Source: Alphaproteobacteria bacterium
Lineage (GTDB): Bacteria; Pseudomonadota; Alphaproteobacteria; CAAHEQ01; UBA3637
NCBI GenBank assembly: GCA_017960645.1
Contig: JAGCYU010000017.1
Span: 7,721-71,720 of the forward strand
Direction of reading: 5' to 3'
Length of the DNA: 64,000 bases
Shown: positions 1 to 64,000 of the stretch, one piece after another
How positions within the stretch are numbered: position 1 is the first letter of the stretch
Layout: the number at the start of each line of letters is the position of its first letter
The notes under the pieces: generated by a model
The model's input: only the letters and a program-made list of their open reading frames with translations
Told to the model about the DNA's origin: nothing
The model's database searches: none
Translations under genes and position numbers: made by a program

Positions 1-2
1 CT

Positions 3-677
3 GCCATTGCTTTGAAAGGATTTCCTATGTTAGAAGATATATATTGTGGCACTGAAAATATAGAAGGAAAATATTTGGATAATTTTTCTCCAGAGGAAAT
101 TGTTGTTTTTCTTCAACACATTAAAAAACAAAGACGCCACATGTCTGAGTATCAACAGAAGTTGGATGCTTTAATAGCTGAAGATTCTCCTGCTATTTTT
201 GCAAATTTTTTGACAACACCAAATAGCGCTTTAGATATTAAGTATGTTTTAAACAGAATTGCGGCAAATGATCCAAGAGATCCTGCTTTAGAATTAAGTG
301 CATTGGATGCAGTTGATAATCCGGATCGCCTTGCTTTGGATATTGCAAAAGCGTTTCATAATAATACCGTTTGTACTACAGTTATTTTGCAAGATCTGGG
401 CTTGACCGCCAATGGAATAGAGCCTCTTTTACGAGCATTTCACCATAAACATTTAAGCAAGTTGGATATTAGCGGTAATAAAATTGGCGAAAGTTTGCCT
501 ACCTTGATACATATTTTAGACGATCCTAATACGCATTGGGAAGAAGTAAGATTGGGAAAAATACATCCTGATCCTGAACAAAAGGAAGCTTTGGAAAAAC
601 ATCAAAATGTTTCTTTCGTAGCTGTGACGCCACTAACTACAAAGATTCGTGATATGTTTACTCCGACTTTAGAATAA
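3..677 (+). CDS. Leucine-rich-repeat (RNI-like) protein; N-terminus lies outside the window
   Basis: Frame is open to the window edge. Leu-rich repeat units are present, e.g. LQDLGLTANGIEPLLRAF and LSKLDISGNKIGESLPTLIHIL. TAA stop at 675-677. Confidence 0.5.
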   Translation, partial: AIALKGFPMLEDIYCGTENIEGKYLDNFSPEEIVVFLQHIKKQRRHMSEYQQKLDALIAEDSPAIFANFLTTPNSALDIKYVLNRIAANDPRDPALELSALDAVDNPDRLALDIAKAFHNNTVCTTVILQDLGLTANGIEPLLRAFHHKHLSKLDISGNKIGESLPTLIHILDDPNTHWEEVRLGKIHPDPEQKEALEKHQNVSFVAVTPLTTKIRDMFTPTLE

Positions 678-754
678 TCAGTGTATCTATGAAATAATTG
701 CTTGCCATTCTTGTATTCTTTGGGTACATTGTTATTTGAACAAGGGATAGCAAT

Positions 755-2101
755 ATGGTTGAACAACAAGATCAAAAAGATATCACTTTTGAGGGAATTG
801 TGGATAGCATTTCCTTTGACCAATTTAAAGCCACTTTTTTATCATGGACAGAGCAGGATTTGCAAAAAAAACTTGGTGCCATTCAAAATCCAAAAATTCA
901 AAGAAAATTACAAAGCTTTTTGGAAAGTGTTCAAGTGCAACTGACTGATTCAGACCGGGAAATGGCTAAGGTATATGCAGATGATCCTTTATATAATATT
1001 GCCTATTTTGCGCGGGCAGTGTCTCAAATGCATCCAGGATGGGAACAGGAAGGTTTTGAAACAGAAGATTTTAAGTCTGAAGTTGTGAAATTGTATAAAC
1101 AGTACCACGGCATGGGTAAATTAGTTAAAGTTTCTGAGCTCAATCAATTGTTAACAGATTTTTGGGGTATTGCAGCTACAACATTAGCAGATAATCATTT
1201 TCGTATAGCATCTCCTAAAACGGGGCGGCCATTTAAAAATAAAGAGGAAACCATTGCCAAATGGACTAGAGAGCGCCCTTTAAAGGTTCGTCATCCAGAA
1301 CAGGGAAATGTAGGGACAAATATTAGTTATAATCTTGAGCAATTAAACAAAATTTTAATGTGTGCTAACCAAATAACACCCAATGGACTTGCACCTTTAG
1401 TCGTGGGGGAACGTGTCGTTGGGGGACAAACTTTTGGAGTACTAGGAATACCAGACTGTAATGTACATTGGGGTAGCCCTCAAGAAGAATATGAAACAGC
1501 AAGGTTAGACAGGTTTGCTCAAACATTTCAAAATAATTATAAAAACTGGGATGGCGTTATTATTGATGTGCGTGGAAATATGGGAGGAACCAGTATTGCT
1601 ATAGAAAAAATTGCAGAGCTTTTATGTGGAGGTAAAGTTCCTTATTGTTTAGAATCAAAAAAAAGACATACTGAAGAAGCGGCTTTAAGAGAAATAGCCT
1701 CTCTTCCTGTTCAAGAACAAGCTAAATGGACTGATACCACTTTTGACAAACAAAGTGATCTGCCCATTTTTGTTTTAATGGATGGGCAAACAGCATCTGC
1801 TGCTGAAGCGATAGTCCCGATGTTAAAACATTATAAAGGGGTAACTTTTATTGGAGAAAAGACCATGGGGTGTTGCCAGTATGGTGCAATTAAACCAGTT
1901 CCTTTACCATGTGGTGGTATTTTGCACATGGGGGGTGTTTTCAGGTATTATGAAGATGGTATGGTGGAATGTGTTGGACATAAACCAGATATTGATTGTA
2001 CAGGCCGCGATGCGCTTCAGGTTGCTTTTGAGCAAATTGAAAAGAAACAAAAATCCTTAAATCAAAAGGTTGAACACCATTCTTCGAAGGGGCGTGTGTA
2101 G
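755..2101 (+). CDS. S41-family (C-terminal processing/tail-specific) peptidase-like protein
   Basis: VIIDVRGNMGGTS and MDGQTASAAEAIV resemble the S41 DxRxNxGG box and the catalytic-Ser SASA box. Confidence 0.55.
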   Translation: MVEQQDQKDITFEGIVDSISFDQFKATFLSWTEQDLQKKLGAIQNPKIQRKLQSFLESVQVQLTDSDREMAKVYADDPLYNIAYFARAVSQMHPGWEQEGFETEDFKSEVVKLYKQYHGMGKLVKVSELNQLLTDFWGIAATTLADNHFRIASPKTGRPFKNKEETIAKWTRERPLKVRHPEQGNVGTNISYNLEQLNKILMCANQITPNGLAPLVVGERVVGGQTFGVLGIPDCNVHWGSPQEEYETARLDRFAQTFQNNYKNWDGVIIDVRGNMGGTSIAIEKIAELLCGGKVPYCLESKKRHTEEAALREIASLPVQEQAKWTDTTFDKQSDLPIFVLMDGQTASAAEAIVPMLKHYKGVTFIGEKTMGCCQYGAIKPVPLPCGGILHMGGVFRYYEDGMVECVGHKPDIDCTGRDALQVAFEQIEKKQKSLNQKVEHHSSKGRV

Positions 2102-2111
2102 GAGCTTTTTG

Positions 2112-2132
2112 AAAAATCAGCTTGATTTTTTT
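2112..2132 (+). terminator. Weak AT-rich hairpin plus T-run downstream of the peptidase gene
   Basis: AAAAATCA-GCT-TGATTTTT followed by TT. All pairs are A/T apart from one C-G, so it is weak. Confidence 0.3.
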
Positions 2133-2159
2133 CGCAGTTTATGACATAATATCTCGTGT

Positions 2160-2235
<76 letters not shown>

Positions 2236-2310
2236 TTTTTGTTTCCAAAAGGCTGGCTTCAGAAAATAGTGCTTTCACTCGTTTAATGTGAAGTACACTG
2301 TTGTGATGCT

Positions 2311-3009
2311 TTACAGAAGTATCAATAAAACTATGATACTGCCTAAGAAAAGATAACTGTAAATATTGGCCATCAGAACATATTTTTTTAAATCTTTTAT
2401 TTCTGTTTTGATCAGCTTATTTTTCAACAGGTTATATAAAACTTTATATTCAACCCAGTATGAAATAATACAATCTATAATAAATGTTGGTAATAACGTG
2501 AGACGAGAGTCTTTTCCCTTCCCTTCACTAATCCAAAAAAGACGCATAGCCAATTCTTCTCCTGATTGGAACATGCTGTTCATAGAGGTAAAGCCAAATA
2601 CCAAACAAAGTGTGATAAGCACAGATAAAAGAATGCTTACACAAAATCCAATAACATTTTTTTGTTTCCTTTCCTTAATAAGGTGATAAGCATAGTATAT
2701 CGACAAAATAAAAGGCAATACTGGCATTAAAATACACACAAGAGTGGCTAAAAATCCAATAGGAATCACAGCGACAAATCCTATGAGTGTTGATGTTAAG
2801 TTTGCCAACGTACTTCCCCCAAAAAGATAAGAAAGAGATACTTTTTTAATTTTGCTGCTTAGATACCAAAATTCAATCAAAATGACAGGAATCAAAAGCA
2901 ATGTTTCTGAAATGCGGCTTACTAGTCCTAACGCGGGAATTGCCACATCTGCCAATGCTATGGTCGGGAATAACAATCCCAGAACAAAAATCAAATATTT
3001 TTTCATCAA
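2311..3009 (-). CDS. Hypothetical multi-pass membrane protein
   Basis: 232 aa ORF with a hydrophobic N-terminal signal-like segment and several hydrophobic stretches. GGAGG-type RBS upstream (revcomp of 3012-3018). Confidence 0.45.
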   Translation of the reverse strand: MMKKYLIFVLGLLFPTIALADVAIPALGLVSRISETLLLIPVILIEFWYLSSKIKKVSLSYLFGGSTLANLTSTLIGFVAVIPIGFLATLVCILMPVLPFILSIYYAYHLIKERKQKNVIGFCVSILLSVLITLCLVFGFTSMNSMFQSGEELAMRLFWISEGKGKDSRLTLLPTFIIDCIISYWVEYKVLYNLLKNKLIKTEIKDLKKYVLMANIYSYLFLGSIIVLLILL

Positions 3010-3303
3010 TTGCCTCCTAACAAAAGTCTAGTCTTTTCTGGCTATGTCCAGTTACGGTTGCAATAAGTTACCGTAAATAAACATCTCCTTTTGTACGATG
3101 GCCTCAGTATATAAATTTATTCAAACAAAGTCAATATATTTTAATATATGCCAGTTTGTTCTTTTTCGCATAGAGCAACGGATTGTTGAGGTGTTCTTAA
3201 TAGTGGATTGTAATTTATAGTTTCCTAATTAAATCGCTTTACTCCTTGCATTTTATTTTTTTATGTAGTAGTTTGAAAAAGGATTCAAAAAAAGGAACCG
3301 ACA

Positions 3304-4011
3304 ATGAAAAAATTATTTTTATCTCCATTCTTTTCTATTTTTTTTACAATTGTGTGTATGGCATTGTACTATGGCTTATCTTATGTTTTTCGCTTGAAAT
3401 ATGGCGTGTTTGATATTGAGGAACTGGGGATTACAGATACTTTAACAACTTTATTTTATGGCATGGCTTTTGGCGTTGTTATTTGTTTATACAAAGATTT
3501 TACAACTATTTCTGAAAAACGTACCTATGGCGCTTTATTATTTTTATGGTTTTTCACATTACTACGTGAATGGGGCTTGCAACATTGGTTGGCAGTAAAT
3601 GATACGACCGCTATTAAGATAAATTATTTTAAAAATGCTGCGGTTCCATTGTATGCTAAAGTTATTGCCGGATGTGTTATCATTGGCGTGTGCGTAGTTA
3701 TAGGATATTTATTATTTAAACATTTAAAGCAAATGATTATAGGATTTTTTAAGATGGTGCCTATGTATTGGACAATCGCAACCTTTGGTGCGTTGGGAGT
3801 GATGACACAATTAACAGATCGATTTCCAGCTTTATATCGTAAATCAACAGGACAAATGATTTCAGAATCTATTAAGTTCCCTTTAAAGATTTTAGAGGAG
3901 GGGGGGGAATCTATTCTGCCTTTGTTGTTTGCGGTGGCGTTTGTTCAATATCATCTTTGTAAAAAGACTTGTCAAAGCGCCGATGAATCCACAACCACTG
4001 TTCAGGATTAG
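3304..4011 (+). CDS. Hypothetical multi-pass membrane protein
   Basis: 235 aa ORF with several hydrophobic helices. Its 3' end overlaps the convergent lpxL-like gene by about 100 nt, so the C-terminus is uncertain. Confidence 0.4.
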   Translation: MKKLFLSPFFSIFFTIVCMALYYGLSYVFRLKYGVFDIEELGITDTLTTLFYGMAFGVVICLYKDFTTISEKRTYGALLFLWFFTLLREWGLQHWLAVNDTTAIKINYFKNAAVPLYAKVIAGCVIIGVCVVIGYLLFKHLKQMIIGFFKMVPMYWTIATFGALGVMTQLTDRFPALYRKSTGQMISESIKFPLKILEEGGESILPLLFAVAFVQYHLCKKTCQSADESTTTVQD

Positions 4012-4852
4012 CGCGGATCCATTCTTCATAAACATGATTCATATATAAGGTCATGGCATAAATTTTTTCAGGTAATGTTCCTGTTTCTGGAACTGGGATA
4101 GGGGGGAACATCGTAATAAAATAGCGCATATCAGGTTGGCGGATAGCATTGACCATAATTACTGGAACCCCTTTTTTAATGGCTAAATTGAAAATGGCTG
4201 AGGCTGTCATAGCGGGTTTTCCAAAGAAAGGAACTTCAATGCCTTCTCGTAACTTTTGATCGCATAAGATAGAGATAAATTCTCCGCGCTGCAATGTTTC
4301 AATCATCAACCGGGCGCCATGTGTTCCTTTGGGGATTTTTGTACCCTCTCTGCGTTGAAAAAGGAGTTTGTCCAGCCAAGGATTATTGGCTGCACGATAA
4401 ACGGGATTCATATGAAAACCTTCTATGACTTGTTCTGCAACAGGCAGTTCCCAATTGCCAAAATGGGCCGAGCAGATAAAGCCTCCCTTTCCAGCTTGAT
4501 AAGCTTGCCTGACAGATGAAGTATCCCCAAAAGTCGCTTGTTGCAAAACCTCTTTGCTGTGGGGTACTTCACCAAATAATGTGCCAAAATGCCGCCACAT
4601 TGCTTTTAAAATACGCTTTTTTTCTGATAAAGGTTTGTTTGGAAAAGCAACGTCCATATTTTTTAAGCCAATTTTATTGCGGCTGGGGACAAGATAATAG
4701 GCAAGACTACCCAAAAATCCTCCGAACTTTTGTGCTTGTTTTAGTGGTAAAATTTTTAAAATTAAATATAAAAATCCAACTCCCAGACCAACGGCAGGGT
4801 CTAAAATCAAAAATTGAAACCACGTGCGTCTGCCCTGTCTAATCCCCAACAT
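3911..4852 (-). CDS. lpxL: Lipid A biosynthesis late acyltransferase (LpxL/HtrB/MsbB family)
   Basis: N-terminal TM segment and the family motif CSAHFGNWE. Sits next to lpxK and waaA. Confidence 0.7.
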   Translation of the reverse strand: MLGIRQGRRTWFQFLILDPAVGLGVGFLYLILKILPLKQAQKFGGFLGSLAYYLVPSRNKIGLKNMDVAFPNKPLSEKKRILKAMWRHFGTLFGEVPHSKEVLQQATFGDTSSVRQAYQAGKGGFICSAHFGNWELPVAEQVIEGFHMNPVYRAANNPWLDKLLFQRREGTKIPKGTHGARLMIETLQRGEFISILCDQKLREGIEVPFFGKPAMTASAIFNLAIKKGVPVIMVNAIRQPDMRYFITMFPPIPVPETGTLPEKIYAMTLYMNHVYEEWIRANPEQWLWIHRRFDKSFYKDDIEQTPPQTTKAE

Positions 4853-5822
4853 GCATAAGTCCTTTCAATACATCGCGAACAGCTTTTTCGTCATCAAAAA
4901 TAAATTGGCCCGGCATAACATAAACATTTTGTCTGACTTCTCGGGGTACTTTAACACCGTCTTTTTCGGTTGTCAAAAGGGGTAAATCGCACGCCTTTTG
5001 CTTCATTTCTTCAATATCAAAACGCGTATAGGCATAATGATCCGGAAATTGTTGTGTTTGGGCGACAATAATACCCTGTTCAGTTAATGAATCAAAAAAC
5101 TTTTGGGGATTCCCAAGTCCAGCAAATGCAAAAACTTTTTTCCCTCGGAATAAGGAAACCACCGTTGTATCTAAGGCGAAATGTCCTGTAAAAATGGGGA
5201 TGTCTATGCCATTTCTTTCCAAAAAGAATTGTATGCCCCAAGTGTCTTCGCCTACAATAATAAGGGCGTCAGCACGAGCTAAACCTTTTAAAATAGGTTC
5301 ACGCAATGGTCCTGCAGGCAAAACACGTTCATTGCCAAATCCTTTTTTTCCATCTACAACCACAAAAGAAAATGTTTTGACCAAACTGGGGTGCTGGAAT
5401 CCATCATCCATTACCAAGAATTTTGCACCCAGCTTTTCGGCTAATTGAGCTCCTCTGGCTCTGTTGCTATCAACGATAGTATGTGCCATTTCGTTTAATA
5501 ATAAAGCCTCATCTCCAACATCAAAGGCCGAGTGTTTCATTTTATCAACCAAAACGCCCTGTTGTTCAGCTTTATAGCCATGGTTTAAAAAATAAAAAGG
5601 TTGATTTAAGCGTTGTAGCAAACGTCCAATAGCCAAAGATACAGGAGTTTTTCCTACCCCACCGACAGAAATATTTCCGATACAAACGACAGGAACGGAT
5701 GCTTGATAAGGCTTAACAGATTTTAAACGTCTGGCGACACTCCAAGCATAAATCTTTCCAAGCGGGTTTAAAATTTTTCCTAAAATGGAATCTCTTCTAT
5801 CCCAAAATTTTGGTGCTTGCAT
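4839..5822 (-). CDS. lpxK: Tetraacyldisaccharide 4'-kinase
   Basis: P-loop VVCIGNISVGGVGKTP is typical of LpxK. Lies in a waaA-lpxK-lpxL arrangement. Confidence 0.85.
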   Translation of the reverse strand: MQAPKFWDRRDSILGKILNPLGKIYAWSVARRLKSVKPYQASVPVVCIGNISVGGVGKTPVSLAIGRLLQRLNQPFYFLNHGYKAEQQGVLVDKMKHSAFDVGDEALLLNEMAHTIVDSNRARGAQLAEKLGAKFLVMDDGFQHPSLVKTFSFVVVDGKKGFGNERVLPAGPLREPILKGLARADALIIVGEDTWGIQFFLERNGIDIPIFTGHFALDTTVVSLFRGKKVFAFAGLGNPQKFFDSLTEQGIIVAQTQQFPDHYAYTRFDIEEMKQKACDLPLLTTEKDGVKVPREVRQNVYVMPGQFIFDDEKAVRDVLKGLMHVGD

Positions 5823-7135
5823 TACAAAATCCCCCTTTGTTGCATTAAGCTATACAATCTGTCTAATACATTCATCTCGGAAGTGGCAACTTGTTCGGCA
5901 TTTGCGCCCAATTCTGTTATTTTATTTGGATCGGATAACAATGTATCTATGGTCTGGGCTAAAGCTTCTTTGTTTTCCACTTCAATCAGAGCGTTATTTT
6001 CTTTTGCACTTGTGACAATTTCTCGGAAATTAAAGGCATGAGGCCCGACAATGGTAGCACGCTTTAACCGCATTGGTTCCAACATATTTTGCCCTCCGAA
6101 AGGAATCAAACTGCCTCCAACAAAAACAATATCTGTCAATTGATACAGTAGCCCCATTTCTCCAATCGTATCGGCCAAATAAAAATCTGTGTTGCTAGAG
6201 ATAGTATCCCCACGGCTGCGTCGAGCAATTTTTAATCCCTGTTTTATACACATGTTTTCAATTTCGGTTGCGCGATTAGGATGCCTTGGTACACAAACAG
6301 TAAGTAACGTTGGATACTTTTGTTTTAAGCTGAGGTGTACCTGGGCCATTTGCTCTTCTTCGTTATGATGTGTGGATGCCCCAGTCCAAGCTGGACGAGA
6401 GCCGATTTGATCCTTTAATTTTGTTAATTCTTGTGCATCAAAAGGTGCGATAGAAGCTGCATATTTAAGGTTACCAATACAATCTACATTGGCGCTGCCC
6501 AAAACCTGCAAACGACGCGCATTTTCTGGGGATTGACCCAAAGTTAAAGTGAATAGACCTAAAATGCTTTTAATAATACCGGGGGCTTTTTGCCAGCGAA
6601 CAAAGGACCTGTCAGAAATGCGCCCATTTAATAAAATCAAAGGAATCTTTGCCTTATGGATAGCATATAATGCATTAGGCCAAAATTCCGATTCAAACCA
6701 AAAAACTGCATCTGGGTGAAAATAACGGACAAAAGCATGTGTTCCCCATGGGCTGTCTATAGGCATAAACTGATGAAAAGCACGTTCTGGTAGCCTTTTG
6801 GCCATTAAAGTAGCAGAAGTAACTGTCCCGCTGGTGACCATGATATGCAAGGATGGATCCAATTCCAATAAGCGGTTAATCAAGGGGAGCATAGACAAAC
6901 ATTCCCCAACACTTGCGCCATGCATCCAAATAAGTTTTCCGTCTGGACGGGGACATTTTGGATATCCCAATCGTTCGAAAAATCTTTTTTTATCCTCTTT
7001 CCCCTTAATAAGCCGGCAGGCAAATAAAACACACAAAAAGGGTGTCAACAAAAGAAAAAGTACATTATATAAAAATATCCATATCATTTTTTTTAACTTT
7101 CTGTTAGAATAATATTGTAACAAACTTCGGGACAA
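5822..7135 (-). CDS. waaA: 3-deoxy-D-manno-octulosonic acid (Kdo) transferase
   Basis: N-terminal TM segment, WMHGASVGE motif, and a glycosyltransferase C-terminal half (VGGSLIPFGGQNMLEP). Confidence 0.85.
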   Translation of the reverse strand: MSRSLLQYYSNRKLKKMIWIFLYNVLFLLLTPFLCVLFACRLIKGKEDKKRFFERLGYPKCPRPDGKLIWMHGASVGECLSMLPLINRLLELDPSLHIMVTSGTVTSATLMAKRLPERAFHQFMPIDSPWGTHAFVRYFHPDAVFWFESEFWPNALYAIHKAKIPLILLNGRISDRSFVRWQKAPGIIKSILGLFTLTLGQSPENARRLQVLGSANVDCIGNLKYAASIAPFDAQELTKLKDQIGSRPAWTGASTHHNEEEQMAQVHLSLKQKYPTLLTVCVPRHPNRATEIENMCIKQGLKIARRSRGDTISSNTDFYLADTIGEMGLLYQLTDIVFVGGSLIPFGGQNMLEPMRLKRATIVGPHAFNFREIVTSAKENNALIEVENKEALAQTIDTLLSDPNKITELGANAEQVATSEMNVLDRLYSLMQQRGIL

Positions 7136-7145
7136 AAGGCAACTT

Positions 7146-7730
7146 ATGATAGGTGTTTATACAAAAAATAACTTTTTGACACAAAGTATAGTGGAACTTT
7201 TTAAGCATTTAGGGGCTACTCCTTGGCAATCAGGGCAGTCTTATCAAGCTCTGATTATTGCTTTGCCTCAAAAAGAGATAAATACGTTTTTTAAACAAAA
7301 TCCGACTATGTGGGCGATTTGTTTGGGATGTCATCATCCTCAAGCGTACCAATCTTTGTCCTTGCCGATTCATTTGGAAATTGTACAAAATGCTTTGTTG
7401 CAATTATTAAATGCAATAGCAGCCTATGCTCGTTTTGAAAATAATACCTTTATTTTTGATGCACGGACACGTCAGTTGTTTAACAAAAAATCGAAAAAGA
7501 CGATTGAGTTAACGGAAAAAGAAAGTGATTTATTGAGCTTTCTGGCTCAAGCGAAAAGACATAAAGTTTCGCGCGAAGAGATCATGAGCCAGGTGTGGAA
7601 ATATAATGAAAATACGGAAACGCATACACTAGACAGCCATATCTATTCATTACGGCAAAAACTTCAAAACGATACGGATGCATTGCTGACTTATCAAAAC
7701 GGATTTTTACAACTGGTTACTTTTCCATAA
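7146..7730 (+). CDS. OmpR/PhoB-type winged-helix DNA-binding protein with a degenerate receiver-like N-terminus
   Basis: C-terminal region LTEKESDLLSFLAQAKRHKVSREEIMSQVWKYNENTETHTLDSHIYSLRQKL matches the trans_reg_C pattern. The N-terminal half lacks the acidic pocket. Confidence 0.55.
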   Translation: MIGVYTKNNFLTQSIVELFKHLGATPWQSGQSYQALIIALPQKEINTFFKQNPTMWAICLGCHHPQAYQSLSLPIHLEIVQNALLQLLNAIAAYARFENNTFIFDARTRQLFNKKSKKTIELTEKESDLLSFLAQAKRHKVSREEIMSQVWKYNENTETHTLDSHIYSLRQKLQNDTDALLTYQNGFLQLVTFP

Positions 7731-8292
7731 CTAATTTATTACTTCTGTAATCTTCCGGTTTTACTTCTGAGGCAGAGATAGACCTTTTGGCAAGACTATA
7801 TAAAATCCGCTCGTTTATTTGGTCATATAAATCTGTGTTGCGCAAAACGGGGTTATATTGCATATACCATAAAACATTTCTGCCTTTATCATCTGTTGCT
7901 GCTACATTTGCACCAGCTTCTAGCAACAGTTTGACAATTTCTTTGTTAGGGGCATAATATCCGGCAAATAACAAAAGAGGAATAGGAGTTGTGACCCCTG
8001 GAATGGGAAAAGCATCCAACTTTTCTATGCTGTTGGCACGATTTTGATCCTGTTGTAAAATAGCGGCCAAAACCCCTGGTTCACCGCGCCGTACCGCCAG
8101 TTGCAATAAGGATCCGCCGCATTTTGTTTCTTCCTCTATATTAATCCCTTTGTCAATTAAATCTTGGATATCTGCTCTGGAACGTGCCTTGGCTACTCGT
8201 ACTTGTAAAGGAGAATAAGCGCATTCAAACTCGGCCGCCACAGCTACACCGCTTGCCAATAAACACATTATAAGAAATAAATATTTTTTCAT
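7717..8292 (-). CDS. Secreted ankyrin-repeat protein
   Basis: Signal peptide MKKYLFLIMCLLASGVAVA. ANK-like units GGSLLQLAVRRGEPGVLAAIL and KLLLEAGANVAATDDKGRNVLWY. Confidence 0.65.
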   Translation of the reverse strand: MKKYLFLIMCLLASGVAVAAEFECAYSPLQVRVAKARSRADIQDLIDKGINIEEETKCGGSLLQLAVRRGEPGVLAAILQQDQNRANSIEKLDAFPIPGVTTPIPLLLFAGYYAPNKEIVKLLLEAGANVAATDDKGRNVLWYMQYNPVLRNTDLYDQINERILYSLAKRSISASEVKPEDYRSNKLVMEK

Positions 8293-8307
8293 GTTTGCCC
8301 CCTTAGC

Positions 8308-8934
8308 TCAATCCTTCTTCTTATATGGATTTTTAAACAAAAACAGCTTATTGTCAAGAGAAATATTTTGTTCAATATTAAATAATGATACTGTGGATTT
8401 GATGCCACGCATATCCAATACATCCCATTGTTTAAGCATAAGCGTATCTCTGTCTATAACCAAAGTTAATTCACCAAGTTCTTTTGCATCTTTTTTGTGT
8501 GCAGTGATGAAATATTCATCTAAAATGGTTTGAATATCCGTAACAACAAAGCCCTCATCATCAAAAAGTAATTTATCCCGTAATATCCATTCAACAGGGG
8601 TAGAAGACAATTCAAAATAATTTACTTCTTCTAAGTCTTTGTCATGGTACACAAAATACCCATTCGTCGCTACGAATTCCAAGGGAGATCCTTTTTCATA
8701 TACCAGCCGCATTTGTCCGGGGCGTTTAATATAAATTGTGCCTGTTTGTAAATCTTCTTTCATCTTTGAATTAAACTGAGCAAAATTGGCTTTGAGTGTC
8801 CGCATTTTGTTATAGGCAGTTTCAATTTTGCTCAGCAATTGCCGATTGGTCGGCGTGTCAATTCGTTTGTCCACTAGGGCTAAACTAGGCGTAGAAAATA
8901 TTAGTATTAAAAATAACAAAATTATCTTTTTCAT
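8308..8934 (-). CDS. lolA: Outer-membrane lipoprotein carrier LolA
   Basis: Signal peptide MKKIILLFLILIFSTPSLA. LKANFAQ..GTIYIKRPGQMRLVY matches the LolA pattern. The ATG at 8934 overlaps the upstream stop (ATGA). Classic ftsK-lolA neighbourhood. Confidence 0.7.
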   Translation of the reverse strand: MKKIILLFLILIFSTPSLALVDKRIDTPTNRQLLSKIETAYNKMRTLKANFAQFNSKMKEDLQTGTIYIKRPGQMRLVYEKGSPLEFVATNGYFVYHDKDLEEVNYFELSSTPVEWILRDKLLFDDEGFVVTDIQTILDEYFITAHKKDAKELGELTLVIDRDTLMLKQWDVLDMRGIKSTVSLFNIEQNISLDNKLFLFKNPYKKKD

Positions 8935-9791
8935 TCGGTCTCCTTCAAAATACACCAACCATCTTTATATTCTCGATTAGGGCACAAATCACAAAGTCCT
9001 TTAACTGTGAATATAACCACATCTGTATCACAAGAATAAAAATCTACTTTGTATCTAAGAAGTTTACTAAAATTATGTATTAAGCTACGTCCTGTTTCCT
9101 CATCTGGGAAGCTAACAATTGGATGTGTTTCAAATGGACTTTTCTTAAAAAGGCAAAGACCTGCAAAGAAAAACCTGTTATTACATTTCATACATTCCGC
9201 CTCATCAATTTGACCAATATAAGGATTATTGCAATCCGCACATCGCCCCATTCTTGTCAAAATTTCTCCATCTGGACACGTAGCAAAACATCCCAGAAAT
9301 GGAACAAGTGTATCAAAATAGATTTTTGGCTGAAGATTGGGACAAACAGAACACATATCTTTATTCCACACATCTACACGAAATGCGAAGTCACAAGAAT
9401 GGCACTCATTATCTCTTCCTCTCAAAGGCTTTTCTGGAGGACATACTACTTTTATTACACTTACGCTATCACCTACAAATCCTTCGTCCAACACCATTTC
9501 ACGATTTGAACACACTTCGTTTTCTTGATCGTTGATTAATGTGTATTGAAAGGTACTATCACATGCTTTGCATCCAGAAAATGTTCTAAGAGGTCGTTCT
9601 TCTGGACATTTACGTAATACAGACCAATCTTTATCTTGATATCGGTTGTCTTTGACAACCTCTCTGTTATCACACTTCAAATATTGAGGATATTGCGATA
9701 TAGGATAAATACCGCTACTATTACAATCTACTTCCTGAGCAATTGATGATATAGATAAAAAACATAAACCCAAAATCCACAGTTTTTTCAT
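8931..9791 (-). CDS. Secreted cysteine-rich repeat protein
   Basis: Signal peptide MKKLWILGLCFLSISSIAQE. Recurrent CP-x-E/x-x-PLR...C-x-x-C units, e.g. CPEERPLRTFSGCKACD, CPPEKPLRGRDNECHSCD and CPDGEILTRMGRCADCN. Confidence 0.5.
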   Translation of the reverse strand: MKKLWILGLCFLSISSIAQEVDCNSSGIYPISQYPQYLKCDNREVVKDNRYQDKDWSVLRKCPEERPLRTFSGCKACDSTFQYTLINDQENEVCSNREMVLDEGFVGDSVSVIKVVCPPEKPLRGRDNECHSCDFAFRVDVWNKDMCSVCPNLQPKIYFDTLVPFLGCFATCPDGEILTRMGRCADCNNPYIGQIDEAECMKCNNRFFFAGLCLFKKSPFETHPIVSFPDEETGRSLIHNFSKLLRYKVDFYSCDTDVVIFTVKGLCDLCPNREYKDGWCILKETE

Positions 9792-12034
9792 CCTTCACCT
9801 CCGGCGTTAGGGGCTAAAATTTCGCGCTTACCCGCAACGTTAGGTGCCGAAATAATGCCTTCTGCTTCCATGCGATCAATTAAATCTGCTGCTTTGTTAT
9901 AACCGATAGACAGGCGGCGTTGAATATAGCTGGTCGTTGGTTTTTTATCACGTAAAACAATAGCAACGGCTTGGTCATATAAACTGTTGCCATCCCCACT
10001 GCCTGCATTGCCAAAACTGCCCCCGGAACCAGAGGCCATGGCTTCGGATTCTGCTACAACAGCATCCACATATTCCGGCTTGCCTTGGTGTACCCAGTGG
10101 TTAACAACTGCTGCTACATCTTCATCAGATACAAAAGGTCCGTGAACACGGGTTGGACGTAATCCCGCAGGCATATACAACATATCGCCTTTACCCAGTA
10201 ATTGTTCTGCACCTTGTTCGTCCAAAATAGTGCGGCTGTCAATTTTATTACGCACTTGGAACGAAATACGTGTTGGGAAGTTAGAACGAATTGTTCCCGT
10301 GATGACGTCTACAGAAGGCCTTTGCGTTGCCAAGACCAAGTGAATACCGACAGCGCGCGCCATTTGCGCCAAACGTTGAATGAGAGGATCTGCTTCCTTG
10401 CCGCATTGACCCATTAAATCCGCCATTTCATCGATGATAAAGATAATATACGGCAGTGGTGTTAAATCAAAGGGTTGTTCTTCCATAATCGGTTGACCTG
10501 TAGCTGCATCAAAACCCGTTTGAACGCGGCGTTTTAATTCAATACCATCTTCGCGCGCTTGCTTTAGTTTTTCATTAAAGCCCGAGATGTTACGTACACC
10601 CAACTGGCTGAGCGAACGATAGCGATCTTCCATTTCGTGTACAGCCCATTTTAGCGCCATTAAGGCTTTGCTCGGTTCGGTTACAACCGGTGTCAGCAAG
10701 TGAGGAATGCCATTATAAACAGATAATTCCACCATTTTTGGATCAACCAAAATCAATCGACATTGTTCTGGTGTAAAACGATACAGAAGTGATAAAATCA
10801 TGGTATTGATACCAACAGATTTTCCGGATCCAGTAGTTCCTGCTACCAATAAATGTGGCATTTTGGCTAAATCTGCAAAAACGGCTTTTCCCCCAATATC
10901 TTTGCCCAAAATGATTGGTAAGGCGCCTACGTGTTCTTGGAACGAAGGTAATTCCACCATTTCGCGAATAAAGACAGTTTCGCGCTTTGGATTAGGCATT
11001 TCAATACCGATCACATTAGATCCTGGTACTACTGCCATACGTACGGATACAACGCACATTTCACGCGCAACGTCTTCAGCCAAAGAAATAACCCGAGAAA
11101 TTTTGACACCAGAAGCCGGTTCAAATGCATACAGCGTGACAACAGGGCCTGGGCTGGCATTCACGACTTTTCCTTGAACACCAAACTGAGCAAGGACACT
11201 TTCTAATTTTTGTGAAATTTGTGCCATCATATCCTTACTGAAAGCGGCTCCTGTTCCTGTTTTAATAGGCGCTAATAAGGTACTGGATGGTAATTCATAG
11301 GTGTTATGTTCTGTATCAGTTGGGGCGTCATTTTGTGGAATAGTGGCGGCCTTGGACTTTTTACTTTTTTTGATTTTAACCTTTGGCACAGATCTGGTGA
11401 TTTTTTTAATTTGTGACTGTACATGTAGGTTTTGCAAACGTTGCTTGATTTTTGTGCCCAGCTTGCTTGGTAACCTGTTGGCAAGCCATAGTAACATTGC
11501 TCCTGTTAAAGTTAAACCTTTAACGGCTGGTAGTTTAAATGAGAAAATAAATGCCAATAAAACCAGTCCCCAGGTCAGTACAAGCAAAAGTCCTGTTGGG
11601 GTAGTAATCCATGCATATAAGTAGCGTCCAACAAAACCGCCAAGTCCAGCCTTTGTCCATTCAGAGATGCCGTTATTGTCCAACTTTACCCCAGAACCAG
11701 CGAGTAACCAGCAAGCAGCTAAACACGTAGGGATAAGAAGATACATACGCACACGAACATGTGAAGTTTCTTTAAGACAAAAGATACCTAAAATCAAACA
11801 AGCCAAAGGTATAATGTATGCAATATACCCAAATAATTGTAATAAAGCATCTGCTATCCAAGCACCGATACATCCCAGCCAGTTTTGTGTTGGCAAAGAA
11901 GACGCTGTGTTCCACGCACTATCGGTCGGCGTATACGAAATCAAACTTAAAAACAGCACAAGCGCACATAAAAACAATAGACACGCTTTTATCCAATGAC
12001 GATATGGATTGTTATTTGCTTTTCTTTTCATCAT
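9788..12034 (-). CDS. ftsK: DNA translocase FtsK
   Basis: N-terminal TM helices, basic linker, motor domain with Walker A LLVAGTTGSGKSVGIN and Walker B IIFIIDEMADL, and a gamma winged helix (SYIQRRLSIGYNKAADLI). The ATG at 12034 overlaps the hdaA stop (ATGA). Confidence 0.95.
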   Translation of the reverse strand: MMKRKANNNPYRHWIKACLLFLCALVLFLSLISYTPTDSAWNTASSLPTQNWLGCIGAWIADALLQLFGYIAYIIPLACLILGIFCLKETSHVRVRMYLLIPTCLAACWLLAGSGVKLDNNGISEWTKAGLGGFVGRYLYAWITTPTGLLLVLTWGLVLLAFIFSFKLPAVKGLTLTGAMLLWLANRLPSKLGTKIKQRLQNLHVQSQIKKITRSVPKVKIKKSKKSKAATIPQNDAPTDTEHNTYELPSSTLLAPIKTGTGAAFSKDMMAQISQKLESVLAQFGVQGKVVNASPGPVVTLYAFEPASGVKISRVISLAEDVAREMCVVSVRMAVVPGSNVIGIEMPNPKRETVFIREMVELPSFQEHVGALPIILGKDIGGKAVFADLAKMPHLLVAGTTGSGKSVGINTMILSLLYRFTPEQCRLILVDPKMVELSVYNGIPHLLTPVVTEPSKALMALKWAVHEMEDRYRSLSQLGVRNISGFNEKLKQAREDGIELKRRVQTGFDAATGQPIMEEQPFDLTPLPYIIFIIDEMADLMGQCGKEADPLIQRLAQMARAVGIHLVLATQRPSVDVITGTIRSNFPTRISFQVRNKIDSRTILDEQGAEQLLGKGDMLYMPAGLRPTRVHGPFVSDEDVAAVVNHWVHQGKPEYVDAVVAESEAMASGSGGSFGNAGSGDGNSLYDQAVAIVLRDKKPTTSYIQRRLSIGYNKAADLIDRMEAEGIISAPNVAGKREILAPNAGGEG

Positions 12035-12672
12035 TGCATCCTTTCCCAATATTCAATAACTTCTCGGATTAATGGAATGGTTATGCGGCGTCCCTTTTGT
12101 AAGGCAAGGGAATCCGCTAAATTCAATATTTTTTGTATTGTTGCAAAGGAGCGCGGTAAATGGGTGGCAATATAACTGAATACACTCGCATCCACCAAAA
12201 TCTGTTTATCCTCAAAAACTTTTGCACAAATAGCTTCAATTGTTTTTTCATCTGGCATTTTAATTTCTGCCTTGGGAATCATTGCAATTCTGGAACGTAA
12301 ATCAGGTAACGTGAACACAGGTAATGTCCGTGCCGTCATTAACAACCCTTTTTTTTGCTCTTGAACAGAATTAAACAGATGAAATAAGGCAACTTCATTG
12401 TTTAAATGATCCACATTTTCAATCACGATTTTATCATCCGTTGGTAAAGAATCTTCTTTTAATTCTGAAGCATCCAAATGGATATTTGAAAAAATACTGG
12501 CCAGATGAGATTTCCCAGAACCTTGTTCCCCATAGATTAAGACAGCGTGCATTGGCCAATCAGGATATTTATCTATCCAAGCAATAGCTTCTTGATTGCA
12601 TGGAGCTACCCAAAAATCGGATCTGCCGCATGCATGACGCGCTGTTAAATCGAAAGCTAATTGCTCGGTCAT
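12031..12672 (-). CDS. hdaA: DnaA-related regulatory inactivator HdaA
   Basis: About 210 aa AAA+ protein with Walker A IYGEQGSGKSHL and the N-terminal Q-L-x-F-D-L pattern typical of Hda. Confidence 0.75.
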   Translation of the reverse strand: MTEQLAFDLTARHACGRSDFWVAPCNQEAIAWIDKYPDWPMHAVLIYGEQGSGKSHLASIFSNIHLDASELKEDSLPTDDKIVIENVDHLNNEVALFHLFNSVQEQKKGLLMTARTLPVFTLPDLRSRIAMIPKAEIKMPDEKTIEAICAKVFEDKQILVDASVFSYIATHLPRSFATIQKILNLADSLALQKGRRITIPLIREVIEYWERMQ

Positions 12673-13712
12673 TTATCTCCTTTATAAAAATTCGTTGTGT
12701 GATACCATGCCAATAAATGTTTAATCAACACCCCACATACTGCAGCAACAGGAACTGCCAAAAGTACACCCAAGAAGCCTGCAATCATACCGCCTGCCAG
12801 TAAGACAAAAATGATCCAGACGGGGTGTAATCCAACTCTTTTTCCCACAAAATATGGGGTTAGGATGTAACCTTCCAAAATCTGGCCGATGGCAAAAACA
12901 CCTAATAACCACAACCACATGCTGCCTGTAGCGCCTTGTGTTAAGGCTAAAAGAGCTGTTAATAACACGCCAATACAAAAACCAACATAAGGAATAAAAG
13001 CAAAAATACCGGTTAATAATCCAACTAATACTCCCAGATCTAATCCAACCAAAGAAAGGGCTGTTGCATAGTATATTGCTAACACCAAACAGACCGTTGC
13101 TTGACCGCGAATAAAACCAGCTAATGTGGTGTTAATTTCTCGCATTAAGGATTCAGACTTTGCTTGTTTATTCATGGGGATAATCTCCTTTACTTGTTGT
13201 TTAATTTTTTGCCAGTCTCGTAAAACATAGAACAATACCACAGGGGTGATGAGTAATAATGACAAAACGCTAAAGACGGCAACACCACCAGAAATAATTT
13301 TGCTTAAACTGTTGCCAATCCCGTTGAAAATGTTTAAGACCATTTGTGAAACAGAGTCTGATAGTTGGTACATTTGCGCTTCTGTTATATTTGTGCGGCC
13401 GTACATCAGGATACCTTTAATTTTACCCCAAATAATTTGCACAAAATTTGGAATTTTTAATACAAAGTCTAATAACTGAGCCTGTAAGATAGGGACTAAG
13501 AGTAATAAAATACAAACAACAACAAATAAAACTGCGATAACAACGCAACTGGTTGCCAAAGAACGTGGTAATTTTTTGCTTAATTGCGTCACAATCGGAT
13601 TAAGTGCATAGGCTAGCACAAAAGCCAAAACAAACGGCAACAAAATGACATGTATTTGAAATATAAACCATGCAGCACAGCCAATGCCAGCCCAAAGAAT
13701 CCATTTATTCAT
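12669..13712 (-). CDS. AI-2E family transporter (PerM/YhhT-like permease)
   Basis: 347 aa polytopic membrane protein with the family-typical C-terminal stretch GQILEGYILTPYFVGKRVGLHPVWIIF. Confidence 0.75.
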   Translation of the reverse strand: MNKWILWAGIGCAAWFIFQIHVILLPFVLAFVLAYALNPIVTQLSKKLPRSLATSCVVIAVLFVVVCILLLLVPILQAQLLDFVLKIPNFVQIIWGKIKGILMYGRTNITEAQMYQLSDSVSQMVLNIFNGIGNSLSKIISGGVAVFSVLSLLLITPVVLFYVLRDWQKIKQQVKEIIPMNKQAKSESLMREINTTLAGFIRGQATVCLVLAIYYATALSLVGLDLGVLVGLLTGIFAFIPYVGFCIGVLLTALLALTQGATGSMWLWLLGVFAIGQILEGYILTPYFVGKRVGLHPVWIIFVLLAGGMIAGFLGVLLAVPVAAVCGVLIKHLLAWYHTTNFYKGDK

Positions 13713-14787
13713 TGGCTTCTCCTTTTGTTAAGCTAGCCCCCGGTCCAGTGAAGTCTGGTTTCAGTTGCCAACCACGCGATAAAAATTGTTGCTTCAATTC
13801 TTCAATACTTTGTTCAAAAGACAGTTCTACCAACATCTGTGGTAAATAAGCTCCGCGAACAACAGTTTTCTTTACAAATTGCCATGTGCCCATTTCTTTT
13901 TCCAAGTTTTGCCATTCGTATAAAGAAGAAACCGGAATCCGCGCAAAGATTGTTTGTTCTCCATCAAACTTAGCCATATGTTCCTTGCGCCAGTTTGCGG
14001 CCATCATGTCAAAAATAACCTGGGGCATTTGAATACAGGCATCAGCCAAAGACGTGTTGCCTAACCGAAAACGTTTGAAAACTGCTTGAGGGGCCATATC
14101 TTGTTCAGGCCATATACTGCTGTCCACAAGTACAGATTTTTCCAAAGGTTCTGTGCGCATTCTGAGGATCATAATGCGGTCTTTTTGATAAGTTGCAAGC
14201 AAAGGTTCCAATAAAGATAAATCTTGTGTTGTAGTTAAGGCCTGTTCTGTTAATGCAATTTCAGTGGCATCACCCATCGGAACAGCAGCGCGATAAAATG
14301 GTGCAAAATTACCTTGCTGTTTAAGTGCTTGATACAAAGGATTCTTATCATCCAAAATGTATTGTCTATTGCCATCTTGATATACTGGAATAACCAATAA
14401 ACTTGGTGGTTCTGCCCCCAGATAAGGGACATTGTGTTCTTTAAATAAATTGGTTATTTGCGTTGGGTTAAAACGCACTGTAATATGGCCCGTATATCTG
14501 GTCGCTGTTAATTTTTCATCCTCAATAGAAACATCTTGTACAAATTGTGTGACCGAGTCACTGGTTTGTGTCGGTAGGCGTGTTAGAGCATTCTCCCCTG
14601 CCAGCTGTGTCACCAACAAATTAAAGGCTTCCGCTTGGCCTTCTGATAAAGCAACATCTTTTGCCATCAGTGCACTTTCCTGTTCGGCAGCGACAGGAAC
14701 ACCCGTAATTGTGTATAAATGCGCGCTGGCGACAGTTGATAACATGACACAAAATAGAAAACATATTTTTTTTAACACTTTGAACAC
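13705..14787 (-). CDS. Secreted hypothetical protein (possibly DUF2066-like)
   Basis: Signal peptide ...LSTVASA followed by HLYTITGVPVAAEQESALMAKDVAL. The family assignment is by recollection only. Confidence 0.45.
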   Translation of the reverse strand: MFKVLKKICFLFCVMLSTVASAHLYTITGVPVAAEQESALMAKDVALSEGQAEAFNLLVTQLAGENALTRLPTQTSDSVTQFVQDVSIEDEKLTATRYTGHITVRFNPTQITNLFKEHNVPYLGAEPPSLLVIPVYQDGNRQYILDDKNPLYQALKQQGNFAPFYRAAVPMGDATEIALTEQALTTTQDLSLLEPLLATYQKDRIMILRMRTEPLEKSVLVDSSIWPEQDMAPQAVFKRFRLGNTSLADACIQMPQVIFDMMAANWRKEHMAKFDGEQTIFARIPVSSLYEWQNLEKEMGTWQFVKKTVVRGAYLPQMLVELSFEQSIEELKQQFLSRGWQLKPDFTGPGASLTKGEANE

Positions 14788-14872
14788 CCTTTTCCTTGAT
14801 TTCTAATTCAATAAGTGATATCCTAGCAAAAGATATTAAAAAGAGCAAGTAAAAAGAAAGGAAATTTTGAAA

Positions 14873-15226
14873 ATGTCATATGATGTTAATAATGTTTTTG
14901 CCAAAATTTTACGAAAAGAAATTCCTTGTAAGTCCATTTATGAGGATGACCGCGTTTTATCTTTTTATGATATCAACCCTAAGGCTAAAATTCATGCCTT
15001 AGTTGTTGTGAAGGGGGCTTATCAAGATTTTTCGGATTTTACAACACATGCTACCCCGGAGGAAATGCAAGGTTTTTTGCATGGAATTTTAGCCACAGTA
15101 GAGGCTTTAAATCTAACTCAAGATGGATATCGGTTAGTATTAAACACAGGTAAGAATTCGGGTCAAGAGGTTCCTCATTTGCATGCCCACATTTTGGGTG
15201 GAGAACCATTGAGCACTAATTTATAG
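14873..15226 (+). CDS. HIT-family (histidine triad) nucleotide hydrolase
   Basis: Histidine triad VPHLHAHILGG near the C-terminus. ATG at 14873 with a purine-rich RBS. Confidence 0.85.
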   Translation: MSYDVNNVFAKILRKEIPCKSIYEDDRVLSFYDINPKAKIHALVVVKGAYQDFSDFTTHATPEEMQGFLHGILATVEALNLTQDGYRLVLNTGKNSGQEVPHLHAHILGGEPLSTNL

Positions 15227-16105
15227 CTCCACTATTTCATAAGCGGACGGATCGGTAAATATCAATTGTAGCAATTGATTGTTATGAAAGTGTCCCGATT
15301 TAATGCCTGTGAATGTGCCTATGATTGGCATGCCAGCTTGATATAAATCGCCGATGGCATCCAAAACTTTATGGGCCACAAATTCATTTTTAAGGCGCAA
15401 TCCTTCGGGATTTAAAACTGTATCACCTTCGACAGCAACGGCGTTTTCTAAAGATGCTCCTTGTGCCAGCCCCATGTTCCTTAGCTGAGCAACTTCTGCG
15501 GCAAAGCCAAATGTACGAGCAGGGGCCACCATCTGTTTGAAATTTTGTTCATTTAACACAATAGACACGGTTTCATGTCCGATCGCTTTACTTTGAGGAA
15601 AATCAATTTCAAAATTTAATGTCAAATTATGATTAGCAGGTTCCAGTGAAGTTGTAGCCCCTTTATTATCATCAAACACAACTTTTTTTAAGATTTTTAA
15701 TGCCTTTACAGGTGCGTCTTGAACTTGAATTCCTGCACATTCCAGTAAAGTCATAAAATCGTTTGCTGAACCATCCATTATAGGCATTTCTGGCCCGTTA
15801 ACTTCGGCAATTAAATTTGTAATGCCCAAACCTGCCAAAGCCCCCATAAAGTGTTCAACGGTGGAAAGAATAACCCCTTCTTTATTTCCCAAACAAGTAT
15901 TGAGGCGCGTATCTACTACACAATCCCAACGGGCGGGTAAAGCATTATTTTTATCAACAACATCAATACGTCGAAAGATAACTCCTGTATTAATGGCCGC
16001 AGGATATAAAGTCATTTGAATGGGTTTGCCCGAATGTAATCCTATGCCTGTGCATGGAATAGCATTTTGTATGGTTTTTTGCATGATGTGTTGAGTCGTT
16101 GTCAT
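15221..16105 (-). CDS. lpxC: UDP-3-O-acyl-N-acetylglucosamine deacetylase
   Basis: MTTTQHIMQKTIQNAIPCTGIGLHSGKPIQMTLYPA.., HFMGALAGLGI and HKVLDAIGDLY are LpxC-type motifs. The internal ATG at 16105 is preferred over the longer ORF. Confidence 0.9.
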   Translation of the reverse strand: MTTTQHIMQKTIQNAIPCTGIGLHSGKPIQMTLYPAAINTGVIFRRIDVVDKNNALPARWDCVVDTRLNTCLGNKEGVILSTVEHFMGALAGLGITNLIAEVNGPEMPIMDGSANDFMTLLECAGIQVQDAPVKALKILKKVVFDDNKGATTSLEPANHNLTLNFEIDFPQSKAIGHETVSIVLNEQNFKQMVAPARTFGFAAEVAQLRNMGLAQGASLENAVAVEGDTVLNPEGLRLKNEFVAHKVLDAIGDLYQAGMPIIGTFTGIKSGHFHNNQLLQLIFTDPSAYEIVEL

Positions 16106-16223
16106 TTCATTCTCCTTGGGTATAAAGTTTATTATACTTTTTCTGTTTAATAAAATCAAGTTTTATGTTTCACATGCGAAAGACCAGCTTGTTTTCAGTT
16201 TTAAGAAATCCATTATAAAGTAC

Positions 16224-17186
16224 ATGCAAAATAGTTGTTTTTTACAGAAAGTAGTTGTCATTGGACCAAGGACGAATATCGGACAATGTGTTGTGGGGCA
16301 GTTAGCTCGGCATAATGTACCTGTAACGAAAATTTGCCCATTAGATATACATCAAGAAGCTGGAAAAATTATTTATTATGATAACCATCGATTGTTAACG
16401 CAAGCATTGGATGCTTTTGATTTCAAAGCACAGCACATTATTTTTGTGTGTGATAAAAAAATGATACCACTATTGCAGCGTCATAAACAAAATCGCTATA
16501 ATTGGTGGATAGATTGTACCCATTCTGTGGCTGAAGCCGTCTGTGTGATTCCTGAAATCAATGGCAAAAGGTTGCAATTACATCCAAAATGGATATGCAA
16601 TCCTTGTTCCAATGTTATTTCTTTAACACATATTTTAAATCCGATTTTACGTACTTGTCAGGTTCAATCTATTCAACTGGTTTTATTGATGGGGACAGTA
16701 TTTCAAGGTCAAGAAACAACAGATATTATGATGCGACAAATAAGACATTGTTTGACACAGGCCCCATTGCGTGGACAAAGAATGTTGCCTCAGTTTGCAT
16801 TTAATGTACTCCCTGATTATTTTGAAAATTTCGCTGAAATTATGGTACGTCAATTGCATTGTTTTATGGATTTGCCTATTATGGCTCGAACATGTTTTGT
16901 TCCAGTCGTGCGGGGCAGTTGTGTGCATGTTCAATTAGAACTGACTAAAAATTACGATCTGTCGCGGCTTATGCAAAAATGGGCCATAATGCCTGATGTA
17001 CGTATTTTGCAAGAGGAACAATTTGTTGGTTTAAATGAGCTAATTTCAGAGGAAAAAATTTTTATTTTTAAACCGATTATTCAAAATAAAATCTTATCTT
17101 TTTGGTGTCTGCAAGATGTTATTCAACAAGGGATAGGTACGAATGCGGCCATGCTTGTTCAATATATTCAAAAAATGAAAGCTTGA
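16224..17186 (+). CDS. Aspartate-semialdehyde dehydrogenase-like protein, highly diverged
   Basis: Collinear by eye with Asd: VVVIGPRTNIGQ (NAD fold), VIPEING, ICNPCSNVISL (compare IANPNCST), FAFNVLP. The RVP..GHS catalytic box reads FVPVVRGSC. Confidence 0.55.
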   Translation: MQNSCFLQKVVVIGPRTNIGQCVVGQLARHNVPVTKICPLDIHQEAGKIIYYDNHRLLTQALDAFDFKAQHIIFVCDKKMIPLLQRHKQNRYNWWIDCTHSVAEAVCVIPEINGKRLQLHPKWICNPCSNVISLTHILNPILRTCQVQSIQLVLLMGTVFQGQETTDIMMRQIRHCLTQAPLRGQRMLPQFAFNVLPDYFENFAEIMVRQLHCFMDLPIMARTCFVPVVRGSCVHVQLELTKNYDLSRLMQKWAIMPDVRILQEEQFVGLNELISEEKIFIFKPIIQNKILSFWCLQDVIQQGIGTNAAMLVQYIQKMKA

Positions 17187-17218
17187 CATTTGTAAAAAAA
17201 AATGCATCAATATTTGAC

Positions 17219-18676
17219 ATGAGCATACGAAATAAATTACGTGATATACGGCATCGGTCTCGTATTATACGTTTAAGTACCTATCGCAAGATGGGGGTAG
17301 GGCATTTGCATAAACAAATAGATATTTCTTTGTTGATGCTGGTTTTGATATGCTTGATCAGTTTGCCATTTGCTATCCGATTGCACTATGCAGAAAAAGT
17401 AATTTCAACAGAAGATCCGTTTGTTATAGATGAAATAGAAGGAAGTGAAGATAATATTATTCCTTCTACAGCGATTGAACAAGTACATGAAGATTTAGGG
17501 GATGCCCCTGTTGAAGCCCCACAATATGTTTCCTTGGATGAATTAGAAAAACGAGCACAATTGGGGGAAATTGATGTGACAATGCGCACGATGGAAAAAG
17601 GTGATACTTTGCTGGGGTTGTTAGCTGAACGTAAAGTGCCTGCTGCTCAACGCGTTGAGGTCGTAGAAGCTTTAGAGTTGTTATTGGATTTAAAATCTTT
17701 GCGTCCTGGATTAACGTTTTTGTTCTTTCATGATAAAGATGATAAGTTGTTAGGATTGTCTTTGACGCCTCGTGCCAATGAGACAATTGCCGTGGTTCGA
17801 GAGTTGGACGATTCTTGGACACCAATATCGCATACGGGGCGCGTGGAAACAAAACAAGAGCTTGTTCAGGTAGAGATTGAAAGAACGTTTTCTGGTTCTG
17901 CCAAAAAAGCAGGTCTTCCCTCTGGTGTCATTAATCAAATTATGGGGGCTTTGGATGGAGAAATTGATTTTGCAAGTGACTTTAAAAGTGGGGATACTGT
18001 TGATGTAATTATAGAATCAAAAGTGACGCAAGGCGGTTTGGAAATTGGAAGTAAGCAAGTTTTATATATTGGAGTCAAAGCTGGTAAAAAAGAAATTCAT
18101 CGTTATGCATATAATAATGCTTTTTATGATGCGCGTGGGCGTACGGCTGCCAAGATGTTGCTAAAACGTCCCGTCAAGGCAAAGGCTCGGTTGTCCTCTG
18201 CTTTTGGAAAACGGCGGCACCCTATTTTAGGGTATGAGATTTTTCATAAGGGGGTGGATTTGGCTGTGCCTAAAAACACGCCGGTTGTTGCCGCCGCGGA
18301 TGGAGTGATTGAGCAAATCGGACGCAAAGGTTCATATGGAAAATATATTCGGATTCGTCATGCAGCTGGTTTTGAAACAGCGTATGCTCACTTAAATGGT
18401 TATCGTCAAGATTTAAAGGTAAAATCCAAAGTGAAGCGAGGAGAGGTTATCGGCTATGTTGGAACAACTGGTCGGTCAACAGGGCCACATTTGCATTTTG
18501 AGGTCATTAAAAATGGAAATGTTGTGCATCCTTTTAGAGACAACAAAATAGTCAGTTCGCAATTATCAGGATTTGAATTGGAACAGTTCCAATCTTGGGG
18601 CGAAAGTGTTAACAAAGATTTTAAATTACATCAGGTTGGTAATGTTCCAGCTGTTCCTTCTGCTAAACCATTTTAA
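17219..18676 (+). CDS. M23 (LytM-type) peptidoglycan metalloendopeptidase
   Basis: HKGVDLAVPKNTPVVAAADGVI and GTTGRSTGPHLHFEV motifs, plus an N-terminal TM anchor. The ATG at 17219 avoids overlap with the upstream gene. Confidence 0.85.
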   Translation: MSIRNKLRDIRHRSRIIRLSTYRKMGVGHLHKQIDISLLMLVLICLISLPFAIRLHYAEKVISTEDPFVIDEIEGSEDNIIPSTAIEQVHEDLGDAPVEAPQYVSLDELEKRAQLGEIDVTMRTMEKGDTLLGLLAERKVPAAQRVEVVEALELLLDLKSLRPGLTFLFFHDKDDKLLGLSLTPRANETIAVVRELDDSWTPISHTGRVETKQELVQVEIERTFSGSAKKAGLPSGVINQIMGALDGEIDFASDFKSGDTVDVIIESKVTQGGLEIGSKQVLYIGVKAGKKEIHRYAYNNAFYDARGRTAAKMLLKRPVKAKARLSSAFGKRRHPILGYEIFHKGVDLAVPKNTPVVAAADGVIEQIGRKGSYGKYIRIRHAAGFETAYAHLNGYRQDLKVKSKVKRGEVIGYVGTTGRSTGPHLHFEVIKNGNVVHPFRDNKIVSSQLSGFELEQFQSWGESVNKDFKLHQVGNVPAVPSAKPF

Positions 18677-18684
18677 GAGATGAA

Positions 18685-19683
18685 TTATTCATCTTCTTCA
18701 TCCTCGAAATCATTTTCACTTTCATCAATTACTTCGTCGTTAGTCTGTTCTTGTTGATGATTAGTAGAGAGCAGGCCGGGTTCATTTCTAAATTCTTCAC
18801 CCCATGTATCTATGGCGGAACGAATTTCAGACTCTGCCACCCCAGAGTATAAGTATTCCTTGACTTCTTTGGACAATTGTTCTTTTAATGCGACACAACT
18901 GGTATTGCTGGATAGAACAAAAAACAAACTGCCACCACCTTCTAATACAACAACTTGGGAGGATATGATATCATTTTTTAGCTTAAAACGGCGCAATTCT
19001 GCTTCAATAGCATAGGGTGAACCAATTAAATAATCTGCTTCATCATTAAGCAACATTTCAAATGCTTTCTGGGAAGGAGTCACTTGGCGTAATTTAAGAT
19101 TGGCTAATGTTTTTTTATTTTTAAATAAGCGATATAAATTCTCTTCTCGGCGCATAATACCCCTAAAATTGGCAAGCTCTTCAATCGAATGAAATGGAAT
19201 ACTTTTCCCCTTATGAAAATAAACAGTCACAATATTTGTAAAATAGGCAGGATATACAGGTGTGATTCCATAACCCAATCCCTGGGGTAGATAAGCAGAT
19301 AAAATTAGATCAATTTCTCCGCGTTTTAACGCACCCAAAGTTTCATCATATGATGTAAAACCAACAGATTCATATTTCCATCCCATTTTGTCTGCAATCT
19401 TTTTAAAGACATCAAGGCTGTAACCGTATGTTGTTAAGGCGTCCTTGTCCGTGCGTTCGACCCATGAAAATGGCGGGTTAAAAACAAATCCCGCAACTTT
19501 GATGGGGCGGTTGTAACCACAATCAGTAAGAGGCGCTTCTGGTTCTGGTTCTGGTGTCTCCTCAACAATTTCAACCAACCGGCGGCGTGGTTTTGACGGT
19601 TGTTCTTGAGCATAGGTGACAAACGGGATTGTGACAATGCACAAAATAATCATACAAATCAAATGGATTGTTTCTTTTTTCAT
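18685..19683 (-). CDS. Periplasmic solute-binding protein (family-3-like) with an acidic C-terminal tail
   Basis: Signal peptide. GEIDLILSAYLP and DYLIGSPYAIE resemble SBP_bac_3. Tail is DEVIDESENDFEDEEDE. Only 1 nt separates it from the upstream kinase gene. Confidence 0.5.
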   Translation of the reverse strand: MKKETIHLICMIILCIVTIPFVTYAQEQPSKPRRRLVEIVEETPEPEPEAPLTDCGYNRPIKVAGFVFNPPFSWVERTDKDALTTYGYSLDVFKKIADKMGWKYESVGFTSYDETLGALKRGEIDLILSAYLPQGLGYGITPVYPAYFTNIVTVYFHKGKSIPFHSIEELANFRGIMRREENLYRLFKNKKTLANLKLRQVTPSQKAFEMLLNDEADYLIGSPYAIEAELRRFKLKNDIISSQVVVLEGGGSLFFVLSSNTSCVALKEQLSKEVKEYLYSGVAESEIRSAIDTWGEEFRNEPGLLSTNHQQEQTNDEVIDESENDFEDEEDE

Positions 19684-19684
19684 A

Positions 19685-21727
19685 TTACTTATTCTCCTGT
19701 TTTTCTAAGATAACTCTATTTTTTGGAAAAATCAAAGTCATTTTGGTACCAACGTTTAATTTACTGGTTAAATGAGCTTGCCCTTGGTGCGTTTCCATGA
19801 GTTTTTGAACCAGTACTAAACCTAAGCCGCTGCCTTTATGTTCTTTCGTCATAACATTTTCAACCTGTACAAATGGTTGGAATAATTTTTTTAATTTACT
19901 GGCGGGAATACCAATGCCATTGTCTGAGATAGCTATTTTAACTTCGCCTGTTTTGACTAAACGAACTGTGATATCAATATGGCCGTTATCCCCTGTGAAC
20001 TTAACAGCATTTGACAGGACATTTAGTAAAATCTGCCGAATGGATCGTTTGTCTGCCCGTAATTTAATATTAGGTGCGACTTTCGTTGTAATTTCTTTTT
20101 TATTACCATCTGGATAGCCGCGAATGATATCAACAGCATCGGATATCTCTTTATCCATGTCAACGACTTCTTCTTTCATAGGAAACTTTCTGGCTTCAAT
20201 AGCGGCCAGATCCAATACATCATTGATCAGTGACAGCAAATACTTGCCACTAGTGTAAATATAACGCACATATTCTTTGTATTGTGGATTTTCCATTGGT
20301 CCAAAAGTTTCCGTGTCAATGGCTTCTGAAAAACCCAAAATAGCATTTAATGGTGTTCGTAATTCATGGCTGACACTGGCTAAAAATTCGGATTTCGCTT
20401 GATTGGCATTTTCTGCCACATCACGAGCTACAATTAAATCCCGCACAACAGAATTCATTTCTTTTGCTTGACGCTTTAAAATACGGCGCCCTTTTTCCAA
20501 TTCTTTAACTTGAGCGCGTAAAGTTCCTTCATATTGCAGGGCTGCTTTTTGATTGCGTTCCCGGCCGCGCACGGCACTGATCACTTGAAAAATTTCATGG
20601 AACAGTTGGTTCAAACGTTGTAATAGGCGCGGGGAAAAGAAATTTTCTTCTGTCCCGTACAGGCTTAAAACCCCTTCAATTTGATGATCAATGATAATAG
20701 GAAAGGCATAGGTAGAAGCAGGAACTTGTTTTGTTGTTTGTGTGACAAAGTGATAATAGGCCAACTTGCCAATGCCTGGATATCCGACAGGTTTTTTATT
20801 TTGAATTGCCTTAGCAATAGCGGAGGTGCTGACCTTTTCATCCTGTAAATCCAATTGTGAAGGAATGGACATGTATTTTCCGTCCGAAACATAAGCATAG
20901 GTATTCAAAACAGTCCCATTAAGTTTTAATAAAATGGCCAAGTTTAAATGGTAAACTTTTTGGATTTCCTTTAACATTTTGCCCCATTGAATGTTTTCTT
21001 GTTCCTCGTTTTTCAAAAAGTGGAACAGTTTAAGTGCTTTGAACACAACATTGTAGTATTTTTCCAATTCATTGTTTTTAATTTCACTGGAAATATCTTC
21101 AATTGTCCAAAAAATCCCTTGTTCTGGAAAGCGTGTTTTTAAACTGCGCAGGCTTAAACGGATAGGGATGATTTGCCCATTGGCTTTTTTGAGGACGGAT
21201 TCTTTGCCCCAAGATTTACGTCTTTTTAAAAACCTGAGAGCAGAGGCAAAGCCTTTGGAAAAAACAGCTTGAGGGAACATCGGTGCTAAATCTGTGACGT
21301 CTGTTAGTTTGGGATTCGGCACGATTTGTTTCATGGCTTCGTTCATCCATACCACGCGTCGGGCTGTGGTCATCATCATGGGCATGTTGATGTATTCCAT
21401 CGCGCTGAAAGTACGTTTAAGTTCCTTTTTTAAAGCCTGATTTTTTTTGGATAGGTCTGCCCATTTACCCTGACTGACCAAACGGATCGTTAATTCTTGA
21501 ATCACAAAAAACAGGCGGATGACAATGATTAAAATGACGGTTAAAAAGGCAACTAATAAAGCGACCAACATCCATTTCGAAAATAACAATTTCATTAAGC
21601 TTTTAAAGTCTGGGATTTTTTCTAAAGCTTCATAAACGCGGACATAAATTAAGCCAAACGCCAATACACAAGCAATGGCAATCAATCCAATTAAGCGCAA
21701 GATTTCTTTTTTCATATTAAATCTCAT
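19685..21727 (-). CDS. Membrane sensor histidine kinase
   Basis: Two N-terminal TM helices, H-box FLASVSHELRTPLNAILGFSE, N-box LLNVLSNAVKFT, G-boxes DNGIGIP and GSGLGLVLV. Confidence 0.85.
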   Translation of the reverse strand: MRFNMKKEILRLIGLIAIACVLAFGLIYVRVYEALEKIPDFKSLMKLLFSKWMLVALLVAFLTVILIIVIRLFFVIQELTIRLVSQGKWADLSKKNQALKKELKRTFSAMEYINMPMMMTTARRVVWMNEAMKQIVPNPKLTDVTDLAPMFPQAVFSKGFASALRFLKRRKSWGKESVLKKANGQIIPIRLSLRSLKTRFPEQGIFWTIEDISSEIKNNELEKYYNVVFKALKLFHFLKNEEQENIQWGKMLKEIQKVYHLNLAILLKLNGTVLNTYAYVSDGKYMSIPSQLDLQDEKVSTSAIAKAIQNKKPVGYPGIGKLAYYHFVTQTTKQVPASTYAFPIIIDHQIEGVLSLYGTEENFFSPRLLQRLNQLFHEIFQVISAVRGRERNQKAALQYEGTLRAQVKELEKGRRILKRQAKEMNSVVRDLIVARDVAENANQAKSEFLASVSHELRTPLNAILGFSEAIDTETFGPMENPQYKEYVRYIYTSGKYLLSLINDVLDLAAIEARKFPMKEEVVDMDKEISDAVDIIRGYPDGNKKEITTKVAPNIKLRADKRSIRQILLNVLSNAVKFTGDNGHIDITVRLVKTGEVKIAISDNGIGIPASKLKKLFQPFVQVENVMTKEHKGSGLGLVLVQKLMETHQGQAHLTSKLNVGTKMTLIFPKNRVILEKQENK

Positions 21728-21850
21728 GAATACGCCCCCATGTTTGTTTTAGAATATACCGAAAATCGCAAAATTTCAAACATAAAATCTTTTTCATTGA
21801 AATTTTATGGGAAATCAGATAAAATAACCCGCAAACAGGCGCTTATTTTT

Positions 21851-22059
21851 GCGTTCAAATCTGTTGAAAGGCGACAGCCTTTGGTATAACAGATTGAGAA
21901 TATGGAGGGGTGGCTTAAGCGGTCGAACGCGGCAGACTCGCCCCCGAACGAAGTGAGAGAGCGCGCAAGCGTTCAAATCTGTTGAAAGGCGATAGCCTTT
22001 GGTATAACAGATTGAGAATATATGGAGGGGTGGCAGAGCGGTCGAACGCGGCAGACTCG
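21851..22059 (+). repeat. Two direct copies (~90 nt each) of the tRNA-Ser leader plus tRNA 5' half, separated by a 28-nt GC-rich insert
   Basis: 21851-21940 and 21969-22059 are near-identical (C/T at one leader position, AT indel before the tRNA start, TTA vs AG in the D region). Copy 2 continues into the intact tRNA. Confidence 0.8.
21904..21940 (+). pseudogene. Truncated tRNA-Ser 5' half, ending inside the anticodon loop
   Basis: GGAGGGGTGGCTTAAGCGGTCGAACGCGGCAGACTCG matches positions 1 to ~35 of the downstream tRNA-Ser and then diverges into CCCCCGAACGAAG... Confidence 0.7.
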
Positions 22060-22114
22060 AAATCTGTTATAGGGTTTATCCCTATCGGGGGTTCGAATCC
22101 CCCCCTCTCCGCCA
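22024..22114 (+). tRNA. tRNA-Ser (anticodon CGA)
   Basis: Acceptor GGAGGGG/CCTCTCC, anticodon stem GCAGA/TCTGT with loop CTCGAAA, long variable arm TATAGGGTTTATCCCTATC, T-arm GGGGG-TTCGAAT-CCCCC, encoded CCA. Confidence 0.9.
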
Positions 22115-22128
22115 GTTATAAATGCAGA

Positions 22129-22608
22129 TTACTTTTCTTCACAAAGGGGGTAGAATTCGCGTGAGTCACGGTTGGTATGTCCTCCCCCATCATAGATAGA
22201 ATTATTCCAGTGAACCTGAAATGCTCTATTTTGCCCAGTTCCTTGAGCAGTCCAAACACGCACATTGATTGCCTTTAATAAATTTGGACAAGCATTTGGA
22301 TGGTCGTAGTCAGATACCTGTGGTGCCCCAGGACACATATTGCTCAGACTTGCTTGTTTTCCTCCTATACTCTCACACCAAGTAAATGCACTCCACCAAT
22401 TCATTCCTTTACCACCCAAACAAAACTTCTGGCCGTTACAGTTGTTCGTCAGGTTTGTGTCATTTGGGTCGTTGCAATAACCGCCTTTGTCCGCACCGTA
22501 TTTGTTGGCGGTGATGATTGTCCCCCCATAGGCTGTACAGTTGGACCAGAAGTCGGCTTGTGCCACCCCAGCTATTAAAACTAATGCAATTAAACTTAAC
22601 TTTTTCAT
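22129..22608 (-). CDS. Small secreted Cys-rich protein, C-type-lectin-like (CTLD) candidate, paralog 1
   Basis: Signal peptide MKKLSLIALVLIAGVAQA. FCLGGKGMNWWSAFTWCESIGGKQASL resembles the CTLD 'W-x-x-A-x-x-x-C-x-x-x-G-x-x-L-A-S' helix. C-terminal ...FYPLCEEK. Confidence 0.5.
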   Translation of the reverse strand: MKKLSLIALVLIAGVAQADFWSNCTAYGGTIITANKYGADKGGYCNDPNDTNLTNNCNGQKFCLGGKGMNWWSAFTWCESIGGKQASLSNMCPGAPQVSDYDHPNACPNLLKAINVRVWTAQGTGQNRAFQVHWNNSIYDGGGHTNRDSREFYPLCEEK

Positions 22609-22642
22609 TTTCTTTCCCCTTTCATAAAAACTTTTTAGTTAG

Positions 22643-22748
22643 CCCCCGGAACGAGGTCCCCGCCCCATACCGGGGAACCCCCTCTCCGAGCCCCGGAACG
22701 AGGCAAAACTTCACGAGCTAAAGCGAGTGTTAGTTTTACCAGTTCCGG
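22643..22748 (+). repeat. GC-rich patch: CCCCGGAACGAGG repeated twice around a decayed tRNA-Ser 3'-end-like fragment
   Basis: Motif at 22643-22656 and 22691-22703. 22663-22688 (CCCATACCGGGGAACCCCCTCTCCG) resembles the tRNA-Ser T-arm and acceptor 3' strand, with an exact 11-mer CCCCCTCTCCG. Inverted GTTCCGG at 22742-22748. Confidence 0.5.
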
Positions 22749-23324
22749 ATGTCCCTAAAACCTATGTTACATAAAGGTACCTTTTTGTAACGCTTTTGGA
22801 CAAGAAAACGGGGAAAATGGAAAAACTTGACGAACATATTGAAATAATTGAAAAATATAGGAAATTTAGAAAACATCAAAAATATGAAAAAAGTGCAAAA
22901 AATGTGAAAAAAACGCTTGCAATTAAAGGTACCTTTTTTTGCGACTCGATTTTGGCCATTAAGTAATTGTATTTATTGAAAAATAAATTTTTCATTTTTG
23001 GCTTAAAAATCGGTCATTTTGCTCCTTTTTTTTGTGTAAAATTTATAAAAAAGTGGGATTTTAGGGGTATTTTAGTTCCTTTTTGTCATTAAGATCCCCC
23101 GTCAATACAGGGCTTCCAGCTGGTCAAAAACGATCGTTTTTGTCAAGCCCTTTTTGAGCCTTTTTTCAAAATTTTTAAAAACAGGCTGAAATACCCGTTT
23201 CATAAGGGTTTTATGCGAATTTCTTTTCACACATCAAATACCCCGATTTTGAGTGACACAAAACGATCGTTTTCGATTTAATGGAGATATGAATAGCAAA
23301 AACTTCAACAACAACGGGGGAAAG

Positions 23325-23786
23325 ATGAAGAAAAATATATTTTTATTGGTTTTGGGGTTAACTGTGGCAACTGCTGCACATGCAGAAACAACCATCGAAT
23401 GGACTCAGGCCGGATGTCAATCTGTTGGCGGTACTTGGATTACAGCCCATTCTCCTACTGATTCCGGCTGCGATGCGAACCACTGCAATGGGATGAATTT
23501 TTGTCGTAGCCCTAACTCAATGAACTTATTTAGCGCACTTGTTTGGTGCAAATCCATTGGGCATCAGCTTACAGATTTCGAAACTGCCTGTCCAAACGCC
23601 ATGTCTTCAGGTAATACATGTGCGAATTTGAAAGGTTGGAACCCTCCTAATGTTTCTGGCGATTGGACAACGATGCCGTCCCCCACAAATAGTAATAGGA
23701 TGGTATTTATTGCAGGGGGAACCATTTACCTTGATCACAGTGCAGGTACGAAAAGTTCGACTAGGTACGCCCTTTGTAAAAAATGA
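23325..23786 (+). CDS. Small secreted Cys-rich protein, C-type-lectin-like candidate, paralog 2
   Basis: Signal peptide MKKNIFLLVLGLTVATAAHA. CNGMNFCRSPNSMNLFSALVWCKSIGHQLTDFETACPN aligns with paralog 1, and the protein ends ...YALCKK. ATG at 23325 with a GGGGGA RBS. Confidence 0.5.
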   Translation: MKKNIFLLVLGLTVATAAHAETTIEWTQAGCQSVGGTWITAHSPTDSGCDANHCNGMNFCRSPNSMNLFSALVWCKSIGHQLTDFETACPNAMSSGNTCANLKGWNPPNVSGDWTTMPSPTNSNRMVFIAGGTIYLDHSAGTKSSTRYALCKK

Positions 23787-23796
23787 ATCGCTCAAG

Positions 23797-25395
23797 TTAA
23801 TTTTGCCACAGTTGAATCAGTTTTTTTAAAGTATCTTCGGCCGCGTGTAGTTTTTCTATAAAGGCGGCATGATGCTTGTAAAAACTATCCCCGCGTGCAT
23901 AAATTGCCAAAGCAATCGCATCTAACGGATTATAGGCTAACCCTTTTAGCAGGTTTGAAAAATACAGCTTTTTAAAATCAGATGTACACCTGAGGTGCCA
24001 GCTGTGGATATTGTCTGGATGGCTGTAATATCCAACTTGCCCGGTCCAGCTGGTAAAAAATGCTTGCACGCGTTCGGCTGGACAAGCCAACAGCTCTGCC
24101 CACTGCATGCGTGTCAATTGTTCGGTGGATTTGAAAGAATCATCATATTCAAGGCGCAAAGAACGGACCAGACTTTGGGCATGGAGTGCGCGATCTTTAT
24201 CATCCATCTTGTCAAAAAACATTTGAACAGACGGTGTATCGTGTGTGTCTATGGTCGCCACATCGTACGGTTTTGTTGTCATCAGCTGGTACATGTGTGT
24301 TGGGTTTTGCGGTTCTTTAAACTGAGCAACAATTAACCGACCTAAATTAAAGTGTTGTAAAACGTCATCCAGTTGAGGCGGGCGCGCGCCTATATCCTCG
24401 GGATATAAATCCATGTTGGAAATGTGATATTTTTTTAAAACAGGCAAAACGATGCGTTCATAAATTTGATAAAATTGCTCCGGTTCGGTATAAGCATATT
24501 TTTTTAATATAGGATGGTCTGGTGATGAATATAACCGCCCGTTCGGAATGTCAGGATTGTGTGACATTACATAAGGATTTACATAGCCGATAAAGTGGTC
24601 AATCCTTAATCCGCAACTAGATTTATGTAAAGCCGAATCAATAATGTGTTGCCACAGTTTGCCGGCCGGTCCCAGGTTTTCACCGTCCCACAATTGCTCC
24701 GGATCCAAAACAGGAAATTTCCAATCCCGACCTTGATCGGAAATCGTATCTGCTGGTGTTCCCAACGTAAAGTCAGGTAGAAATAATGCTTTATTTTTCT
24801 GATAAATAGATCTGGAAATTTGAATTTGCAGGTCTGCTATATAAGGGAATTTGTTTTCTTCTGTGATTTGCCCTAACAGCTTTTTTGTAATCGCAGGAAT
24901 GTCCGATGGTATTGGAGAAAGTTTGGTCAATAAATAATTATAATTTTGTGTGACCTTTTCAAAGTCAATATCGGTATCATCCGCCAGAGGGCCGCATACA
25001 CGGTCCATATCTTCCGGAGAAATCAAGTCTTTTGCCAATAATTTTTCGGGCGGAATTAAAAAAGGGTTGGCTTGTTCAGTATCTGAAACGTAGGGTGAGT
25101 ATTGATGGCTTGCAAATGTTTTTCCTTCAGGTCCAAGCAAAATGTTATCAATTGCTTTATCCCAAAATCTCCATACACTTTCGGCGCCAAGACTATAAGG
25201 CGATCCGATGCCTATATCGTAATTTTTATCAAGTGCCGGCATGCAAGGCCCTGGCATGCCAAGCGTCACTTTTTTGTTTAAAATCAGATATCCTTGACGG
25301 ATTAGCGGTTGAATCTCTCGCCAACAAACCAACAGGTTGCGCCACGGGCTGCCTCTGCCAAAGTAATGAGCTTTGTGTTGCTGGTTGATTTGCAC
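23797..25395 (-). CDS. malQ: 4-alpha-glucanotransferase (GH77 amylomaltase)-like
   Basis: By-eye collinearity with Thermus amylomaltase: GIGSPY...LGP, YSPY, NPFLI, LRIDHFIGY, YPEDIG and IDTHDTPS boxes. Confidence 0.7.
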   Translation of the reverse strand: MQINQQHKAHYFGRGSPWRNLLVCWREIQPLIRQGYLILNKKVTLGMPGPCMPALDKNYDIGIGSPYSLGAESVWRFWDKAIDNILLGPEGKTFASHQYSPYVSDTEQANPFLIPPEKLLAKDLISPEDMDRVCGPLADDTDIDFEKVTQNYNYLLTKLSPIPSDIPAITKKLLGQITEENKFPYIADLQIQISRSIYQKNKALFLPDFTLGTPADTISDQGRDWKFPVLDPEQLWDGENLGPAGKLWQHIIDSALHKSSCGLRIDHFIGYVNPYVMSHNPDIPNGRLYSSPDHPILKKYAYTEPEQFYQIYERIVLPVLKKYHISNMDLYPEDIGARPPQLDDVLQHFNLGRLIVAQFKEPQNPTHMYQLMTTKPYDVATIDTHDTPSVQMFFDKMDDKDRALHAQSLVRSLRLEYDDSFKSTEQLTRMQWAELLACPAERVQAFFTSWTGQVGYYSHPDNIHSWHLRCTSDFKKLYFSNLLKGLAYNPLDAIALAIYARGDSFYKHHAAFIEKLHAAEDTLKKLIQLWQN

Positions 25396-25462
25396 GTGAT
25401 AATCCTTTCACTTTTAATAAAAAGAATAGGAGGTTTTTACCTTAAGGTCAAGTAAAAAAGAG

Positions 25463-25867
25463 TTATGTGCAGTTACTATCAAACCAGCGTTGCAAAATAA
25501 TGCGTGCGCTTTCGGCATCCAAAATGTTTTTGCGTTTGTTTTGGCGCATAAATAAAGTGTTTTTTAAATAGTCTTCAGCGCTTGTGGAAGATTTTTTTTC
25601 ATCCATCCAATAAATCGGCAGGTTGAATTTTTCTTGTAACCGAGCAGCAAATAACCGCGCCATGTCGGCAGTTTTCCCCTCTATTCCGTTCGGTTGAAGC
25701 GGTAAGCCAATCACAAAGGCATGAATATTTTTGGCAGGGATGATATCATCCAGCTCATTCATTTTATGGATGATTTTAAATGTATGGGCAATTTTTTCGG
25801 AATTATTGCCAACGGCCAGCCCGATGCGCTTTTCTCCGTAATCAATCCCTAAAAAGTTTTTTTGCAT
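25463..25867 (-). CDS. ruvX: Holliday-junction resolvase-like nuclease RuvX (YqgF)
   Basis: MQKNFLGIDYGEKRIGLAVG N-terminus and VIGLPLQPNG motif. The internal ATG at 25867 is preferred. Confidence 0.8.
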   Translation of the reverse strand: MQKNFLGIDYGEKRIGLAVGNNSEKIAHTFKIIHKMNELDDIIPAKNIHAFVIGLPLQPNGIEGKTADMARLFAARLQEKFNLPIYWMDEKKSSTSAEDYLKNTLFMRQNKRKNILDAESARIILQRWFDSNCT

Positions 25868-25941
25868 AAAATTCCTTGCTATTTTAAACAAATTCTTGTA
25901 CACTAAACAACAGTTATTATTATACAAAAGGAAAGCGTAAA

Positions 25942-26391
25942 ATGCAAGAAAAAAAGGTTGCGATTGCTTCGGATCATGGTGGTTTTTTACTCAAAGAAAA
26001 GTTGGTGGCAGAGTTGGCTCGCTTGGGCTATGATGTGTTGGATAAAGGGACAGATTCTGCCGATTGTTCGGTGAATTATCCGGATTATGCGGCTAAAGTC
26101 GCAAAAAGTATTCAACAAGGGGAGGCGGATCGTGGTGTTTTGATTTGTACTTCCGGTGTTGGGATGAGTATTGCGGCCAATCGTTATTCTTTCATTCGCG
26201 GAGCTTTAGTTTTTAACCGTGAGATGGCATATTTGTGCCGTGCTCATAATAATGCAAATGTTTTGATTTTTGGGGCTAAATTTATTTCTGAAAAAGAAGC
26301 TAAGGCATGTTTGAAGGAATTTTTGAATACAGATTTTGAAGGTGGACGCCATGTTTGCCGTGTAGATCAGCTTGAAAGGATGGGAAAATGA
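25942..26391 (+). CDS. rpiB: Ribose-5-phosphate isomerase B
   Basis: 149 aa with [15 protein letters not shown] and [14 protein letters not shown] motifs. Confidence 0.85.
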
Positions 26392-27638
26392 ATAAGTTTT
26401 TTGAATCAGCTCGACCAGATATAGAAGTAGATGCCGCAATTGCAGCAGAGTTAACACGTCAACAAAATCACATTGAATTGATCGCATCGGAAAATATTGT
26501 ATCATTTAATGTGTTGCGTGCAGCCGGAACTGTTTTAACAAATAAGTATGCAGAAGGTTATCCAGGCAAGCGATATTATCACGGATGTGAATGTGTAGAT
26601 CAAATAGAAATTTTGGCACAGGAAAGATTGAAGAAACTTTTTGGAGCTGCGTTTGTGAATGTACAACCTCATTCAGGGTCTGGTGCTAATGCCGCTGTAT
26701 ATTTGGCCTTGTTGCAACCAGGGGATACTTTAATGGGGATGAGCTTGGATGCAGGTGGACATTTAACACATGGGTCTCGTGTTTCTTCATCCGGCAAATA
26801 TTATCATTCTGTATCGTATGGCGTGAATGATGACGGATTGGTTGATTATGATGTGGTACAAGCTTTAGCAACAGAACATAAACCAAAGCTGATTATTGCT
26901 GGCGGATCCGCCTATGCGCGCTTGATTGATTTTAAACGTTTTCGTGAGATTGCAGATAGTGTAGGGGCTTATTTGATGGTGGATATGGCCCATTTTGCGG
27001 GTTTGGTCGCAGGACGTCAGATTCCTAATCCATTAGATTATGCAGATGTGGTTACTTCTACTACTCATAAAACTTTGCGTGGTCCTCGTGGTGGCGTGAT
27101 TTTGACCAATAATGAAGAATTATTTAAAAAAATTAATTCCGCTATTTTCCCTGGATTACAAGGCGGCCCATTGATGCATATTATTGCGGCAAAAGCTGTC
27201 GCATTTGGGGAAGCTTTACAGCCTGAGTTTTGTGAATACGCCGCTCAGATTATTAAAAATGCGAAAGCTATGGAAAACACTTTTAAAACGCGTCACATTG
27301 ATATGGTATCGGGTGGAACGGATACGCATTTGTTATTATTGGATTTACGTTCGCGAGGTTTAAAAGGGTGTGATGTGTGCGATGCGTTGGCAAGTGCTCA
27401 TTTGATTTGTAATAAAAATGCTGTGCCAAATGATCCTCAAAAACCAAGTATAACCTCTGGTTTGCGCGTTGGGACGCCGGCAGGAACGACGCGAGGATTC
27501 AAGGAAGCGGAATTCACAGAGATTGCTAATATGATAGCTGATGTGATTGATGCTTGCGGTACGGATAAACAAGAAGCCGTTGTTGCCGAAGTTCGTGCCA
27601 AAGCTGAAAAATTGTGTGCGGATTTTCCAATTTATTAA
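26388..27638 (+). CDS. glyA: Serine hydroxymethyltransferase
   Basis: [23 protein letters not shown] and the PLP-lysine box [16 protein letters not shown]. Confidence 0.95.
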
Positions 27639-27649
27639 AGGAGTTTTAA

Positions 27650-28114
27650 ATGAAGTGCCCGTTTTGTGGTTATAATGATACGCAAGTAAAGGATTCTCGC
27701 CCCAGTGAAGATGGAACAAGTATCCGCAGACGGCGTGGTTGCCCAAAATGTCATGCGCGTTTTTCAACGGTAGAGCATGTCCAGTTGCGTGATTTGACTG
27801 TGATTAAAAAGGATGGAACGCGGGTGCCTTTTGAACGGGATAAGTTGGAATATTCTATTAAATTAGCCACGCGTAAGCGCGATGTGCCCATGGAAAAAAT
27901 CAGCTCTTTGACAAATACCATTGTGCGTGAATTGGAACAGCTGGGGGAACCAGAAATCCAATCGGCTGAGATTGGGTCATATGTCATGGATGCGCTTTTA
28001 AAACTTGACAAAGTTGCCTATATACGCTATGCTTCTGTATATAAAAATTTTTCGAGTACCAGAGATTTTGAAGATTTTGTTTCGGATTTAACAGGCAAAA
28101 AAGATGGCAAATAA
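27650..28114 (+). CDS. nrdR: Transcriptional repressor NrdR
   Basis: MKCPFCG...VKDSR...RRRRGCPKCHARFSTVE zinc ribbon plus an ATP-cone. Confidence 0.9.
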   Translation: MKCPFCGYNDTQVKDSRPSEDGTSIRRRRGCPKCHARFSTVEHVQLRDLTVIKKDGTRVPFERDKLEYSIKLATRKRDVPMEKISSLTNTIVRELEQLGEPEIQSAEIGSYVMDALLKLDKVAYIRYASVYKNFSSTRDFEDFVSDLTGKKDGK

Positions 28115-28574
28115 TACTTTAAAATACACAAATGCACGGTTATTGGCTGTTCAAGCAGTTTATGCTCAAGCTCAATCGGGCGAAGAATGGAACAGTTTAA
28201 TTTCTCGTTTTTTATTAGAAGAGGTTGGCGGACAGATTCTGGATAAGGTTGGAAAATCAGAACAAATGATTACGTTGGAACCAGCAGACAAAGAATTGTT
28301 TGCCAAGTTGGCTCAGTACGTGCGGGATAATGGGGATTCATTGATGGAAACAGTGAATGCTACTTTGACTGAAAGTGTAAAAGCGGGCGGATTAGATTTG
28401 ATTTTAATTTCTATTTTAAAAGTCGGTGTGGCGGAATTATATGTGAATCAAGATTTGGATACGCCAATTATTGTGAATGAATATGTTGATTTGGCGCGAG
28501 CTTTCTATGATGGGCCAGAGGTTAAAATTGTCAATGCTGTCTTGGACAAAATAGCACACGTTTTGCGTGGTTAA
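28104..28574 (+). CDS. nusB: Transcription antitermination factor NusB
   Basis: 156 aa with ARLLAVQAVYA N-terminus and NAVLDKIA C-terminal motif. Lies in an nrdR-nusB neighbourhood. Confidence 0.8.
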   Translation: MANNTLKYTNARLLAVQAVYAQAQSGEEWNSLISRFLLEEVGGQILDKVGKSEQMITLEPADKELFAKLAQYVRDNGDSLMETVNATLTESVKAGGLDLILISILKVGVAELYVNQDLDTPIIVNEYVDLARAFYDGPEVKIVNAVLDKIAHVLRG

Positions 28575-29236
28575 ACAATCCCTTGCAATTTTTGTCCGTT
28601 TGTTTTAAGCCATTTTTCAGCTTCTTTTCGGTATGGCGTTAGTTGATCCACCAGATTCCAAAAATCAGAGCTATGGTTCATGTGAACCAAATGAGCGACT
28701 TCGTGGGCAACCAAATATTGGATGACATGGATGGGCGCAAAAGCAATCTTCCAACAAAAACTTAAACTATGGTTGCTGGAGCAACTGCCCCATCTGGAAG
28801 AGGTATTGCGTAAGGTAATACGCCCTGCATGAACGCCTAAAATCGTGGTTAAACGAGCGACTTCTTGTTGCATAAAGGGCAACAACATTTTTTTTGCATA
28901 ATCGCAGGTGCGTCTGTGAAAAAATTGAATGTCACCCGATAAATATAATGTGCCATTCGCAATATGGGTTGGTTTGCCTTGTGCTAAGGTTAACGACTGC
29001 CCCATAATCTCTATGATCATATTTGGGGCAAAAGTTGTTTGCTTTGGCGGATGTGTCGCATGTGCAATTATCCACGCCCGTTGGCTTTTTGCAAAAGAGG
29101 TAGCCATCCATACAGGACAGTATTTAGGAACAATTAAAACAATTTGTCCGGCAGTTTTTTGTTTTAAAGCGATGTGCTTTGCACGTAAACTTTTATAGAC
29201 TAAAATAGAAATATTCTCAATGCTAATGTAATTCAT
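28571..29236 (-). CDS. YgjP-like zinc metallopeptidase (DUF45/M48 superfamily)
   Basis: RWGSCSSNHSLSFCWKI and HEVAHLVHMNHSSDFW (HExxH) motifs. Confidence 0.7.
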   Translation of the reverse strand: MNYISIENISILVYKSLRAKHIALKQKTAGQIVLIVPKYCPVWMATSFAKSQRAWIIAHATHPPKQTTFAPNMIIEIMGQSLTLAQGKPTHIANGTLYLSGDIQFFHRRTCDYAKKMLLPFMQQEVARLTTILGVHAGRITLRNTSSRWGSCSSNHSLSFCWKIAFAPIHVIQYLVAHEVAHLVHMNHSSDFWNLVDQLTPYRKEAEKWLKTNGQKLQGIV

Positions 29237-29297
29237 GCTTGACTTTAGACATTAATTTTGCTATCAACTAATATAACACAGAAGAAAGGAAAAGACA

Positions 29298-29549
29298 ATG
29301 GAAAAAATATTAAAATGGTTGCATTTTTTGTTCAGTTTTGTTGTTGATACATTTTTGATATTTGGCGTATTAGTTGTTGCTTTGTATTTCATTTGGGGGA
29401 TTACTCCTCAGACCATTGTTGAAAAAAGCAGTTATTTTTTCTCGGAAAGTTGGAAAATTATTTCTGGTCAAGATAAAAGTGCCCAACCCATTCCTGTTGT
29501 TACTCAAAAGCAAGTGGATGAGGCCCAAGAACATATCCACTATAAATAA
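29298..29549 (+). CDS. Small hypothetical membrane protein
   Basis: 83 aa ORF with one hydrophobic helix (FLFSFVVDTFLIFGVLVVALYFIW) and a GGAAAAG-type RBS. Confidence 0.3.
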   Translation: MEKILKWLHFLFSFVVDTFLIFGVLVVALYFIWGITPQTIVEKSSYFFSESWKIISGQDKSAQPIPVVTQKQVDEAQEHIHYK

Positions 29550-29604
29550 AATAGCTTTGGCCAGTTGAATTTTAATAAGTTTAGGCCTATTTAGTTTCAC
29601 ACAA

Positions 29605-30123
29605 GTGAGGCTGAATAGCATGAAGAGCAAGACATGTAAACGACAGCTATATTTAATCGCACAAGGGCAAGCAGATAAATCTGCCCCCGTTTTGAATGAC
29701 ATGAAACGTCCTTTGTCACCAAAGGGGGTGTGCGCTATGTTAAATTTATTGGAAGAAATTAAGGAAAGAAAGCTGCCTTGCCCCGATTTGATTTTGTGTT
29801 CTTCTGGATTATGTGCACGGCAAAGTTTGGATTTATTGTACGAGGCATACTCTACTTGTGATGTGGTTTTTAAAGATAGTTTGTATGGTGCAATAGATTA
29901 TCGGATCTTTGATGTGGTCAAGGTATTGGATGATATTTTATATCGCGTTATGATTTTAACTGAAGATACTGCTTTAACGACTTTTATGAATTATATCACA
30001 GTAAAAGAAAATAAAATAAAACAAAAGCTGATGCCAGCTAGTTGTGCGGTTGTTTCTTTATCCCCAAATACGTCGTGGCATATGCTTGGCCCATCAAAAG
30101 CATGTGTGAGTGATTTTTTTTAA
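29605..30123 (+). CDS. SixA/histidine-phosphatase-superfamily-like protein lacking the RHG catalytic motif
   Basis: LYLIAQGQADKS...RPLSPKG aligns by eye with SixA (IMRHGDA...RPLT..G), and ILCSSGLCARQSL with LVSPFLRAEQT. RHG is replaced by AQG. Confidence 0.4.
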   Translation: MRLNSMKSKTCKRQLYLIAQGQADKSAPVLNDMKRPLSPKGVCAMLNLLEEIKERKLPCPDLILCSSGLCARQSLDLLYEAYSTCDVVFKDSLYGAIDYRIFDVVKVLDDILYRVMILTEDTALTTFMNYITVKENKIKQKLMPASCAVVSLSPNTSWHMLGPSKACVSDFF

Positions 30124-30168
30124 GAAAATCTTGCTTTCTGAACACAGTTGTGATAATATAACGAGGGG

Positions 30169-32004
30169 ATGAAAAAAGGGGGCCCAGGTATGTTGCGTGG
30201 ACAAAGTGTTGAGGGGAAAATTGTGCGTGTCATTGTGGAAACAGTGCATCCCTTGAATGATAAGCAACAAACCCATGTTCATAAAAAATTACAAGTGTTA
30301 TTACCCACCAAAAAAGTGGAGTGTTTTTTTAAATTAAATCCAAGTCTTTTAAGTGGAATTCGATTGGATTTTGGTACCTTGATTGTGGATGACAGCGTTC
30401 AAGCAAAGTTAAATGATTTTGTGGCCCAGACCAAAGAATCTTTACCAGTGGCTTTATCGGCTCGAAGCATAATGACGCATATTGAAAAGCATTTAAAGGA
30501 TTTTAACAATCAACCTGTTGTCCATACTGTTGGACATGTTGTAAGTGTATTGGATGGGGTGGCTCGAGTTGTCGGATTGCCCGATTTAATGGCTGGGGAA
30601 TTGGTAGCTTTCACCAGTGGAGCCAAAGGGATTGTTTTGAACTTAAATTCAGAATTTGTAGATGTGATTATTTTATATGCTTCAGAAAATATTCGAGAAG
30701 GGGAAAGTGTTGTTGGTACTCGTTCCAAGGTCACTGTGCCTGTTGGATTTGGTCTGTTAGGACGCGTGATCAATGCTTTGGGACAACCCGTGGATGATTT
30801 GGGCGAAATTGCTCATACAGGATATCGTGTGATGCAAATGCCTGCCCCGGATTTATTATCTCGAGTGCCTGTGACAAAACCGGTTCATACAGGGATTTTA
30901 GGAATAGATGCGCTCTTAGCTATTGGGAAAGGTCAACGAGAGCTGGTTATTGGCGATAGACAAACCGGAAAAACAACCCTATTGATCGATATGATTTTAA
31001 GTCAGCATGAATGCAATAAACAAGCGCGTTCTTTAACGGATAAAATGTTTTGTGTTTATGTGGCTATTGGTCAAAAACAATCCAGCGTGCGGGATCTGAT
31101 TCAGGTGTTAACAAAAGCGGGAGCGTTGGAAGATACGATTATTGTGATGGCCGGGGCTTCAGAAAGTGCTGCTATGCAATATTTAGCGCCATATGCCGGA
31201 TGTGCTATTGCTGAATATTTTCGGGATAATGGAATGAATGCCATGGTGTTTTATGATGACTTATCTAAACACGCAACAGCCTATCGTGAAATGTCTTTAT
31301 TGTTAAAACGTCCGGCGGGGCGTGAGGCTTATCCGGGGGATGTGTTCTATTTACATTCTCGTTTATTGGAAAGGGCTGGACAAATGTCATCAGAATATGG
31401 TGGCGGTTCTTTAACAGCCATCCCCGTTATCGAAACACAGGAAGGCGATGTGTCTGCCTATATTCCAACAAATGTGATTTCTATCACCGATGGTCAAATT
31501 TTCTTGGAATCTTCTTTGTTTCACCAAGGGATTAAACCGGCATTGAATGTGGGGTTATCCGTCAGCCGTGTTGGGGGCGCTGCTCAAACACCAATTATGA
31601 AAAAAATAGCCGCTTCCGTTAAATTAGAATTAGCACAATATCGTGAAGTTTTGGCATTTTCTCAGCTCTCTTCGGATTTAGATGTGGCAACGCAAAAACT
31701 GTTGAATCGTGGGGTGCGCTTAACAGAAATATTAAAACAATCTCAGCATCAACCTTTATCTTTGGCTGAAGAAGTTGTACGATTATTGGTTGGAACTAAA
31801 GGATATTTGGATGCCATTGATTTAGATATTATCCCAGAGTTTTTAAAAGGATTATATCCTTACGTTCAAAAGCATGCAGAAGACGTTATTGAATCTATAC
31901 GGGTATTTGGGGATTTAATTGATGACGAAATGGCTTTGTTGGATCAAACATTGCAAGCGTATGCACAAAATTTTAAATCAATAAATGAACGAAAGGAAGA
32001 ATAA
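30169..32004 (+). CDS. atpA: F1 ATP synthase alpha subunit with an in-frame N-terminal extension homologous to the C-terminal domain of subunit delta (OSCP)
   Basis: Residues ~15-90 (VETVHPLNDKQQ..KKVECFFKLNPSLLSGIRLDFGTLIVDDSVQAKLNDF) match the delta C-terminal pattern. From ~94 onward the sequence is canonical alpha (GHVVSVLDGVARVVGL, Walker A GDRQTGKT). Confidence 0.85.
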   Translation: MKKGGPGMLRGQSVEGKIVRVIVETVHPLNDKQQTHVHKKLQVLLPTKKVECFFKLNPSLLSGIRLDFGTLIVDDSVQAKLNDFVAQTKESLPVALSARSIMTHIEKHLKDFNNQPVVHTVGHVVSVLDGVARVVGLPDLMAGELVAFTSGAKGIVLNLNSEFVDVIILYASENIREGESVVGTRSKVTVPVGFGLLGRVINALGQPVDDLGEIAHTGYRVMQMPAPDLLSRVPVTKPVHTGILGIDALLAIGKGQRELVIGDRQTGKTTLLIDMILSQHECNKQARSLTDKMFCVYVAIGQKQSSVRDLIQVLTKAGALEDTIIVMAGASESAAMQYLAPYAGCAIAEYFRDNGMNAMVFYDDLSKHATAYREMSLLLKRPAGREAYPGDVFYLHSRLLERAGQMSSEYGGGSLTAIPVIETQEGDVSAYIPTNVISITDGQIFLESSLFHQGIKPALNVGLSVSRVGGAAQTPIMKKIAASVKLELAQYREVLAFSQLSSDLDVATQKLLNRGVRLTEILKQSQHQPLSLAEEVVRLLVGTKGYLDAIDLDIIPEFLKGLYPYVQKHAEDVIESIRVFGDLIDDEMALLDQTLQAYAQNFKSINERKEE

Positions 32005-32005
32005 A

Positions 32006-33079
32006 ATGGCTTCCTTAAAAGACATGAAAAACCGCATGCGTTCCATTCAAACAACCAGACAAATTACGTCAACGATGAAGGTTGTGTCTTTAGCAAAGGT
32101 GAAAAAAAGTCACGCTCGTTTGACAGAGGCAACGACGTATATTGATGAAATGAATCGCGTGGTTCGGCGTTTAATTCGTGCCGCTGTATATTTTCAACGG
32201 CAAAAGACAGATGATGGCGTGCATATATCAAAATTGAAACTTTCCCCGATGTTTATAGGAAATGGTTTTGATGAAAGGTATGTTGTTGTATGTGTGACCT
32301 CTGATGACGGGTTAAGCGGTTCCGGAAATATGCAGGTTTTACAAAAAACAAAAGAGGTAGTAGATTATCTGACAGAGGCGGGTAAAGAAATTACTTTAGT
32401 GTGCTTTGGGACTCGTGGTGCAGAAATTTTAAAACGATTTTATCCTGATTTATCTGTTCATATCATGAAACGTAAATCTTTTTCAGCTTCGGGCGCTTAT
32501 TTGGATGGGGAAAGGTTGACTTTGGATTTAATGGCTTCGTTTGAAGAAAAGCGGTTTGATGCTTGTATTGTTGTGTTTAATCACTTTGAATCAATGATCG
32601 TACAAACACCTGTGATTGAACAGCTGATTCCTAACCGGTTGTTTTCTGATACCAATCCATGGCAATTTTTAATGGATACTAAATTGGATAGTTATCGTGA
32701 AAAGGATGTGCTGGGCCGCGAAAGGTTATCTATACGACATAAATCTTTTTTGGAACATATGGGGCGAAAGTTAAAAGCGCCATTGATAGACGTGTTAGCA
32801 GAAGAATTAAAAAAATCTGTCCGGCCCGTGACAGCTTATGATTATGAACCAGATGCAACAGAAATTTTAAATCGTATTTTTCCAGCTTATATGATTGCCT
32901 ATGTGAATTATATTTTATTAGAAAGTGATGTGTGTGATCAAGCTGCGCGCTTAATGGCGATGGATAATGCAACGCATAATGCAGATGAAATGTTGGCAAA
33001 TTTAACCAAAGTCTACCAGAGGACACGTCAAAATAAAATTACAACTCAAACAGCAGAGTTAGCTCAGGCGAAAGGATAG
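32006..33079 (+). CDS. atpG: F1 ATP synthase gamma subunit (unusually long, 357 aa)
   Basis: MASLKDMKNRMRSIQTTRQITSTMKVVS N-terminus and C-terminal ARLMAMDNATHNADEML..YQRTRQNKIT. Extra ~60 aa lie before YDYEPD. Confidence 0.8.
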   Translation: MASLKDMKNRMRSIQTTRQITSTMKVVSLAKVKKSHARLTEATTYIDEMNRVVRRLIRAAVYFQRQKTDDGVHISKLKLSPMFIGNGFDERYVVVCVTSDDGLSGSGNMQVLQKTKEVVDYLTEAGKEITLVCFGTRGAEILKRFYPDLSVHIMKRKSFSASGAYLDGERLTLDLMASFEEKRFDACIVVFNHFESMIVQTPVIEQLIPNRLFSDTNPWQFLMDTKLDSYREKDVLGRERLSIRHKSFLEHMGRKLKAPLIDVLAEELKKSVRPVTAYDYEPDATEILNRIFPAYMIAYVNYILLESDVCDQAARLMAMDNATHNADEMLANLTKVYQRTRQNKITTQTAELAQAKG

Positions 33080-34495
<1,416 letters not shown>

Positions 34496-34506
34496 AGGAA
34501 AAGAAA

Positions 34507-34938
34507 ATGCGTGAACCAGAACCGGCACCGGATAATCAACATATAAGGATTAAAATTATTTCGCCTCAAAAGACAGTTTTAATGGCTGAAGTGGACAAGG
34601 TTTTATTGCCTTGTTTTAATGGGGATTTAATGATTTTACCACGTCATGCACCTTGTTTTTGTGCTATAAAAGCAGGTAAGTTATTGATTTATGATAAAGG
34701 AAAAATTATTCCTGTGATTGTGTCGGATGGTGTGGCAGAAATTCGACGAAATATTTGTGCTGTGTTGGCTTGGGGCATGTTATGCGATGATATTAAACGC
34801 CCCGAGGTAGAGGCACAATTAGCCGCAACAGAAAAGCTGTTGAAAACGATTCATACTTCTGAAAAACAAATGGAAGTATTGGCACGTGTTCGGTTCTTAA
34901 ATCTGTTAAAGGCCGAATTGGATGCTCGGGGCGAATAG
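34507..34938 (+). CDS. atpC: F1 ATP synthase epsilon subunit
   Basis: Last gene of the atp operon. IISPQKTVLMAEVDKVLLPCFNGDLMILPRHAP matches the epsilon N-terminal barrel pattern. Confidence 0.8.
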   Translation: MREPEPAPDNQHIRIKIISPQKTVLMAEVDKVLLPCFNGDLMILPRHAPCFCAIKAGKLLIYDKGKIIPVIVSDGVAEIRRNICAVLAWGMLCDDIKRPEVEAQLAATEKLLKTIHTSEKQMEVLARVRFLNLLKAELDARGE

Positions 34939-34942
34939 GTAT

Positions 34943-35122
34943 TTAAGCTGTTTTTGCATTTCCAATGTTTAATGCAAAAATGTTTAAAATGCTTTTAACT
35001 TTGCTTAAAATTTTATCATCTTTTTGCGTTGGCGTGAGGGCTGATAAAGCACTAGCCCCTGCAATGATTGAAGTGATTGCGCCAAAAATATCATTAAAAT
35101 TTGTAATAATAAAGTTTATCAT
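34943..35122 (-). CDS. 59-aa small membrane protein (holin-class candidate); below the ORF-track length cutoff
   Basis: Hand-translated as MINFIITNFNDIFGAITSIIAGASALSALTPTQKDDKILSKVKSILNIFALNIGNAKTA. Begins 10 nt after the upstream gene, at the end of the lysis cassette. Confidence 0.35.
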   Translation of the reverse strand: MINFIITNFNDIFGAITSIIAGASALSALTPTQKDDKILSKVKSILNIFALNIGNAKTA

Positions 35123-35132
35123 ATTTGTCCTT

Positions 35133-35444
35133 TCATTTTAAAATTAAGTTTAAAATAGCAACGCATATAGCAGTTGCCGTGGTGATAGAGATAGTACTAA
35201 CTAAAGCTTTAAGTGGTGCAATTTCCGATCGCTGGATATATGTTTTTGCTAATTGATCATGTAACAAGGTGCAGGCGGATTTCGTTTGAACTGTTCCCAT
35301 AAAATTCAAAAGTTCGGTATAGACTTTGGTAATTTGATTATTCAGTCCAAGCATATCCTTTTTTAAATCAACCAGCTGTTTTTGCAACGCTTCCACAGTA
35401 GCCATCAATTTTCCTAGCTCTAAATTGATATGAGGTGTTGGCAT
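35133..35444 (-). CDS. Phage-cluster protein: coiled-coil N-terminus with a C-terminal TM anchor (lysis accessory candidate)
   Basis: ATG at 35444 with a GGAGAAACC RBS. Heptad-like region LMATVEALQKQLVDLKKDML. C-terminal hydrophobic stretch ISITTATAICVAILNLIL. Confidence 0.45.
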   Translation of the reverse strand: MPTPHINLELGKLMATVEALQKQLVDLKKDMLGLNNQITKVYTELLNFMGTVQTKSACTLLHDQLAKTYIQRSEIAPLKALVSTISITTATAICVAILNLILK

Positions 35445-35454
35445 GGTTTCTCCT

Positions 35455-35877
35455 TTAATAGATGGCATAAAATAAATGGTTACCGATTTGTGCACAAGGA
35501 ACGGCACTATGTGCCCATTTAGGGTTGCAACATAGCGCATGATAATGTGTGGCCCCATGGGTGTTGTCTTTTAAACATCCAGCAATAGCACGCTTGGCAA
35601 TGCGGTAACAGATTTTATATACAGAATCTTGACTTAAATCTTGTTCCAGTAAAGGCGCATTGGCATCTTGTTTATTCCAACAAGAAAATTGAAAAGGTTT
35701 TTTGCATACTTCAATGATGGAATTTCCCCACCAATGTGATCCTTTTTGTATCGCAAATTTGACACGGTTTAAAATAACGTTGGCAACGGCTTCTATGCCG
35801 GCAACAGATTCACCTCGGGCTTCTCCATATAATGTTTTTGCCATGGTTTCAGCTTCATTTGATAAATTTTGCTTCAT
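35455..35877 (-). CDS. Cell-wall hydrolase (SleB/CwlJ, Hydrolase_2 family) endolysin
   Basis: LYGEARGESVAGIEAVANVILNRV and FSCWN motifs typical of SleB-type lytic enzymes. Follows the terminase gene. Confidence 0.7.
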   Translation of the reverse strand: MKQNLSNEAETMAKTLYGEARGESVAGIEAVANVILNRVKFAIQKGSHWWGNSIIEVCKKPFQFSCWNKQDANAPLLEQDLSQDSVYKICYRIAKRAIAGCLKDNTHGATHYHALCCNPKWAHSAVPCAQIGNHLFYAIY

Positions 35878-35894
35878 TTTATTCTCCCTTTAAA

Positions 35895-37334
35895 TTATCG
35901 CCACTTCGGGCGAGTTAAATTTTGAAATGGATTACGTTTTAATCGGATAGGTTCACACAACAAACAACCAGCAACAGCATCTAATACGTCATCATGACCC
36001 CGTGGTGCTTGCGGATTAAAATCTTGCATTTGCCCAATTAAATCTGTGTTTTTAACCGAGGTATGTACAAATAAGGCGCTGTTCATAAGTGGCGCTTCAA
36101 AGGCCGATAAAATCCGCTTGACTTTGTGTTCACGCGATATTTCTTCCAAAACAGCACAGGAAATGCCAGCTTTTTCCAACTCTTGTCGTAATAAGGCAGG
36201 CAAAAATTTTCCAATACCGTTACTTTCTAAGTGAATGGCTGGAATATAATTGTCGCGAATAAAACGTACGACTTGTTTGCATTGAAAACTTGCGGCTTCT
36301 GCATTAGGTGGAACCAACAATGTTTGAATGCGGTGCAAATAATAATGTCCCGAATCATCCGAAAAAACACAAGCTATGACGCTAGAATCCCCTTTTGCTG
36401 AACCGAAAGACGGATCCCACCAACAACTGACTGATACCATTTGTATGTTGCCGATTTTTAATGTGGCAGCATCATTTGCTTCATGGTATTCAATATCTTC
36501 ATGATAAAAGTTTAATCTAGCCGTATCCAGCCGCATTTCGGTTGGTAAAAATGGTTGCAACATCATTTGGCTGGCAAACTTGGATGGTGCAGTTGTTGCC
36601 TTTAATTCTTGAATTTTATCTGAACTAAAGCGCTCTGGCCAATTTGATTGCCCTTGTTTATTAATCAAAGGGATTTTCAAAGTTGGCCAGTTTTTTAAAA
36701 ACTCATCTGTATTGTAAATGGTGTCATTACTGTGGGGTGTGCCGATATACAATATCATGCCATTTGGTGTCAGAATATAATTCAGCTCATCCAGTTTGTG
36801 TTTTAATGTTAATCGTTTTGGATAAGTATCAGAAGTTTTTGGGACTTCCACATCATCACAAATAATCACATCGGCTCTGGAACCTGTAATGTTGCTGGAT
36901 AAACCGGCAGCTAATACAGACGGATCTCGCCCGTTTAGTGTACGATTGACAGTTAAACGATCCGAAGCCCATTCATTTGTATGAGATGGTTTTAATCCTA
37001 TACAAGCCGGATGTTTTTCCAAAATTCGTTTGATATGTTGTACCATTTTTTTTGCCAAGGCAAAATCTGCGGCCAAAATCAAAATCCTTGTATCCGGTTT
37101 AAAACATAACAACCATGCACAAAATAATCCTACTAAAGTAGATTTACCACTGCCTCGAAAAGCCATTAACAAAGCTTTTTTTTGAGGAATAAAAACATTT
37201 TGTAAAAATTGACAAATAGCTTTATGATGCTTAGGCACAGTTAAATGCAATGTATGCATCCAAATCCATACGAAATTAAGAAAATTCATCTGGGGTAACA
37301 TTGTCATTTTCGTTTTCTTTCTCGGCTTGCGCAA
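35895..37334 (-). CDS. Phage terminase large subunit
   Basis: Walker A MAFRGSGKSTLV, Walker B DVIICDDVE, and nuclease-domain start WWDPSFGSAKGDSSVIACVF. The true start may be a downstream Met (37289-37307). Confidence 0.8.
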   Translation of the reverse strand: MRKPRKKTKMTMLPQMNFLNFVWIWMHTLHLTVPKHHKAICQFLQNVFIPQKKALLMAFRGSGKSTLVGLFCAWLLCFKPDTRILILAADFALAKKMVQHIKRILEKHPACIGLKPSHTNEWASDRLTVNRTLNGRDPSVLAAGLSSNITGSRADVIICDDVEVPKTSDTYPKRLTLKHKLDELNYILTPNGMILYIGTPHSNDTIYNTDEFLKNWPTLKIPLINKQGQSNWPERFSSDKIQELKATTAPSKFASQMMLQPFLPTEMRLDTARLNFYHEDIEYHEANDAATLKIGNIQMVSVSCWWDPSFGSAKGDSSVIACVFSDDSGHYYLHRIQTLLVPPNAEAASFQCKQVVRFIRDNYIPAIHLESNGIGKFLPALLRQELEKAGISCAVLEEISREHKVKRILSAFEAPLMNSALFVHTSVKNTDLIGQMQDFNPQAPRGHDDVLDAVAGCLLCEPIRLKRNPFQNLTRPKWR

Positions 37335-37557
37335 TTAAATCTAACAGGCTTGTTTGAGCTTCGTTTTGGTTTGATTGTTTTGTTAGTTTGTTTAACAATA
37401 TGATATGCGCCAAAGCGGCTTTACAGGCATTATGATAGGCCGTAAATTCTTTGGTGTCGGATACAGGGGGCTGATCCGTAAAGGTTAAGTAATGTTGGAC
37501 TGTTTTGTTCAACACAGGGGTTAACATTTCCGATAAAGTTATGTTTTTATCGGGCAT
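37276..37557 (-). CDS. Phage-cluster hypothetical protein (small terminase candidate by position only)
   Basis: 93 aa ORF immediately upstream of, and overlapping, the large terminase gene. No motif recognised. Confidence 0.4.
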   Translation of the reverse strand: MPDKNITLSEMLTPVLNKTVQHYLTFTDQPPVSDTKEFTAYHNACKAALAHIILLNKLTKQSNQNEAQTSLLDLIAQAEKENENDNVTPDEFS

Positions 37558-37566
37558 GGTTCATCC

Positions 37567-38031
37567 TTATTCAATCATACTGCGTGACAGGTTGGATATG
37601 CTGTTTGTGACGGCCATTCCTTGGTCATTTGTTAACATTTTTAATCGCAATAAATTTTGAGTATTGATTCTTTCAATGCTGTTTTTTAAAGCTTCCAAAG
37701 AAATATTGGCTTGGCCTTGGACATATTTATCTTCCATATCATGTTCTTTTTGCATTGTATTTAATACCACTTGGCCTGAGCCTGATGATTGGCTGAGGTT
37801 GCTGGCACCCAGCTTGGCACGATAAGCAGATTGTTGTTGTGCCAATAAATTTCTGCTTTTACGTTGGTGTTCAGCCAAGGTATTTTCAATATTTTGCTGA
37901 TTTAATTTAGCCTGATAATTTTCTGCTTTGTTTGCCGCTTTTGTGGCTTTTTTTTGCATCCGCAAATTATCTAATGAAAAATAGGTGGATGCTAAGTTTG
38001 TAATAACTGATGCTGCAGCTGCTGCTTCCAT
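37567..38031 (-). CDS. Phage-cluster hypothetical coiled-coil protein
   Basis: 154 aa, rich in Q, N, A and K. Tightly packed between the tail gene and the terminase genes. Confidence 0.4.
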   Translation of the reverse strand: MEAAAAASVITNLASTYFSLDNLRMQKKATKAANKAENYQAKLNQQNIENTLAEHQRKSRNLLAQQQSAYRAKLGASNLSQSSGSGQVVLNTMQKEHDMEDKYVQGQANISLEALKNSIERINTQNLLRLKMLTNDQGMAVTNSISNLSRSMIE

Positions 38032-38033
38032 AA

Positions 38034-39968
38034 TTAACCTCCTAGTTTAATATCACTCGTTACCGATACTAATTTGAATGGTAAAGGCGTATCCCCTTTG
38101 ATTTCCCATAAAGGAGAAGTAGGGGTACGACTCCATCCTAAACAACGGACAACGACATCTTGTGTTTTTGCGCTATTGGCGCTGTTGAGTGTATAACTTG
38201 ATAAATTGGGTACCAATTCTTGATGTGCTCCTGAGCCTGTATCAATTTCCAAAGATTTTGTGTCAATGACGCGGAATACGGCACGGACAAGTCGGCTGTT
38301 TGCTACCGGAGCGCCTCCAGATCCCGAAACGCTTGATGCTACAGGCGGCAAAGGAACAACGATATGAGAAAAGGGCAATCCTATTTCGAATTGTTTTGCC
38401 GGATGAGCTACCTGGATGGTATTACTTTGAACGGTTTGTTTGTCCAAAATGATGTCATCTGCAACAATAGCTACTTTTTTATTATTCAGCACGCTCAGGT
38501 TATTTACAGTAGTTGTTGCCGTTTCTTTAGTTATAAGATAAGCGCTATCTGTGTGACAATTCTCGTCCAAATATTCCAAGTGATAGACGCTATCTCGCTT
38601 GACAATGAAATACGCCGTTTTACCCAATATACCAACTGCTAAAAATTTACCATCTGTTGTTTGTTCGGTCCAACTTTGTAAATTTTCTGAACGAAAACTG
38701 GTTAATGTTGCCATTTTCCCCGTGTTCATGACAATATAGGCTTGACGTTCATTTTTGTCATAAGCCATATCAATTGGATTTTGTATTAAATGGCTGGATA
38801 GCAAAGACAGATCGGTTGCTTGGTACATGCCTTCCAGATCAGAGAAAAGAAATTCACGGATTTCATGACCATTTTCTGCCGCAAAAATTGTTGCGCCATC
38901 AATACCAATTGGAGGAACAAAGCGCGTGTCACACGATCCTACTTGTGTTTGACGCTTTAGCTGTATCTCGCTGGGGGTCAAAGGATCCCCAGACACCATC
39001 CATTCTGCACTGGTGGTAAAAATTTGCAAGTGTCTGCCCGCAAATAAGGCACATATTTTGTTGGATTGGTCTGATAAAATATCAAACTCGATTGCTTCTG
39101 CATCATAGCCGGCCCCTGTTTCAAAATTTTTGATATCTCCAGATTGGCTAAACCAAAGTGTATTTGGTAAGCTTTTACTGCCACCGAAAACGAGTCTGGA
39201 TTGATAGGTGCATACGGTGGCTGGCCAACCGTATTCTGAACAAAAAGCAGGTTCGCCCCATGCTCTGGTTGCTTCCAAGACGGTATTTTCTCCTACATTA
39301 TCATCATTGATGAGTTTTTTTAAAACAGTCGCTTGCGCATGTGTGCTATCAGTCACAGCCGTAATTAAAACATAACCCTCTGCTAATTTAAATTGTTTGT
39401 TGACATGACTGTTTGTAAAAAGTGCCTCGCTGGCCGTTAAGGTGACATTGTTTAAACAACCTGAGCTTGAAATCGTTACACTATCGTCACAAAATCGATG
39501 ATAAGGCTGCAAAATACAACTGTCCTCAGTTAAGAAAGAAAAGTTATCCTTGGTCCATGTATTACCAGATTTATGAATCAAAATAGGTTGTGTATCTGGA
39601 TGGACAAAAATGACACCTTGGTTTTGTAAGGCTGCCCATTGCACAGTATTAACTTGTTCCAATGTCCACGGCATCGTGATAGTTGTGACAAAAGTATTGT
39701 CATGGTAAATATCCAGACGTTGGTTCATTAAAATCAAAAGATATTGATCCGTGCTAGACAAATCGTATGGAATCAATCGTCCGGACGAGGTCAAAGAAGC
39801 AATGTACCTTAACCCCGGACGACGATGAATTCCTCCGGTCGGTTCCACAAACACATTTTTTAATGAAAAAGCCCCGTTGTTATAAGCATTTAAATCAACG
39901 CGCCCCAATAAATCTGTGCTTAATTCTCCGCTGGTAAAATTGGTTTTGCTGGTGAAAATATTTGTCAT
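38034..39968 (-). CDS. Large phage tail/nozzle protein (tail tubular protein B-like by position)
   Basis: 644 aa, overlapping the upstream adaptor-like gene by 4 nt. Occupies the T7 gp12 position downstream of capsid and the gp11-like gene. Confidence 0.5.
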   Translation of the reverse strand: MTNIFTSKTNFTSGELSTDLLGRVDLNAYNNGAFSLKNVFVEPTGGIHRRPGLRYIASLTSSGRLIPYDLSSTDQYLLILMNQRLDIYHDNTFVTTITMPWTLEQVNTVQWAALQNQGVIFVHPDTQPILIHKSGNTWTKDNFSFLTEDSCILQPYHRFCDDSVTISSSGCLNNVTLTASEALFTNSHVNKQFKLAEGYVLITAVTDSTHAQATVLKKLINDDNVGENTVLEATRAWGEPAFCSEYGWPATVCTYQSRLVFGGSKSLPNTLWFSQSGDIKNFETGAGYDAEAIEFDILSDQSNKICALFAGRHLQIFTTSAEWMVSGDPLTPSEIQLKRQTQVGSCDTRFVPPIGIDGATIFAAENGHEIREFLFSDLEGMYQATDLSLLSSHLIQNPIDMAYDKNERQAYIVMNTGKMATLTSFRSENLQSWTEQTTDGKFLAVGILGKTAYFIVKRDSVYHLEYLDENCHTDSAYLITKETATTTVNNLSVLNNKKVAIVADDIILDKQTVQSNTIQVAHPAKQFEIGLPFSHIVVPLPPVASSVSGSGGAPVANSRLVRAVFRVIDTKSLEIDTGSGAHQELVPNLSSYTLNSANSAKTQDVVVRCLGWSRTPTSPLWEIKGDTPLPFKLVSVTSDIKLGG

Positions 39969-40534
39969 TGTCGTACCTCAATCAAAGAAAAATCTTGAAA
40001 ACAGCTGGGGACAGATTGTTGACTGTCCGCTAATTTGGCAGCTTTTATTTCTTCTTCAGCTAAATTTTTCATGTAGTCTGTGCGGGTTGTGCTTTCAGTT
40101 AAAGGTAAACAAAATTCTGCGGCCAATTTTGCAATCAACGCTGTGACAAAAAAGGAAGGAAAGTTTTCTTCCAACGGTCGGGAGATATACGATATCACAA
40201 CATGATCTGCATTCGTATAAAGTTTATCCTGTACAATTTTATAGTTTAGACCAGAAGATTTATAGCCGCTGCCTGCTGATAAAATACGAATCACATCATT
40301 TGGCAGTTGATATGCATATTGATAGTCTGCAGTAGGGTTAGCCGTTAAACGATTTAAAGTAGCTTGTTCTAAAGCAAAACGCCATGGATATTGCGCCAAT
40401 AATCCTTCTAAGACAGGCGCATATAATTGGGCGGCAATTTGTGCTTCTGCCGTCGTATCATTAAAAGATGAAATGCCTGAAGCGCCTAATTTGACTAAGG
40501 CGCGGGAACATAAACTGATGGCGGTATAATTCAT
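39965..40534 (-). CDS. Head-to-tail adaptor / tail tubular protein A-like
   Basis: 189 aa from the ATG at 40534 (AGGAGA RBS). N-terminal ISLCSRALVKLGASGISSFND pattern and gp11-like position. Confidence 0.45.
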   Translation of the reverse strand: MNYTAISLCSRALVKLGASGISSFNDTTAEAQIAAQLYAPVLEGLLAQYPWRFALEQATLNRLTANPTADYQYAYQLPNDVIRILSAGSGYKSSGLNYKIVQDKLYTNADHVVISYISRPLEENFPSFFVTALIAKLAAEFCLPLTESTTRTDYMKNLAEEEIKAAKLADSQQSVPSCFQDFSLIEVRQ

Positions 40535-40604
40535 TTTAATCTCCTTGTAATAAAACCCCTTCCTAACGAAAGGAAGGGGCATAGTATTATTTTATATGTA
40601 TGAT

Positions 40605-41468
40605 TTATGTTTCTGCTTCTTCTTCAGCTGGTGGTGTGTCCAAACAAACCATTTTGACAACACCTTTTGGATCAATCAAACATGCGCCTTGGCTCATCAT
40701 GTTATTAACATAGTGAGCAGCATAATCTCCATGCCATGTGATGTCTGTTGTAATATCTTGACCAGCGGCTAAACCAACGGCAGATTTATGATAGATAAAG
40801 CAGGTCGTTGTAGCGCTTGATCCAGAACCGGAAGTCGGCAAACCTGTGTGCATGATCCAGTTAATACCCATCCATTTGCGCGATTCTGAACCGGACAATA
40901 ATGGGTGTTCATTTCCAACATAGTTTGCATTTGAAAATTCCTCCATGCTTAATAATTGATTCCATTGTGCAGGTCCGACCAAGGCAAAACGTTCGCCATC
41001 ATCAGGAACTTCATTGGTATTCAATGTTTGAAATGCGCTTAAAATGCGTTCTTTTGTTAAGGCTTCAGAGGATGTCCCCGCCGTTTGGGAAGCAGAACTT
41101 AAGGCCGTAATAATCAATGCATCAGTTTTGCGACCCAAGGCATAGGCGCCTGCAGTTGCCAAAACTTGACGTTCATCATGACCGACTTTTAATTCATCCA
41201 TTTTGTCAACCCACTGTCCTGCATACCAATCGGACAAAGTGCATTCTACTGGCGCATGTGTGACGGCGGCAGGTGTCAATTGGGCATTGCGTGAAGATTT
41301 TTGGTTGGCAGTTTGAGCACCAATGACTTGGAACGTTGTGGATGTTCCTGTAATATTGTCTTTAAAACGAACGGTCTTTTTTAATTTTGATCCTTGTTGT
41401 TGATAAGCATTGTGTACCTCGGCTTGAAAATGCTTAATGAAAGAGGCATCAATTGCTGTACTTGTCAT
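40605..41468 (-). CDS. Phage major capsid protein
   Basis: 287 aa following the scaffold gene. N-terminal FIKHFQAEVHNAYQQQGSKLKKTVR and the overall pattern resemble P22-coat/BPP-1-type capsid proteins (recollection only). Confidence 0.65.
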   Translation of the reverse strand: MTSTAIDASFIKHFQAEVHNAYQQQGSKLKKTVRFKDNITGTSTTFQVIGAQTANQKSSRNAQLTPAAVTHAPVECTLSDWYAGQWVDKMDELKVGHDERQVLATAGAYALGRKTDALIITALSSASQTAGTSSEALTKERILSAFQTLNTNEVPDDGERFALVGPAQWNQLLSMEEFSNANYVGNEHPLLSGSESRKWMGINWIMHTGLPTSGSGSSATTTCFIYHKSAVGLAAGQDITTDITWHGDYAAHYVNNMMSQGACLIDPKGVVKMVCLDTPPAEEEAET

Positions 41469-41596
41469 ATTTTTCCTTTCAGTAATATTTTGTTGTTATT
41501 AAAATTTAAACCTTTGTTTGAGTTGTGAAATAAATTCGCTCGTGCAAAGGGTAGACGAGGGGTTTAGTATTGCTACTAAACTTATCCAGAAAAGGG

Positions 41597-42283
41597 TTAG
41601 TCATATAGGCGTTTGAATCCGTTTTCAACGCGTTTGATCAGTTCCGGATCTTGGTCACGCCAATATTTGGGGCTTTGCATGAGTTTTTTTAAGGTGGCTT
41701 CATCATCTTGAGTGGAAACCAAACCTTTGCCCTGTACCAGAGGAGAATCTATGCCCCGTGTCATCATTTGATACATTGTTAAAATGCCATCTTTTGATTG
41801 TGATAATGTTTCAAAGACACTAGGTGCTAAATTTTTTTCACCCCAAGCGGCTATTTGATGGGCAATCTGATTAAATTGTTCCGGTCCGCCAAACGTTTGT
41901 TCCAATGCTTCCAGCTCTTTGTCTTGCTGTATTTTTTGTCCGACTTGTTCCAGAACTGGCAAGACTTTTTCAAGGGCTAAATCATATACAAGCTGTGCTT
42001 GTTCATTTGTAAAGCCGTGTTCAAACAAAAGTTTGTTAATCTCGGGATCCGGTTGAATTAAAGGATTCTTCATTTCCAGTTGATAGTTTTCGGGTTTATC
42101 GGGCATAGTCCCTACAGATTTTGGCATAGAGGACATTTTCTTTTCCAATGCCAAATATGATTTCAATAGGTCGTTTGTTTTTAACTCTCCTTTGTCATCC
42201 AAAAATTTTTTTGGCGTTTCTGGGACTTGTGTTTCTTTAATATCTTCAGTTTCTTCAATTTTTTCATTTTCTTTATCTGTCAT
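41597..42283 (-). CDS. Phage scaffolding protein candidate
   Basis: 228 aa, acidic and helical, located between the portal and capsid genes with a 1-nt gap to portal. Confidence 0.5.
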   Translation of the reverse strand: MTDKENEKIEETEDIKETQVPETPKKFLDDKGELKTNDLLKSYLALEKKMSSMPKSVGTMPDKPENYQLEMKNPLIQPDPEINKLLFEHGFTNEQAQLVYDLALEKVLPVLEQVGQKIQQDKELEALEQTFGGPEQFNQIAHQIAAWGEKNLAPSVFETLSQSKDGILTMYQMMTRGIDSPLVQGKGLVSTQDDEATLKKLMQSPKYWRDQDPELIKRVENGFKRLYD

Positions 42284-42284
42284 G

Positions 42285-43784
42285 TCATGCTCCTTGGTTA
42301 GACAGGGTTAATGGAATCATAGGTGCTTCTGGGGCTTTTTTGAAAATGGATTCTGGAATGTTCAATTTTTCTCCAAACCATTTGACAAACGCACCTATAT
42401 CAATTTGAGACAGGGCGCTTTCTCCTAATTGAGCAATAGAATTCAGCCAAGTTAAACCGTTGTTTGCATCAATTTGAGCTTGTTTTTCTGCACGGGTGGA
42501 TTTGTACGAAATTTTTAGTAAGCGCCCATCAATAAAGACGTCTGGTATTTCTCCACGTTTGCGTAAAATATAAGTGGCCCGATCAATAAGCGGGGTTAAC
42601 AATTCTGATTGCAAACGACCATAGGTGGCGCCCAAAATCATAATCATTTCATCCGATCGTTCAATGACTTCGGTTGCTGTCATCTTCATCGCACCATCTG
42701 CTTGTCCAAGTTTATCGCCCAGTAAAGCGTGCTTAATGCGTTCTCTTAAATCTTTAAGGACCAATTGAGACACATCAAATTTTCCAGGGGATTCTAGTGC
42801 TGTCAGACCTTTTGACCCGACCGCTTTTGGAATGATAGCTCCGGGGACAAGTTGAATGTTGGCAGGATTTAAAACGCCATCATCCTCGGCAAGCCAAATG
42901 CCTGTCACGGCGATTGTGGCATTTTTAAGGATAAGTTCCACAACCTTGTTTGCCGTTTTAATATCCGGCAAAGCCTTCATGACAGGGGAACGGCCGTAAA
43001 CTTCCCCGGGAGCTTTAAGCCAACGGAAGGCAATAAGTGGTGAGGTACTATACGTTGTTTCTTTGAGTATAATAGGCTCAACATTATTGGAGAGATGTTG
43101 GCTGGTAGGGTTTAAAAAAGCAATGTAATCGTAGGCGCCTTGTGTGTTTGGACAGACAGATTCAATGACTTCTAACGCAATTTTTCCTTGTTGTGCATCG
43201 TTGACAATATCTGCCGGTAAAAGTTCATCACCAAAACGAGTCACAAATTCGTCGTAATCTAAACGGAGTGTGCGAAAAATGTGATCCAATTTTCCTGTGG
43301 CGCTTTCGCTTAATGCAATCTGGGACAGGGGAACCGCTGTAAAATGAAAAGCAGAGTTTGCACCAATGGGAGCTTCTTCAAACATTAAACAAGCTGTGCC
43401 GACTGTAATTAAATCTAAATAGCATTGATGGATTTCCATCGCTAAATTGCTGCGGTCAAAGTGTGTTTGTAATGTGTTAGATATAGTTTCAAGTGTTGGG
43501 GCAATTTTTTCTTTATCATCGTCTGTTAAATCTGTGCCTGTACTCAGTTTGAACCAACTCATCCATGGTGGCGTTAGTTCGGATAAAAGTAATGCAGCCA
43601 ATTGATCCACAGCGTCTGGGGCAGTTCCATCATAAAGCTGGTTTATTTTGGAACTAGCCGTACGAAAGACTGTTTCCCGTTGTGGAAAAGCAAAGGTATA
43701 ACAATCTTGCCAAGTGCTTTCCCATGCGCCACGTTCAGCGATGGCCTTTTTATAAGTTGTGTACAGATTGGATATATCTGTCAT
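42285..43784 (-). CDS. Phage portal (head-to-tail connector) protein
   Basis: 499 aa at the first position of the structural block. N-terminal ...ERGAWESTWQDCYTFAFPQRE resembles T7-gp8-type connector proteins. Confidence 0.65.
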   Translation of the reverse strand: MTDISNLYTTYKKAIAERGAWESTWQDCYTFAFPQRETVFRTASSKINQLYDGTAPDAVDQLAALLLSELTPPWMSWFKLSTGTDLTDDDKEKIAPTLETISNTLQTHFDRSNLAMEIHQCYLDLITVGTACLMFEEAPIGANSAFHFTAVPLSQIALSESATGKLDHIFRTLRLDYDEFVTRFGDELLPADIVNDAQQGKIALEVIESVCPNTQGAYDYIAFLNPTSQHLSNNVEPIILKETTYSTSPLIAFRWLKAPGEVYGRSPVMKALPDIKTANKVVELILKNATIAVTGIWLAEDDGVLNPANIQLVPGAIIPKAVGSKGLTALESPGKFDVSQLVLKDLRERIKHALLGDKLGQADGAMKMTATEVIERSDEMIMILGATYGRLQSELLTPLIDRATYILRKRGEIPDVFIDGRLLKISYKSTRAEKQAQIDANNGLTWLNSIAQLGESALSQIDIGAFVKWFGEKLNIPESIFKKAPEAPMIPLTLSNQGA

Positions 43785-43818
43785 TTTTATCTCCTTTCTT
43801 GTTACAATTAAAACTAGA

Positions 43819-43846
43819 AAACCGCCCTTGTCATTAAGAGCGGTTT
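43819..43846 (-). terminator. Hairpin plus T-rich tract between the two small upstream genes and the portal gene
   Basis: Minus strand reads AAACCGC-TCTTAATGACAAGG-GCGGTTT followed by TCTAGTTTT. Confidence 0.35.
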
Positions 43847-43902
43847 ATAACTTAAGATATACTTCTAGCGTTTAACTGTGACATACTATAACACATTTTT
43901 TA

Positions 43903-44307
43903 TCAAATGTCAAGGATTTTTTTCCTTTTTTTTAATAAAAAGCCAAAAAGTTGATATGGAGTCCATATTAAAGGTGCTTGAATTCCTAAAAAACGTTTGA
44001 CGGTTTCAACGCATGTATAGGGACGTAATGAAAATTTAACTTTTGATGGAACTTGTGGTTTTGTTTTAATAATTTTATATCCTTTTTCTTGAAAAATTTC
44101 TTCTATACGATTCGTTTGAACAATAATAAAATCTGTAAAATGCATAACGGGATCTATAATATGCCAATTTGAACCGTTACCTAAAATTAATAAGCAATGA
44201 TAAAAACCTTTTTTTAAGAATTTTGTCCACCAATGCGTCGCGTTTCCGCCAAAAGCGACATAGGCAATATTTGGGCGATATCCATAAGAAATATTTGATG
44301 TAATCAT
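43903..44307 (-). CDS. Phage-cluster hypothetical protein
   Basis: 134 aa with conserved-looking His and Cys (FYHCLLIL, PYTCVETVKRFLG). A permuted papain-like fold is only a guess. Confidence 0.4.
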   Translation of the reverse strand: MITSNISYGYRPNIAYVAFGGNATHWWTKFLKKGFYHCLLILGNGSNWHIIDPVMHFTDFIIVQTNRIEEIFQEKGYKIIKTKPQVPSKVKFSLRPYTCVETVKRFLGIQAPLIWTPYQLFGFLLKKRKKILDI

Positions 44308-44329
44308 TTGATTCTCCTATATTATTTAA

Positions 44330-44683
44330 TTATGCAACGATTCCTTTTCGACGCAGTAAAGATTCTAAAAAGCGTAGTGCTTCCTGCCATAAAGAACAAA
44401 TACTTAAACTGTCACCAAAGTGTGGGTGAGGGGGCACTTGTTGTGAGCCATATTTGGATAAAACCTTAATATGTTTTGGCAATAACAATCCTGCACGTAC
44501 TAATTTTTTAATCGCCAAAAAAATGTCTGACGATTCGCAAGGTCGAATAATGTGAGGTTCAGAATTGTGTGCCCGATTATTTCCGAGTTGTTGGCATAGG
44601 CAATACCAAAACCATGCCTCTTCAGCCGAGGTAAAAGGTGTTGTTTCCGTGTTGTTTGTTGTGAATAGGTATTTATTCCTCAT
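44330..44683 (-). CDS. Phage-cluster hypothetical protein; first gene of the leftward operon
   Basis: 117 aa from the ATG at 44683 (GGAGACA RBS). Trp-rich SAEEAWFWYCLCQQ motif. Function unknown. Confidence 0.4.
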   Translation of the reverse strand: MRNKYLFTTNNTETTPFTSAEEAWFWYCLCQQLGNNRAHNSEPHIIRPCESSDIFLAIKKLVRAGLLLPKHIKVLSKYGSQQVPPHPHFGDSLSICSLWQEALRFLESLLRRKGIVA

Positions 44684-44774
44684 TTTTGTCTCCTTTTTAA
44701 TTAAAAACGCGAACAAAATAGGAACTAACACAAAAAAATTTGATTGTCAATATAAAAATAAGAAAAAAATCCTA

Positions 44775-44803
44775 TTGACATCCATATAAAAATATGGTAT
44801 ATT
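44775..44803 (+). promoter_or_regulatory. Sigma70-type promoter for the CI-like repressor gene
   Basis: TTGACA (44775-44780), a 17-nt spacer, then TATATT (44798-44803), about 70 nt upstream of the ATG at 44872. The -35 element lies in one arm of the inverted repeat TGTCAATA/TATTGACA. Confidence 0.45.
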
Positions 44804-44871
44804 GCAAATGCAACTAAAAAGTGATTTGTTTCTTTTTTTGTTGATCAAATTATTTGTAGAAAGGAGAAAAT

Positions 44872-45507
44872 ATGCAGTTATCATATCAAGAAATTTGGAG
44901 AGGGTTAGAAAATTTGGCTGCAGCAAAAGGAATGTCTTTGTCGGGGATGGCTGCAAAGGCTGGTTTGGATCCAACCAGTTTTAATAAATCTAAACGGATA
45001 GGGGCAGACGGTCGCAAACGGTGGCCGTCCACAGAAAGCATGAATAAAGTTTTTCATGCGATGAATGTCACAGTTTTTGAATTTATGGAATTGGCCGGTG
45101 TTCCTTGCCCGCAAACAAAAAGAACAATCCCTTTATTGGGGCTAGTTAAAGCTGGCCGGGAAGGATATTTTGACACGGATGGTAATCCTATTTTAAGTGA
45201 TGATTGGGATGGGATTGAATTTCCGATTTCAGAGGCAAAGAATGTTTACGCTTTGGAAGTTTCCGGTAATAGTATGTTGCCTGTGTATCGCGAAGGGGAT
45301 AAATTGGTGGTTTCTCCAGAGGCAGAAGTTCGGAAAAATGATCGTGTTGTTGTTAAATTACGCTCGGGTGAAGTTATGGTCAAAGAATTGGCTCATAAAT
45401 CGGCTAAACAGATAGAGCTTAAATCTTTAAACGCATCTTATGATCCGATTATTGTTGCGCCGGATGATGTTTGTTGGATGGCGCGTGTGTTGTGGGTTAG
45501 CCAATAG
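44872..45507 (+). CDS. CI/LexA-like repressor (HTH plus S24 self-cleaving peptidase domain)
   Basis: C-terminal S24 motifs: ALEVSGNSMLP (Ser) and VVVKLRSGEVMVKEL (Lys). Divergent from the phage structural operon. Confidence 0.75.
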   Translation: MQLSYQEIWRGLENLAAAKGMSLSGMAAKAGLDPTSFNKSKRIGADGRKRWPSTESMNKVFHAMNVTVFEFMELAGVPCPQTKRTIPLLGLVKAGREGYFDTDGNPILSDDWDGIEFPISEAKNVYALEVSGNSMLPVYREGDKLVVSPEAEVRKNDRVVVKLRSGEVMVKELAHKSAKQIELKSLNASYDPIIVAPDDVCWMARVLWVSQ

Positions 45508-45514
45508 GGTAAAA

Positions 45515-46054
45515 TTATTGTTGCTCTAAATACGCAACTAATGTTGTGTAAGCATTTGTCAGTTGTTGAAAGGCCAAACTGTCACCTTTCGCTAGATCGG
45601 GATGGTATCGTTTTGCCAAAGTTTTATATTGCTTTTTTAATTTATCTAAATCAAAAGGAAATTGCAATTCCATAAAAGCGGCCGCTTCTGTAATTTTTTT
45701 ACTATGTCTTGGCGGTTCGGTGGGTGGATTGTAATGGCCACTCATCCCTAAACGCGATTCGTCAAACAGCCGAAATTTATCGGAAGATTTTGGCTTAGTG
45801 TAAGTAGCGGTTGCGTTCAGGTTCCATGTTGGGCGTTGCCAATGAATATCATTTTGTAATTGTTCTTCAATTTGTTCAGGGCTTAACCCTGCCAAAAAAT
45901 CCCACTTTTTATTATATTCTTGTACATGTTTTAAACAAAACCAATAATGAGAACGCAAAGTTCTGTCTTTGGGCGCGCGATAATCTCCGGCTTCTGTACA
46001 GCCTGGGTAATCGCAATCATGTAATCTTTTTTTAGGTTCTGCTTTCTTTTTCAT
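45515..46054 (-). CDS. J-domain (DnaJ-like) protein with an N-terminal Cys motif
   Basis: C-terminal J domain LKKQYKTLAKRYHPDLAKGD. N-terminal CDYPGCTEAGDYRAPK. Confidence 0.75.
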   Translation of the reverse strand: MKKKAEPKKRLHDCDYPGCTEAGDYRAPKDRTLRSHYWFCLKHVQEYNKKWDFLAGLSPEQIEEQLQNDIHWQRPTWNLNATATYTKPKSSDKFRLFDESRLGMSGHYNPPTEPPRHSKKITEAAAFMELQFPFDLDKLKKQYKTLAKRYHPDLAKGDSLAFQQLTNAYTTLVAYLEQQ

Positions 46055-46159
46055 GCTCTTTTAGTTGTTTTTAAAAAAAATATACAATCATAGGTTGAAA
46101 AACTATTCTTTAACACCCATAAGTATAATGTATTTTTAATTAAAAGGAAAGGATAAAAC

Positions 46160-46438
46160 ATGTTAGTTTGTAAAAATGTAATTGTAAATGGTCGTAGAAC
46201 CAGTATGCGGTTGGACCGCGAAACGTGGCAATCGTTAGCAGATATTTGTGCACGGGAAAAATTAACAATTCACGAGCTGTGTTCAAAAATTGATTCTGCC
46301 AAAGGAAAATCAGGCTTGTCATCTGCAACGCGCTTGTTTGTTTTGACATATTTTCGATGCGTTTTGAATAAATATGAGCGAACGAATGAGGTGTTTTCCA
46401 TGGATTTCAATCCAAATTTTGTTTTGCAGCATGTTTGA
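46160..46438 (+). CDS. Ribbon-helix-helix domain protein (RHH_4-like)
   Basis: VNGRRTSMRLDRETWQSLADICAREKLTIHELCSKID...LSSATRLFVLTYF matches the alphaproteobacterial RHH_4 pattern. Confidence 0.65.
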   Translation: MLVCKNVIVNGRRTSMRLDRETWQSLADICAREKLTIHELCSKIDSAKGKSGLSSATRLFVLTYFRCVLNKYERTNEVFSMDFNPNFVLQHV

Positions 46439-46756
46439 AAGACTTGCTTATCAAAAAAAGCAAAAACATTGTAATATGCTTTTGCTTTTTTTATGTCCAA
46501 AATAAAAAACAGAACAGTAAAAAGAAGGAGGAATTCCGTGCTTGTTTGCAAGGTTGAGGAGTATTACGAACAAGTCCTTTTACTGTTCCAGGACGTATAT
46601 TAGCATTTTTAAAAAGATTTGTCAAGTATTTTTATAAATCTGTAAAATTGTTTGAATGCGTTTTATAAAAACATTGAAATATAGTCTATTATTTTTTACT
46701 GGAATTCTATTTTCTTTTTTAGTATAATAAAAGCATAGCTTTTTTATGGATCTGGA

Positions 46757-47920
46757 ATGAAAAAGAATTGGAGACGTCATTTATTGGTAGGTATTATCGT
46801 AGCCCTGATGTTTTTCGGGTGGTTTTTACGCGGTTTTTTGTGGATGAATTGGCGTTTTAGGTTATTTTCCGCGCACTCTTGGGGATATGTTTTACATGAA
46901 TTTAAATCTGGTTGGATGTTGGATGCATTAAGCGATTGGATTTTTTTGTTTACAATATGTTCTGCAGGTCCGTGTTTTTTATACTTATGGTATCTATGTG
47001 CTAAAGTCAGATGGCGGGCTTTAGTCAAGAAATTGTTGAAGAAGATAATATATATTATCTGGATTCCTATTTTGTGGTTGCAGGGCAAGAAAGCCAAAAA
47101 AACAACTAAAAAAGAGGTCGTTCAAAATAATACAGTCGTTAATGTTGTGGCAACTACAACAGCTAAGCCGGCTTCTAACCGCCCTCGTGCTATGACAGTA
47201 CAAAATAAGGGAGGGGTGACAACACCACAATATACGCCTAAATCGACTTTCAAAATGCCTCAAACAGCAATGGGAGGGGCGTCTGGATATGGCAGAGGTA
47301 TGTCAGATGCATTTGATATGCCGACTATGCCTGATATGGATAATGAATCCTATGCAGCGGATATATCGCAGATTCCTTTGGAAGATATCCATTTGCCCGA
47401 ACGCAAAGCAGTTATTGAAGATTTGGATGCCATTTGGGTTGAACGTAACTATTCTGTGATAAAAAATGTTTCGCTAGGAAAAGAGCAGATGGATTATGTG
47501 GCTGTTAATAAAGACACTATTTTTGTCGGTTTGTTGGATAAAGAACAATTTGATTGGTTAGCCGACGAAGAATCCTATAATAACGAGGAGCCTTTGTGGT
47601 TTTCCGAAGCTTCCCACCGTGTATCACCAATCTTTATATTGAACAGGGCTGTGCAAGTATTAAAAGAACGGTTGGGCGTTTTGTGTAAAGACTTTACAAT
47701 AAAACCGTTGTTGATTGAGCAAAAGGGAAATATTATCAATGCGCCCGATATGATGAAAAGTTGGTTGGAGATGGGTGTTATTGTTTGTCGGACGGATATT
47801 GGTGGGCCGGATGATTTATCTTTATTTGGTGATTTTTTGAAAGCAGGGGAACCTGTTGATACTGAAGTGTTTGAAAATGTGAAGTCAGTGGTATTAGGTG
47901 AGGAGAATAATAATGGCTGA
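46757..47920 (+). CDS. Membrane protein with a low-complexity linker and a cytoplasmic NERD-like domain; first gene of the coupling-protein operon
   Basis: About 3 N-terminal TM helices and a T/P/Q/M/G-rich linker. The C-terminal region (MDYVAVNKDTIFVGLLDKE...HRVSPIFILNRAVQVLKERL) resembles NERD by eye. Its stop overlaps the ATG of the next gene. Confidence 0.5.
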   Translation: MKKNWRRHLLVGIIVALMFFGWFLRGFLWMNWRFRLFSAHSWGYVLHEFKSGWMLDALSDWIFLFTICSAGPCFLYLWYLCAKVRWRALVKKLLKKIIYIIWIPILWLQGKKAKKTTKKEVVQNNTVVNVVATTTAKPASNRPRAMTVQNKGGVTTPQYTPKSTFKMPQTAMGGASGYGRGMSDAFDMPTMPDMDNESYAADISQIPLEDIHLPERKAVIEDLDAIWVERNYSVIKNVSLGKEQMDYVAVNKDTIFVGLLDKEQFDWLADEESYNNEEPLWFSEASHRVSPIFILNRAVQVLKERLGVLCKDFTIKPLLIEQKGNIINAPDMMKSWLEMGVIVCRTDIGGPDDLSLFGDFLKAGEPVDTEVFENVKSVVLGEENNNG

Positions 47921-50279
47921 TGCGTATGAAGAGAAAAAGAAATATGTCAAATGGGTCATTGGAACATTATTGATTGCCCTGATCCTTTTTTACTTTTTGT
48001 TATTACTGGCATTGCCATTAGAATTATGGTTTGCTAAAGGGTTAAGTATTGATACCTTAAATGCCGCAATAGATTTTTGGAAAAAATGTGTTGTTAATGT
48101 TGCCGCGTTAAGCAGAGCCTATGCACGTTGGTGGGGCAGGTTAAGTGATGCCCAAAATGCGACCTTTGCAACGTATATTCCTTTGATGCCATTTGTTGTT
48201 TTAATTATGACAATTTTGTTTGGGTTGTTTAAAAATCCGTATAAAAACCAAATTAACGTTTTTGGAGAAGGCCGAATGGCAACTTGGGCCGATATCAAAA
48301 AGATGGGTTTGTTTGATGGAAAATACGTTGTATTGGGGCGTTTCAAAGGACGTTTTATGAAAATGAATGAAACGTTATCGGCCTTAGTGGTCGCGCCGCC
48401 CGGTACCGGTAAAACAGCGGGAGTTGTGGTTCCAACAATTTTTGAAACTCCGGATTGCAGTTTGATTGTGAATGATCCCAAGCCCGAGTTATGTGATATG
48501 ACCTCTGGGTATCGTGCAACACAAGGCCCTGTATTTATTATTAACTGGGGAAAAGAGGATGATCCAGAAAAAGGTATTTATTATCCAAGCTGGAATCCGT
48601 TGTCGCCTCAATGTCTGCCACCTTTGGGACCTGCGCGTGATATGTATATTGATTCTATGTTGCCGATTTTGATTGAAGAGCCAAAGGGAGGTGCAGATCC
48701 TCACTGGTCCAGAACAGGACGGAACGCTATGTCAGGTTTTTTGCATTTTATTTCATCCAAATGTGAACGCGCCCGAGCCAATGATTATTTTGTTAATAAA
48801 CTTCAAGAGGGAAGCTTTGATGCTGAGGATGCCGAAATTTTAAAAACATATTATATGGACATGCAAGATGTGAGTGCCAGAGTTGCTTTAGATGCATTAA
48901 ATTCGGGCAATTTAACTTTAGGTAATTATGCCCCTGTCGGCACATGGGATGGTATTCCGCAAAATTGGTATGGGTGCGAACCATGTATTGCTATGATTTT
49001 GGAATGGTGGAATATGTTGGCAACCCAAGCCGCCGCGGAAATTAAACGGCGTGCAGATGAAGGCGATCAAATGGCTATGATGTCAGATCCAATCAAAAGC
49101 ATTTTGGAAACAGCCACAGCTGAATGTACGCGTTTTGGGTATTCGCACCGTGCAGAGTTGGAATTGCGGCAATTGGCAGCCACACCGGATAAAGAACGAG
49201 GATCTATTTTATCTACGGCATTTAATGGTATTGGTATCTTTAAAAACGCGGCAGTTGTTATGCGAACACGTTTTAGTGATTTTACGTTTAGAGATTTGCG
49301 CGGGATGGTTGATCCTGTGTCCGGTCAAATGAAGCCAGTGACGGTGTATCTTTCGGTGGATCAGGTTGATGCCCGCGCTTTAAATGTTATTACAGGTATT
49401 TTTGTCGAATTGATGAGCGCTTACTTGATTGCCAATAAACCGAATCACATAGGGGCTGATGGCCAGCAAGCGGGGCCTTATCCAGTTATGTTTGTTTTGG
49501 ATGAATTTCCTCAAATGCCTAAATTGGCGGCTGTTAAAGACGGCCCCGCAGTTGGGCGTGGACAAAAGGTGTCTTATTTGTTGATTGGGCAGGATTTAGG
49601 ACAGATTTCTGGTCAGTATGGTAAAGATGATTTGGAAACAATCATTACAACCACAGCAGCCAAGGTTATTTTGGCTCAAAACAACGAACAAACGGCCGAA
49701 CGTTTTGTTAAAATGGTTGGCACAAAAACCATTGAAATTGCCTCTCGTTCAAAACAAGAAGGTTTAAATGCCCCAAGCGGCAGCATGTTCACGGAAAATG
49801 TCAGTCGGTCTTTGCAACAATCTAATGTGTTGACTGTGGCAGATTTAACGAGTTTGCCTAAATTAAAGCAATATGTTTTAATGCAAGGATGGTTAAGTCG
49901 TCCAATTTTGGCGGATTCACCCTATTGGTTTATGAATAATAAGATGAAGAAGAAGGGGGCAATTCCTCCTGCTCCAAATGTGCCGAATTGGATTGTGGCG
50001 GCACGTGAATTCCAACCCGAAGTGAATCAAAATGAACAAAATCAAATGCCAACAGAAGGACCAGAAGGTGCATCAGCCGAAGCTTTAATGAATGCTGTAA
50101 ATCCATCAGACGAATTCATTGCGCCTATGACAGATCAGATGAATCAAATAGGATCTGAAGACATGCCTGAATCAGAATTTGGATCGCCCGTAAACGAAGC
50201 GCCAATGGCGGCCGAGCAAACATCAGAATGGTTAAATCCTTTCCCAGAGGATGAAAAGCCGGATCAGCCTAAACCTTAA
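47913..50279 (+). CDS. Type IV coupling protein (VirD4/TraG/DotL family ATPase)
   Basis: Two N-terminal TM helices, Walker A LVVAPPGTGKTAGVVVPT, SLIVNDPKPEL, Walker B VMFVLDEFPQMP, and a long acidic/Pro-rich C-terminal tail. AGGTGAGGAG RBS. Confidence 0.85.
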   Translation: MADAYEEKKKYVKWVIGTLLIALILFYFLLLLALPLELWFAKGLSIDTLNAAIDFWKKCVVNVAALSRAYARWWGRLSDAQNATFATYIPLMPFVVLIMTILFGLFKNPYKNQINVFGEGRMATWADIKKMGLFDGKYVVLGRFKGRFMKMNETLSALVVAPPGTGKTAGVVVPTIFETPDCSLIVNDPKPELCDMTSGYRATQGPVFIINWGKEDDPEKGIYYPSWNPLSPQCLPPLGPARDMYIDSMLPILIEEPKGGADPHWSRTGRNAMSGFLHFISSKCERARANDYFVNKLQEGSFDAEDAEILKTYYMDMQDVSARVALDALNSGNLTLGNYAPVGTWDGIPQNWYGCEPCIAMILEWWNMLATQAAAEIKRRADEGDQMAMMSDPIKSILETATAECTRFGYSHRAELELRQLAATPDKERGSILSTAFNGIGIFKNAAVVMRTRFSDFTFRDLRGMVDPVSGQMKPVTVYLSVDQVDARALNVITGIFVELMSAYLIANKPNHIGADGQQAGPYPVMFVLDEFPQMPKLAAVKDGPAVGRGQKVSYLLIGQDLGQISGQYGKDDLETIITTTAAKVILAQNNEQTAERFVKMVGTKTIEIASRSKQEGLNAPSGSMFTENVSRSLQQSNVLTVADLTSLPKLKQYVLMQGWLSRPILADSPYWFMNNKMKKKGAIPPAPNVPNWIVAAREFQPEVNQNEQNQMPTEGPEGASAEALMNAVNPSDEFIAPMTDQMNQIGSEDMPESEFGSPVNEAPMAAEQTSEWLNPFPEDEKPDQPKP

Positions 50280-50296
50280 AAAGGAGATTATCATTA

Positions 50297-50977
50297 ATGG
50301 TGACAAAACAAACTTCCTTGGATATGGTTGAATTAAGCGGGGAGGATGTTTATCCTGATTGGGAAAATTTACTTAAAAATAACACTGAAAATAAAGATGG
50401 AAAAAACACAGCTAAATCTGAGCTGGATATTTCTCTGGATATGTTATTGGATGAAAAAAAAGATATCAATTATTGGCAGGATTTATTTAATCAGATGAAT
50501 TTTCCGGGCATGGATTTAATGGCCGTGAACAAAGATAATAATTATGTGCTAGATCCGTTGGAAGAGCATAAAATTTTTCAAGAAAAGATTGTTCAATTTT
50601 TAAAGCTGTTGGCCACAGAAAATGTGAATGACTTGCGTACAGCTGGTATCTCGGAAAGCAGCATTTTTGCAATGGAAAAGGGGTTGGCCCCCGTGAATTG
50701 GACGGTTCATTTGAAGTATCCTTTGGCCTATACCGGACGTTTGGATTTTGATAATATGGTTTTAATTCAAATACAGCCCTTTCATGAAGATATTCACCAA
50801 TTTATTAACAAACAAATTTTATCCAAAGCAGGTGTTGCTCGTCCCGAAGAATTATATATTCCGGTTCCTTCCGGACGCGTTTATATTCCAATGTCCGGTT
50901 CGTTTGGTGGTGCAGGCGGAGGAAAGGCTGCAGCACAGATTTCCTCAAACAGCGGTAATGCGAATGGAGGGCGATGA
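50297..50977 (+). CDS. Protein with a colicin-DNase-like HNH (beta-beta-alpha-Me) motif and a Gly-rich C-terminal tail
   Basis: VHLKYPLAYTGRLDFDNMVLIQIQPFHEDIH versus colicin E9 [30 protein letters not shown]. Spacings are H-15-N and H-4-H, with a shared DxDN and HxDIH. AAGGAG RBS. Confidence 0.55.
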   Translation: MVTKQTSLDMVELSGEDVYPDWENLLKNNTENKDGKNTAKSELDISLDMLLDEKKDINYWQDLFNQMNFPGMDLMAVNKDNNYVLDPLEEHKIFQEKIVQFLKLLATENVNDLRTAGISESSIFAMEKGLAPVNWTVHLKYPLAYTGRLDFDNMVLIQIQPFHEDIHQFINKQILSKAGVARPEELYIPVPSGRVYIPMSGSFGGAGGGKAAAQISSNSGNANGGR

Positions 50978-51447
50978 TGTATTTATTGCGTCATTTATTA
51001 GATACAATGACCCAAGATTATGCTTTGACCTTTCGTCCGTTGAATTTAGCAGAAGTCAAACGCTTGTCTATTGCTTTGAAAAAAAATAATCTGTGTGTCA
51101 TTCCCTCAGATTATGCCAATTTTTTGTGTTGGTCAGACGGTTTGGTGTGGCGTAATTTAGAATTATTTTCCGTGTATTCTTATGAGCGTCCGGATACAGT
51201 TTATCCTCATCCTACTTTATTGGAAATCCAAAAAAAACATCTTTTAGAAGATGCATTTCCTCATAAAATTATCTTGGGGCGAGAGCTTGAATCAATTATT
51301 TGTTATGATGAACAAAAAAGACTCTATGAAATCCTGGAACGTTTTTCGTATCAACCTGTTATTCAGTTTGCTAGGTTTGTGGATTTATTGTATTTTTATG
51401 TTGGCAAGGAAAGGTCTTCAACTGTTCCAACGGAAACAGCTTCGTAA
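50974..51447 (+). CDS. SUKH (SMI1/KNR4)-like protein, immunity-protein candidate
   Basis: LAEVKRLSIALKKNNLCVIPSDYANFLCWSDGLVWRNLELFSV fits the SMI1/KNR4 N-terminal pattern. ATGA overlap with the upstream HNH gene. Confidence 0.5.
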   Translation: MMYLLRHLLDTMTQDYALTFRPLNLAEVKRLSIALKKNNLCVIPSDYANFLCWSDGLVWRNLELFSVYSYERPDTVYPHPTLLEIQKKHLLEDAFPHKIILGRELESIICYDEQKRLYEILERFSYQPVIQFARFVDLLYFYVGKERSSTVPTETAS

Positions 51448-52496
51448 ACACCCGTTGTAGAAGGAAAGCTGATTGGTAAATTAAGCATGTGCCGTGTGGC
51501 TAAAAATGCAAAGCCGGTGGCATCTAAATTTTCAGAATATTTAAAAATATTTTTGCCTGTTTGTATATTTTGTAAGAGTTGTGATAACAACAGCATTAAC
51601 GTTGGATTGTTTGTGCCACCTCCTGTAAAAATCCATTGAGCAGGAGGATCTGGCAAAAATTTTTCGGCATTTTTAATGCTATGGGCTAAAAAGGCTGTTA
51701 ATGTGGCAGCGCCATCAGCTACAGACAAGCCTTCTACTTGCTCTAGAATATTTTGAAAATTAGTTCGCTGAACTGCTTTCGGTGGTTTTTTCAGTTGGTA
51801 TTCTTGTGTCAGAAGTGTTTTTAAGACACGTTCATCAATTTTACCTTTGGCACCATACAAGCCATTAAAGTCCATTTCTTGCCCCGTATAGCGTTCTATC
51901 CAACGATCCAGCAAGATTGTTCCAAGGCCTATATCAAAACCGATAATATTTCCTACCGCACCAATATAACTTAAACGCGTAATACCACCTAATCCAATAA
52001 TGGCAGTAGGTTTTTCTAAATCCCGACACATAGCGTCCCAAAATACAGCTAAAAGAGGGGAGCCAACTCCGCCGGCATTTAAATCTTCTTGTACAAAACG
52101 ATGAACCACAGGTAATTGTAGTTGTTGGGCAATTTCTTGAGCATTGCCAAATGTTAGATGTACTTTTGTGTCCGGTTGATGTAAGAATCCATACCCAGAC
52201 AAACCAATTAAATCAATCTTAGGGACCTTTTGCTTTGTTTGCATCATCAGCTCTGTTGCCAAAGAAATAAAACAATTTGTGACTTGCATATCTAGGGTAT
52301 GCAACTTTTGTGTATCTGAAAAATCATTTTGAGTCAGCGACAACAGTTGTTGGTGTAATTCATGCGGATAGGGACGCGTCAGTGTCGCGGCTACATCCAG
52401 GATATCCAGCCCATCAGTTAAAACCAAACTGGCTTGTAATTCCGTAGCAGCAGGATCTGAGTGTAATCCAATTGCCCATTTGGCCCCTATTTTCAT
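51396..52496 (-). CDS. anmK: Anhydro-N-acetylmuramic acid kinase
   Basis: IGLGGITRLSY, GFDIGLG and FTGGGTNNPTLMLLL motifs. The N-terminal glycine-rich motif is diverged. Confidence 0.7.
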   Translation of the reverse strand: MKIGAKWAIGLHSDPAATELQASLVLTDGLDILDVAATLTRPYPHELHQQLLSLTQNDFSDTQKLHTLDMQVTNCFISLATELMMQTKQKVPKIDLIGLSGYGFLHQPDTKVHLTFGNAQEIAQQLQLPVVHRFVQEDLNAGGVGSPLLAVFWDAMCRDLEKPTAIIGLGGITRLSYIGAVGNIIGFDIGLGTILLDRWIERYTGQEMDFNGLYGAKGKIDERVLKTLLTQEYQLKKPPKAVQRTNFQNILEQVEGLSVADGAATLTAFLAHSIKNAEKFLPDPPAQWIFTGGGTNNPTLMLLLSQLLQNIQTGKNIFKYSENLDATGFAFLATRHMLNLPISFPSTTGVYEAVSVGTVEDLSLPT

Positions 52497-53257
52497 TTTG
52501 CATCTCCAAAGGGCAGTGGTAACTTTGCCTGCTCATCTTCTATCGTTTCTTGTAAATGTTTTAAAAAGGCACGTTTTTCCATCCCTGGTAAAATAGTTGG
52601 CAAAAAACGCACTGTTAAAATACCACTATGTTTTTTCATTTTGTTTTTGGGCCAACAATATCCACAATTCAAGGCTACAGGGACCACAGGAACATGGCAA
52701 TTTTCATATAAAAGAGCAATACCCGGTTGATAAGGCGTATCATTCCTTTTATCCGGTGCAACACGTGTTCCTTCCGGGAAAATAACCATATTTTTCCCTT
52801 GTTGAAAACGAATTTTGGCATCAGCTAATAATTTTTTTAATGTGCGACCACCGCCGCCACGATTAATAGGAATACAACCCGTTTTTAAAGCGTACAAATT
52901 AGCAAAAGGTAAGAATAACAGCTCGCGTTTAAATACATAGAAAACATTAGGAACAAATCTGTGAAATAATAGGGTATCTAAGGCAGATTGATGTTTAGAT
53001 GCAACAATATAGCCATTTTTTTGTGGCAAGTTGTTCAAGCCTTCCACATTAATTTTGACCCCACAGATAATACGTAATAAAAAGGCGGCAGTTCCTGTCC
53101 ATACAATGGGAAAGGTCATGGTGGCACGGTATGGCATGAAAAGTGTGGGAACCCATAAAACAAAAATAACAGCAGAGGATAAGTAGAATGCTAGCAAAAA
53201 TAAAATAGAGCGTAAATACATCATGTGGTTAGCCTTTCCAAAAATTGTGTTATCCAA
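52493..53257 (-). CDS. plsC: 1-acyl-sn-glycerol-3-phosphate acyltransferase
   Basis: HxxxxD box (SKHQSALDT) and the FPEGTR box. Confidence 0.8.
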   Translation of the reverse strand: MDNTIFGKANHMMYLRSILFLLAFYLSSAVIFVLWVPTLFMPYRATMTFPIVWTGTAAFLLRIICGVKINVEGLNNLPQKNGYIVASKHQSALDTLLFHRFVPNVFYVFKRELLFLPFANLYALKTGCIPINRGGGGRTLKKLLADAKIRFQQGKNMVIFPEGTRVAPDKRNDTPYQPGIALLYENCHVPVVPVALNCGYCWPKNKMKKHSGILTVRFLPTILPGMEKRAFLKHLQETIEDEQAKLPLPFGDAK

Positions 53258-53808
53258 ACATATAAAAATTTATGATATTCCAGCAATAGTTGCCATGCTG
53301 ATCGGGTATAAATCCAATTCACGGATTGATCAAATTGTCTTGGCCAAATAGGATAAAAAGAAATGTCAGTATTTGGCAACTGAGCAGAAATTTCTAAATA
53401 GGCTCGAGGCATGTGGTAAAAGCTGGTAACCAACAAGATGGTTTTGAAATGATGATGTTCTATCCATCCCTTTGTTTCTAAGGCATTTTCTTCGGTTGTT
53501 GTCGCTTGATATCCCAAGGTAATGCGTCTTTTGATTTCTTCTGGTGCTTTTGCAAGGACACTTGCCGGAGATATTTTTTGATTGACCCCTGTAATCAATA
53601 ATCTATCTGCTTTATCTTGAGTTAATAAATCAATGGCCGTTTGAACACGATATTCACCACCCGTTAGGGCAACAATCGCTTCTGTGTGCAATGGGGGTGA
53701 GATAAGCTTGAAACTGAACACATATAGCAAAAAGCAAACAAAACCGATAATCCAAGCAGTAATGCCTAAAAAAAGAAAATACAATAAACTAGCACGCAAA
53801 ATTTTCAT
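53221..53808 (-). CDS. YdcF/ElyC (DUF218) family protein
   Basis: N-terminal TM segment. LTGGEYRV, LLITGVN and LVTSFYHMPRA motifs. Confidence 0.65.
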   Translation of the reverse strand: MKILRASLLYFLFLGITAWIIGFVCFLLYVFSFKLISPPLHTEAIVALTGGEYRVQTAIDLLTQDKADRLLITGVNQKISPASVLAKAPEEIKRRITLGYQATTTEENALETKGWIEHHHFKTILLVTSFYHMPRAYLEISAQLPNTDISFYPIWPRQFDQSVNWIYTRSAWQLLLEYHKFLYVWITQFLERLTT

Positions 53809-54699
53809 TTATAAAAACTTTTTTAAGTATCTTTGAACTGTGTAAAATGTTGTACAAAAAGCCAATGCCGCCATGCCAACCGGAATAGAAATTAATGCCA
53901 GCCATTCTAAATGAGTAAGCGATGCTTGAAACATAAATGTTGAAACAGATTTTAAAAAGACCACTAAGCCCAGCATAACAGGAATAGCAAGCACAAAACC
54001 AATAAAACTGCCCCAAAAAGCATATTTAAAACTGTACATAGAATATTTGAGCGTAATGTATAAATCCTTTGCTCCCATCATATGTACCAAGGAAATAATG
54101 GATTGTTGGATAGACAAGCTGGACTTCGTCGTGTAAATGACGGTGATGGCAACTGTTGTTAAAAGCATCAACAAAACAAAAGCAATTAAGTTTAATATGC
54201 CGTTTGATAATGTGATTAAATCATCCAGCCAAATGCGATGGCTGTCTAAGACTGCGGACGGAACAACGTCATTCAATTCCGATTTTAATCTTTCTAGCAT
54301 GGGCTTTGTTGCAGTATCAATGGAAACATCAATCAACTTTGGCAAAGGGAGTTCATTGATTGCCGCGTCTGTTCCCAACCATGGACTCATTAACTCGGCC
54401 ATTTCTGCATTATTTAAAATAGTAGCTCCTAAAACACCCGGCGCGGTACGTAGCAATGTTAATGCTTGTTCTAAATCTTGGGAAACGGCATCGCCCCTGG
54501 GCAGTCCTTGAGAATCATATGTAGGAATTTGCACTGTTAACGAGGATGATACGCCGCGTTGCCAGCTTGCCAAAGAATGAGAAATCACAATGCCACCTGC
54601 GCTGATTAAGGTGGCGATAAAGACCATTAAAGCACACATCCAAGGTAAAAAGAATCTGGTTGAACTTTTGGAAAATAAAAATTCTGATTTTTTAGCCAT
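53809..54699 (-). CDS. ftsX: Cell-division ABC transporter permease FtsX
   Basis: 296 aa with four TM segments and a large first periplasmic loop. Overlaps the upstream ftsE. Confidence 0.7.
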   Translation of the reverse strand: MAKKSEFLFSKSSTRFFLPWMCALMVFIATLISAGGIVISHSLASWQRGVSSSLTVQIPTYDSQGLPRGDAVSQDLEQALTLLRTAPGVLGATILNNAEMAELMSPWLGTDAAINELPLPKLIDVSIDTATKPMLERLKSELNDVVPSAVLDSHRIWLDDLITLSNGILNLIAFVLLMLLTTVAITVIYTTKSSLSIQQSIISLVHMMGAKDLYITLKYSMYSFKYAFWGSFIGFVLAIPVMLGLVVFLKSVSTFMFQASLTHLEWLALISIPVGMAALAFCTTFYTVQRYLKKFL

Positions 54700-55441
54700 T
54701 TTTTACCTCTCTTTTAAATAATTTTGCCGTCATATCGCTGTATTTTTCACTTGGGGGGATGATTTTCAAGTGATTATTCGCTAAATGTAACTGTGGAAAA
54801 TTAAAGCTTTTAATCAAACCTTCATTGTGAGTTGCTACAACAACAGTTGTTCCCAGTTTGTTTAATTCTAAAAATAAATATAAAAGCCGTTTTGCCATAG
54901 CATCATCAACATTTCCTGTTGGTTCGTCCGCCAATAATAAAGCTGGCTTATGAATAACAGCACGTGCAATGGCAATACGTTGTTGTTCCCCGCCCGAAAG
55001 TGCATTGGGAAAGGCTTTCATTTGTTTTTCCAATCCGACCCATGTTAACATTTCGCTGACATGCTTGCGGATATCAGATTCTTTTTCCCCGCACAAACGT
55101 AAAGGTAAAGCCACATTATCAAAGGCATTAAGGTGTTCCAGCAAACGGAAATCTTGGAAAACAACGCCAATTTGACGACGGATTTGGGCTTTCGCAGAAC
55201 GGCTGAGTGTGTCGGTTGCTTGTCCAAATAGACGGATGCGCCCGCGTGTCGGTTCATGGTGTAAATATAATAGACTCAGTAACGAAGTTTTTCCGGCACC
55301 GCTTTCCCCTGTCATAAAATGAAAAGAACCAGGCGTTAAAGCAAAGTGAATGTCTTTTAAAACTTCTGGACTACCTGGATAGCGCAAAGAGACTCCATTA
55401 AACTCTGCAATAAAGGGAGAAAGTTTGTTTTGTTCCATCAT
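54692..55441 (-). CDS. ftsE: Cell-division ABC transporter ATP-binding protein FtsE
   Basis: Walker A GESGAGKTS, signature LSGGEQQRIAIARA, Walker B LLLADEPTG. Confidence 0.85.
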   Translation of the reverse strand: MMEQNKLSPFIAEFNGVSLRYPGSPEVLKDIHFALTPGSFHFMTGESGAGKTSLLSLLYLHHEPTRGRIRLFGQATDTLSRSAKAQIRRQIGVVFQDFRLLEHLNAFDNVALPLRLCGEKESDIRKHVSEMLTWVGLEKQMKAFPNALSGGEQQRIAIARAVIHKPALLLADEPTGNVDDAMAKRLLYLFLELNKLGTTVVVATHNEGLIKSFNFPQLHLANNHLKIIPPSEKYSDMTAKLFKREVKNG

Positions 55442-55529
55442 TTTTTTGCCTCATTTGAAAAAAAGTTGTATCTTTTTTGGAAATCATATATATTATATTT
55501 ACATCATTTTTTTAAAAAGGGAAAGATAA

Positions 55530-56543
55530 ATGTTAATAAAATGTCCAAATTGTTCTGTAACATATGAAATTCCAGAAGAAATTGGGTTGGTTGAAGGACG
55601 TAAATTAAAGTGTTCTGATTGTAATCATGTGTTTGTATATTCACAATCTGTGGTCGTGTTTGATGATGCTCAAAACAATTTGAAGCAAGAAAATAATCCT
55701 CTTTTTGCATCCGAAGAGTCTGTTTTAACAGATAAAGAAGAAGTTCCACAACCGGAAGTCTTTTTGCCGGAATCTGTTCAGGAACCGATTAGCGAGGATG
55801 ATTTATCAGTTGCATTTACGCCTGTGGAACCAGGATATGGCCCTGTCCAAGACAAATATCGGTTGCCGAGGTTTGTGTGGGCAATATGTCTTCTGTTATT
55901 ATTTTGTTTAGGCTGTGCAGGATTTTATTATGCTGATTTTATTTCCGCCGATTATTTGTTAGGGGTTAATCGTAATCGTCAAACAGAAATGGATATTGCT
56001 AGACGACGTATTGCGGAAGCTCGACGTACTAAATTGAAACAATCTCACCAAGCGTTTGTGGAACGTGCAAGACAAAAGGCTGTTGCACATGAAAATGCTA
56101 TTCCTGTATTTCCTGTTGTTGACAAAATTGATGTAGTAGGGAATAAAGGAAATGGGCCAGATGAAGCCATGAAAAAAACTGAATATTTTAGTGTAGCAGA
56201 GCAGGAAACATCGTCAAATGTATTGGATGTTAATGCGGATGATGCATTTATGTTGAATCCTGTTGTTATGTATAAAGATAAAGAAGTCATACATGAAGCG
56301 GATGGGAATATAAATGTTCGTATGCGGGGAAGTATTCAAAATCCTTCTAAACACGAGTTAGTTTTGCCGCCTGTGGTTCATGCAGTTGCTTTTGATGAGA
56401 ATGGCAAAGAGTTGTTTTCAAAAGATATCTATTTAACGAATCGATATTTGGATGCGGGGCAAACACAGGATTTTTTTGGTTCATATAGTTGGCACCCCGA
56501 AAATCCAAATGTACAAATTCAATGGATTGATATGAGTTTTTAA
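55530..56543 (+). CDS. MJ0042-type zinc-ribbon membrane protein
   Basis: MLIKCPNCSVTYEIPEEI...KLKCSDCNHVF zinc ribbon, one central TM segment, and a position divergent from ftsEX as in many alphaproteobacteria. Confidence 0.7.
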   Translation: MLIKCPNCSVTYEIPEEIGLVEGRKLKCSDCNHVFVYSQSVVVFDDAQNNLKQENNPLFASEESVLTDKEEVPQPEVFLPESVQEPISEDDLSVAFTPVEPGYGPVQDKYRLPRFVWAICLLLLFCLGCAGFYYADFISADYLLGVNRNRQTEMDIARRRIAEARRTKLKQSHQAFVERARQKAVAHENAIPVFPVVDKIDVVGNKGNGPDEAMKKTEYFSVAEQETSSNVLDVNADDAFMLNPVVMYKDKEVIHEADGNINVRMRGSIQNPSKHELVLPPVVHAVAFDENGKELFSKDIYLTNRYLDAGQTQDFFGSYSWHPENPNVQIQWIDMSF

Positions 56544-56560
56544 GGCGTGGGAGGAAAAGA

Positions 56561-57319
56561 ATGCAAATGAAATGGTTGGGGTTAATATCAATTTTATGGT
56601 CATTTTCTGTGAATGCGGCTTGTCAGATGGCAGAAATGATGCAAGAGATAAGTACACCAGAACAGCAACTTATGCTGTATGAAAATTGTGCGGTTAACCA
56701 AAATGATGATGAAACTCAAAGTATGTTAGCCAAGCAATATGCTACAGGAACAGGTGGTGTTAAAAAAGATTTAAACCGTGCTTTATATTATTATCAATTA
56801 TCTGCAGAAAATGGTAATGCGGAATCCCAAGCTCAATTGGCGCGTTTATATATGGAACTGGACAGATCCCCCGCAACCAGAAAGTTATTGACAACCTATT
56901 TAAAAACGATTCGTGCTGTTGATTTGCAAGAGTTAGCAACAATGCAAGGCAAAACTATTCCTCCAGAAGTTTTTAAAGGTGAGTTGGTACATCCTTATGC
57001 TTTGTTGTTATTAGCCAGTGAATCCGAGGATAACAAATGGTTTTATCCGAGTAAGGTTAGAAAAGCCCCCAATTATGTTGAAAAATTATTAAAAAATTAT
57101 CAGTTGGATGAAGAAAAAAAGAAAAAACAAATGCAAGTTGCTTCTGCTTGGAAAAGACGGAAGTTGTTGGAGTCGGCATATTATGTGTTGCCTGATGACG
57201 AATATGAAGTATTTAAAAGAGCTGTGTATCCGACAGATGGCAATTTGGATGTTGTGAAAAGAAGTGAGGCGCTGGCTAAATTTCAACAACACTACGCAGA
57301 GTACGAAAAGGGTAAATAA
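56561..57319 (+). CDS. Secreted Sel1-repeat (TPR-like) protein
   Basis: Signal peptide. LAKQYATGTGGVKKDLNRALYYYQLSAENGNAESQAQLARLYM is a Sel1 unit. Confidence 0.65.
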   Translation: MQMKWLGLISILWSFSVNAACQMAEMMQEISTPEQQLMLYENCAVNQNDDETQSMLAKQYATGTGGVKKDLNRALYYYQLSAENGNAESQAQLARLYMELDRSPATRKLLTTYLKTIRAVDLQELATMQGKTIPPEVFKGELVHPYALLLLASESEDNKWFYPSKVRKAPNYVEKLLKNYQLDEEKKKKQMQVASAWKRRKLLESAYYVLPDDEYEVFKRAVYPTDGNLDVVKRSEALAKFQQHYAEYEKGK

Positions 57320-58618
57320 ATGGCTAAAGTTTATATCAAAACGTTTGGTTGCCAGATGAACGTTTATGATTCGGCAAGGATGCGTGATGCCTTATTGGTC
57401 CATGGCTATAAAGAAACGGATAATCCAGATGTAGCAGATATTTTGCTGTTTAATACATGTCACATTCGCGAAAAAGCCTCCGAAAAATTGTTTTCTGAAA
57501 TAGGACGAGTTGCCAGAGGTAAAAAGAAAAATGCTTTGGTCGTTGTGGCCGGTTGTGTTGTACAGGCCGAAGGAGCAGAAATTTTAAAGCGTTGCCATGA
57601 TATTGATATTGCTATTGGTCCGCAAAATTATCATCAGCTGCCAGAGTTGATTGCTAAATATAATCGTAAAAACGGTCGGAAAATTGTGGCAGATTTCCCT
57701 GCAGAGTCTAAGTTTGATTTTTTGCCAGAACCACAAAAAAATGCAGCCAGTGCTTTTTTGGCAGTACAAGAAGGATGTGATAATTTTTGTTCATACTGTG
57801 TGGTGCCTTATACGCGCGGTTGTGAATATTCCAGACCTTCAAAAGATATTTTGGCAGAGGCACGTGCTTTGGTTAAAAATGGCGCCAAAGAAATTATGTT
57901 GCTGGGACAAAATGTGAATTGTTGGCATGGTGATAAAGGCCGTGATTTAGGGGATTTAATTCGTGATTTGGCTAAAATTCGTGATTTAAAGCGTATTCGT
58001 TACACGACTTCTTATCCCAGTAAGATTACCAAAAATTTAATTTCTGCACATGCGAATTGCAAAAAGCTGATGCCCTATATTCACATTCCGATTCAATCGG
58101 GCAGCGACGCTGTTTTAAAAGCGATGAATCGCAAATACACGGTGGCTGAATATGAAAAAATTGTGGCAGCATTTCGTAAAATGCGACCAGATATTGCTAT
58201 CTCTTCTGATTTTATTGTTGGTTTCCCGGGGGAAACAGAAAAAGATTTTAATGATACCTTAGAATTGGTCAAACGCGTTGGCTATGCCAGTTCTTTTTCA
58301 TTTAAATACAGTTCAAGACCCGGCACGCCGGCCAGTTTAATGAAAAATCAAATACCTGAAGACGTTAAAACAAAGCGCTTGATTAAGTTGCAGGCTTTAT
58401 TGCTTTCTCAACAACGGGCGTTTAACGAAGCCACAATCGGCAAAGAGTTTGAAGTCTTGTTGACGGAAGTGGGTAAAAATCCGGGACAGTTAATCGGTTA
58501 TAGCCCCTATATGCAAGGAACTGTTGTGAAAGCACCAAAAAAACTGTTGGGACAAATTGTGCGTGTCAAAGTAACAGGGGCATCCGCAACGGCGTTGCAA
58601 GCAGAATTGATCGCATAA
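57320..58618 (+). CDS. miaB: tRNA-i6A37 methylthiotransferase MiaB
   Basis: TFGCQMNVYDS N-terminus, radical-SAM CDNFCSYC motif, and a TRAM C-terminus. Confidence 0.9.
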   Translation: MAKVYIKTFGCQMNVYDSARMRDALLVHGYKETDNPDVADILLFNTCHIREKASEKLFSEIGRVARGKKKNALVVVAGCVVQAEGAEILKRCHDIDIAIGPQNYHQLPELIAKYNRKNGRKIVADFPAESKFDFLPEPQKNAASAFLAVQEGCDNFCSYCVVPYTRGCEYSRPSKDILAEARALVKNGAKEIMLLGQNVNCWHGDKGRDLGDLIRDLAKIRDLKRIRYTTSYPSKITKNLISAHANCKKLMPYIHIPIQSGSDAVLKAMNRKYTVAEYEKIVAAFRKMRPDIAISSDFIVGFPGETEKDFNDTLELVKRVGYASSFSFKYSSRPGTPASLMKNQIPEDVKTKRLIKLQALLLSQQRAFNEATIGKEFEVLLTEVGKNPGQLIGYSPYMQGTVVKAPKKLLGQIVRVKVTGASATALQAELIA

Positions 58619-58679
58619 TAATAACTTGCAATTTTTTTAAAAATTCGCTAAACTTCTACTGGTAGAGAAAGGATACAGC

Positions 58680-59351
58680 ATGACGGATTTAGTTTTGAAA
58701 ACAACTTTAAGGCATATTACGCCCAGAACGGCCAATCAAAGTGTATTTGTTGAAGCGATGAATACACATGATATGGTGTTTGGTTTGGGTCCGGCCGGAA
58801 CCGGTAAAACTTTTTTAGCTGTGGCAAAAGCTGTGGCAGAGATGGTTGCTAATAAAGTTGATAAAATTATTTTAACGCGTCCTGCTGTTGAAGCTGGGGA
58901 AAATCTGGGGTTTTTGCCGGGGGATTTAAAAGAAAAAATTGATCCGTATTTGCGCCCTTTGTATGATGCTTTATATGACATGTTGCCGCGGGATGTCGTG
59001 GATAAAAAAATTGAAAACGGTGAAATTGAAATTGCCCCTCTTGCGTATATGAGAGGGCGGACTTTAGCACATGCTGTGGTCATTTTGGATGAAGCACAAA
59101 ATACAACACCAATGCAAATGAAAATGTTTTTAACGCGCTTGGGTGAAGGGTCTAAGATGATTATCAACGGGGACTTAACACAAACAGATTTACCACGGGG
59201 CGTTTTGTCGGGTCTTGTAGAGGCTCAACGTATTTTAGCTGGCATAGATGAAATTGCTTTTGTAGAGTTTGATGAGCATGATGTGGTGCGGCATGGGCTA
59301 GTATCCAAGATTGTGAATGCGTATGCCAAGGACAAAGACGGATGCAAATAG
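58680..59351 (+). CDS. phoH: PhoH-family ATPase (YbeZ), short form
   Basis: Walker [14 protein letters not shown], Walker [20 protein letters not shown]. Only the core PhoH domain is present (223 aa). Confidence 0.85.
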
Positions 59352-59779
59352 ATATTCAAGTCCAAGAAAAACGTTTTTATCTGCAAAGCTTGAAAATCAA
59401 GGCCTTTTGTCAGGGGGTTATTGCATCTGCATGGGCTGGGCGCCCAGATGCTGAAATATCTGTTGTTTTAGCGAATGATGATTTTGTACATGCTTTGAAT
59501 AAACAATATCGTGGCCAAGATAAGCCCACAAATGTTTTGTCTTTTGAAAACGAAGGGATTCAAGCAGGGGATATTGTGGTCGCTTATGGTGTGCTCAAAC
59601 GTGAAGCAAAAGAAATGGGTAAACCCTTTTTGACACATTTGGCTCATTTGTTGGTGCATGGGACTTTACATTTGCAAGGCTATGACCATATAACTGATAA
59701 ACAAGCACAGAAAATGGAAAAATTGGAAATTCAATTATTAAAAGAAATGGGATATCCAAACCCATATAGAGAGGTGTAG
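59342..59779 (+). CDS. ybeY: rRNA maturation endoribonuclease YbeY
   Basis: [15 protein letters not shown] zinc motif. Lies in a miaB-phoH-ybeY-corC order. Confidence 0.85.
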
Positions 59780-60661
59780 ATGTTTGAAAAAATAAAAGCT
59801 TTATTTGAAAAGCATCCCGAAGAAGAAGAAATTATAGAAACTGTGGAAGAAATCATGGACGAGCGTGAAGAACGCGGGGATGATGTATTGGTTGACGATG
59901 ATGAAATGTTAATGGTTAAGAACATCTTTAAATTGCGGGATAAACGGGCTGGTGATATGGCGATTCCCAGAGCTGAGATCGTGGCTATTTCTGTGCATGC
60001 CAAACCAACGGATTTGAAAAAAATTATTTTAAAAGATAAATATACGCGGTTGCCTGTGTTTGATAAGAATTTAGATCATATTGTAGGTGTTTTGCATACA
60101 AAGGATTTGTTGTGTGCTATGTTGGAAAATAAATCCATAGCAATAGATAAAATTATGAATCATAGTGTTGTTTTTGTCGCGCCATCTATGCGTGCGTTGG
60201 ATTTATTAAGGGATATGCAGGCCAAAAGTACTCAATTAGCTGTTGTTGTGGACGAGTTTGGGGGTACAGCAGGTTTAATTACTTTGGAAGATTTATTGGA
60301 AGAAATTGTTGGTGAAATTGAAGATGAACATGATGCTTTGGATACTCCTCCTGTTTTGCGGCAATTATCCCCTCACGTTTGGGAAGCTGATGCCAAAGTA
60401 GAAATTGCTGATTTAGAAAATAAGATAGGTCCTTTTTTGAGCCCAGAAGATAAAGAAGCAGATTTGGATACTTTGGGAGGTTTGATTTTCTTTACAGCAG
60501 GTCGCTTGCCGTATCGTGGCGAGATTATTAAACATAAATCTGGAATTCAGTTCCAAATTTTGGATGTGGATATGCGGCGCATTAAAAAAGTGAAAATTAC
60601 GCATTTTAAAAAATTGAAAGCTAAAAGAAAATCCAAACCGCACTCTGCAGGGAAAAAATAA
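59780..60661 (+). CDS. corC: CBS-pair plus CorC/HlyC domain protein (TlyC/CorC family)
   Basis: PRAEIVAISV..., RLPVFDKNLDHIVGVLHTKDL, VVDEFGGTAGLITLEDLLEEIVGEIEDEHD. Confidence 0.8.
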   Translation: MFEKIKALFEKHPEEEEIIETVEEIMDEREERGDDVLVDDDEMLMVKNIFKLRDKRAGDMAIPRAEIVAISVHAKPTDLKKIILKDKYTRLPVFDKNLDHIVGVLHTKDLLCAMLENKSIAIDKIMNHSVVFVAPSMRALDLLRDMQAKSTQLAVVVDEFGGTAGLITLEDLLEEIVGEIEDEHDALDTPPVLRQLSPHVWEADAKVEIADLENKIGPFLSPEDKEADLDTLGGLIFFTAGRLPYRGEIIKHKSGIQFQILDVDMRRIKKVKITHFKKLKAKRKSKPHSAGKK

Positions 60662-60762
60662 TTTTTTCAAAAGTGTATAAATAGGTATTGTGTTTCATAA
60701 TCCTTTCGTATAGAATAAAACTGTTTGCAAGAATTTGTTTAACTCAACAGAAAGGATTATTT

Positions 60763-61407
60763 ATGAAGAAAGTATTATTAGCCACTTTTGCAATCACTGC
60801 GTTTGTTGCAACAAGTGCGGAGGCTGGCGTTAAGGTTCGTCCTTATGTGTCTGCCAAAGCGGGATATGTTTGGGCTGATGCACGTGCCTATGTATCGGAT
60901 GCTGACACAGGTGAAAAAATATCAAAATTGATGGGAACAAACCATACTTTAATGGGGGCGTTTGCTGCAGGTGTAAAAGTGTGTGCCTTCCGTACAGAAT
61001 TAGAGTATAACCATTGGGGTAAAACCAAAAGTGATAGAGTGTTGCCAGCGTGGAATGAACGCGCTGTAAGTACCTTGGAGCAACAATCGTTGATGTTGAA
61101 CGGATATTTTGATATTCCAACAAAGACGGCTTTGCGGCCTTATGTTGGTGCTGGTATTGGGATGGCTCGTATTCGTGGCCGGGTGCTGTACCCGGAAACT
61201 GTGGGTAAACATGTTCATCGTGATACAAGTTTTGCTTGGCAAGCGGGGGCCGGTTTTGGATATGACTTAACAAAAAATTTGACTTTGGATGTGGGATATC
61301 GTTATGTCAATAATGGTAATGTGGTTATCAAATCAGACTTTGGTTTCCCTATTAAGTATAAAGCTCGGGATCAAGAAATCTTGGTCGGATTGCGTTATGC
61401 ATTCTAA
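60763..61407 (+). CDS. Outer-membrane beta-barrel protein (Omp25/OmpA-like small barrel), paralog 1
   Basis: Signal peptide MKKVLLATFAITAFVATSAEA, alternating beta-strand pattern, and C-terminal ...VGLRYAF. Confidence 0.7.
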   Translation: MKKVLLATFAITAFVATSAEAGVKVRPYVSAKAGYVWADARAYVSDADTGEKISKLMGTNHTLMGAFAAGVKVCAFRTELEYNHWGKTKSDRVLPAWNERAVSTLEQQSLMLNGYFDIPTKTALRPYVGAGIGMARIRGRVLYPETVGKHVHRDTSFAWQAGAGFGYDLTKNLTLDVGYRYVNNGNVVIKSDFGFPIKYKARDQEILVGLRYAF

Positions 61408-61424
61408 GGGATAACAAGTACCAC

Positions 61425-61454
61425 AAACGCCTGTCGCAAGATGGGCGTTTTTTT
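61425..61454 (+). terminator. Rho-independent terminator after OMP paralog 1
   Basis: AAACGCC-TGTCGCAAGATG-GGCGTTT followed by a T-run. The same sequence recurs after paralog 2. Confidence 0.6.
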
Positions 61455-61577
61455 GTTTTTGATGTGGAACAATGTTAAATATAAAAAAACATAAAAAACT
61501 ATTGCATTTCATAATTCTTTGGTATAAAATGGTGCTGTTTAAAGGACAATTGTTTAATTAAACAGAAAGGATTATTG

Positions 61578-62228
61578 ATGAAGAAAGTATTGTTAGCTAC
61601 TTTGGCAATCGCTGCTTTTGTTGCAACAGAGGCAGATGCTTGTGTCAAGGTTCGTCCTTATGTATCTGCTAAAGCCGGATATACTTGGGCTAATGCAAAG
61701 GCTGATGTTTGGTATGTTGAGACTCCTGATGCTAAAGCAAAAATTGCTAGAACAGATCAAGTGTGGACTGGGGCTTTGGCTGCCGGTATTAAAGTGTGCG
61801 CTTTCAGAACTGAATTAGAATACAATCATTGGGGTGTTTCTAAAGATGAAAGTTCTGTTGATGGCGTATGGACAAAGTCTGCATTACGTCAACAATCATT
61901 GATGTTGAACGGGTATTTTGATATTCCAACAAAAATTGCCTTACGTCCATATGTTGGCGCAGGTTTGGGTGTTTCTCGTTTGCGCGGGAAAGTCCATTGG
62001 GCAGGGGATGATGGTTCTCGGTCTGCTCGTCGTGACTATGAACTTGCTTGGCAAGTTGGCGCAGGTTTTGGTTATAACTTAACCAAAAATTTAACATTAG
62101 ACGTTGGTTATCGCTATGTTAATAATGGTAATGTTAAAATACTAAGAACTACACCAGATGGAACACAAGGTATTAAATACCATGCTCGTAACCAAGAAGT
62201 CTTGGTCGGGTTGCGTTATACATTCTAA
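61578..62228 (+). CDS. Outer-membrane beta-barrel protein, paralog 2
   Basis: Signal peptide MKKVLLATLAIAAFVATEADA. Long identical blocks with paralog 1 (VRPYVSAKAGY, CAFRTELEYNHWG, QQSLMLNGYFDIPTK, NLTLDVGYRYVNNGNV). Ends VGLRYTF. Confidence 0.7.
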   Translation: MKKVLLATLAIAAFVATEADACVKVRPYVSAKAGYTWANAKADVWYVETPDAKAKIARTDQVWTGALAAGIKVCAFRTELEYNHWGVSKDESSVDGVWTKSALRQQSLMLNGYFDIPTKIALRPYVGAGLGVSRLRGKVHWAGDDGSRSARRDYELAWQVGAGFGYNLTKNLTLDVGYRYVNNGNVKILRTTPDGTQGIKYHARNQEVLVGLRYTF

Positions 62229-62246
62229 GGTATAACAAAGTACCAC

Positions 62247-62276
62247 AAACGCCTGTCGCAAGATGGGCGTTTTTTT
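62247..62276 (+). terminator. Rho-independent terminator after OMP paralog 2
   Basis: Same AAACGCC...GGCGTTT hairpin plus TTTTTT as at 61425-61454. Confidence 0.6.
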
Positions 62277-62296
62277 ATGGACGGTTTGAAATAAAA

Positions 62297-62321
62297 AAAG
62301 GAGGCTTTCACAGCCTCCTTT
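62297..62321 (-). terminator. Rho-independent terminator of groEL
   Basis: AAAGGAGGCT-TTCAC-AGCCTCCTTT perfect 10-bp stem. On the minus strand it is followed by a T-run (plus-strand AAAAAAA at 62293-62299). Confidence 0.6.
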
Positions 62322-62346
62322 GTTGTTAAGGTATTGGGAGAATAGT

Positions 62347-64000
<1,654 letters not shown>

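Follow-up and report, generated by a model that had tools for sequence, protein, structure and literature searches.

Within the window, i.e., the whole stretch of 64,000 nucleotides which was analysed, a gene for a deltaΔN-alpha fused subunit (atpH C-domain::atpA) is located on the forward strand at positions 30169..32004 (611-aa ORF, coordinates including the stop). It leads an F1 operon of the alphaproteobacterial style and is followed on the same strand by atpG (gamma, 364 aa, 31985..33079; PF00231), whose product exceeds that of unfused relatives by about 70 aa, atpD (beta, 471 aa, 33080..34495) and atpC (epsilon, 143 aa, 34507..34938), the latter two assigned by Pfam. The database gene call (entry P0001) uses ATG 30190 as start, which yields 604 aa, and a third candidate start, GTG 30223, has GAGG ahead of it; the delta C-domain is intact with any of the three starts (30169, 30190 or 30223).

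In canonical enzymes the N-terminal helical bundle of delta (about 100 aa) caps alpha3beta3 and binds the N-termini of alpha, and delta/OSCP's C-terminal domain binds the C-termini of the b-subunits. Only the latter domain is present here, at aa 17–84 (30217..30420, forward strand; PF00213, AF2 model and alignment to chain 9jc1_I). The PF00213 match covers profile positions 101–168 of 172 (E 8e-11; 42.8 bits, cut-off 22.3), zero residues match positions 1–100, and just 16 residues stand ahead of the domain; with TIGR01145 (delta) the score was 38.4, under the cut-off of 57.5. A linker (aa 85–95, 30421..30453, forward strand), gapless against 9jc1_I, with an AF2 pLDDT of about 65 and containing a GTG at 30448, leads to the retained N-terminal helix region of alpha (aa 96–117, 30454..30519, forward strand). 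There L96 is aligned with what was Met1 in the ancestral alpha, aa 98 corresponds to position 4 of TIGR00962, and a helix was predicted by AF2 at model residues 91–104 (aa 98–111). Alpha proper follows at 30520..32001 (forward strand; Pfam, TIGR00962), with the beta-barrel, the nucleotide-binding domain and the C-terminal helical domain (ATP-synt_ab_N 118–184, ATP-synt_ab 242–466, ATP-synt_ab_C 473–597); its Walker A motif GDRQTGKT is invariant. The NCBIfam model for atpA, TIGR00962, matched aa 98–602 over model positions 4–501 of 503 with 682.5 bits (equivalog cut-off 484.45). As judged by this full-length match above the equivalog cut-off and by the position in an F1 operon, the protein is an F-type ATP synthase alpha subunit (AtpA). 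The first-pass annotation, which had described a delta cut down to its C-terminal domain, lacking the N-terminal bundle and continuing in frame into a canonical alpha, is thus borne out by Pfam, TIGR00962, the alignment to 9jc1_I and AF2/Foldseek; the beginning of alpha, too, lies where it had been placed, since the TIGR00962 match starts at aa 98. The N-terminal helix of alpha (residues 2–30) is normally in contact with delta [PMC12229609].

The gene upstream (29605..30123, forward strand) ends 45 nt ahead of the fused ORF and is, as had been noted, unrelated to delta; its assignment as a SixA/His_Phos_1-like gene is weak (TIGR00249, E 5.5e-5, below the cut-off). It fills the place where the N-terminal half of delta would be expected, and is present in some relatives and absent from others. 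Further upstream, a small protein with a single transmembrane (TM) helix is encoded (29298..29549, forward strand), which the fused clade conserves upstream of its F1 operons and which is putatively linked to the system. A conserved upstream ORF of about 100 aa was considered as a detached delta N-domain and was rejected, since it possesses an N-terminal TM helix and no similarity to OSCP. Alphaproteobacteria usually have the Fo operon apart from F1 and use a b/b' heterodimer. Searches with phmmer for Fo subunits and a second delta in the 64-kb window and in 6–10 kb flanks of 38 fused loci recovered only the fused ORFs, and a scan for promoters and terminators gave matches at chance level.

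The junction region (29900–30900) showed zero differences in independently assembled contigs of three gut-metagenome runs. A fourth match, from a bovine-gut run of another study, was identical outside a short uncovered gap at 30277–30301; this agreement among independent assemblies is far beyond chance. The first-pass annotation had named the atpH/atpA junction of related genomes as a point for comparison, and there the extension proved to be conserved and nearly gap-free: all of the 120 best database hits (53–83% identical, 592–638 aa) have the OSCP+alpha architecture, the fusion runs without an internal stop in 33 species-level genomes of uncultured Alphaproteobacteria from the guts of ruminants, rabbits and other animals, and among 45 diverse homologues (representatives less than 75% identical) one single-residue indel, in one homologue, was found in the junction region. 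Median dN/dS was 0.115 for the delta C-domain vs 0.06 for alpha, both being rough values with dS saturated for most pairs; the reading given here rests on close pairs with dS below about 1, several of which gave 0.03–0.05 for the delta C-domain. By sequence comparison, the fusion is genuine, its delta part is under purifying selection, and a large clade of uncultured Alphaproteobacteria from animal guts has it as a fixed trait. An exhaustive search of representatives returned mostly fragments, and at 50% identity full-length fusions probably fall into the clusters of ordinary alphas; a clean family size does not follow from this search. Present annotation hides the fusion, as the genes just bear the label "F0F1 ATP synthase subunit alpha".

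The best match in the PDB was chain I of entry 9jc1, which is the engineered "deltaΔN-alpha" FoF1 of Bacillus PS3 described by Ueno et al. (Nat Commun 2025) [PMC12229609]. Window residues 20–232 aligned to residues 5–217 of that chain with no gap (E 4e-32). The AF2 model (604 aa) had a pLDDT of 81.7, with 84–93 in the delta C-domain, for which the order β-α-β-β-β-α was predicted. When this model was used in Foldseek, 9jc1_I ranked first, 9jc1_I, J and K were among the four best hits, and 587 of the 604 model residues could be aligned with 9jc1_I, in contrast to about 490–510 with ordinary alphas. By alignment, the window protein and the engineered chain are collinear at the level of single residues; in both, the delta N-domain is missing and the C-domain is joined to the N-terminus of alpha via a short linker, of similar length to the engineered one (about 11 residues). 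There are also differences. The PS3 fusion was designed, whereas the window protein is natural and belongs to a split operon of the alphaproteobacterial type, which has just the F1 genes (b/b' expected); its linker is native (…TKESLPVALSA…) instead of Gly/Ser, its epsilon (143 aa) keeps the C-terminal part which is removed in the construct (epsilonΔC), and its gamma carries the insertion of about 70 aa, unlike the construct. Moreover, stalk number and H+/ATP were measured for the PS3 enzyme, whereas the window enzyme is known here from its genes. In the construct, removal of the delta N-domain frees the three-fold axis atop alpha3beta3, every delta C-domain carried by an alpha engages a b2 stalk as in canonical enzymes, and an a-subunit comes with each stalk [PMC12229609]. 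As many as three b2 stalks, with their a-subunits, were accommodated by default, with an average of about 2 and a doubled H+/ATP; triple-stalk particles were rare, many particles had a single stalk, the stalks were labile and the activity was lower [PMC12229609].

Fusions of this kind were detected in two other lineages. Rumen Clostridia possess a separate fused family with the operon a-c-b-[deltaC::alpha], and a triple fusion (P0266) is encoded in the order I-a-c-b-[b::deltaC::alpha]-gamma-beta-epsilon, which places a membrane-anchored b arm in every alpha, again without a delta N-domain. No separate delta was found in the complete single-locus operons of either lineage. The fused alpha of one gut alphaproteobacterial locus (L014) is about 60% identical to unfused alphaproteobacterial alphas and about 55% to the fused clostridial alpha; for the faster-evolving window alpha the values are nearly equal (52–53% vs 50–52%). 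Convergence of the clostridial and the alphaproteobacterial fusions appears likely on this basis. Horizontal transfer between them was considered, and the pairwise identities speak against it.

According to textbooks, an F-type ATP synthase possesses one peripheral stalk and one a-subunit. Because of this arrangement, H+/ATP is fixed by the size of the c-ring. In the fused clade, each alpha would carry a covalent stalk-docking site, and the covalent link could stand in for the non-covalent grip of the delta N-domain on alpha. With a docking site on every alpha, the holoenzyme may hold two or more peripheral stalks (b/b') and a-subunits; multiple stalks and a-subunits would in turn result in a high ion-per-ATP ratio, which should suit ATP synthesis at the low membrane potential of anaerobic life in the gut. 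A natural deltaΔN-alpha subunit of F-type with a covalent docking site per alpha, leading to a multi-stalk enzyme of high H+/ATP, is regarded here as the somewhat more probable interpretation. The multi-stalk step is extrapolated from one engineered thermophile enzyme, and a b/b' heterodimer lies outside that experimental case.

The same gene could also serve a functional enzyme with a single stalk, in which the link merely takes over from the lost N-domain anchor (as might follow when a streamlined genome suffers a deletion), two of the three delta C-domains stay empty and H+/ATP is unchanged. What the sequence establishes is the fusion and the loss of the N-domain rather than the occupancy of the sites; the gene turnover upstream, where some relatives have the SixA-like gene and others lack it, would be compatible with such a history, and many engineered particles had one stalk [PMC12229609]. 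On the other hand, the engineered enzyme gained additional stalks and a-subunits without further adaptation, on average about 2 [PMC12229609], the architecture probably had more than one origin among lineages of anaerobes, and the b arm on every alpha in one of these fits poorly with two sites standing idle. A single-stalk enzyme is therefore judged unlikely, albeit worth serious consideration.

Quite improbable is a full-length delta, encoded elsewhere, which forms the usual single stalk and leaves the alpha-borne delta C-domain with another role, in regulation or assembly. The search for delta covered the 64-kb window and the locus flanks rather than the whole genome, and the Fo operon should be elsewhere, as is usual in Alphaproteobacteria, which would leave room for such a gene. 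However, the truncated delta is situated exactly at the ancestral position of atpH, at the head of atpHAGDC, neither the window nor the flanks of the 38 loci contained a second delta, and the complete operons of the two other fused lineages do without one. In addition, an N-domain placed among three alpha-borne delta C-domains looks sterically awkward, if the geometry of the engineered enzyme is taken as a guide [PMC12229609].

It had also been suggested that translation from the in-frame GTG at 30448 produces unfused alpha (about 55 kDa) besides the fused form (about 66 kDa), so that one delta C-domain per alpha3beta3 would restore the 1:3 stoichiometry. The GTG is indeed present, two codons ahead of the ancestral alpha start column, and some ATG, GTG or TTG occurs within the 15 junction codons in 31 of 37 fused loci. 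Yet six loci have none, and a start-capable codon is conserved in no junction column; the ancestral Met1 column itself contains GTT in 17 loci, TTG in six and ATG in five. A Shine-Dalgarno (SD)-like motif precedes a junction candidate in one of the 37 loci, as compared with 25 of 33 starts of beta and 27 of 37 starts of the fused ORF, and GTG 30448 itself has no SD; promoter-like matches were at chance level. The stoichiometry would not need a rescue either, because the engineered equivalent, in which every alpha is fused, is functional with 3:3, its three delta C-domains being three stalk sites [PMC12229609]. A dual product is hence very improbable. Finally, an artefact or a decaying pseudogene (mis-assembly, a functionless delta remnant, or the loss of the atpH stop by sequencing or assembly error which the first-pass annotation had allowed for) would have had some prior plausibility for a single reduced genome, and nothing further, and is refuted by the zero differences among four independent assemblies, the conservation in 33 species and in every one of the 120 top hits, a dN/dS of about 0.1 and a domain which is confidently folded in the model.

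A more specific form of the multi-stalk reading is put forward tentatively, as a possibility of not quite even weight: a natural triple-stalk, or at least double-stalk, enzyme (deltaC-alpha)3 beta3 gamma epsilon with 2–3 copies of a and b/b', its ion/ATP raised for a very low proton motive force, which would have originated convergently at least three times (gut Alphaproteobacteria; rumen Clostridia/Negativicutes; b::deltaC::alpha), with the gamma insertion and the small TM protein as possible co-adaptations. In this form, the ion-per-ATP ratio would increase two- to threefold. The fused design, which has the layout of the laboratory construct, is fixed and under selection in a whole alphaproteobacterial clade of animal guts, comprising at least 33 species-level genomes, and there are further fused variants, one of which incorporates a b arm in each alpha. 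Several natural operons are thus on offer with which the existence of multi-stalk F-ATP synthases of high H+/ATP could be tested, and likewise the question whether such enzymes represent an adaptation of anaerobes to life close to the thermodynamic limit.

Among known systems, the canonical alphaproteobacterial atpHAGDC operons (for example Geminicoccus and Rhodospirillales, loci L042 and L055) have the same gene order, with delta directly ahead of alpha; there delta has about 180–190 aa and its own stop before alpha, and gamma has 293 aa. The mycobacterial atpFH product, in which b is fused to a full-length delta in an enzyme with a single stalk, resembles the window protein as a covalent stator fusion involving delta. 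The b::deltaC::alpha protein (P0266) unites the b-delta and the delta-alpha ideas, but without the delta N-domain, unlike the mycobacterial fusion. Chloroflexus possesses a natural F1Fo with two stalks and two a-subunits [PMC12002316]. As in the window, the N-domain of delta is altered there and the one-stalk rule is evaded, each delta C-domain docking one b2 stalk; in contrast to the window, delta is separate, its shortened N-domain dimerises, which allows a maximum of two stalks instead of three, and no fusion to alpha exists [PMC12002316].

A natural counterpart would appear to be the deltaΔN-alpha fusion which Acidaminococcus fermentans possesses (UniProt D2RLW6) and which was pointed out together with two more UniProt entries in the work on the PS3 enzyme (Discussion; Suppl. 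Fig. 9); these were the only natural counterparts, as possible ones, known to the authors in 2025, and multiple stalks were suggested for A. fermentans as a proposal only [PMC12229609]. By its description, to which this likeness is limited, it is of the same kind, the delta N-domain being missing, and it also comes from an anaerobic gut bacterium. A. fermentans belongs to a different phylum (Negativicutes) and has a single a-c-b-... operon, so that its fusion and that of the window clade are probably of independent origin. The gut alphaproteobacterial clade with its 33 species-level genomes is mentioned neither in that work [PMC12229609] nor in the other literature searched; the kind of fusion was already flagged in 2025, and the window adds a large new lineage to it.

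The fused ORF (30169–32004, +, 611 aa) consists of an OSCP/delta C-terminal part (delta-C; aa 17–84, Pfam profile positions 101–168 of 172) and the three alpha-subunit domains (aa 118–597, Pfam); it is followed by the genes for gamma (31985–33079), beta (33080–34495) and epsilon (34507–34938). The NCBIfam atpA equivalog aligned from its model position 4 at aa 98 (682 bits versus a cut-off of 484); of the delta equivalogs, the last ~70 positions alone were matched, with scores below the cut-offs. The delta N-terminal helical bundle has no counterpart in the fused ORF, where 16 residues precede delta-C. These results agree with the first-pass annotation, which had described a delta subunit cut to its C-terminal domain and continued in frame by alpha, and had stated that the gene upstream is not delta; the latter, 45 nt away, is a weak SixA/His_Phos_1 relative. 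The F1 operon of the window is an alphaproteobacterial-type atpHAGDC operon with its first two genes merged into one. Searches of the 64-kb window and of the sequence flanking 38 fused loci gave no Fo gene and no further delta-like ORF; a separate atpH could still lie elsewhere in the genome. Candidate starts of the fused ORF are ATG 30169, ATG 30190, from which the database entry is translated (604 aa), and GTG 30223, which is preceded by GAGG; the entire delta-C is retained with any of the three. In many fused homologues (e.g., P0008, P0010, P0013, P0040) a short Lys/Arg-rich tail (KKKKK, KRKRK) precedes delta-C; the window protein has MKKGGPGMLRGQSVEGK at this place.

It had been proposed that GTG 30448 serves as an internal start yielding unfused alpha. 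This GTG is not conserved: at the position aligned with the ancestral alpha Met1 (L96, TTA, in the window), 17 loci have GTT, 6 have TTG and 5 have ATG, and no ATG, GTG or TTG occurred within 15 junction codons in 6 of 37 loci. Of 37 loci, 1 has an SD-like motif ahead of a junction start candidate; such a motif precedes the beta start in 25 of 33 loci and lies near the start of the fused ORF in 27 of 37. As SD use in these genomes is moderate, the survey is no absolute proof against an internal start. It does establish that initiation at the junction is not conserved, and the all-fused engineered enzyme of Bacillus PS3 demonstrates that unfused alpha is not required.

An assembly or sequencing error as the cause of the fusion can be dismissed, since independent assemblies are identical and the fused ORF is uninterrupted in 33 species-level loci. 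Positions 29900–30900 showed zero differences in independently assembled contigs from three gut-metagenome runs (word depth 10–14), and the region was also present in a bovine-gut run from a separate study, except for a 25-nt uncovered gap. All 120 best matches to the whole protein (53–83% identity, 592–638 aa) contained OSCP and alpha domains. The 33 loci were obtained by scanning a single genome for each GTDB species. Nearly all carry the label of uncultured Alphaproteobacteria MAGs, their gut sources including sheep, roe deer, buffalo, yak and rabbit; loci of the more distant Geminicoccus, Rhodospirillales and Holosporales have an ordinary full-length delta with a stop before alpha. The alignment of the N-terminal 125 residues, which spans delta-C, the linker and the beginning of alpha (45 representatives, <75% identical), contained one single-residue indel, in one sequence. 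By the Nei-Gojobori method, the median dN/dS of delta-C came to 0.115, compared with 0.27 in the linker and alpha N-helix together and 0.06 in the remainder of alpha; in several close pairs (dS < ~1) the delta-C values were 0.03–0.05. Judged by these rates, selection acts on the N-terminal delta-C extension as part of the protein. This is a genuine, conserved fusion, and it can be interpreted in functional terms.

A few loci deviate in sequence or label. L038, a 1619-nt contig of a Sheep_Rectum MAG, has a fused-type delta-C and then a frame break just past the alpha N-helix, which probably stems from faulty assembly or sequencing rather than marking an unfused variant. L012 (labelled Lactobacillales) and L016 (labelled Pseudomonadota) are fused loci clearly of the gut alphaproteobacterial type; their labels probably reflect mis-binning or coarse labelling.

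Gene order is common to relatives with AtpA identities as low as 54–82%, and comprises a YgjP-like gene, a small single-TM protein, in some a SixA-like gene, the fused gene, gamma, beta and epsilon, with a podovirus-like structural module on the opposite strand. The small protein (83–107 aa, no Pfam family), just upstream of the F1 operon, is kept across most of the fused clade (L002, L004, L006–L008, L011, L012, L014, L017, L020, L023, L025–L028, L031, L032, L037, L067), with one N-terminal TM helix and mostly the motifs W.LLG..P.E and A.DR..G.DPYE; the window copy (29298–29549, 83 aa) shows the first in variant form only (WGITPQT), and the second is missing. The podovirus (T7)-like module (35455–43784, −) directly follows atpC and encodes endolysin, large terminase, tail tubular A-like and B-like, major head, scaffold-like and portal proteins. 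It occupies the same chromosomal position in L001, L002 and L004/L005, with AtpA just 54–82% identical; genes for replication were not seen adjacent to it, and its appearance is that of an element retained for a long time and possibly domesticated (GTA-like).

All fused loci of the gut alphaproteobacterial type (window, L001–L037, L067) have a gamma of 349–364 aa, compared with 293 aa in unfused alphaproteobacterial relatives and 310 aa in Clostridia-type fused loci; in the window, gamma aa 10–358 span just 277 Pfam profile positions. An insertion of ~60–70 aa, co-occurring with the fusion, appears to sit before the conserved Y-x-x-EP motif, roughly at gamma aa 215–285.

Another deltaC::alpha family was found in six rumen MAGs labelled Clostridia or Clostridiales (L047, L057, L058, L063, L065, L066), with proteins of 634–637 aa and an acidic linker of ~70 aa. 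The complete operon of L047 (a, 4113–5000; c, 5021–5287; b, 5307–5921, 204 aa; fusion, 5914–7818) contains no delta gene. Independent origins of the alphaproteobacterial and Clostridia fusions are suggested, because fused gut alphaproteobacterial alphas such as that of L014 share ~60% pairwise identity with their unfused alphaproteobacterial counterparts but ~55% with the Clostridia fused alpha; for the faster-evolving window alpha the values are nearly equal (52–53% versus 50–52%). P0266 (L071, 6001–8238; also L072, L073), on 6 contigs from different runs, is a triple fusion of 745 aa, made up of a b-like TM helix with coiled coil, a delta C-domain and alpha; its design would place a membrane-anchored stalk arm in every alpha. 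Its operon contains I-like (104 aa), a, c, b (138 aa), the fusion, gamma (333 aa), beta and an epsilon of 96 aa without C-terminal domain. P0175 (676 aa) and P0184 (699 aa), with full-length OSCP (profile ~10–172) fused to alpha, and P0141, P0142 and P0154 (349–412 aa), with repeated OSCP matches, may be gene-calling artefacts.

Among solved structures the best match by sequence was chain I of 9jc1, deposited as "ATP synthase delta subunit, ATP synthase subunit alpha", the engineered PS3 fusion of Ueno et al. (Nat Commun 2025, PMC12229609). Window aa 20–232 aligned without gaps to its residues 5–217 (E 4e-32), superposing the native linker AQTKESLPVALSARSIM on the designed linker RQLIGGSGGSIRAEEIS. 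An AlphaFold2 model (55 homologues, mean pLDDT 81.7) showed the delta C-domain at residues 11–83 (strand, helix, three strands, helix; pLDDT 84–93), then a lower-confidence linker and the alpha N-terminal helix; in Foldseek, 9jc1_I was the top hit, aligned over 587 columns (~490–510 for ordinary alphas). What is directly observed is how the protein is built, that this layout is conserved, and that it is collinear with the engineered chain.

In the PS3 construct, delta residues 2–104 were deleted and residues 105–178 fused to alpha, the authors arguing that the delta N-domain on the pseudo-threefold axis restricts the enzyme to one stalk. The product could take up as many as three b2 stalks, every one accompanied by an a-subunit; a and b were present at about twofold stoichiometry, H+/ATP reached 5.8 versus 3.0, and the threshold pmf was halved (PMC12229609). 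For this engineered enzyme it is established that the deltaΔN-alpha chain provides three canonical b-binding sites and that additional stalks and a-subunits assemble on it. By analogy, the enzyme of this bacterium is likely to have more than one stalk, which is supported by the missing delta gene in the Clostridia-type operon and by the membrane-anchored arm carried by each P0266 alpha. A higher ion-per-ATP ratio would follow from more than one stalk and would be plausible for anaerobic gut organisms.

In the literature searched, neither a report of such a fusion from Alphaproteobacteria nor experimental confirmation of a natural deltaΔN-alpha enzyme was found. Chloroflexus aurantiacus has a natural F1Fo of solved structure with two stalks and two a-subunits, in which a shortened delta N-domain dimerises (PMC12002316). 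In their Discussion, Ueno et al. pointed to a fusion lacking the N-domain in the operon of Acidaminococcus fermentans (UniProt D2RLW6, Suppl. Fig. 9) and in two other UniProt entries, and rated a natural multi-stalk enzyme "highly likely" (PMC12229609). The window fusion is of the kind flagged there, and extends it to a large new lineage.

Follow-up and report, generated by a model that had tools for sequence, protein, structure and literature searches.

HNH toxin/SUKH pairs and VirD4-type coupling proteins (T4CPs) of type IV secretion systems (T4SSs), each by itself, are already well known. A pair of the former kind is encoded on the Bacillus subtilis plasmid NZ_CP064819, where the gene for an LXG toxin (WP_109962769.1) is directly followed by that for a YrhA family protein (WP_109962768.1). 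In Bartonella, the toxin/antitoxin pair VbhT/VbhA is reportedly encoded beside a T4CP gene and secreted by a T4SS. In the HNH motif of the DNase colicin E9 (ColE9), the metal is held by H102, H127, and H131, and the second His of the HH pair, H103, acts as general base (bioRxiv 10.1101/2020.04.29.068437; PMC2816704). Interbacterial effectors of Xanthomonas and Stenotrophomonas carrying the XVIPCD (X-Tfe), including the nuclease TfdA, are delivered by a T4SS and have cognate immunity proteins (PMC11253643). His-Me finger proteins without the catalytic His are inactive unless a Tyr of the omega-loop substitutes for it; Smad MH1 and the ENPP1-3 nuclease-like domain (groups 16 and 21) have lost this His and kept the fold and binding functions (PMC5714182).

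The window, i.e., the whole 64-kb stretch of DNA analysed here, harbors a tight operon encoding, in this order, a membrane-anchored NERD-like protein, a VirD4-type coupling ATPase, a 226-aa HNH-like protein, and a SUKH protein (Table 1). As in the cases of X-Tfe and VbhT/VbhA, a toxin-type protein and a putative neutraliser thus lie beside a VirD4-type gene, and the C-terminal region of the former is a plausible signal. Unlike X-Tfe and VbhT, the window protein has neither an XVIPCD nor a BID domain, has no virB operon nearby, and has lost a catalytic residue. Literature searches found neither this four-gene cassette nor a T4SS in RF32-type gut Alphaproteobacteria. The 226-aa protein is probably a passenger or adaptor of the coupling ATPase and not a working colicin-like DNase.

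Table 1. Features of the cassette and its 5′-flank (window coordinates).
Feature	Coordinates	Strand	Basis
RHH_4 (ribbon-helix-helix) gene, frequent neighbour, outside the invariant cassette	46160..46438	+	Pfam RHH_4, 3e-18
Best sigma-70-like promoter, TTGTCA-18-TAAAAT, possible operon promoter	46619..46648	+	consensus match only, 10/12
Gene 1, 387-aa membrane protein with NERD / PD-(D/E)xK-like domain	46757..47920	+	Pfam, AF2, Foldseek
Gene 2, VirD4/TraG-type T4CP, 788 aa from ATG 47913	47913..50279	+	Pfam, Walker motifs
Gene 3, 226-aa HNH-derived protein without general-base His	50297..50977	+	homology, alignments, AF2
Gene 3, N-terminal region, residues 1-55, variable, acidic, disordered	50297..50461	+	pLDDT <50 at 1-17 and 28-51; net charge -6
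Gene 3, conserved toxin-type domain, residues 56-200: helical N-terminal part, then beta-beta-alpha-metal core	50462..50896	+	pLDDT, alignment to HH-type toxin domains
Gene 3, motif core, residues 135-167, equated with ColE9	50699..50797	+	profile and BLASTP alignments
Gene 3, Gly-rich C-terminal tail, residues 201-226, disordered, ends GGR; candidate coupling-protein recognition signal	50897..50974	+	pLDDT ~30; signal function putative
Gene 4, 157-aa SUKH (SMI1/KNR4, YrhA-type) protein	50974..51447	+	NCBIfam, orthologue profiles, hhalign

All four genes are present in all of the first 80 loci where the contig allows, mostly with spacings of -8 to +3 nt, and gene 1 is found upstream of the T4CP gene in 63 of 63 T4CP-seeded loci with enough sequence. 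The gene 1 protein is made up of helices (3-110), a disordered linker (117-200), and a C-terminal NERD / PD-(D/E)xK-like domain (about 220-380), both folded parts being modelled by AlphaFold2 (AF2) with pLDDT above 90. Its Pfam NERD match is weak (E 0.007; 11 of 30 orthologues match, the best at 7.8e-6), and the top Foldseek matches are all restriction-endonuclease-like, namely AF1548 (probability 0.92), R2 endonuclease, XisH, Nt.BspD6I, and Hjc, all with E >0.03. D246, D261, and E271 of this domain are conserved, and no Lys is invariant. A DotM/DotL-like (type IVB) complex was considered on account of the order of a 380-aa membrane protein followed by a 790-aa T4CP, and was rejected: in the PDB, the family profile did not pick up DotM, and what the C-terminal domain resembles is NERD.

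The T4CP gene begins with an ATG that overlaps the gene 1 stop codon; the mechanical ORF call places its start at GTG 47898. The protein has an N-terminal membrane anchor, matches T4SS-DNA_transf (3e-52), TraG-D_C (7e-22), and TrwB_AAD_bind (3e-16) of Pfam, and carries Walker A (GTGKT) and Walker B (VLDEF) motifs in its translation, as a coupling protein does. Its NCBIfam VirD4/TraG matches are all far below the cut-offs, and it is no equivalog of a named VirD4 or TraG. T4CP orthologues are 55-83% identical, and one 788-aa protein in the databases is 100% identical. The subclade to which this T4CP belongs has an extra acidic C-terminal extension; the last 100 aa of the T4CP have a net charge of -17. 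Outside the genes, the promoter-like site of Table 1 lies about 110 nt 5′ of the cassette's first gene, such sites in this region being no more frequent than expected from shuffled sequence, and the RHH_4 gene is present at many loci and absent at others, such as L001.

The 226-aa ORF is preceded by a ribosome-binding site (AAGGAG) about 10 nt 5′ of its ATG, and its residues 135-167, corresponding exactly to nt 50699-50797, read WTVHLKYPLAYTGRLDFDNMVLIQIQPFHEDIH. In the AF2 model, strands 135-139 and 154-158 and helix 159-174 form a beta-beta-alpha arrangement with pLDDT above 90, and the motif residues are located on strand 1, the loop, and the helix, as in the HNH / His-Me finger fold. The HNH motif that the first-pass annotation had read at this place is real, both the conservation in homologues and the predicted fold identifying these residues as a beta-beta-alpha-metal core. 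The pLDDT is 81-96 per 10-residue block in residues 61-200, and lower in 51-60. An N-terminus of about 130 aa had been described as acidic, and indeed residues 1-130 contain 25 D+E and 13 K+R (net charge -12), but this stretch is not one unit, residues 56-130 being a part of the conserved toxin-type domain. In orthologues, the N-terminal region is 15 to 115 residues long and mostly acidic. The Gly-rich tail was also borne out, the final 26 residues having 9 Gly and a net charge of +2. The family is unannotated, and each of its members is labelled "hypothetical protein."

Searching Pfam and NCBIfam directly with the 226-aa protein gave no HNH match, nor any colicin-type Pfam match at E up to 1, and searches of the PDB by phmmer and with the family profile gave noise only, plus a weak match to Cas8f-HNH (E 1.1). 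The missing direct match to Pfam, NCBIfam, or PDB sequences is what a chance resemblance, or an ORF that is a functionless decaying remnant, would also give. This explanation has practically nothing left to it, and the conservation data already refute it: a search of a 5.8-billion-protein collection found 92 close homologues, the family profile retrieved 584 cluster representatives with invariant motif residues, the fold is predicted at high confidence, and the ORFs are intact in every locus. In a 23-sequence alignment of the family, N134, H138, L139, K140, P142, Y145, G147, P161, H163, and H167 are invariant and N153 is nearly so (at least 90%). The HNH-like motif is far beyond chance.

Relationship to HNH nucleases becomes visible through profiles. 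Of the two levels at which a relationship had been proposed to be sought, structure gave no significant match (HNH nucleases head the Foldseek lists for the AF2 model in PDB and BFVD, none with E <0.1), whereas profile comparison by hhalign joined the family to HH-containing relatives with a probability of 99.9 and E 6e-33 over 135 columns. The HH relatives in turn match the solved HNH nucleases Cas8f-HNH (5.8e-6), a group II intron maturase (3e-4), pyocin AP41 DNase (0.006), and ColE7 (about 0.05), and match Pfam HNH just under the threshold. Furthermore, BLASTP aligned the protein to a B. subtilis LXG polymorphic toxin with 37% identity (E 2e-14). The proposed HNH/colicin-type domain is thereby supported, and membership in the HNH superfamily, reached via the profile link, is indirect but strong. 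Among the relatives, the domain is C-terminal in MuF_C, Portal_Mu, and PT-HINT proteins. By these comparisons, the domain of the 226-aa protein is homologous to the HNH toxin domains at the C-terminus of polymorphic toxins (LXG/T7SS, PT-HINT, and MuF), sharing with LXG, PT-HINT, and MuF_C toxins the same region of about 135 residues, to which the helical part ahead of the beta-beta-alpha core also belongs. The N-terminal LXG, PT-HINT, or MuF parts are absent from the window family; no trafficking domain is recognisable in the 226-aa protein by Pfam, and a short disordered acidic N-terminus and a basic tail are found instead.

The core architecture H-x3-P-x3-GG ... N ... H-x3-H is also common to the window protein and ColE9/E7 and pyocin AP41/S2. 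Compared with these DNases, the window protein differs in the N-terminal subdomain, its GG-Asn spacing is one residue shorter, and its Asn-His spacing is one residue longer. It lacks the second His of the HH pair, matches no colicin/pyocin family profile, and has a SUKH partner, unlike the colicins, whose partner is an Im-type four-helix protein.

All alignments are gapless through the motif, placing H138 opposite the first His of the HH pair and L139 opposite the second. In terms of ColE9, H138 corresponds to the metal ligand H102, L139 to the general base H103, N153 to N118, H163 to H127, and H167 to H131, and the distances H138-H163 (25) and H138-H167 (29) are those between H102 and H127 and between H102 and H131. 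Thus, metal ligation is kept and the catalytic base is missing, with Leu139 in the column at the end of strand 1 where the general-base His would stand. The first-pass annotation had quoted motif distances that are arithmetically correct (15 residues from general-base His to Asn, and an Asn to His distance differing by one), while its by-eye register to ColE9 was off by one residue at the HH pair; its reading that the first His of this pair is Val, and that metal ligation may differ, is the opposite of what the gapless alignments give.

The loss is a property of the whole family. The full motif is present in 173 family sequences; of these, 152 have Leu at position 139, 13 have Ile, 7 have Val, one has Met, and none has His, while all have H167. 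N153, H163, and H167 are invariant across all three motif classes or within the class concerned, whereas Asn at position 149 is invariant in the HH classes and variable in the His-less family. The VHHKLP...GGTN...N...H pattern of polymorphic toxins, with the general-base His and N149 invariant, is accordingly replaced by VH[LIVM]K.P in the window family, in which both are lost. Because the residue at 139 varies among hydrophobics, it does not constitute a new catalytic residue at that position. A PacI-type rescue of catalysis by a Tyr of the omega-loop was considered and rejected, the sole conserved aromatic position (145) being Tyr or Phe. Leu139 in place of the general-base His, together with the loss at position 149, makes it most likely that the HNH-like protein is not a conventional DNase, as far as its sequence tells. 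In principle, H138 might take over the role of the base; divergent HNH sites can stay active (Tox-REHH preprint). Tox-REHH itself was set aside as a match by its description, in which it has no detectable similarity to HNH families, unlike the present domain. HH-type domains have a median pI of 8.8 and those of the His-less class one of 7.1, and the core of the window protein has a pI of 5.1, a trend that would fit lost DNA binding and is too weak to rely on. Smad MH1 and ENPP1-3 offer a likeness for such a fate, but they are unrelated lineages in eukaryotic contexts, and the window protein retains metal-ligand His residues and an immunity-type partner.

This partner is encoded by the ORF whose start codon shares an ATGA with the stop codon of the 226-aa ORF and which is thus translationally coupled to it. 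The 157-aa protein contains IPSDYANFLCWSDG and had been taken for a SUKH protein, an assignment upheld by a match to the NCBIfam YrhA family (9e-11, below the curated cut-off), by matches of its orthologues to SMI1_KNR4 (23 of 31), SUKH_6 (14 of 31), and SUKH_5 (8 of 31), each of them weak, and by hhalign comparison with SMI1_KNR4/YrhA genes that follow HH-type toxins (E 2e-13 to 8e-9). At three loci (L091, L092, and L174), the gene that comes after the HH-type toxin is a SUKH/YrhA homologue of the 157-aa ORF, and the LXG toxin of the B. subtilis plasmid likewise has a homologous SUKH/YrhA gene directly downstream. On these homologies, the 226-aa and 157-aa proteins descend from an HNH polymorphic-toxin / SUKH-immunity pair.

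Strict and coupled retention of SUKH would be expected if the HNH-like protein were still toxic, and this leads to the main rival of a client role: an active HNH DNase effector that is delivered into neighbouring bacteria by a T4SS, with VirD4 reading its tail and SUKH serving as the producer's immunity. In its favour, the domain shares ancestry with HNH domains of bona fide polymorphic toxins, the metal-binding His residues are invariant, the cognate SUKH gene is always kept, the gene directly upstream encodes a T4CP, the tail is disordered and basic, and the pair, like a cargo, is an accessory of the T4CP core; VbhT/VbhA, as it is reported, is a parallel. A T4SS-type C-terminal signal, as the first-pass annotation had suggested, is plausible in view of the VirD4-type gene directly upstream and the basic, Arg-ending tail: in 70 orthologue tails, the last 30 residues have a median net charge of +4, and 62 end in Arg and 58 in Gly-Arg. 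The tail of the window protein itself is only weakly basic (+2). Neither the window nor the 8-10 kb around any of the inspected loci showed VirB/Trb genes. Among plasmid T4CPs, the closest are only 33-37% identical to that of the window, and in the one plasmid neighbourhood inspected (Erythrobacter aureus plasmid), the T4CP gene ends a virB4-B8-B9-B10-B11-D4 operon. Moreover, the general-base His is absent from all 173 sequences with hydrophobic replacements only, N149 of the nuclease-type classes is lost, and no substitute Tyr is conserved. Nor does the gene behave like a polymorphic toxin, with variable toxin tips, orphan cassettes, cassette arrays, or a patchy, mobile-element-borne spread: it is single-copy and syntenic in each locus examined, has housekeeping neighbours, is tied to the T4CP operon, and its distribution looks vertical, contrary to what a polymorphic toxin would lead one to expect. 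An active, T4SS-delivered effector is hence rather unlikely in our estimate, and the client reading is preferred.

The spread of the cassette bears on a further explanation. The 71 species representatives are almost all labelled as Alphaproteobacteria, two being labelled as Lactobacillales, and the operon, whose inheritance looks vertical, is found in over 70 species of uncultured Alphaproteobacteria from the gut. Housekeeping neighbours such as AnmK and FtsEX are common to many of the loci. Distant members of the His-less class are also located downstream of a T4CP gene (five of five sampled). In a sister lineage, NERD and T4CP genes occur with neither an HNH-like nor a SUKH gene within 10 kb, indicating that the HNH-like/SUKH pair is accessory to a two-gene core. 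An ATPase, a PD-(D/E)xK-like (NERD) protein, an HNH-like protein, and a small inhibitor in one operon resemble many defence systems, and a prophage-like block adjoins the cassette in the window, so that an intracellular conflict system (anti-plasmid or anti-phage defence, or an addiction module) has to be weighed, in which invading DNA would be the target of the ATPase and of the two nuclease-like proteins, and SUKH would restrain the HNH-like part until triggered. Defence systems show a patchy, island-borne pattern. Against this, the cassette occupies conserved housekeeping positions with a vertical look in more than 70 species and with an ATPase that is 55-83% identical, PADLOC gave no match except a non-significant one of mad8 to the T4CP, and the HNH-like protein is without its catalytic base. 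A link to the adjoining T7-like phage block was rejected, none of its proteins being found in the 172 related loci (2.2 Mb). A conflict system is accordingly quite improbable.

The reading that we regard, with modest confidence, as the best explanation of these sequences is a nuclease-disabled toxin/immunity pair that serves as a client of the adjacent coupling ATPase. A toxin/immunity pair would have become a fixed accessory of a chromosomal module consisting of the membrane NERD protein and the VirD4-type ATPase. The HNH-like protein keeps its fold, the three-His metal site (H138, H163, and H167), and the structural Asn (N153), and is probably devoid of nuclease activity. It might dock on the ATPase via its disordered basic C-terminal tail, which the ATPase would recognise, either as a translocated substrate or as an adaptor binding DNA or a partner. 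SUKH, as a chaperone or neutraliser, would remain bound to the face that once was the active site. More speculatively, the membrane-NERD and VirD4-like pair could be a T4SS-independent, chromosomally fixed DNA-handling machine of uncultured gut Alphaproteobacteria, into which, in a part of the lineage, a nuclease-dead HNH toxin was drawn as a DNA-binding pilot or adaptor together with its immunity protein as the chaperone, a possibility that we hold only tentatively. If true, it would be like a relaxosome of disarmed conflict proteins, and for the first time a polymorphic-toxin/immunity pair would be seen to have been domesticated by a coupling ATPase as its subunit or client.

What is new in this locus is that a whole clade of toxin domains has lost the catalytic His, yet its metal site and immunity partner are under strong selection; that all sampled members of this clade are linked to a membrane NERD protein and a coupling ATPase, with no T4SS operon visible around them; and that the operon is placed amid housekeeping genes in a large, uncultured, gut-associated lineage of Alphaproteobacteria. 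If the HNH-like protein is a T4CP client, the cassette would provide a simple and conserved model of substrate recognition by coupling proteins, and if the ATPase works without a T4SS, it would have a new role for this ATPase family. The pair may also be a clean natural example of the fate of a toxin and its immunity protein once the toxin has been disarmed.

The 226-aa product encoded third in the cassette (Table) carries all the sequence features recorded in the first-pass annotation, namely the motif, an acidic N-terminus (net charge -12 over residues 1-130), a Gly-rich tail (9 Gly in the C-terminal 26 residues, with GGR at the end) and an ATGA-coupled downstream ORF. Pfam and NCBIfam searches with this protein gave no match, and the sole match in PDB sequence searches was Cas8f-HNH at E 1.1. 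Its 92 homologues in a collection of 5.8 billion proteins are all unnamed and devoid of Pfam domains, and members named by NCBI are each a "hypothetical protein" of Alphaproteobacteria MAGs. The HNH motif is, however, no chance match: in a 23-sequence alignment of the family spanning 38-79% identity, conservation is complete at N134, H138, L139, K140, P142, Y145, G147, P161, H163 and H167, and at least 90% at N153. With this alignment as input, AlphaFold2 modeled residues 61-200 at pLDDT 81-96 in every block and left residues 1-55 and 201-226 disordered. The model has a first strand (135-139), a second strand (154-158) and a helix (159-174), arranged beta-beta-alpha as in His-Me finger nucleases. 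In three related loci, L104, L106 and L108, the HNH-like genes encode 340-353 aa, with Pro/Gln-rich or acidic low-complexity extensions of up to ~200 residues preceding the conserved domain; thus variation is tolerated at the N-terminus, but not in the core or the tail.

The link to HNH nucleases comes through relatives. In an exhaustive profile search, 584 of 1.84 billion cluster representatives matched (E <=1e-3), and motif classes were assigned among the 150 representatives listed. Class 1 (57 of the 150) has the motif QVHHKLPLDDGGTNxFxNLVLIKNEPYHKxIT, in many members in a C-terminal domain of a longer protein; class 2 (14) comprises proteins, most of them short, that have HH and H-x3-H; and class 3 (36), to which the window protein belongs, has VH[LIMV]K.P...H-x3-H. 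Among 10 sampled relatives, MuF_C, Portal_Mu and PT-HINT, architectures typical of polymorphic toxins, were found once each, and six gave a sub-threshold Pfam HNH match exactly at the motif position. By tblastn against plasmids, the window protein retrieved genes annotated "T7SS effector LXG polymorphic toxin", "HNH endonuclease" and "pre-toxin TG domain-containing protein", and BLASTP against the Bacillus subtilis LXG toxin gave 37% identity (E 2e-14). The window family aligns with classes 1 and 2 by hhalign at a probability of 99.9 (E 6e-33) over 135 columns, including the helical region N-terminal to the beta-beta-alpha core, and the class 1/2 profile in turn matches solved HNH nucleases, with E values of 5.8e-6 for Cas8f-HNH, 3e-4 for a group II intron maturase, 0.006 for pyocin AP41 DNase and ~0.05 for ColE7. 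Because the relatives match HNH nucleases and align to the window family, the original HNH call was right at the profile level; at the structure level, HNH nucleases top the Foldseek lists with nothing significant.

The register of the motif had been read as H138 = ColE9 H103, with a metal ligand replaced by Val, and this reading has to be revised. All motif alignments are gapless and superpose the HH pair on H138 (first His) and L139 (second His), and the residue correspondence to colicin-type enzymes is fixed by how the HH-type profile aligns with pyocin AP41 (IHHVVPLESGGALYNIDNLVIVTPKRHSEIH). H138 corresponds to ColE9 H102 (metal ligand), L139 to H103 (general base), N153 to N118 (structural Asn), H163 to H127 (metal ligand) and H167 to H131 (third Zn ligand); the spacings of 25 between H138 and H163 and of 29 between H138 and H167 are identical to those of ColE9. 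In ColE9, H102 and H127 are always metal ligands, H131 is a third Zn ligand, and H103 activates the attacking water (bioRxiv 10.1101/2020.04.29.068437; PMC2816704). Hence it is the general base that is gone, while the metal site is intact. Indeed, 173 of the 190 distinct T4CP-linked family sequences (T4CP, the VirD4-type coupling ATPase) have the complete motif, and position 139 in these is L in 152, I in 13, V in seven, M in one and His in none, while H167 is kept in 173/173; variants outside the search pattern still read HLQIP or HLKIP. N149, invariant in classes 1 and 2 ("GGTN"), is variable in class 3. A survey of His-Me fingers lists three groups without the catalytic His: PacI, in which an omega-loop Tyr takes over, and the Smad MH1 and ENPP nuclease-like domains, both inactive (PMC5714182). 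Rescue of the PacI type is unlikely in class 3, since its sole conserved omega-loop aromatic position is split between Tyr (58%) and Phe (42%). Judging from these sequences, canonical HNH catalysis has most likely been lost in the window family.

The 157-aa downstream ORF had been assigned the SMI1/KNR4 pattern. By itself it has no Pfam match, and its match to the NCBIfam "YrhA family" (9e-11) is below the cut-off. Its orthologues nevertheless support the assignment, with weak matches to SMI1_KNR4 (23/31), SUKH_6 (14/31) and SUKH_5 (8/31). A SUKH gene also lies immediately downstream of each class 1 toxin examined: a 570-aa protein (L091), a PT-HINT protein (L092) and the B. subtilis LXG toxin on a plasmid (L174), whose neighbor is annotated "YrhA family protein". 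The window SUKH family aligns with these toxin-linked proteins by hhalign at E 2e-13, 8e-9 and 2e-10, respectively. As the SUKH neighbors are homologous, the toxin domain and its immunity protein entered the locus as a pair.

In all 80 loci first collected, the order NERD-membrane/T4CP/HNH-like/SUKH is kept wherever the contig is long enough, in most loci with overlaps or gaps of 1-3 nt. Identities to the window in these loci are 59-74% for the T4CP, 36-54% for the HNH-like protein, 25-44% for SUKH and 28-50% for the membrane protein. The T4CP has both Walker A and Walker B, and its length from the likely start equals that of an identical database entry. The C-terminal domain of the membrane protein is predicted with high confidence and is probably NERD-like: 11/30 orthologues match Pfam NERD (best 7.8e-6), and its best structural neighbors, none significant, are restriction-endonuclease-like (AF1548, R2 element endonuclease, XisH, Nt.BspD6I and Hjc). 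In 5/5 more distant class 3 representatives the T4CP is again directly upstream. P0137 (L084, 8001-8561), the single class 2 protein examined, is a short stand-alone relative; its HNH domain is apparently intact, with the HH pair and H-x3-H, and its def-fmt-truA / rpoN-lptB neighborhood has neither a T4CP nor an obvious SUKH neighbor. The 71 species representatives are nearly all labeled uncultured Alphaproteobacteria (two are labeled Lactobacillales), and the stated sources, where named, are human, ruminant or rabbit gut. The window and many loci share housekeeping neighbors: DnaJ-domain and RHH_4 genes flank the cassette at one end, and AnmK, acyltransferase, DUF218 and FtsX/FtsE genes at the other. 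The remaining loci lie elsewhere among housekeeping genes, for example at SecDF/PBP1A or YacG/RNase G/Maf. No description of this cassette was found in the literature, and every member is unannotated.

The strictly retained SUKH partner is the strongest argument that the HNH-like protein is still an active DNase, delivered by a type IV secretion system (T4SS) with SUKH as immunity protein. Such a DNase is rather unlikely, given that the catalytic His is lost throughout the family and that the distribution is non-polymorphic, syntenic and apparently vertical. The mix of domains would also fit an intracellular defense or addiction system; PADLOC, however, gave no significant match and the conserved housekeeping context is atypical, which makes this improbable.

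A metagenome scan seeded with the T4CP instead of the HNH-like protein separates a core from its accessories. The NERD-membrane gene is upstream of the T4CP in 63/63 loci with room, while HNH-like and SUKH genes occur in only about half of the loci. A sister lineage (L132-L134, L141-L169 and L171; T4CP ~55% identical in L132-L134 and L141-L169) retains the membrane-NERD gene (450-510 aa) and the T4CP, and no HNH-like or SUKH ORF was found within 10 kb, HMM search included; an ArsR-like regulator, an ispA-like gene and other unrelated housekeeping genes lie downstream instead. The ATPase and the NERD protein thus work independently of the pair, which speaks for a role of the pair as client or add-on and against its being an obligatory structural subunit.

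No VirB/Trb-type genes were found in the 64-kb window or in the locus flanks inspected; the window contains FtsK, ATP synthase, Lpx genes, GroEL and a prophage-like block. The nearest plasmid T4CPs are only 33-37% identical to that of the window, and the one from an Erythrobacter aureus plasmid, the single plasmid neighborhood inspected, closes a canonical virB4-B8-B9-B10-B11-virD4 operon. Since the FtsK of the window is complete, the VirD4-like ATPase is no replacement for the chromosome-segregation translocase.

The signal type known from VirB/D4 substrates is an unstructured, positively charged C-terminus. The usual orthologue tail is ...TGSGGKNKQDRSVxAGFSxxAFxKIALKSMPGR, and the final 30 residues of 70 orthologues have a median net charge of +4 and end in Arg in 62 and in Gly-Arg in 58. 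This conservation is consistent with the tail being a candidate recognition signal for the adjacent ATPase. The window subclade has a shorter, Gly-rich and weakly basic tail (net +2) in place of the usual one. Its T4CP is 788 aa long, against ~727 aa in most orthologues, with an additional, strongly acidic C-terminal extension (net -17 in the last 100 residues), and the two proteins may co-vary.

Table. Positions of the cassette and other features in the window
Feature	Position	Strand	Remarks
Membrane protein, 387 aa	46757-47920	+	First cassette gene
VirD4/TraG-type T4CP, 788 aa	47913 (likely ATG start)	+	Overlaps preceding stop codon; Pfam T4SS-DNA_transf 3e-52
C-terminus of T4CP, with acidic extension	50000-50279	+
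HNH-like ORF, 226 aa	50297-50977	+	AAGGAG Shine-Dalgarno upstream of ATG
Motif, residues 135-167	50699-50797	+	WTVHLKYPLAYTGRLDFDNMVLIQIQPFHEDIH; exact mapping
SUKH-type ORF, 157 aa	50974-51447	+	ATGA overlap with HNH-like stop codon; contains IPSDYANFLCWSDG
FtsK	9788-12049	minus	4TM, alpha, motor and gamma domains
172-aa and 611-aa ORFs, region	29605-32004
611-aa ORF	30169-32004		OSCP/delta part and ATP synthase alpha
T7-like block	35133-45507	minus, except repressor
Endolysin	35455-35877	minus
Large terminase	35895-37334	minus
Tail tubular B/nozzle	38034-39968	minus
Tail tubular A	39965-40582	minus
Major head protein	40605-41468	minus
T7-type scaffold	41597-42283	minus
Portal	42285-43784	minus	PF12236 1e-123
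S24-peptidase (CI/LexA-like) repressor	44872-45507	+	Divergent

Two other features of the window were recorded. The 611-aa ORF joins a C-terminal OSCP/delta-subunit part (profile positions 101-168) to a complete ATP synthase alpha subunit, and Pfam gave no match for the 172-aa ORF immediately upstream; possible explanations are a delta-alpha fusion and, in atpH, a frameshift or an assembly error. The compact T7-like (podovirus) block has no recognized polymerase, integrase, core or fiber genes and no adjoining tRNA. Among phages, its portal best matches a fragment from a human-fecal phage (55%) and Pelagibacter podophages (31-34%). None of the 172 related loci contains the block, indicating an insertion specific to the genome of the window; candidates for its nature are a small prophage, a remnant and a GTA-like element.

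Somewhat favored here is the reading that the HNH-like protein is a disarmed toxin, partnered by SUKH and now serving the coupling ATPase as a client. On this reading, the pair of HNH toxin and SUKH immunity protein was captured downstream of the NERD and T4CP module and then fixed; the toxin has lost its general base while retaining fold, metal site and partner. SUKH may cover the former active-site face until its partner is handed over, much as VirE1 holds VirE2. As a client, the HNH-like protein may be translocated. Or it may serve as a DNA- or partner-binding adaptor, like the nuclease-dead His-Me fingers that keep DNA binding (PMC5714182).
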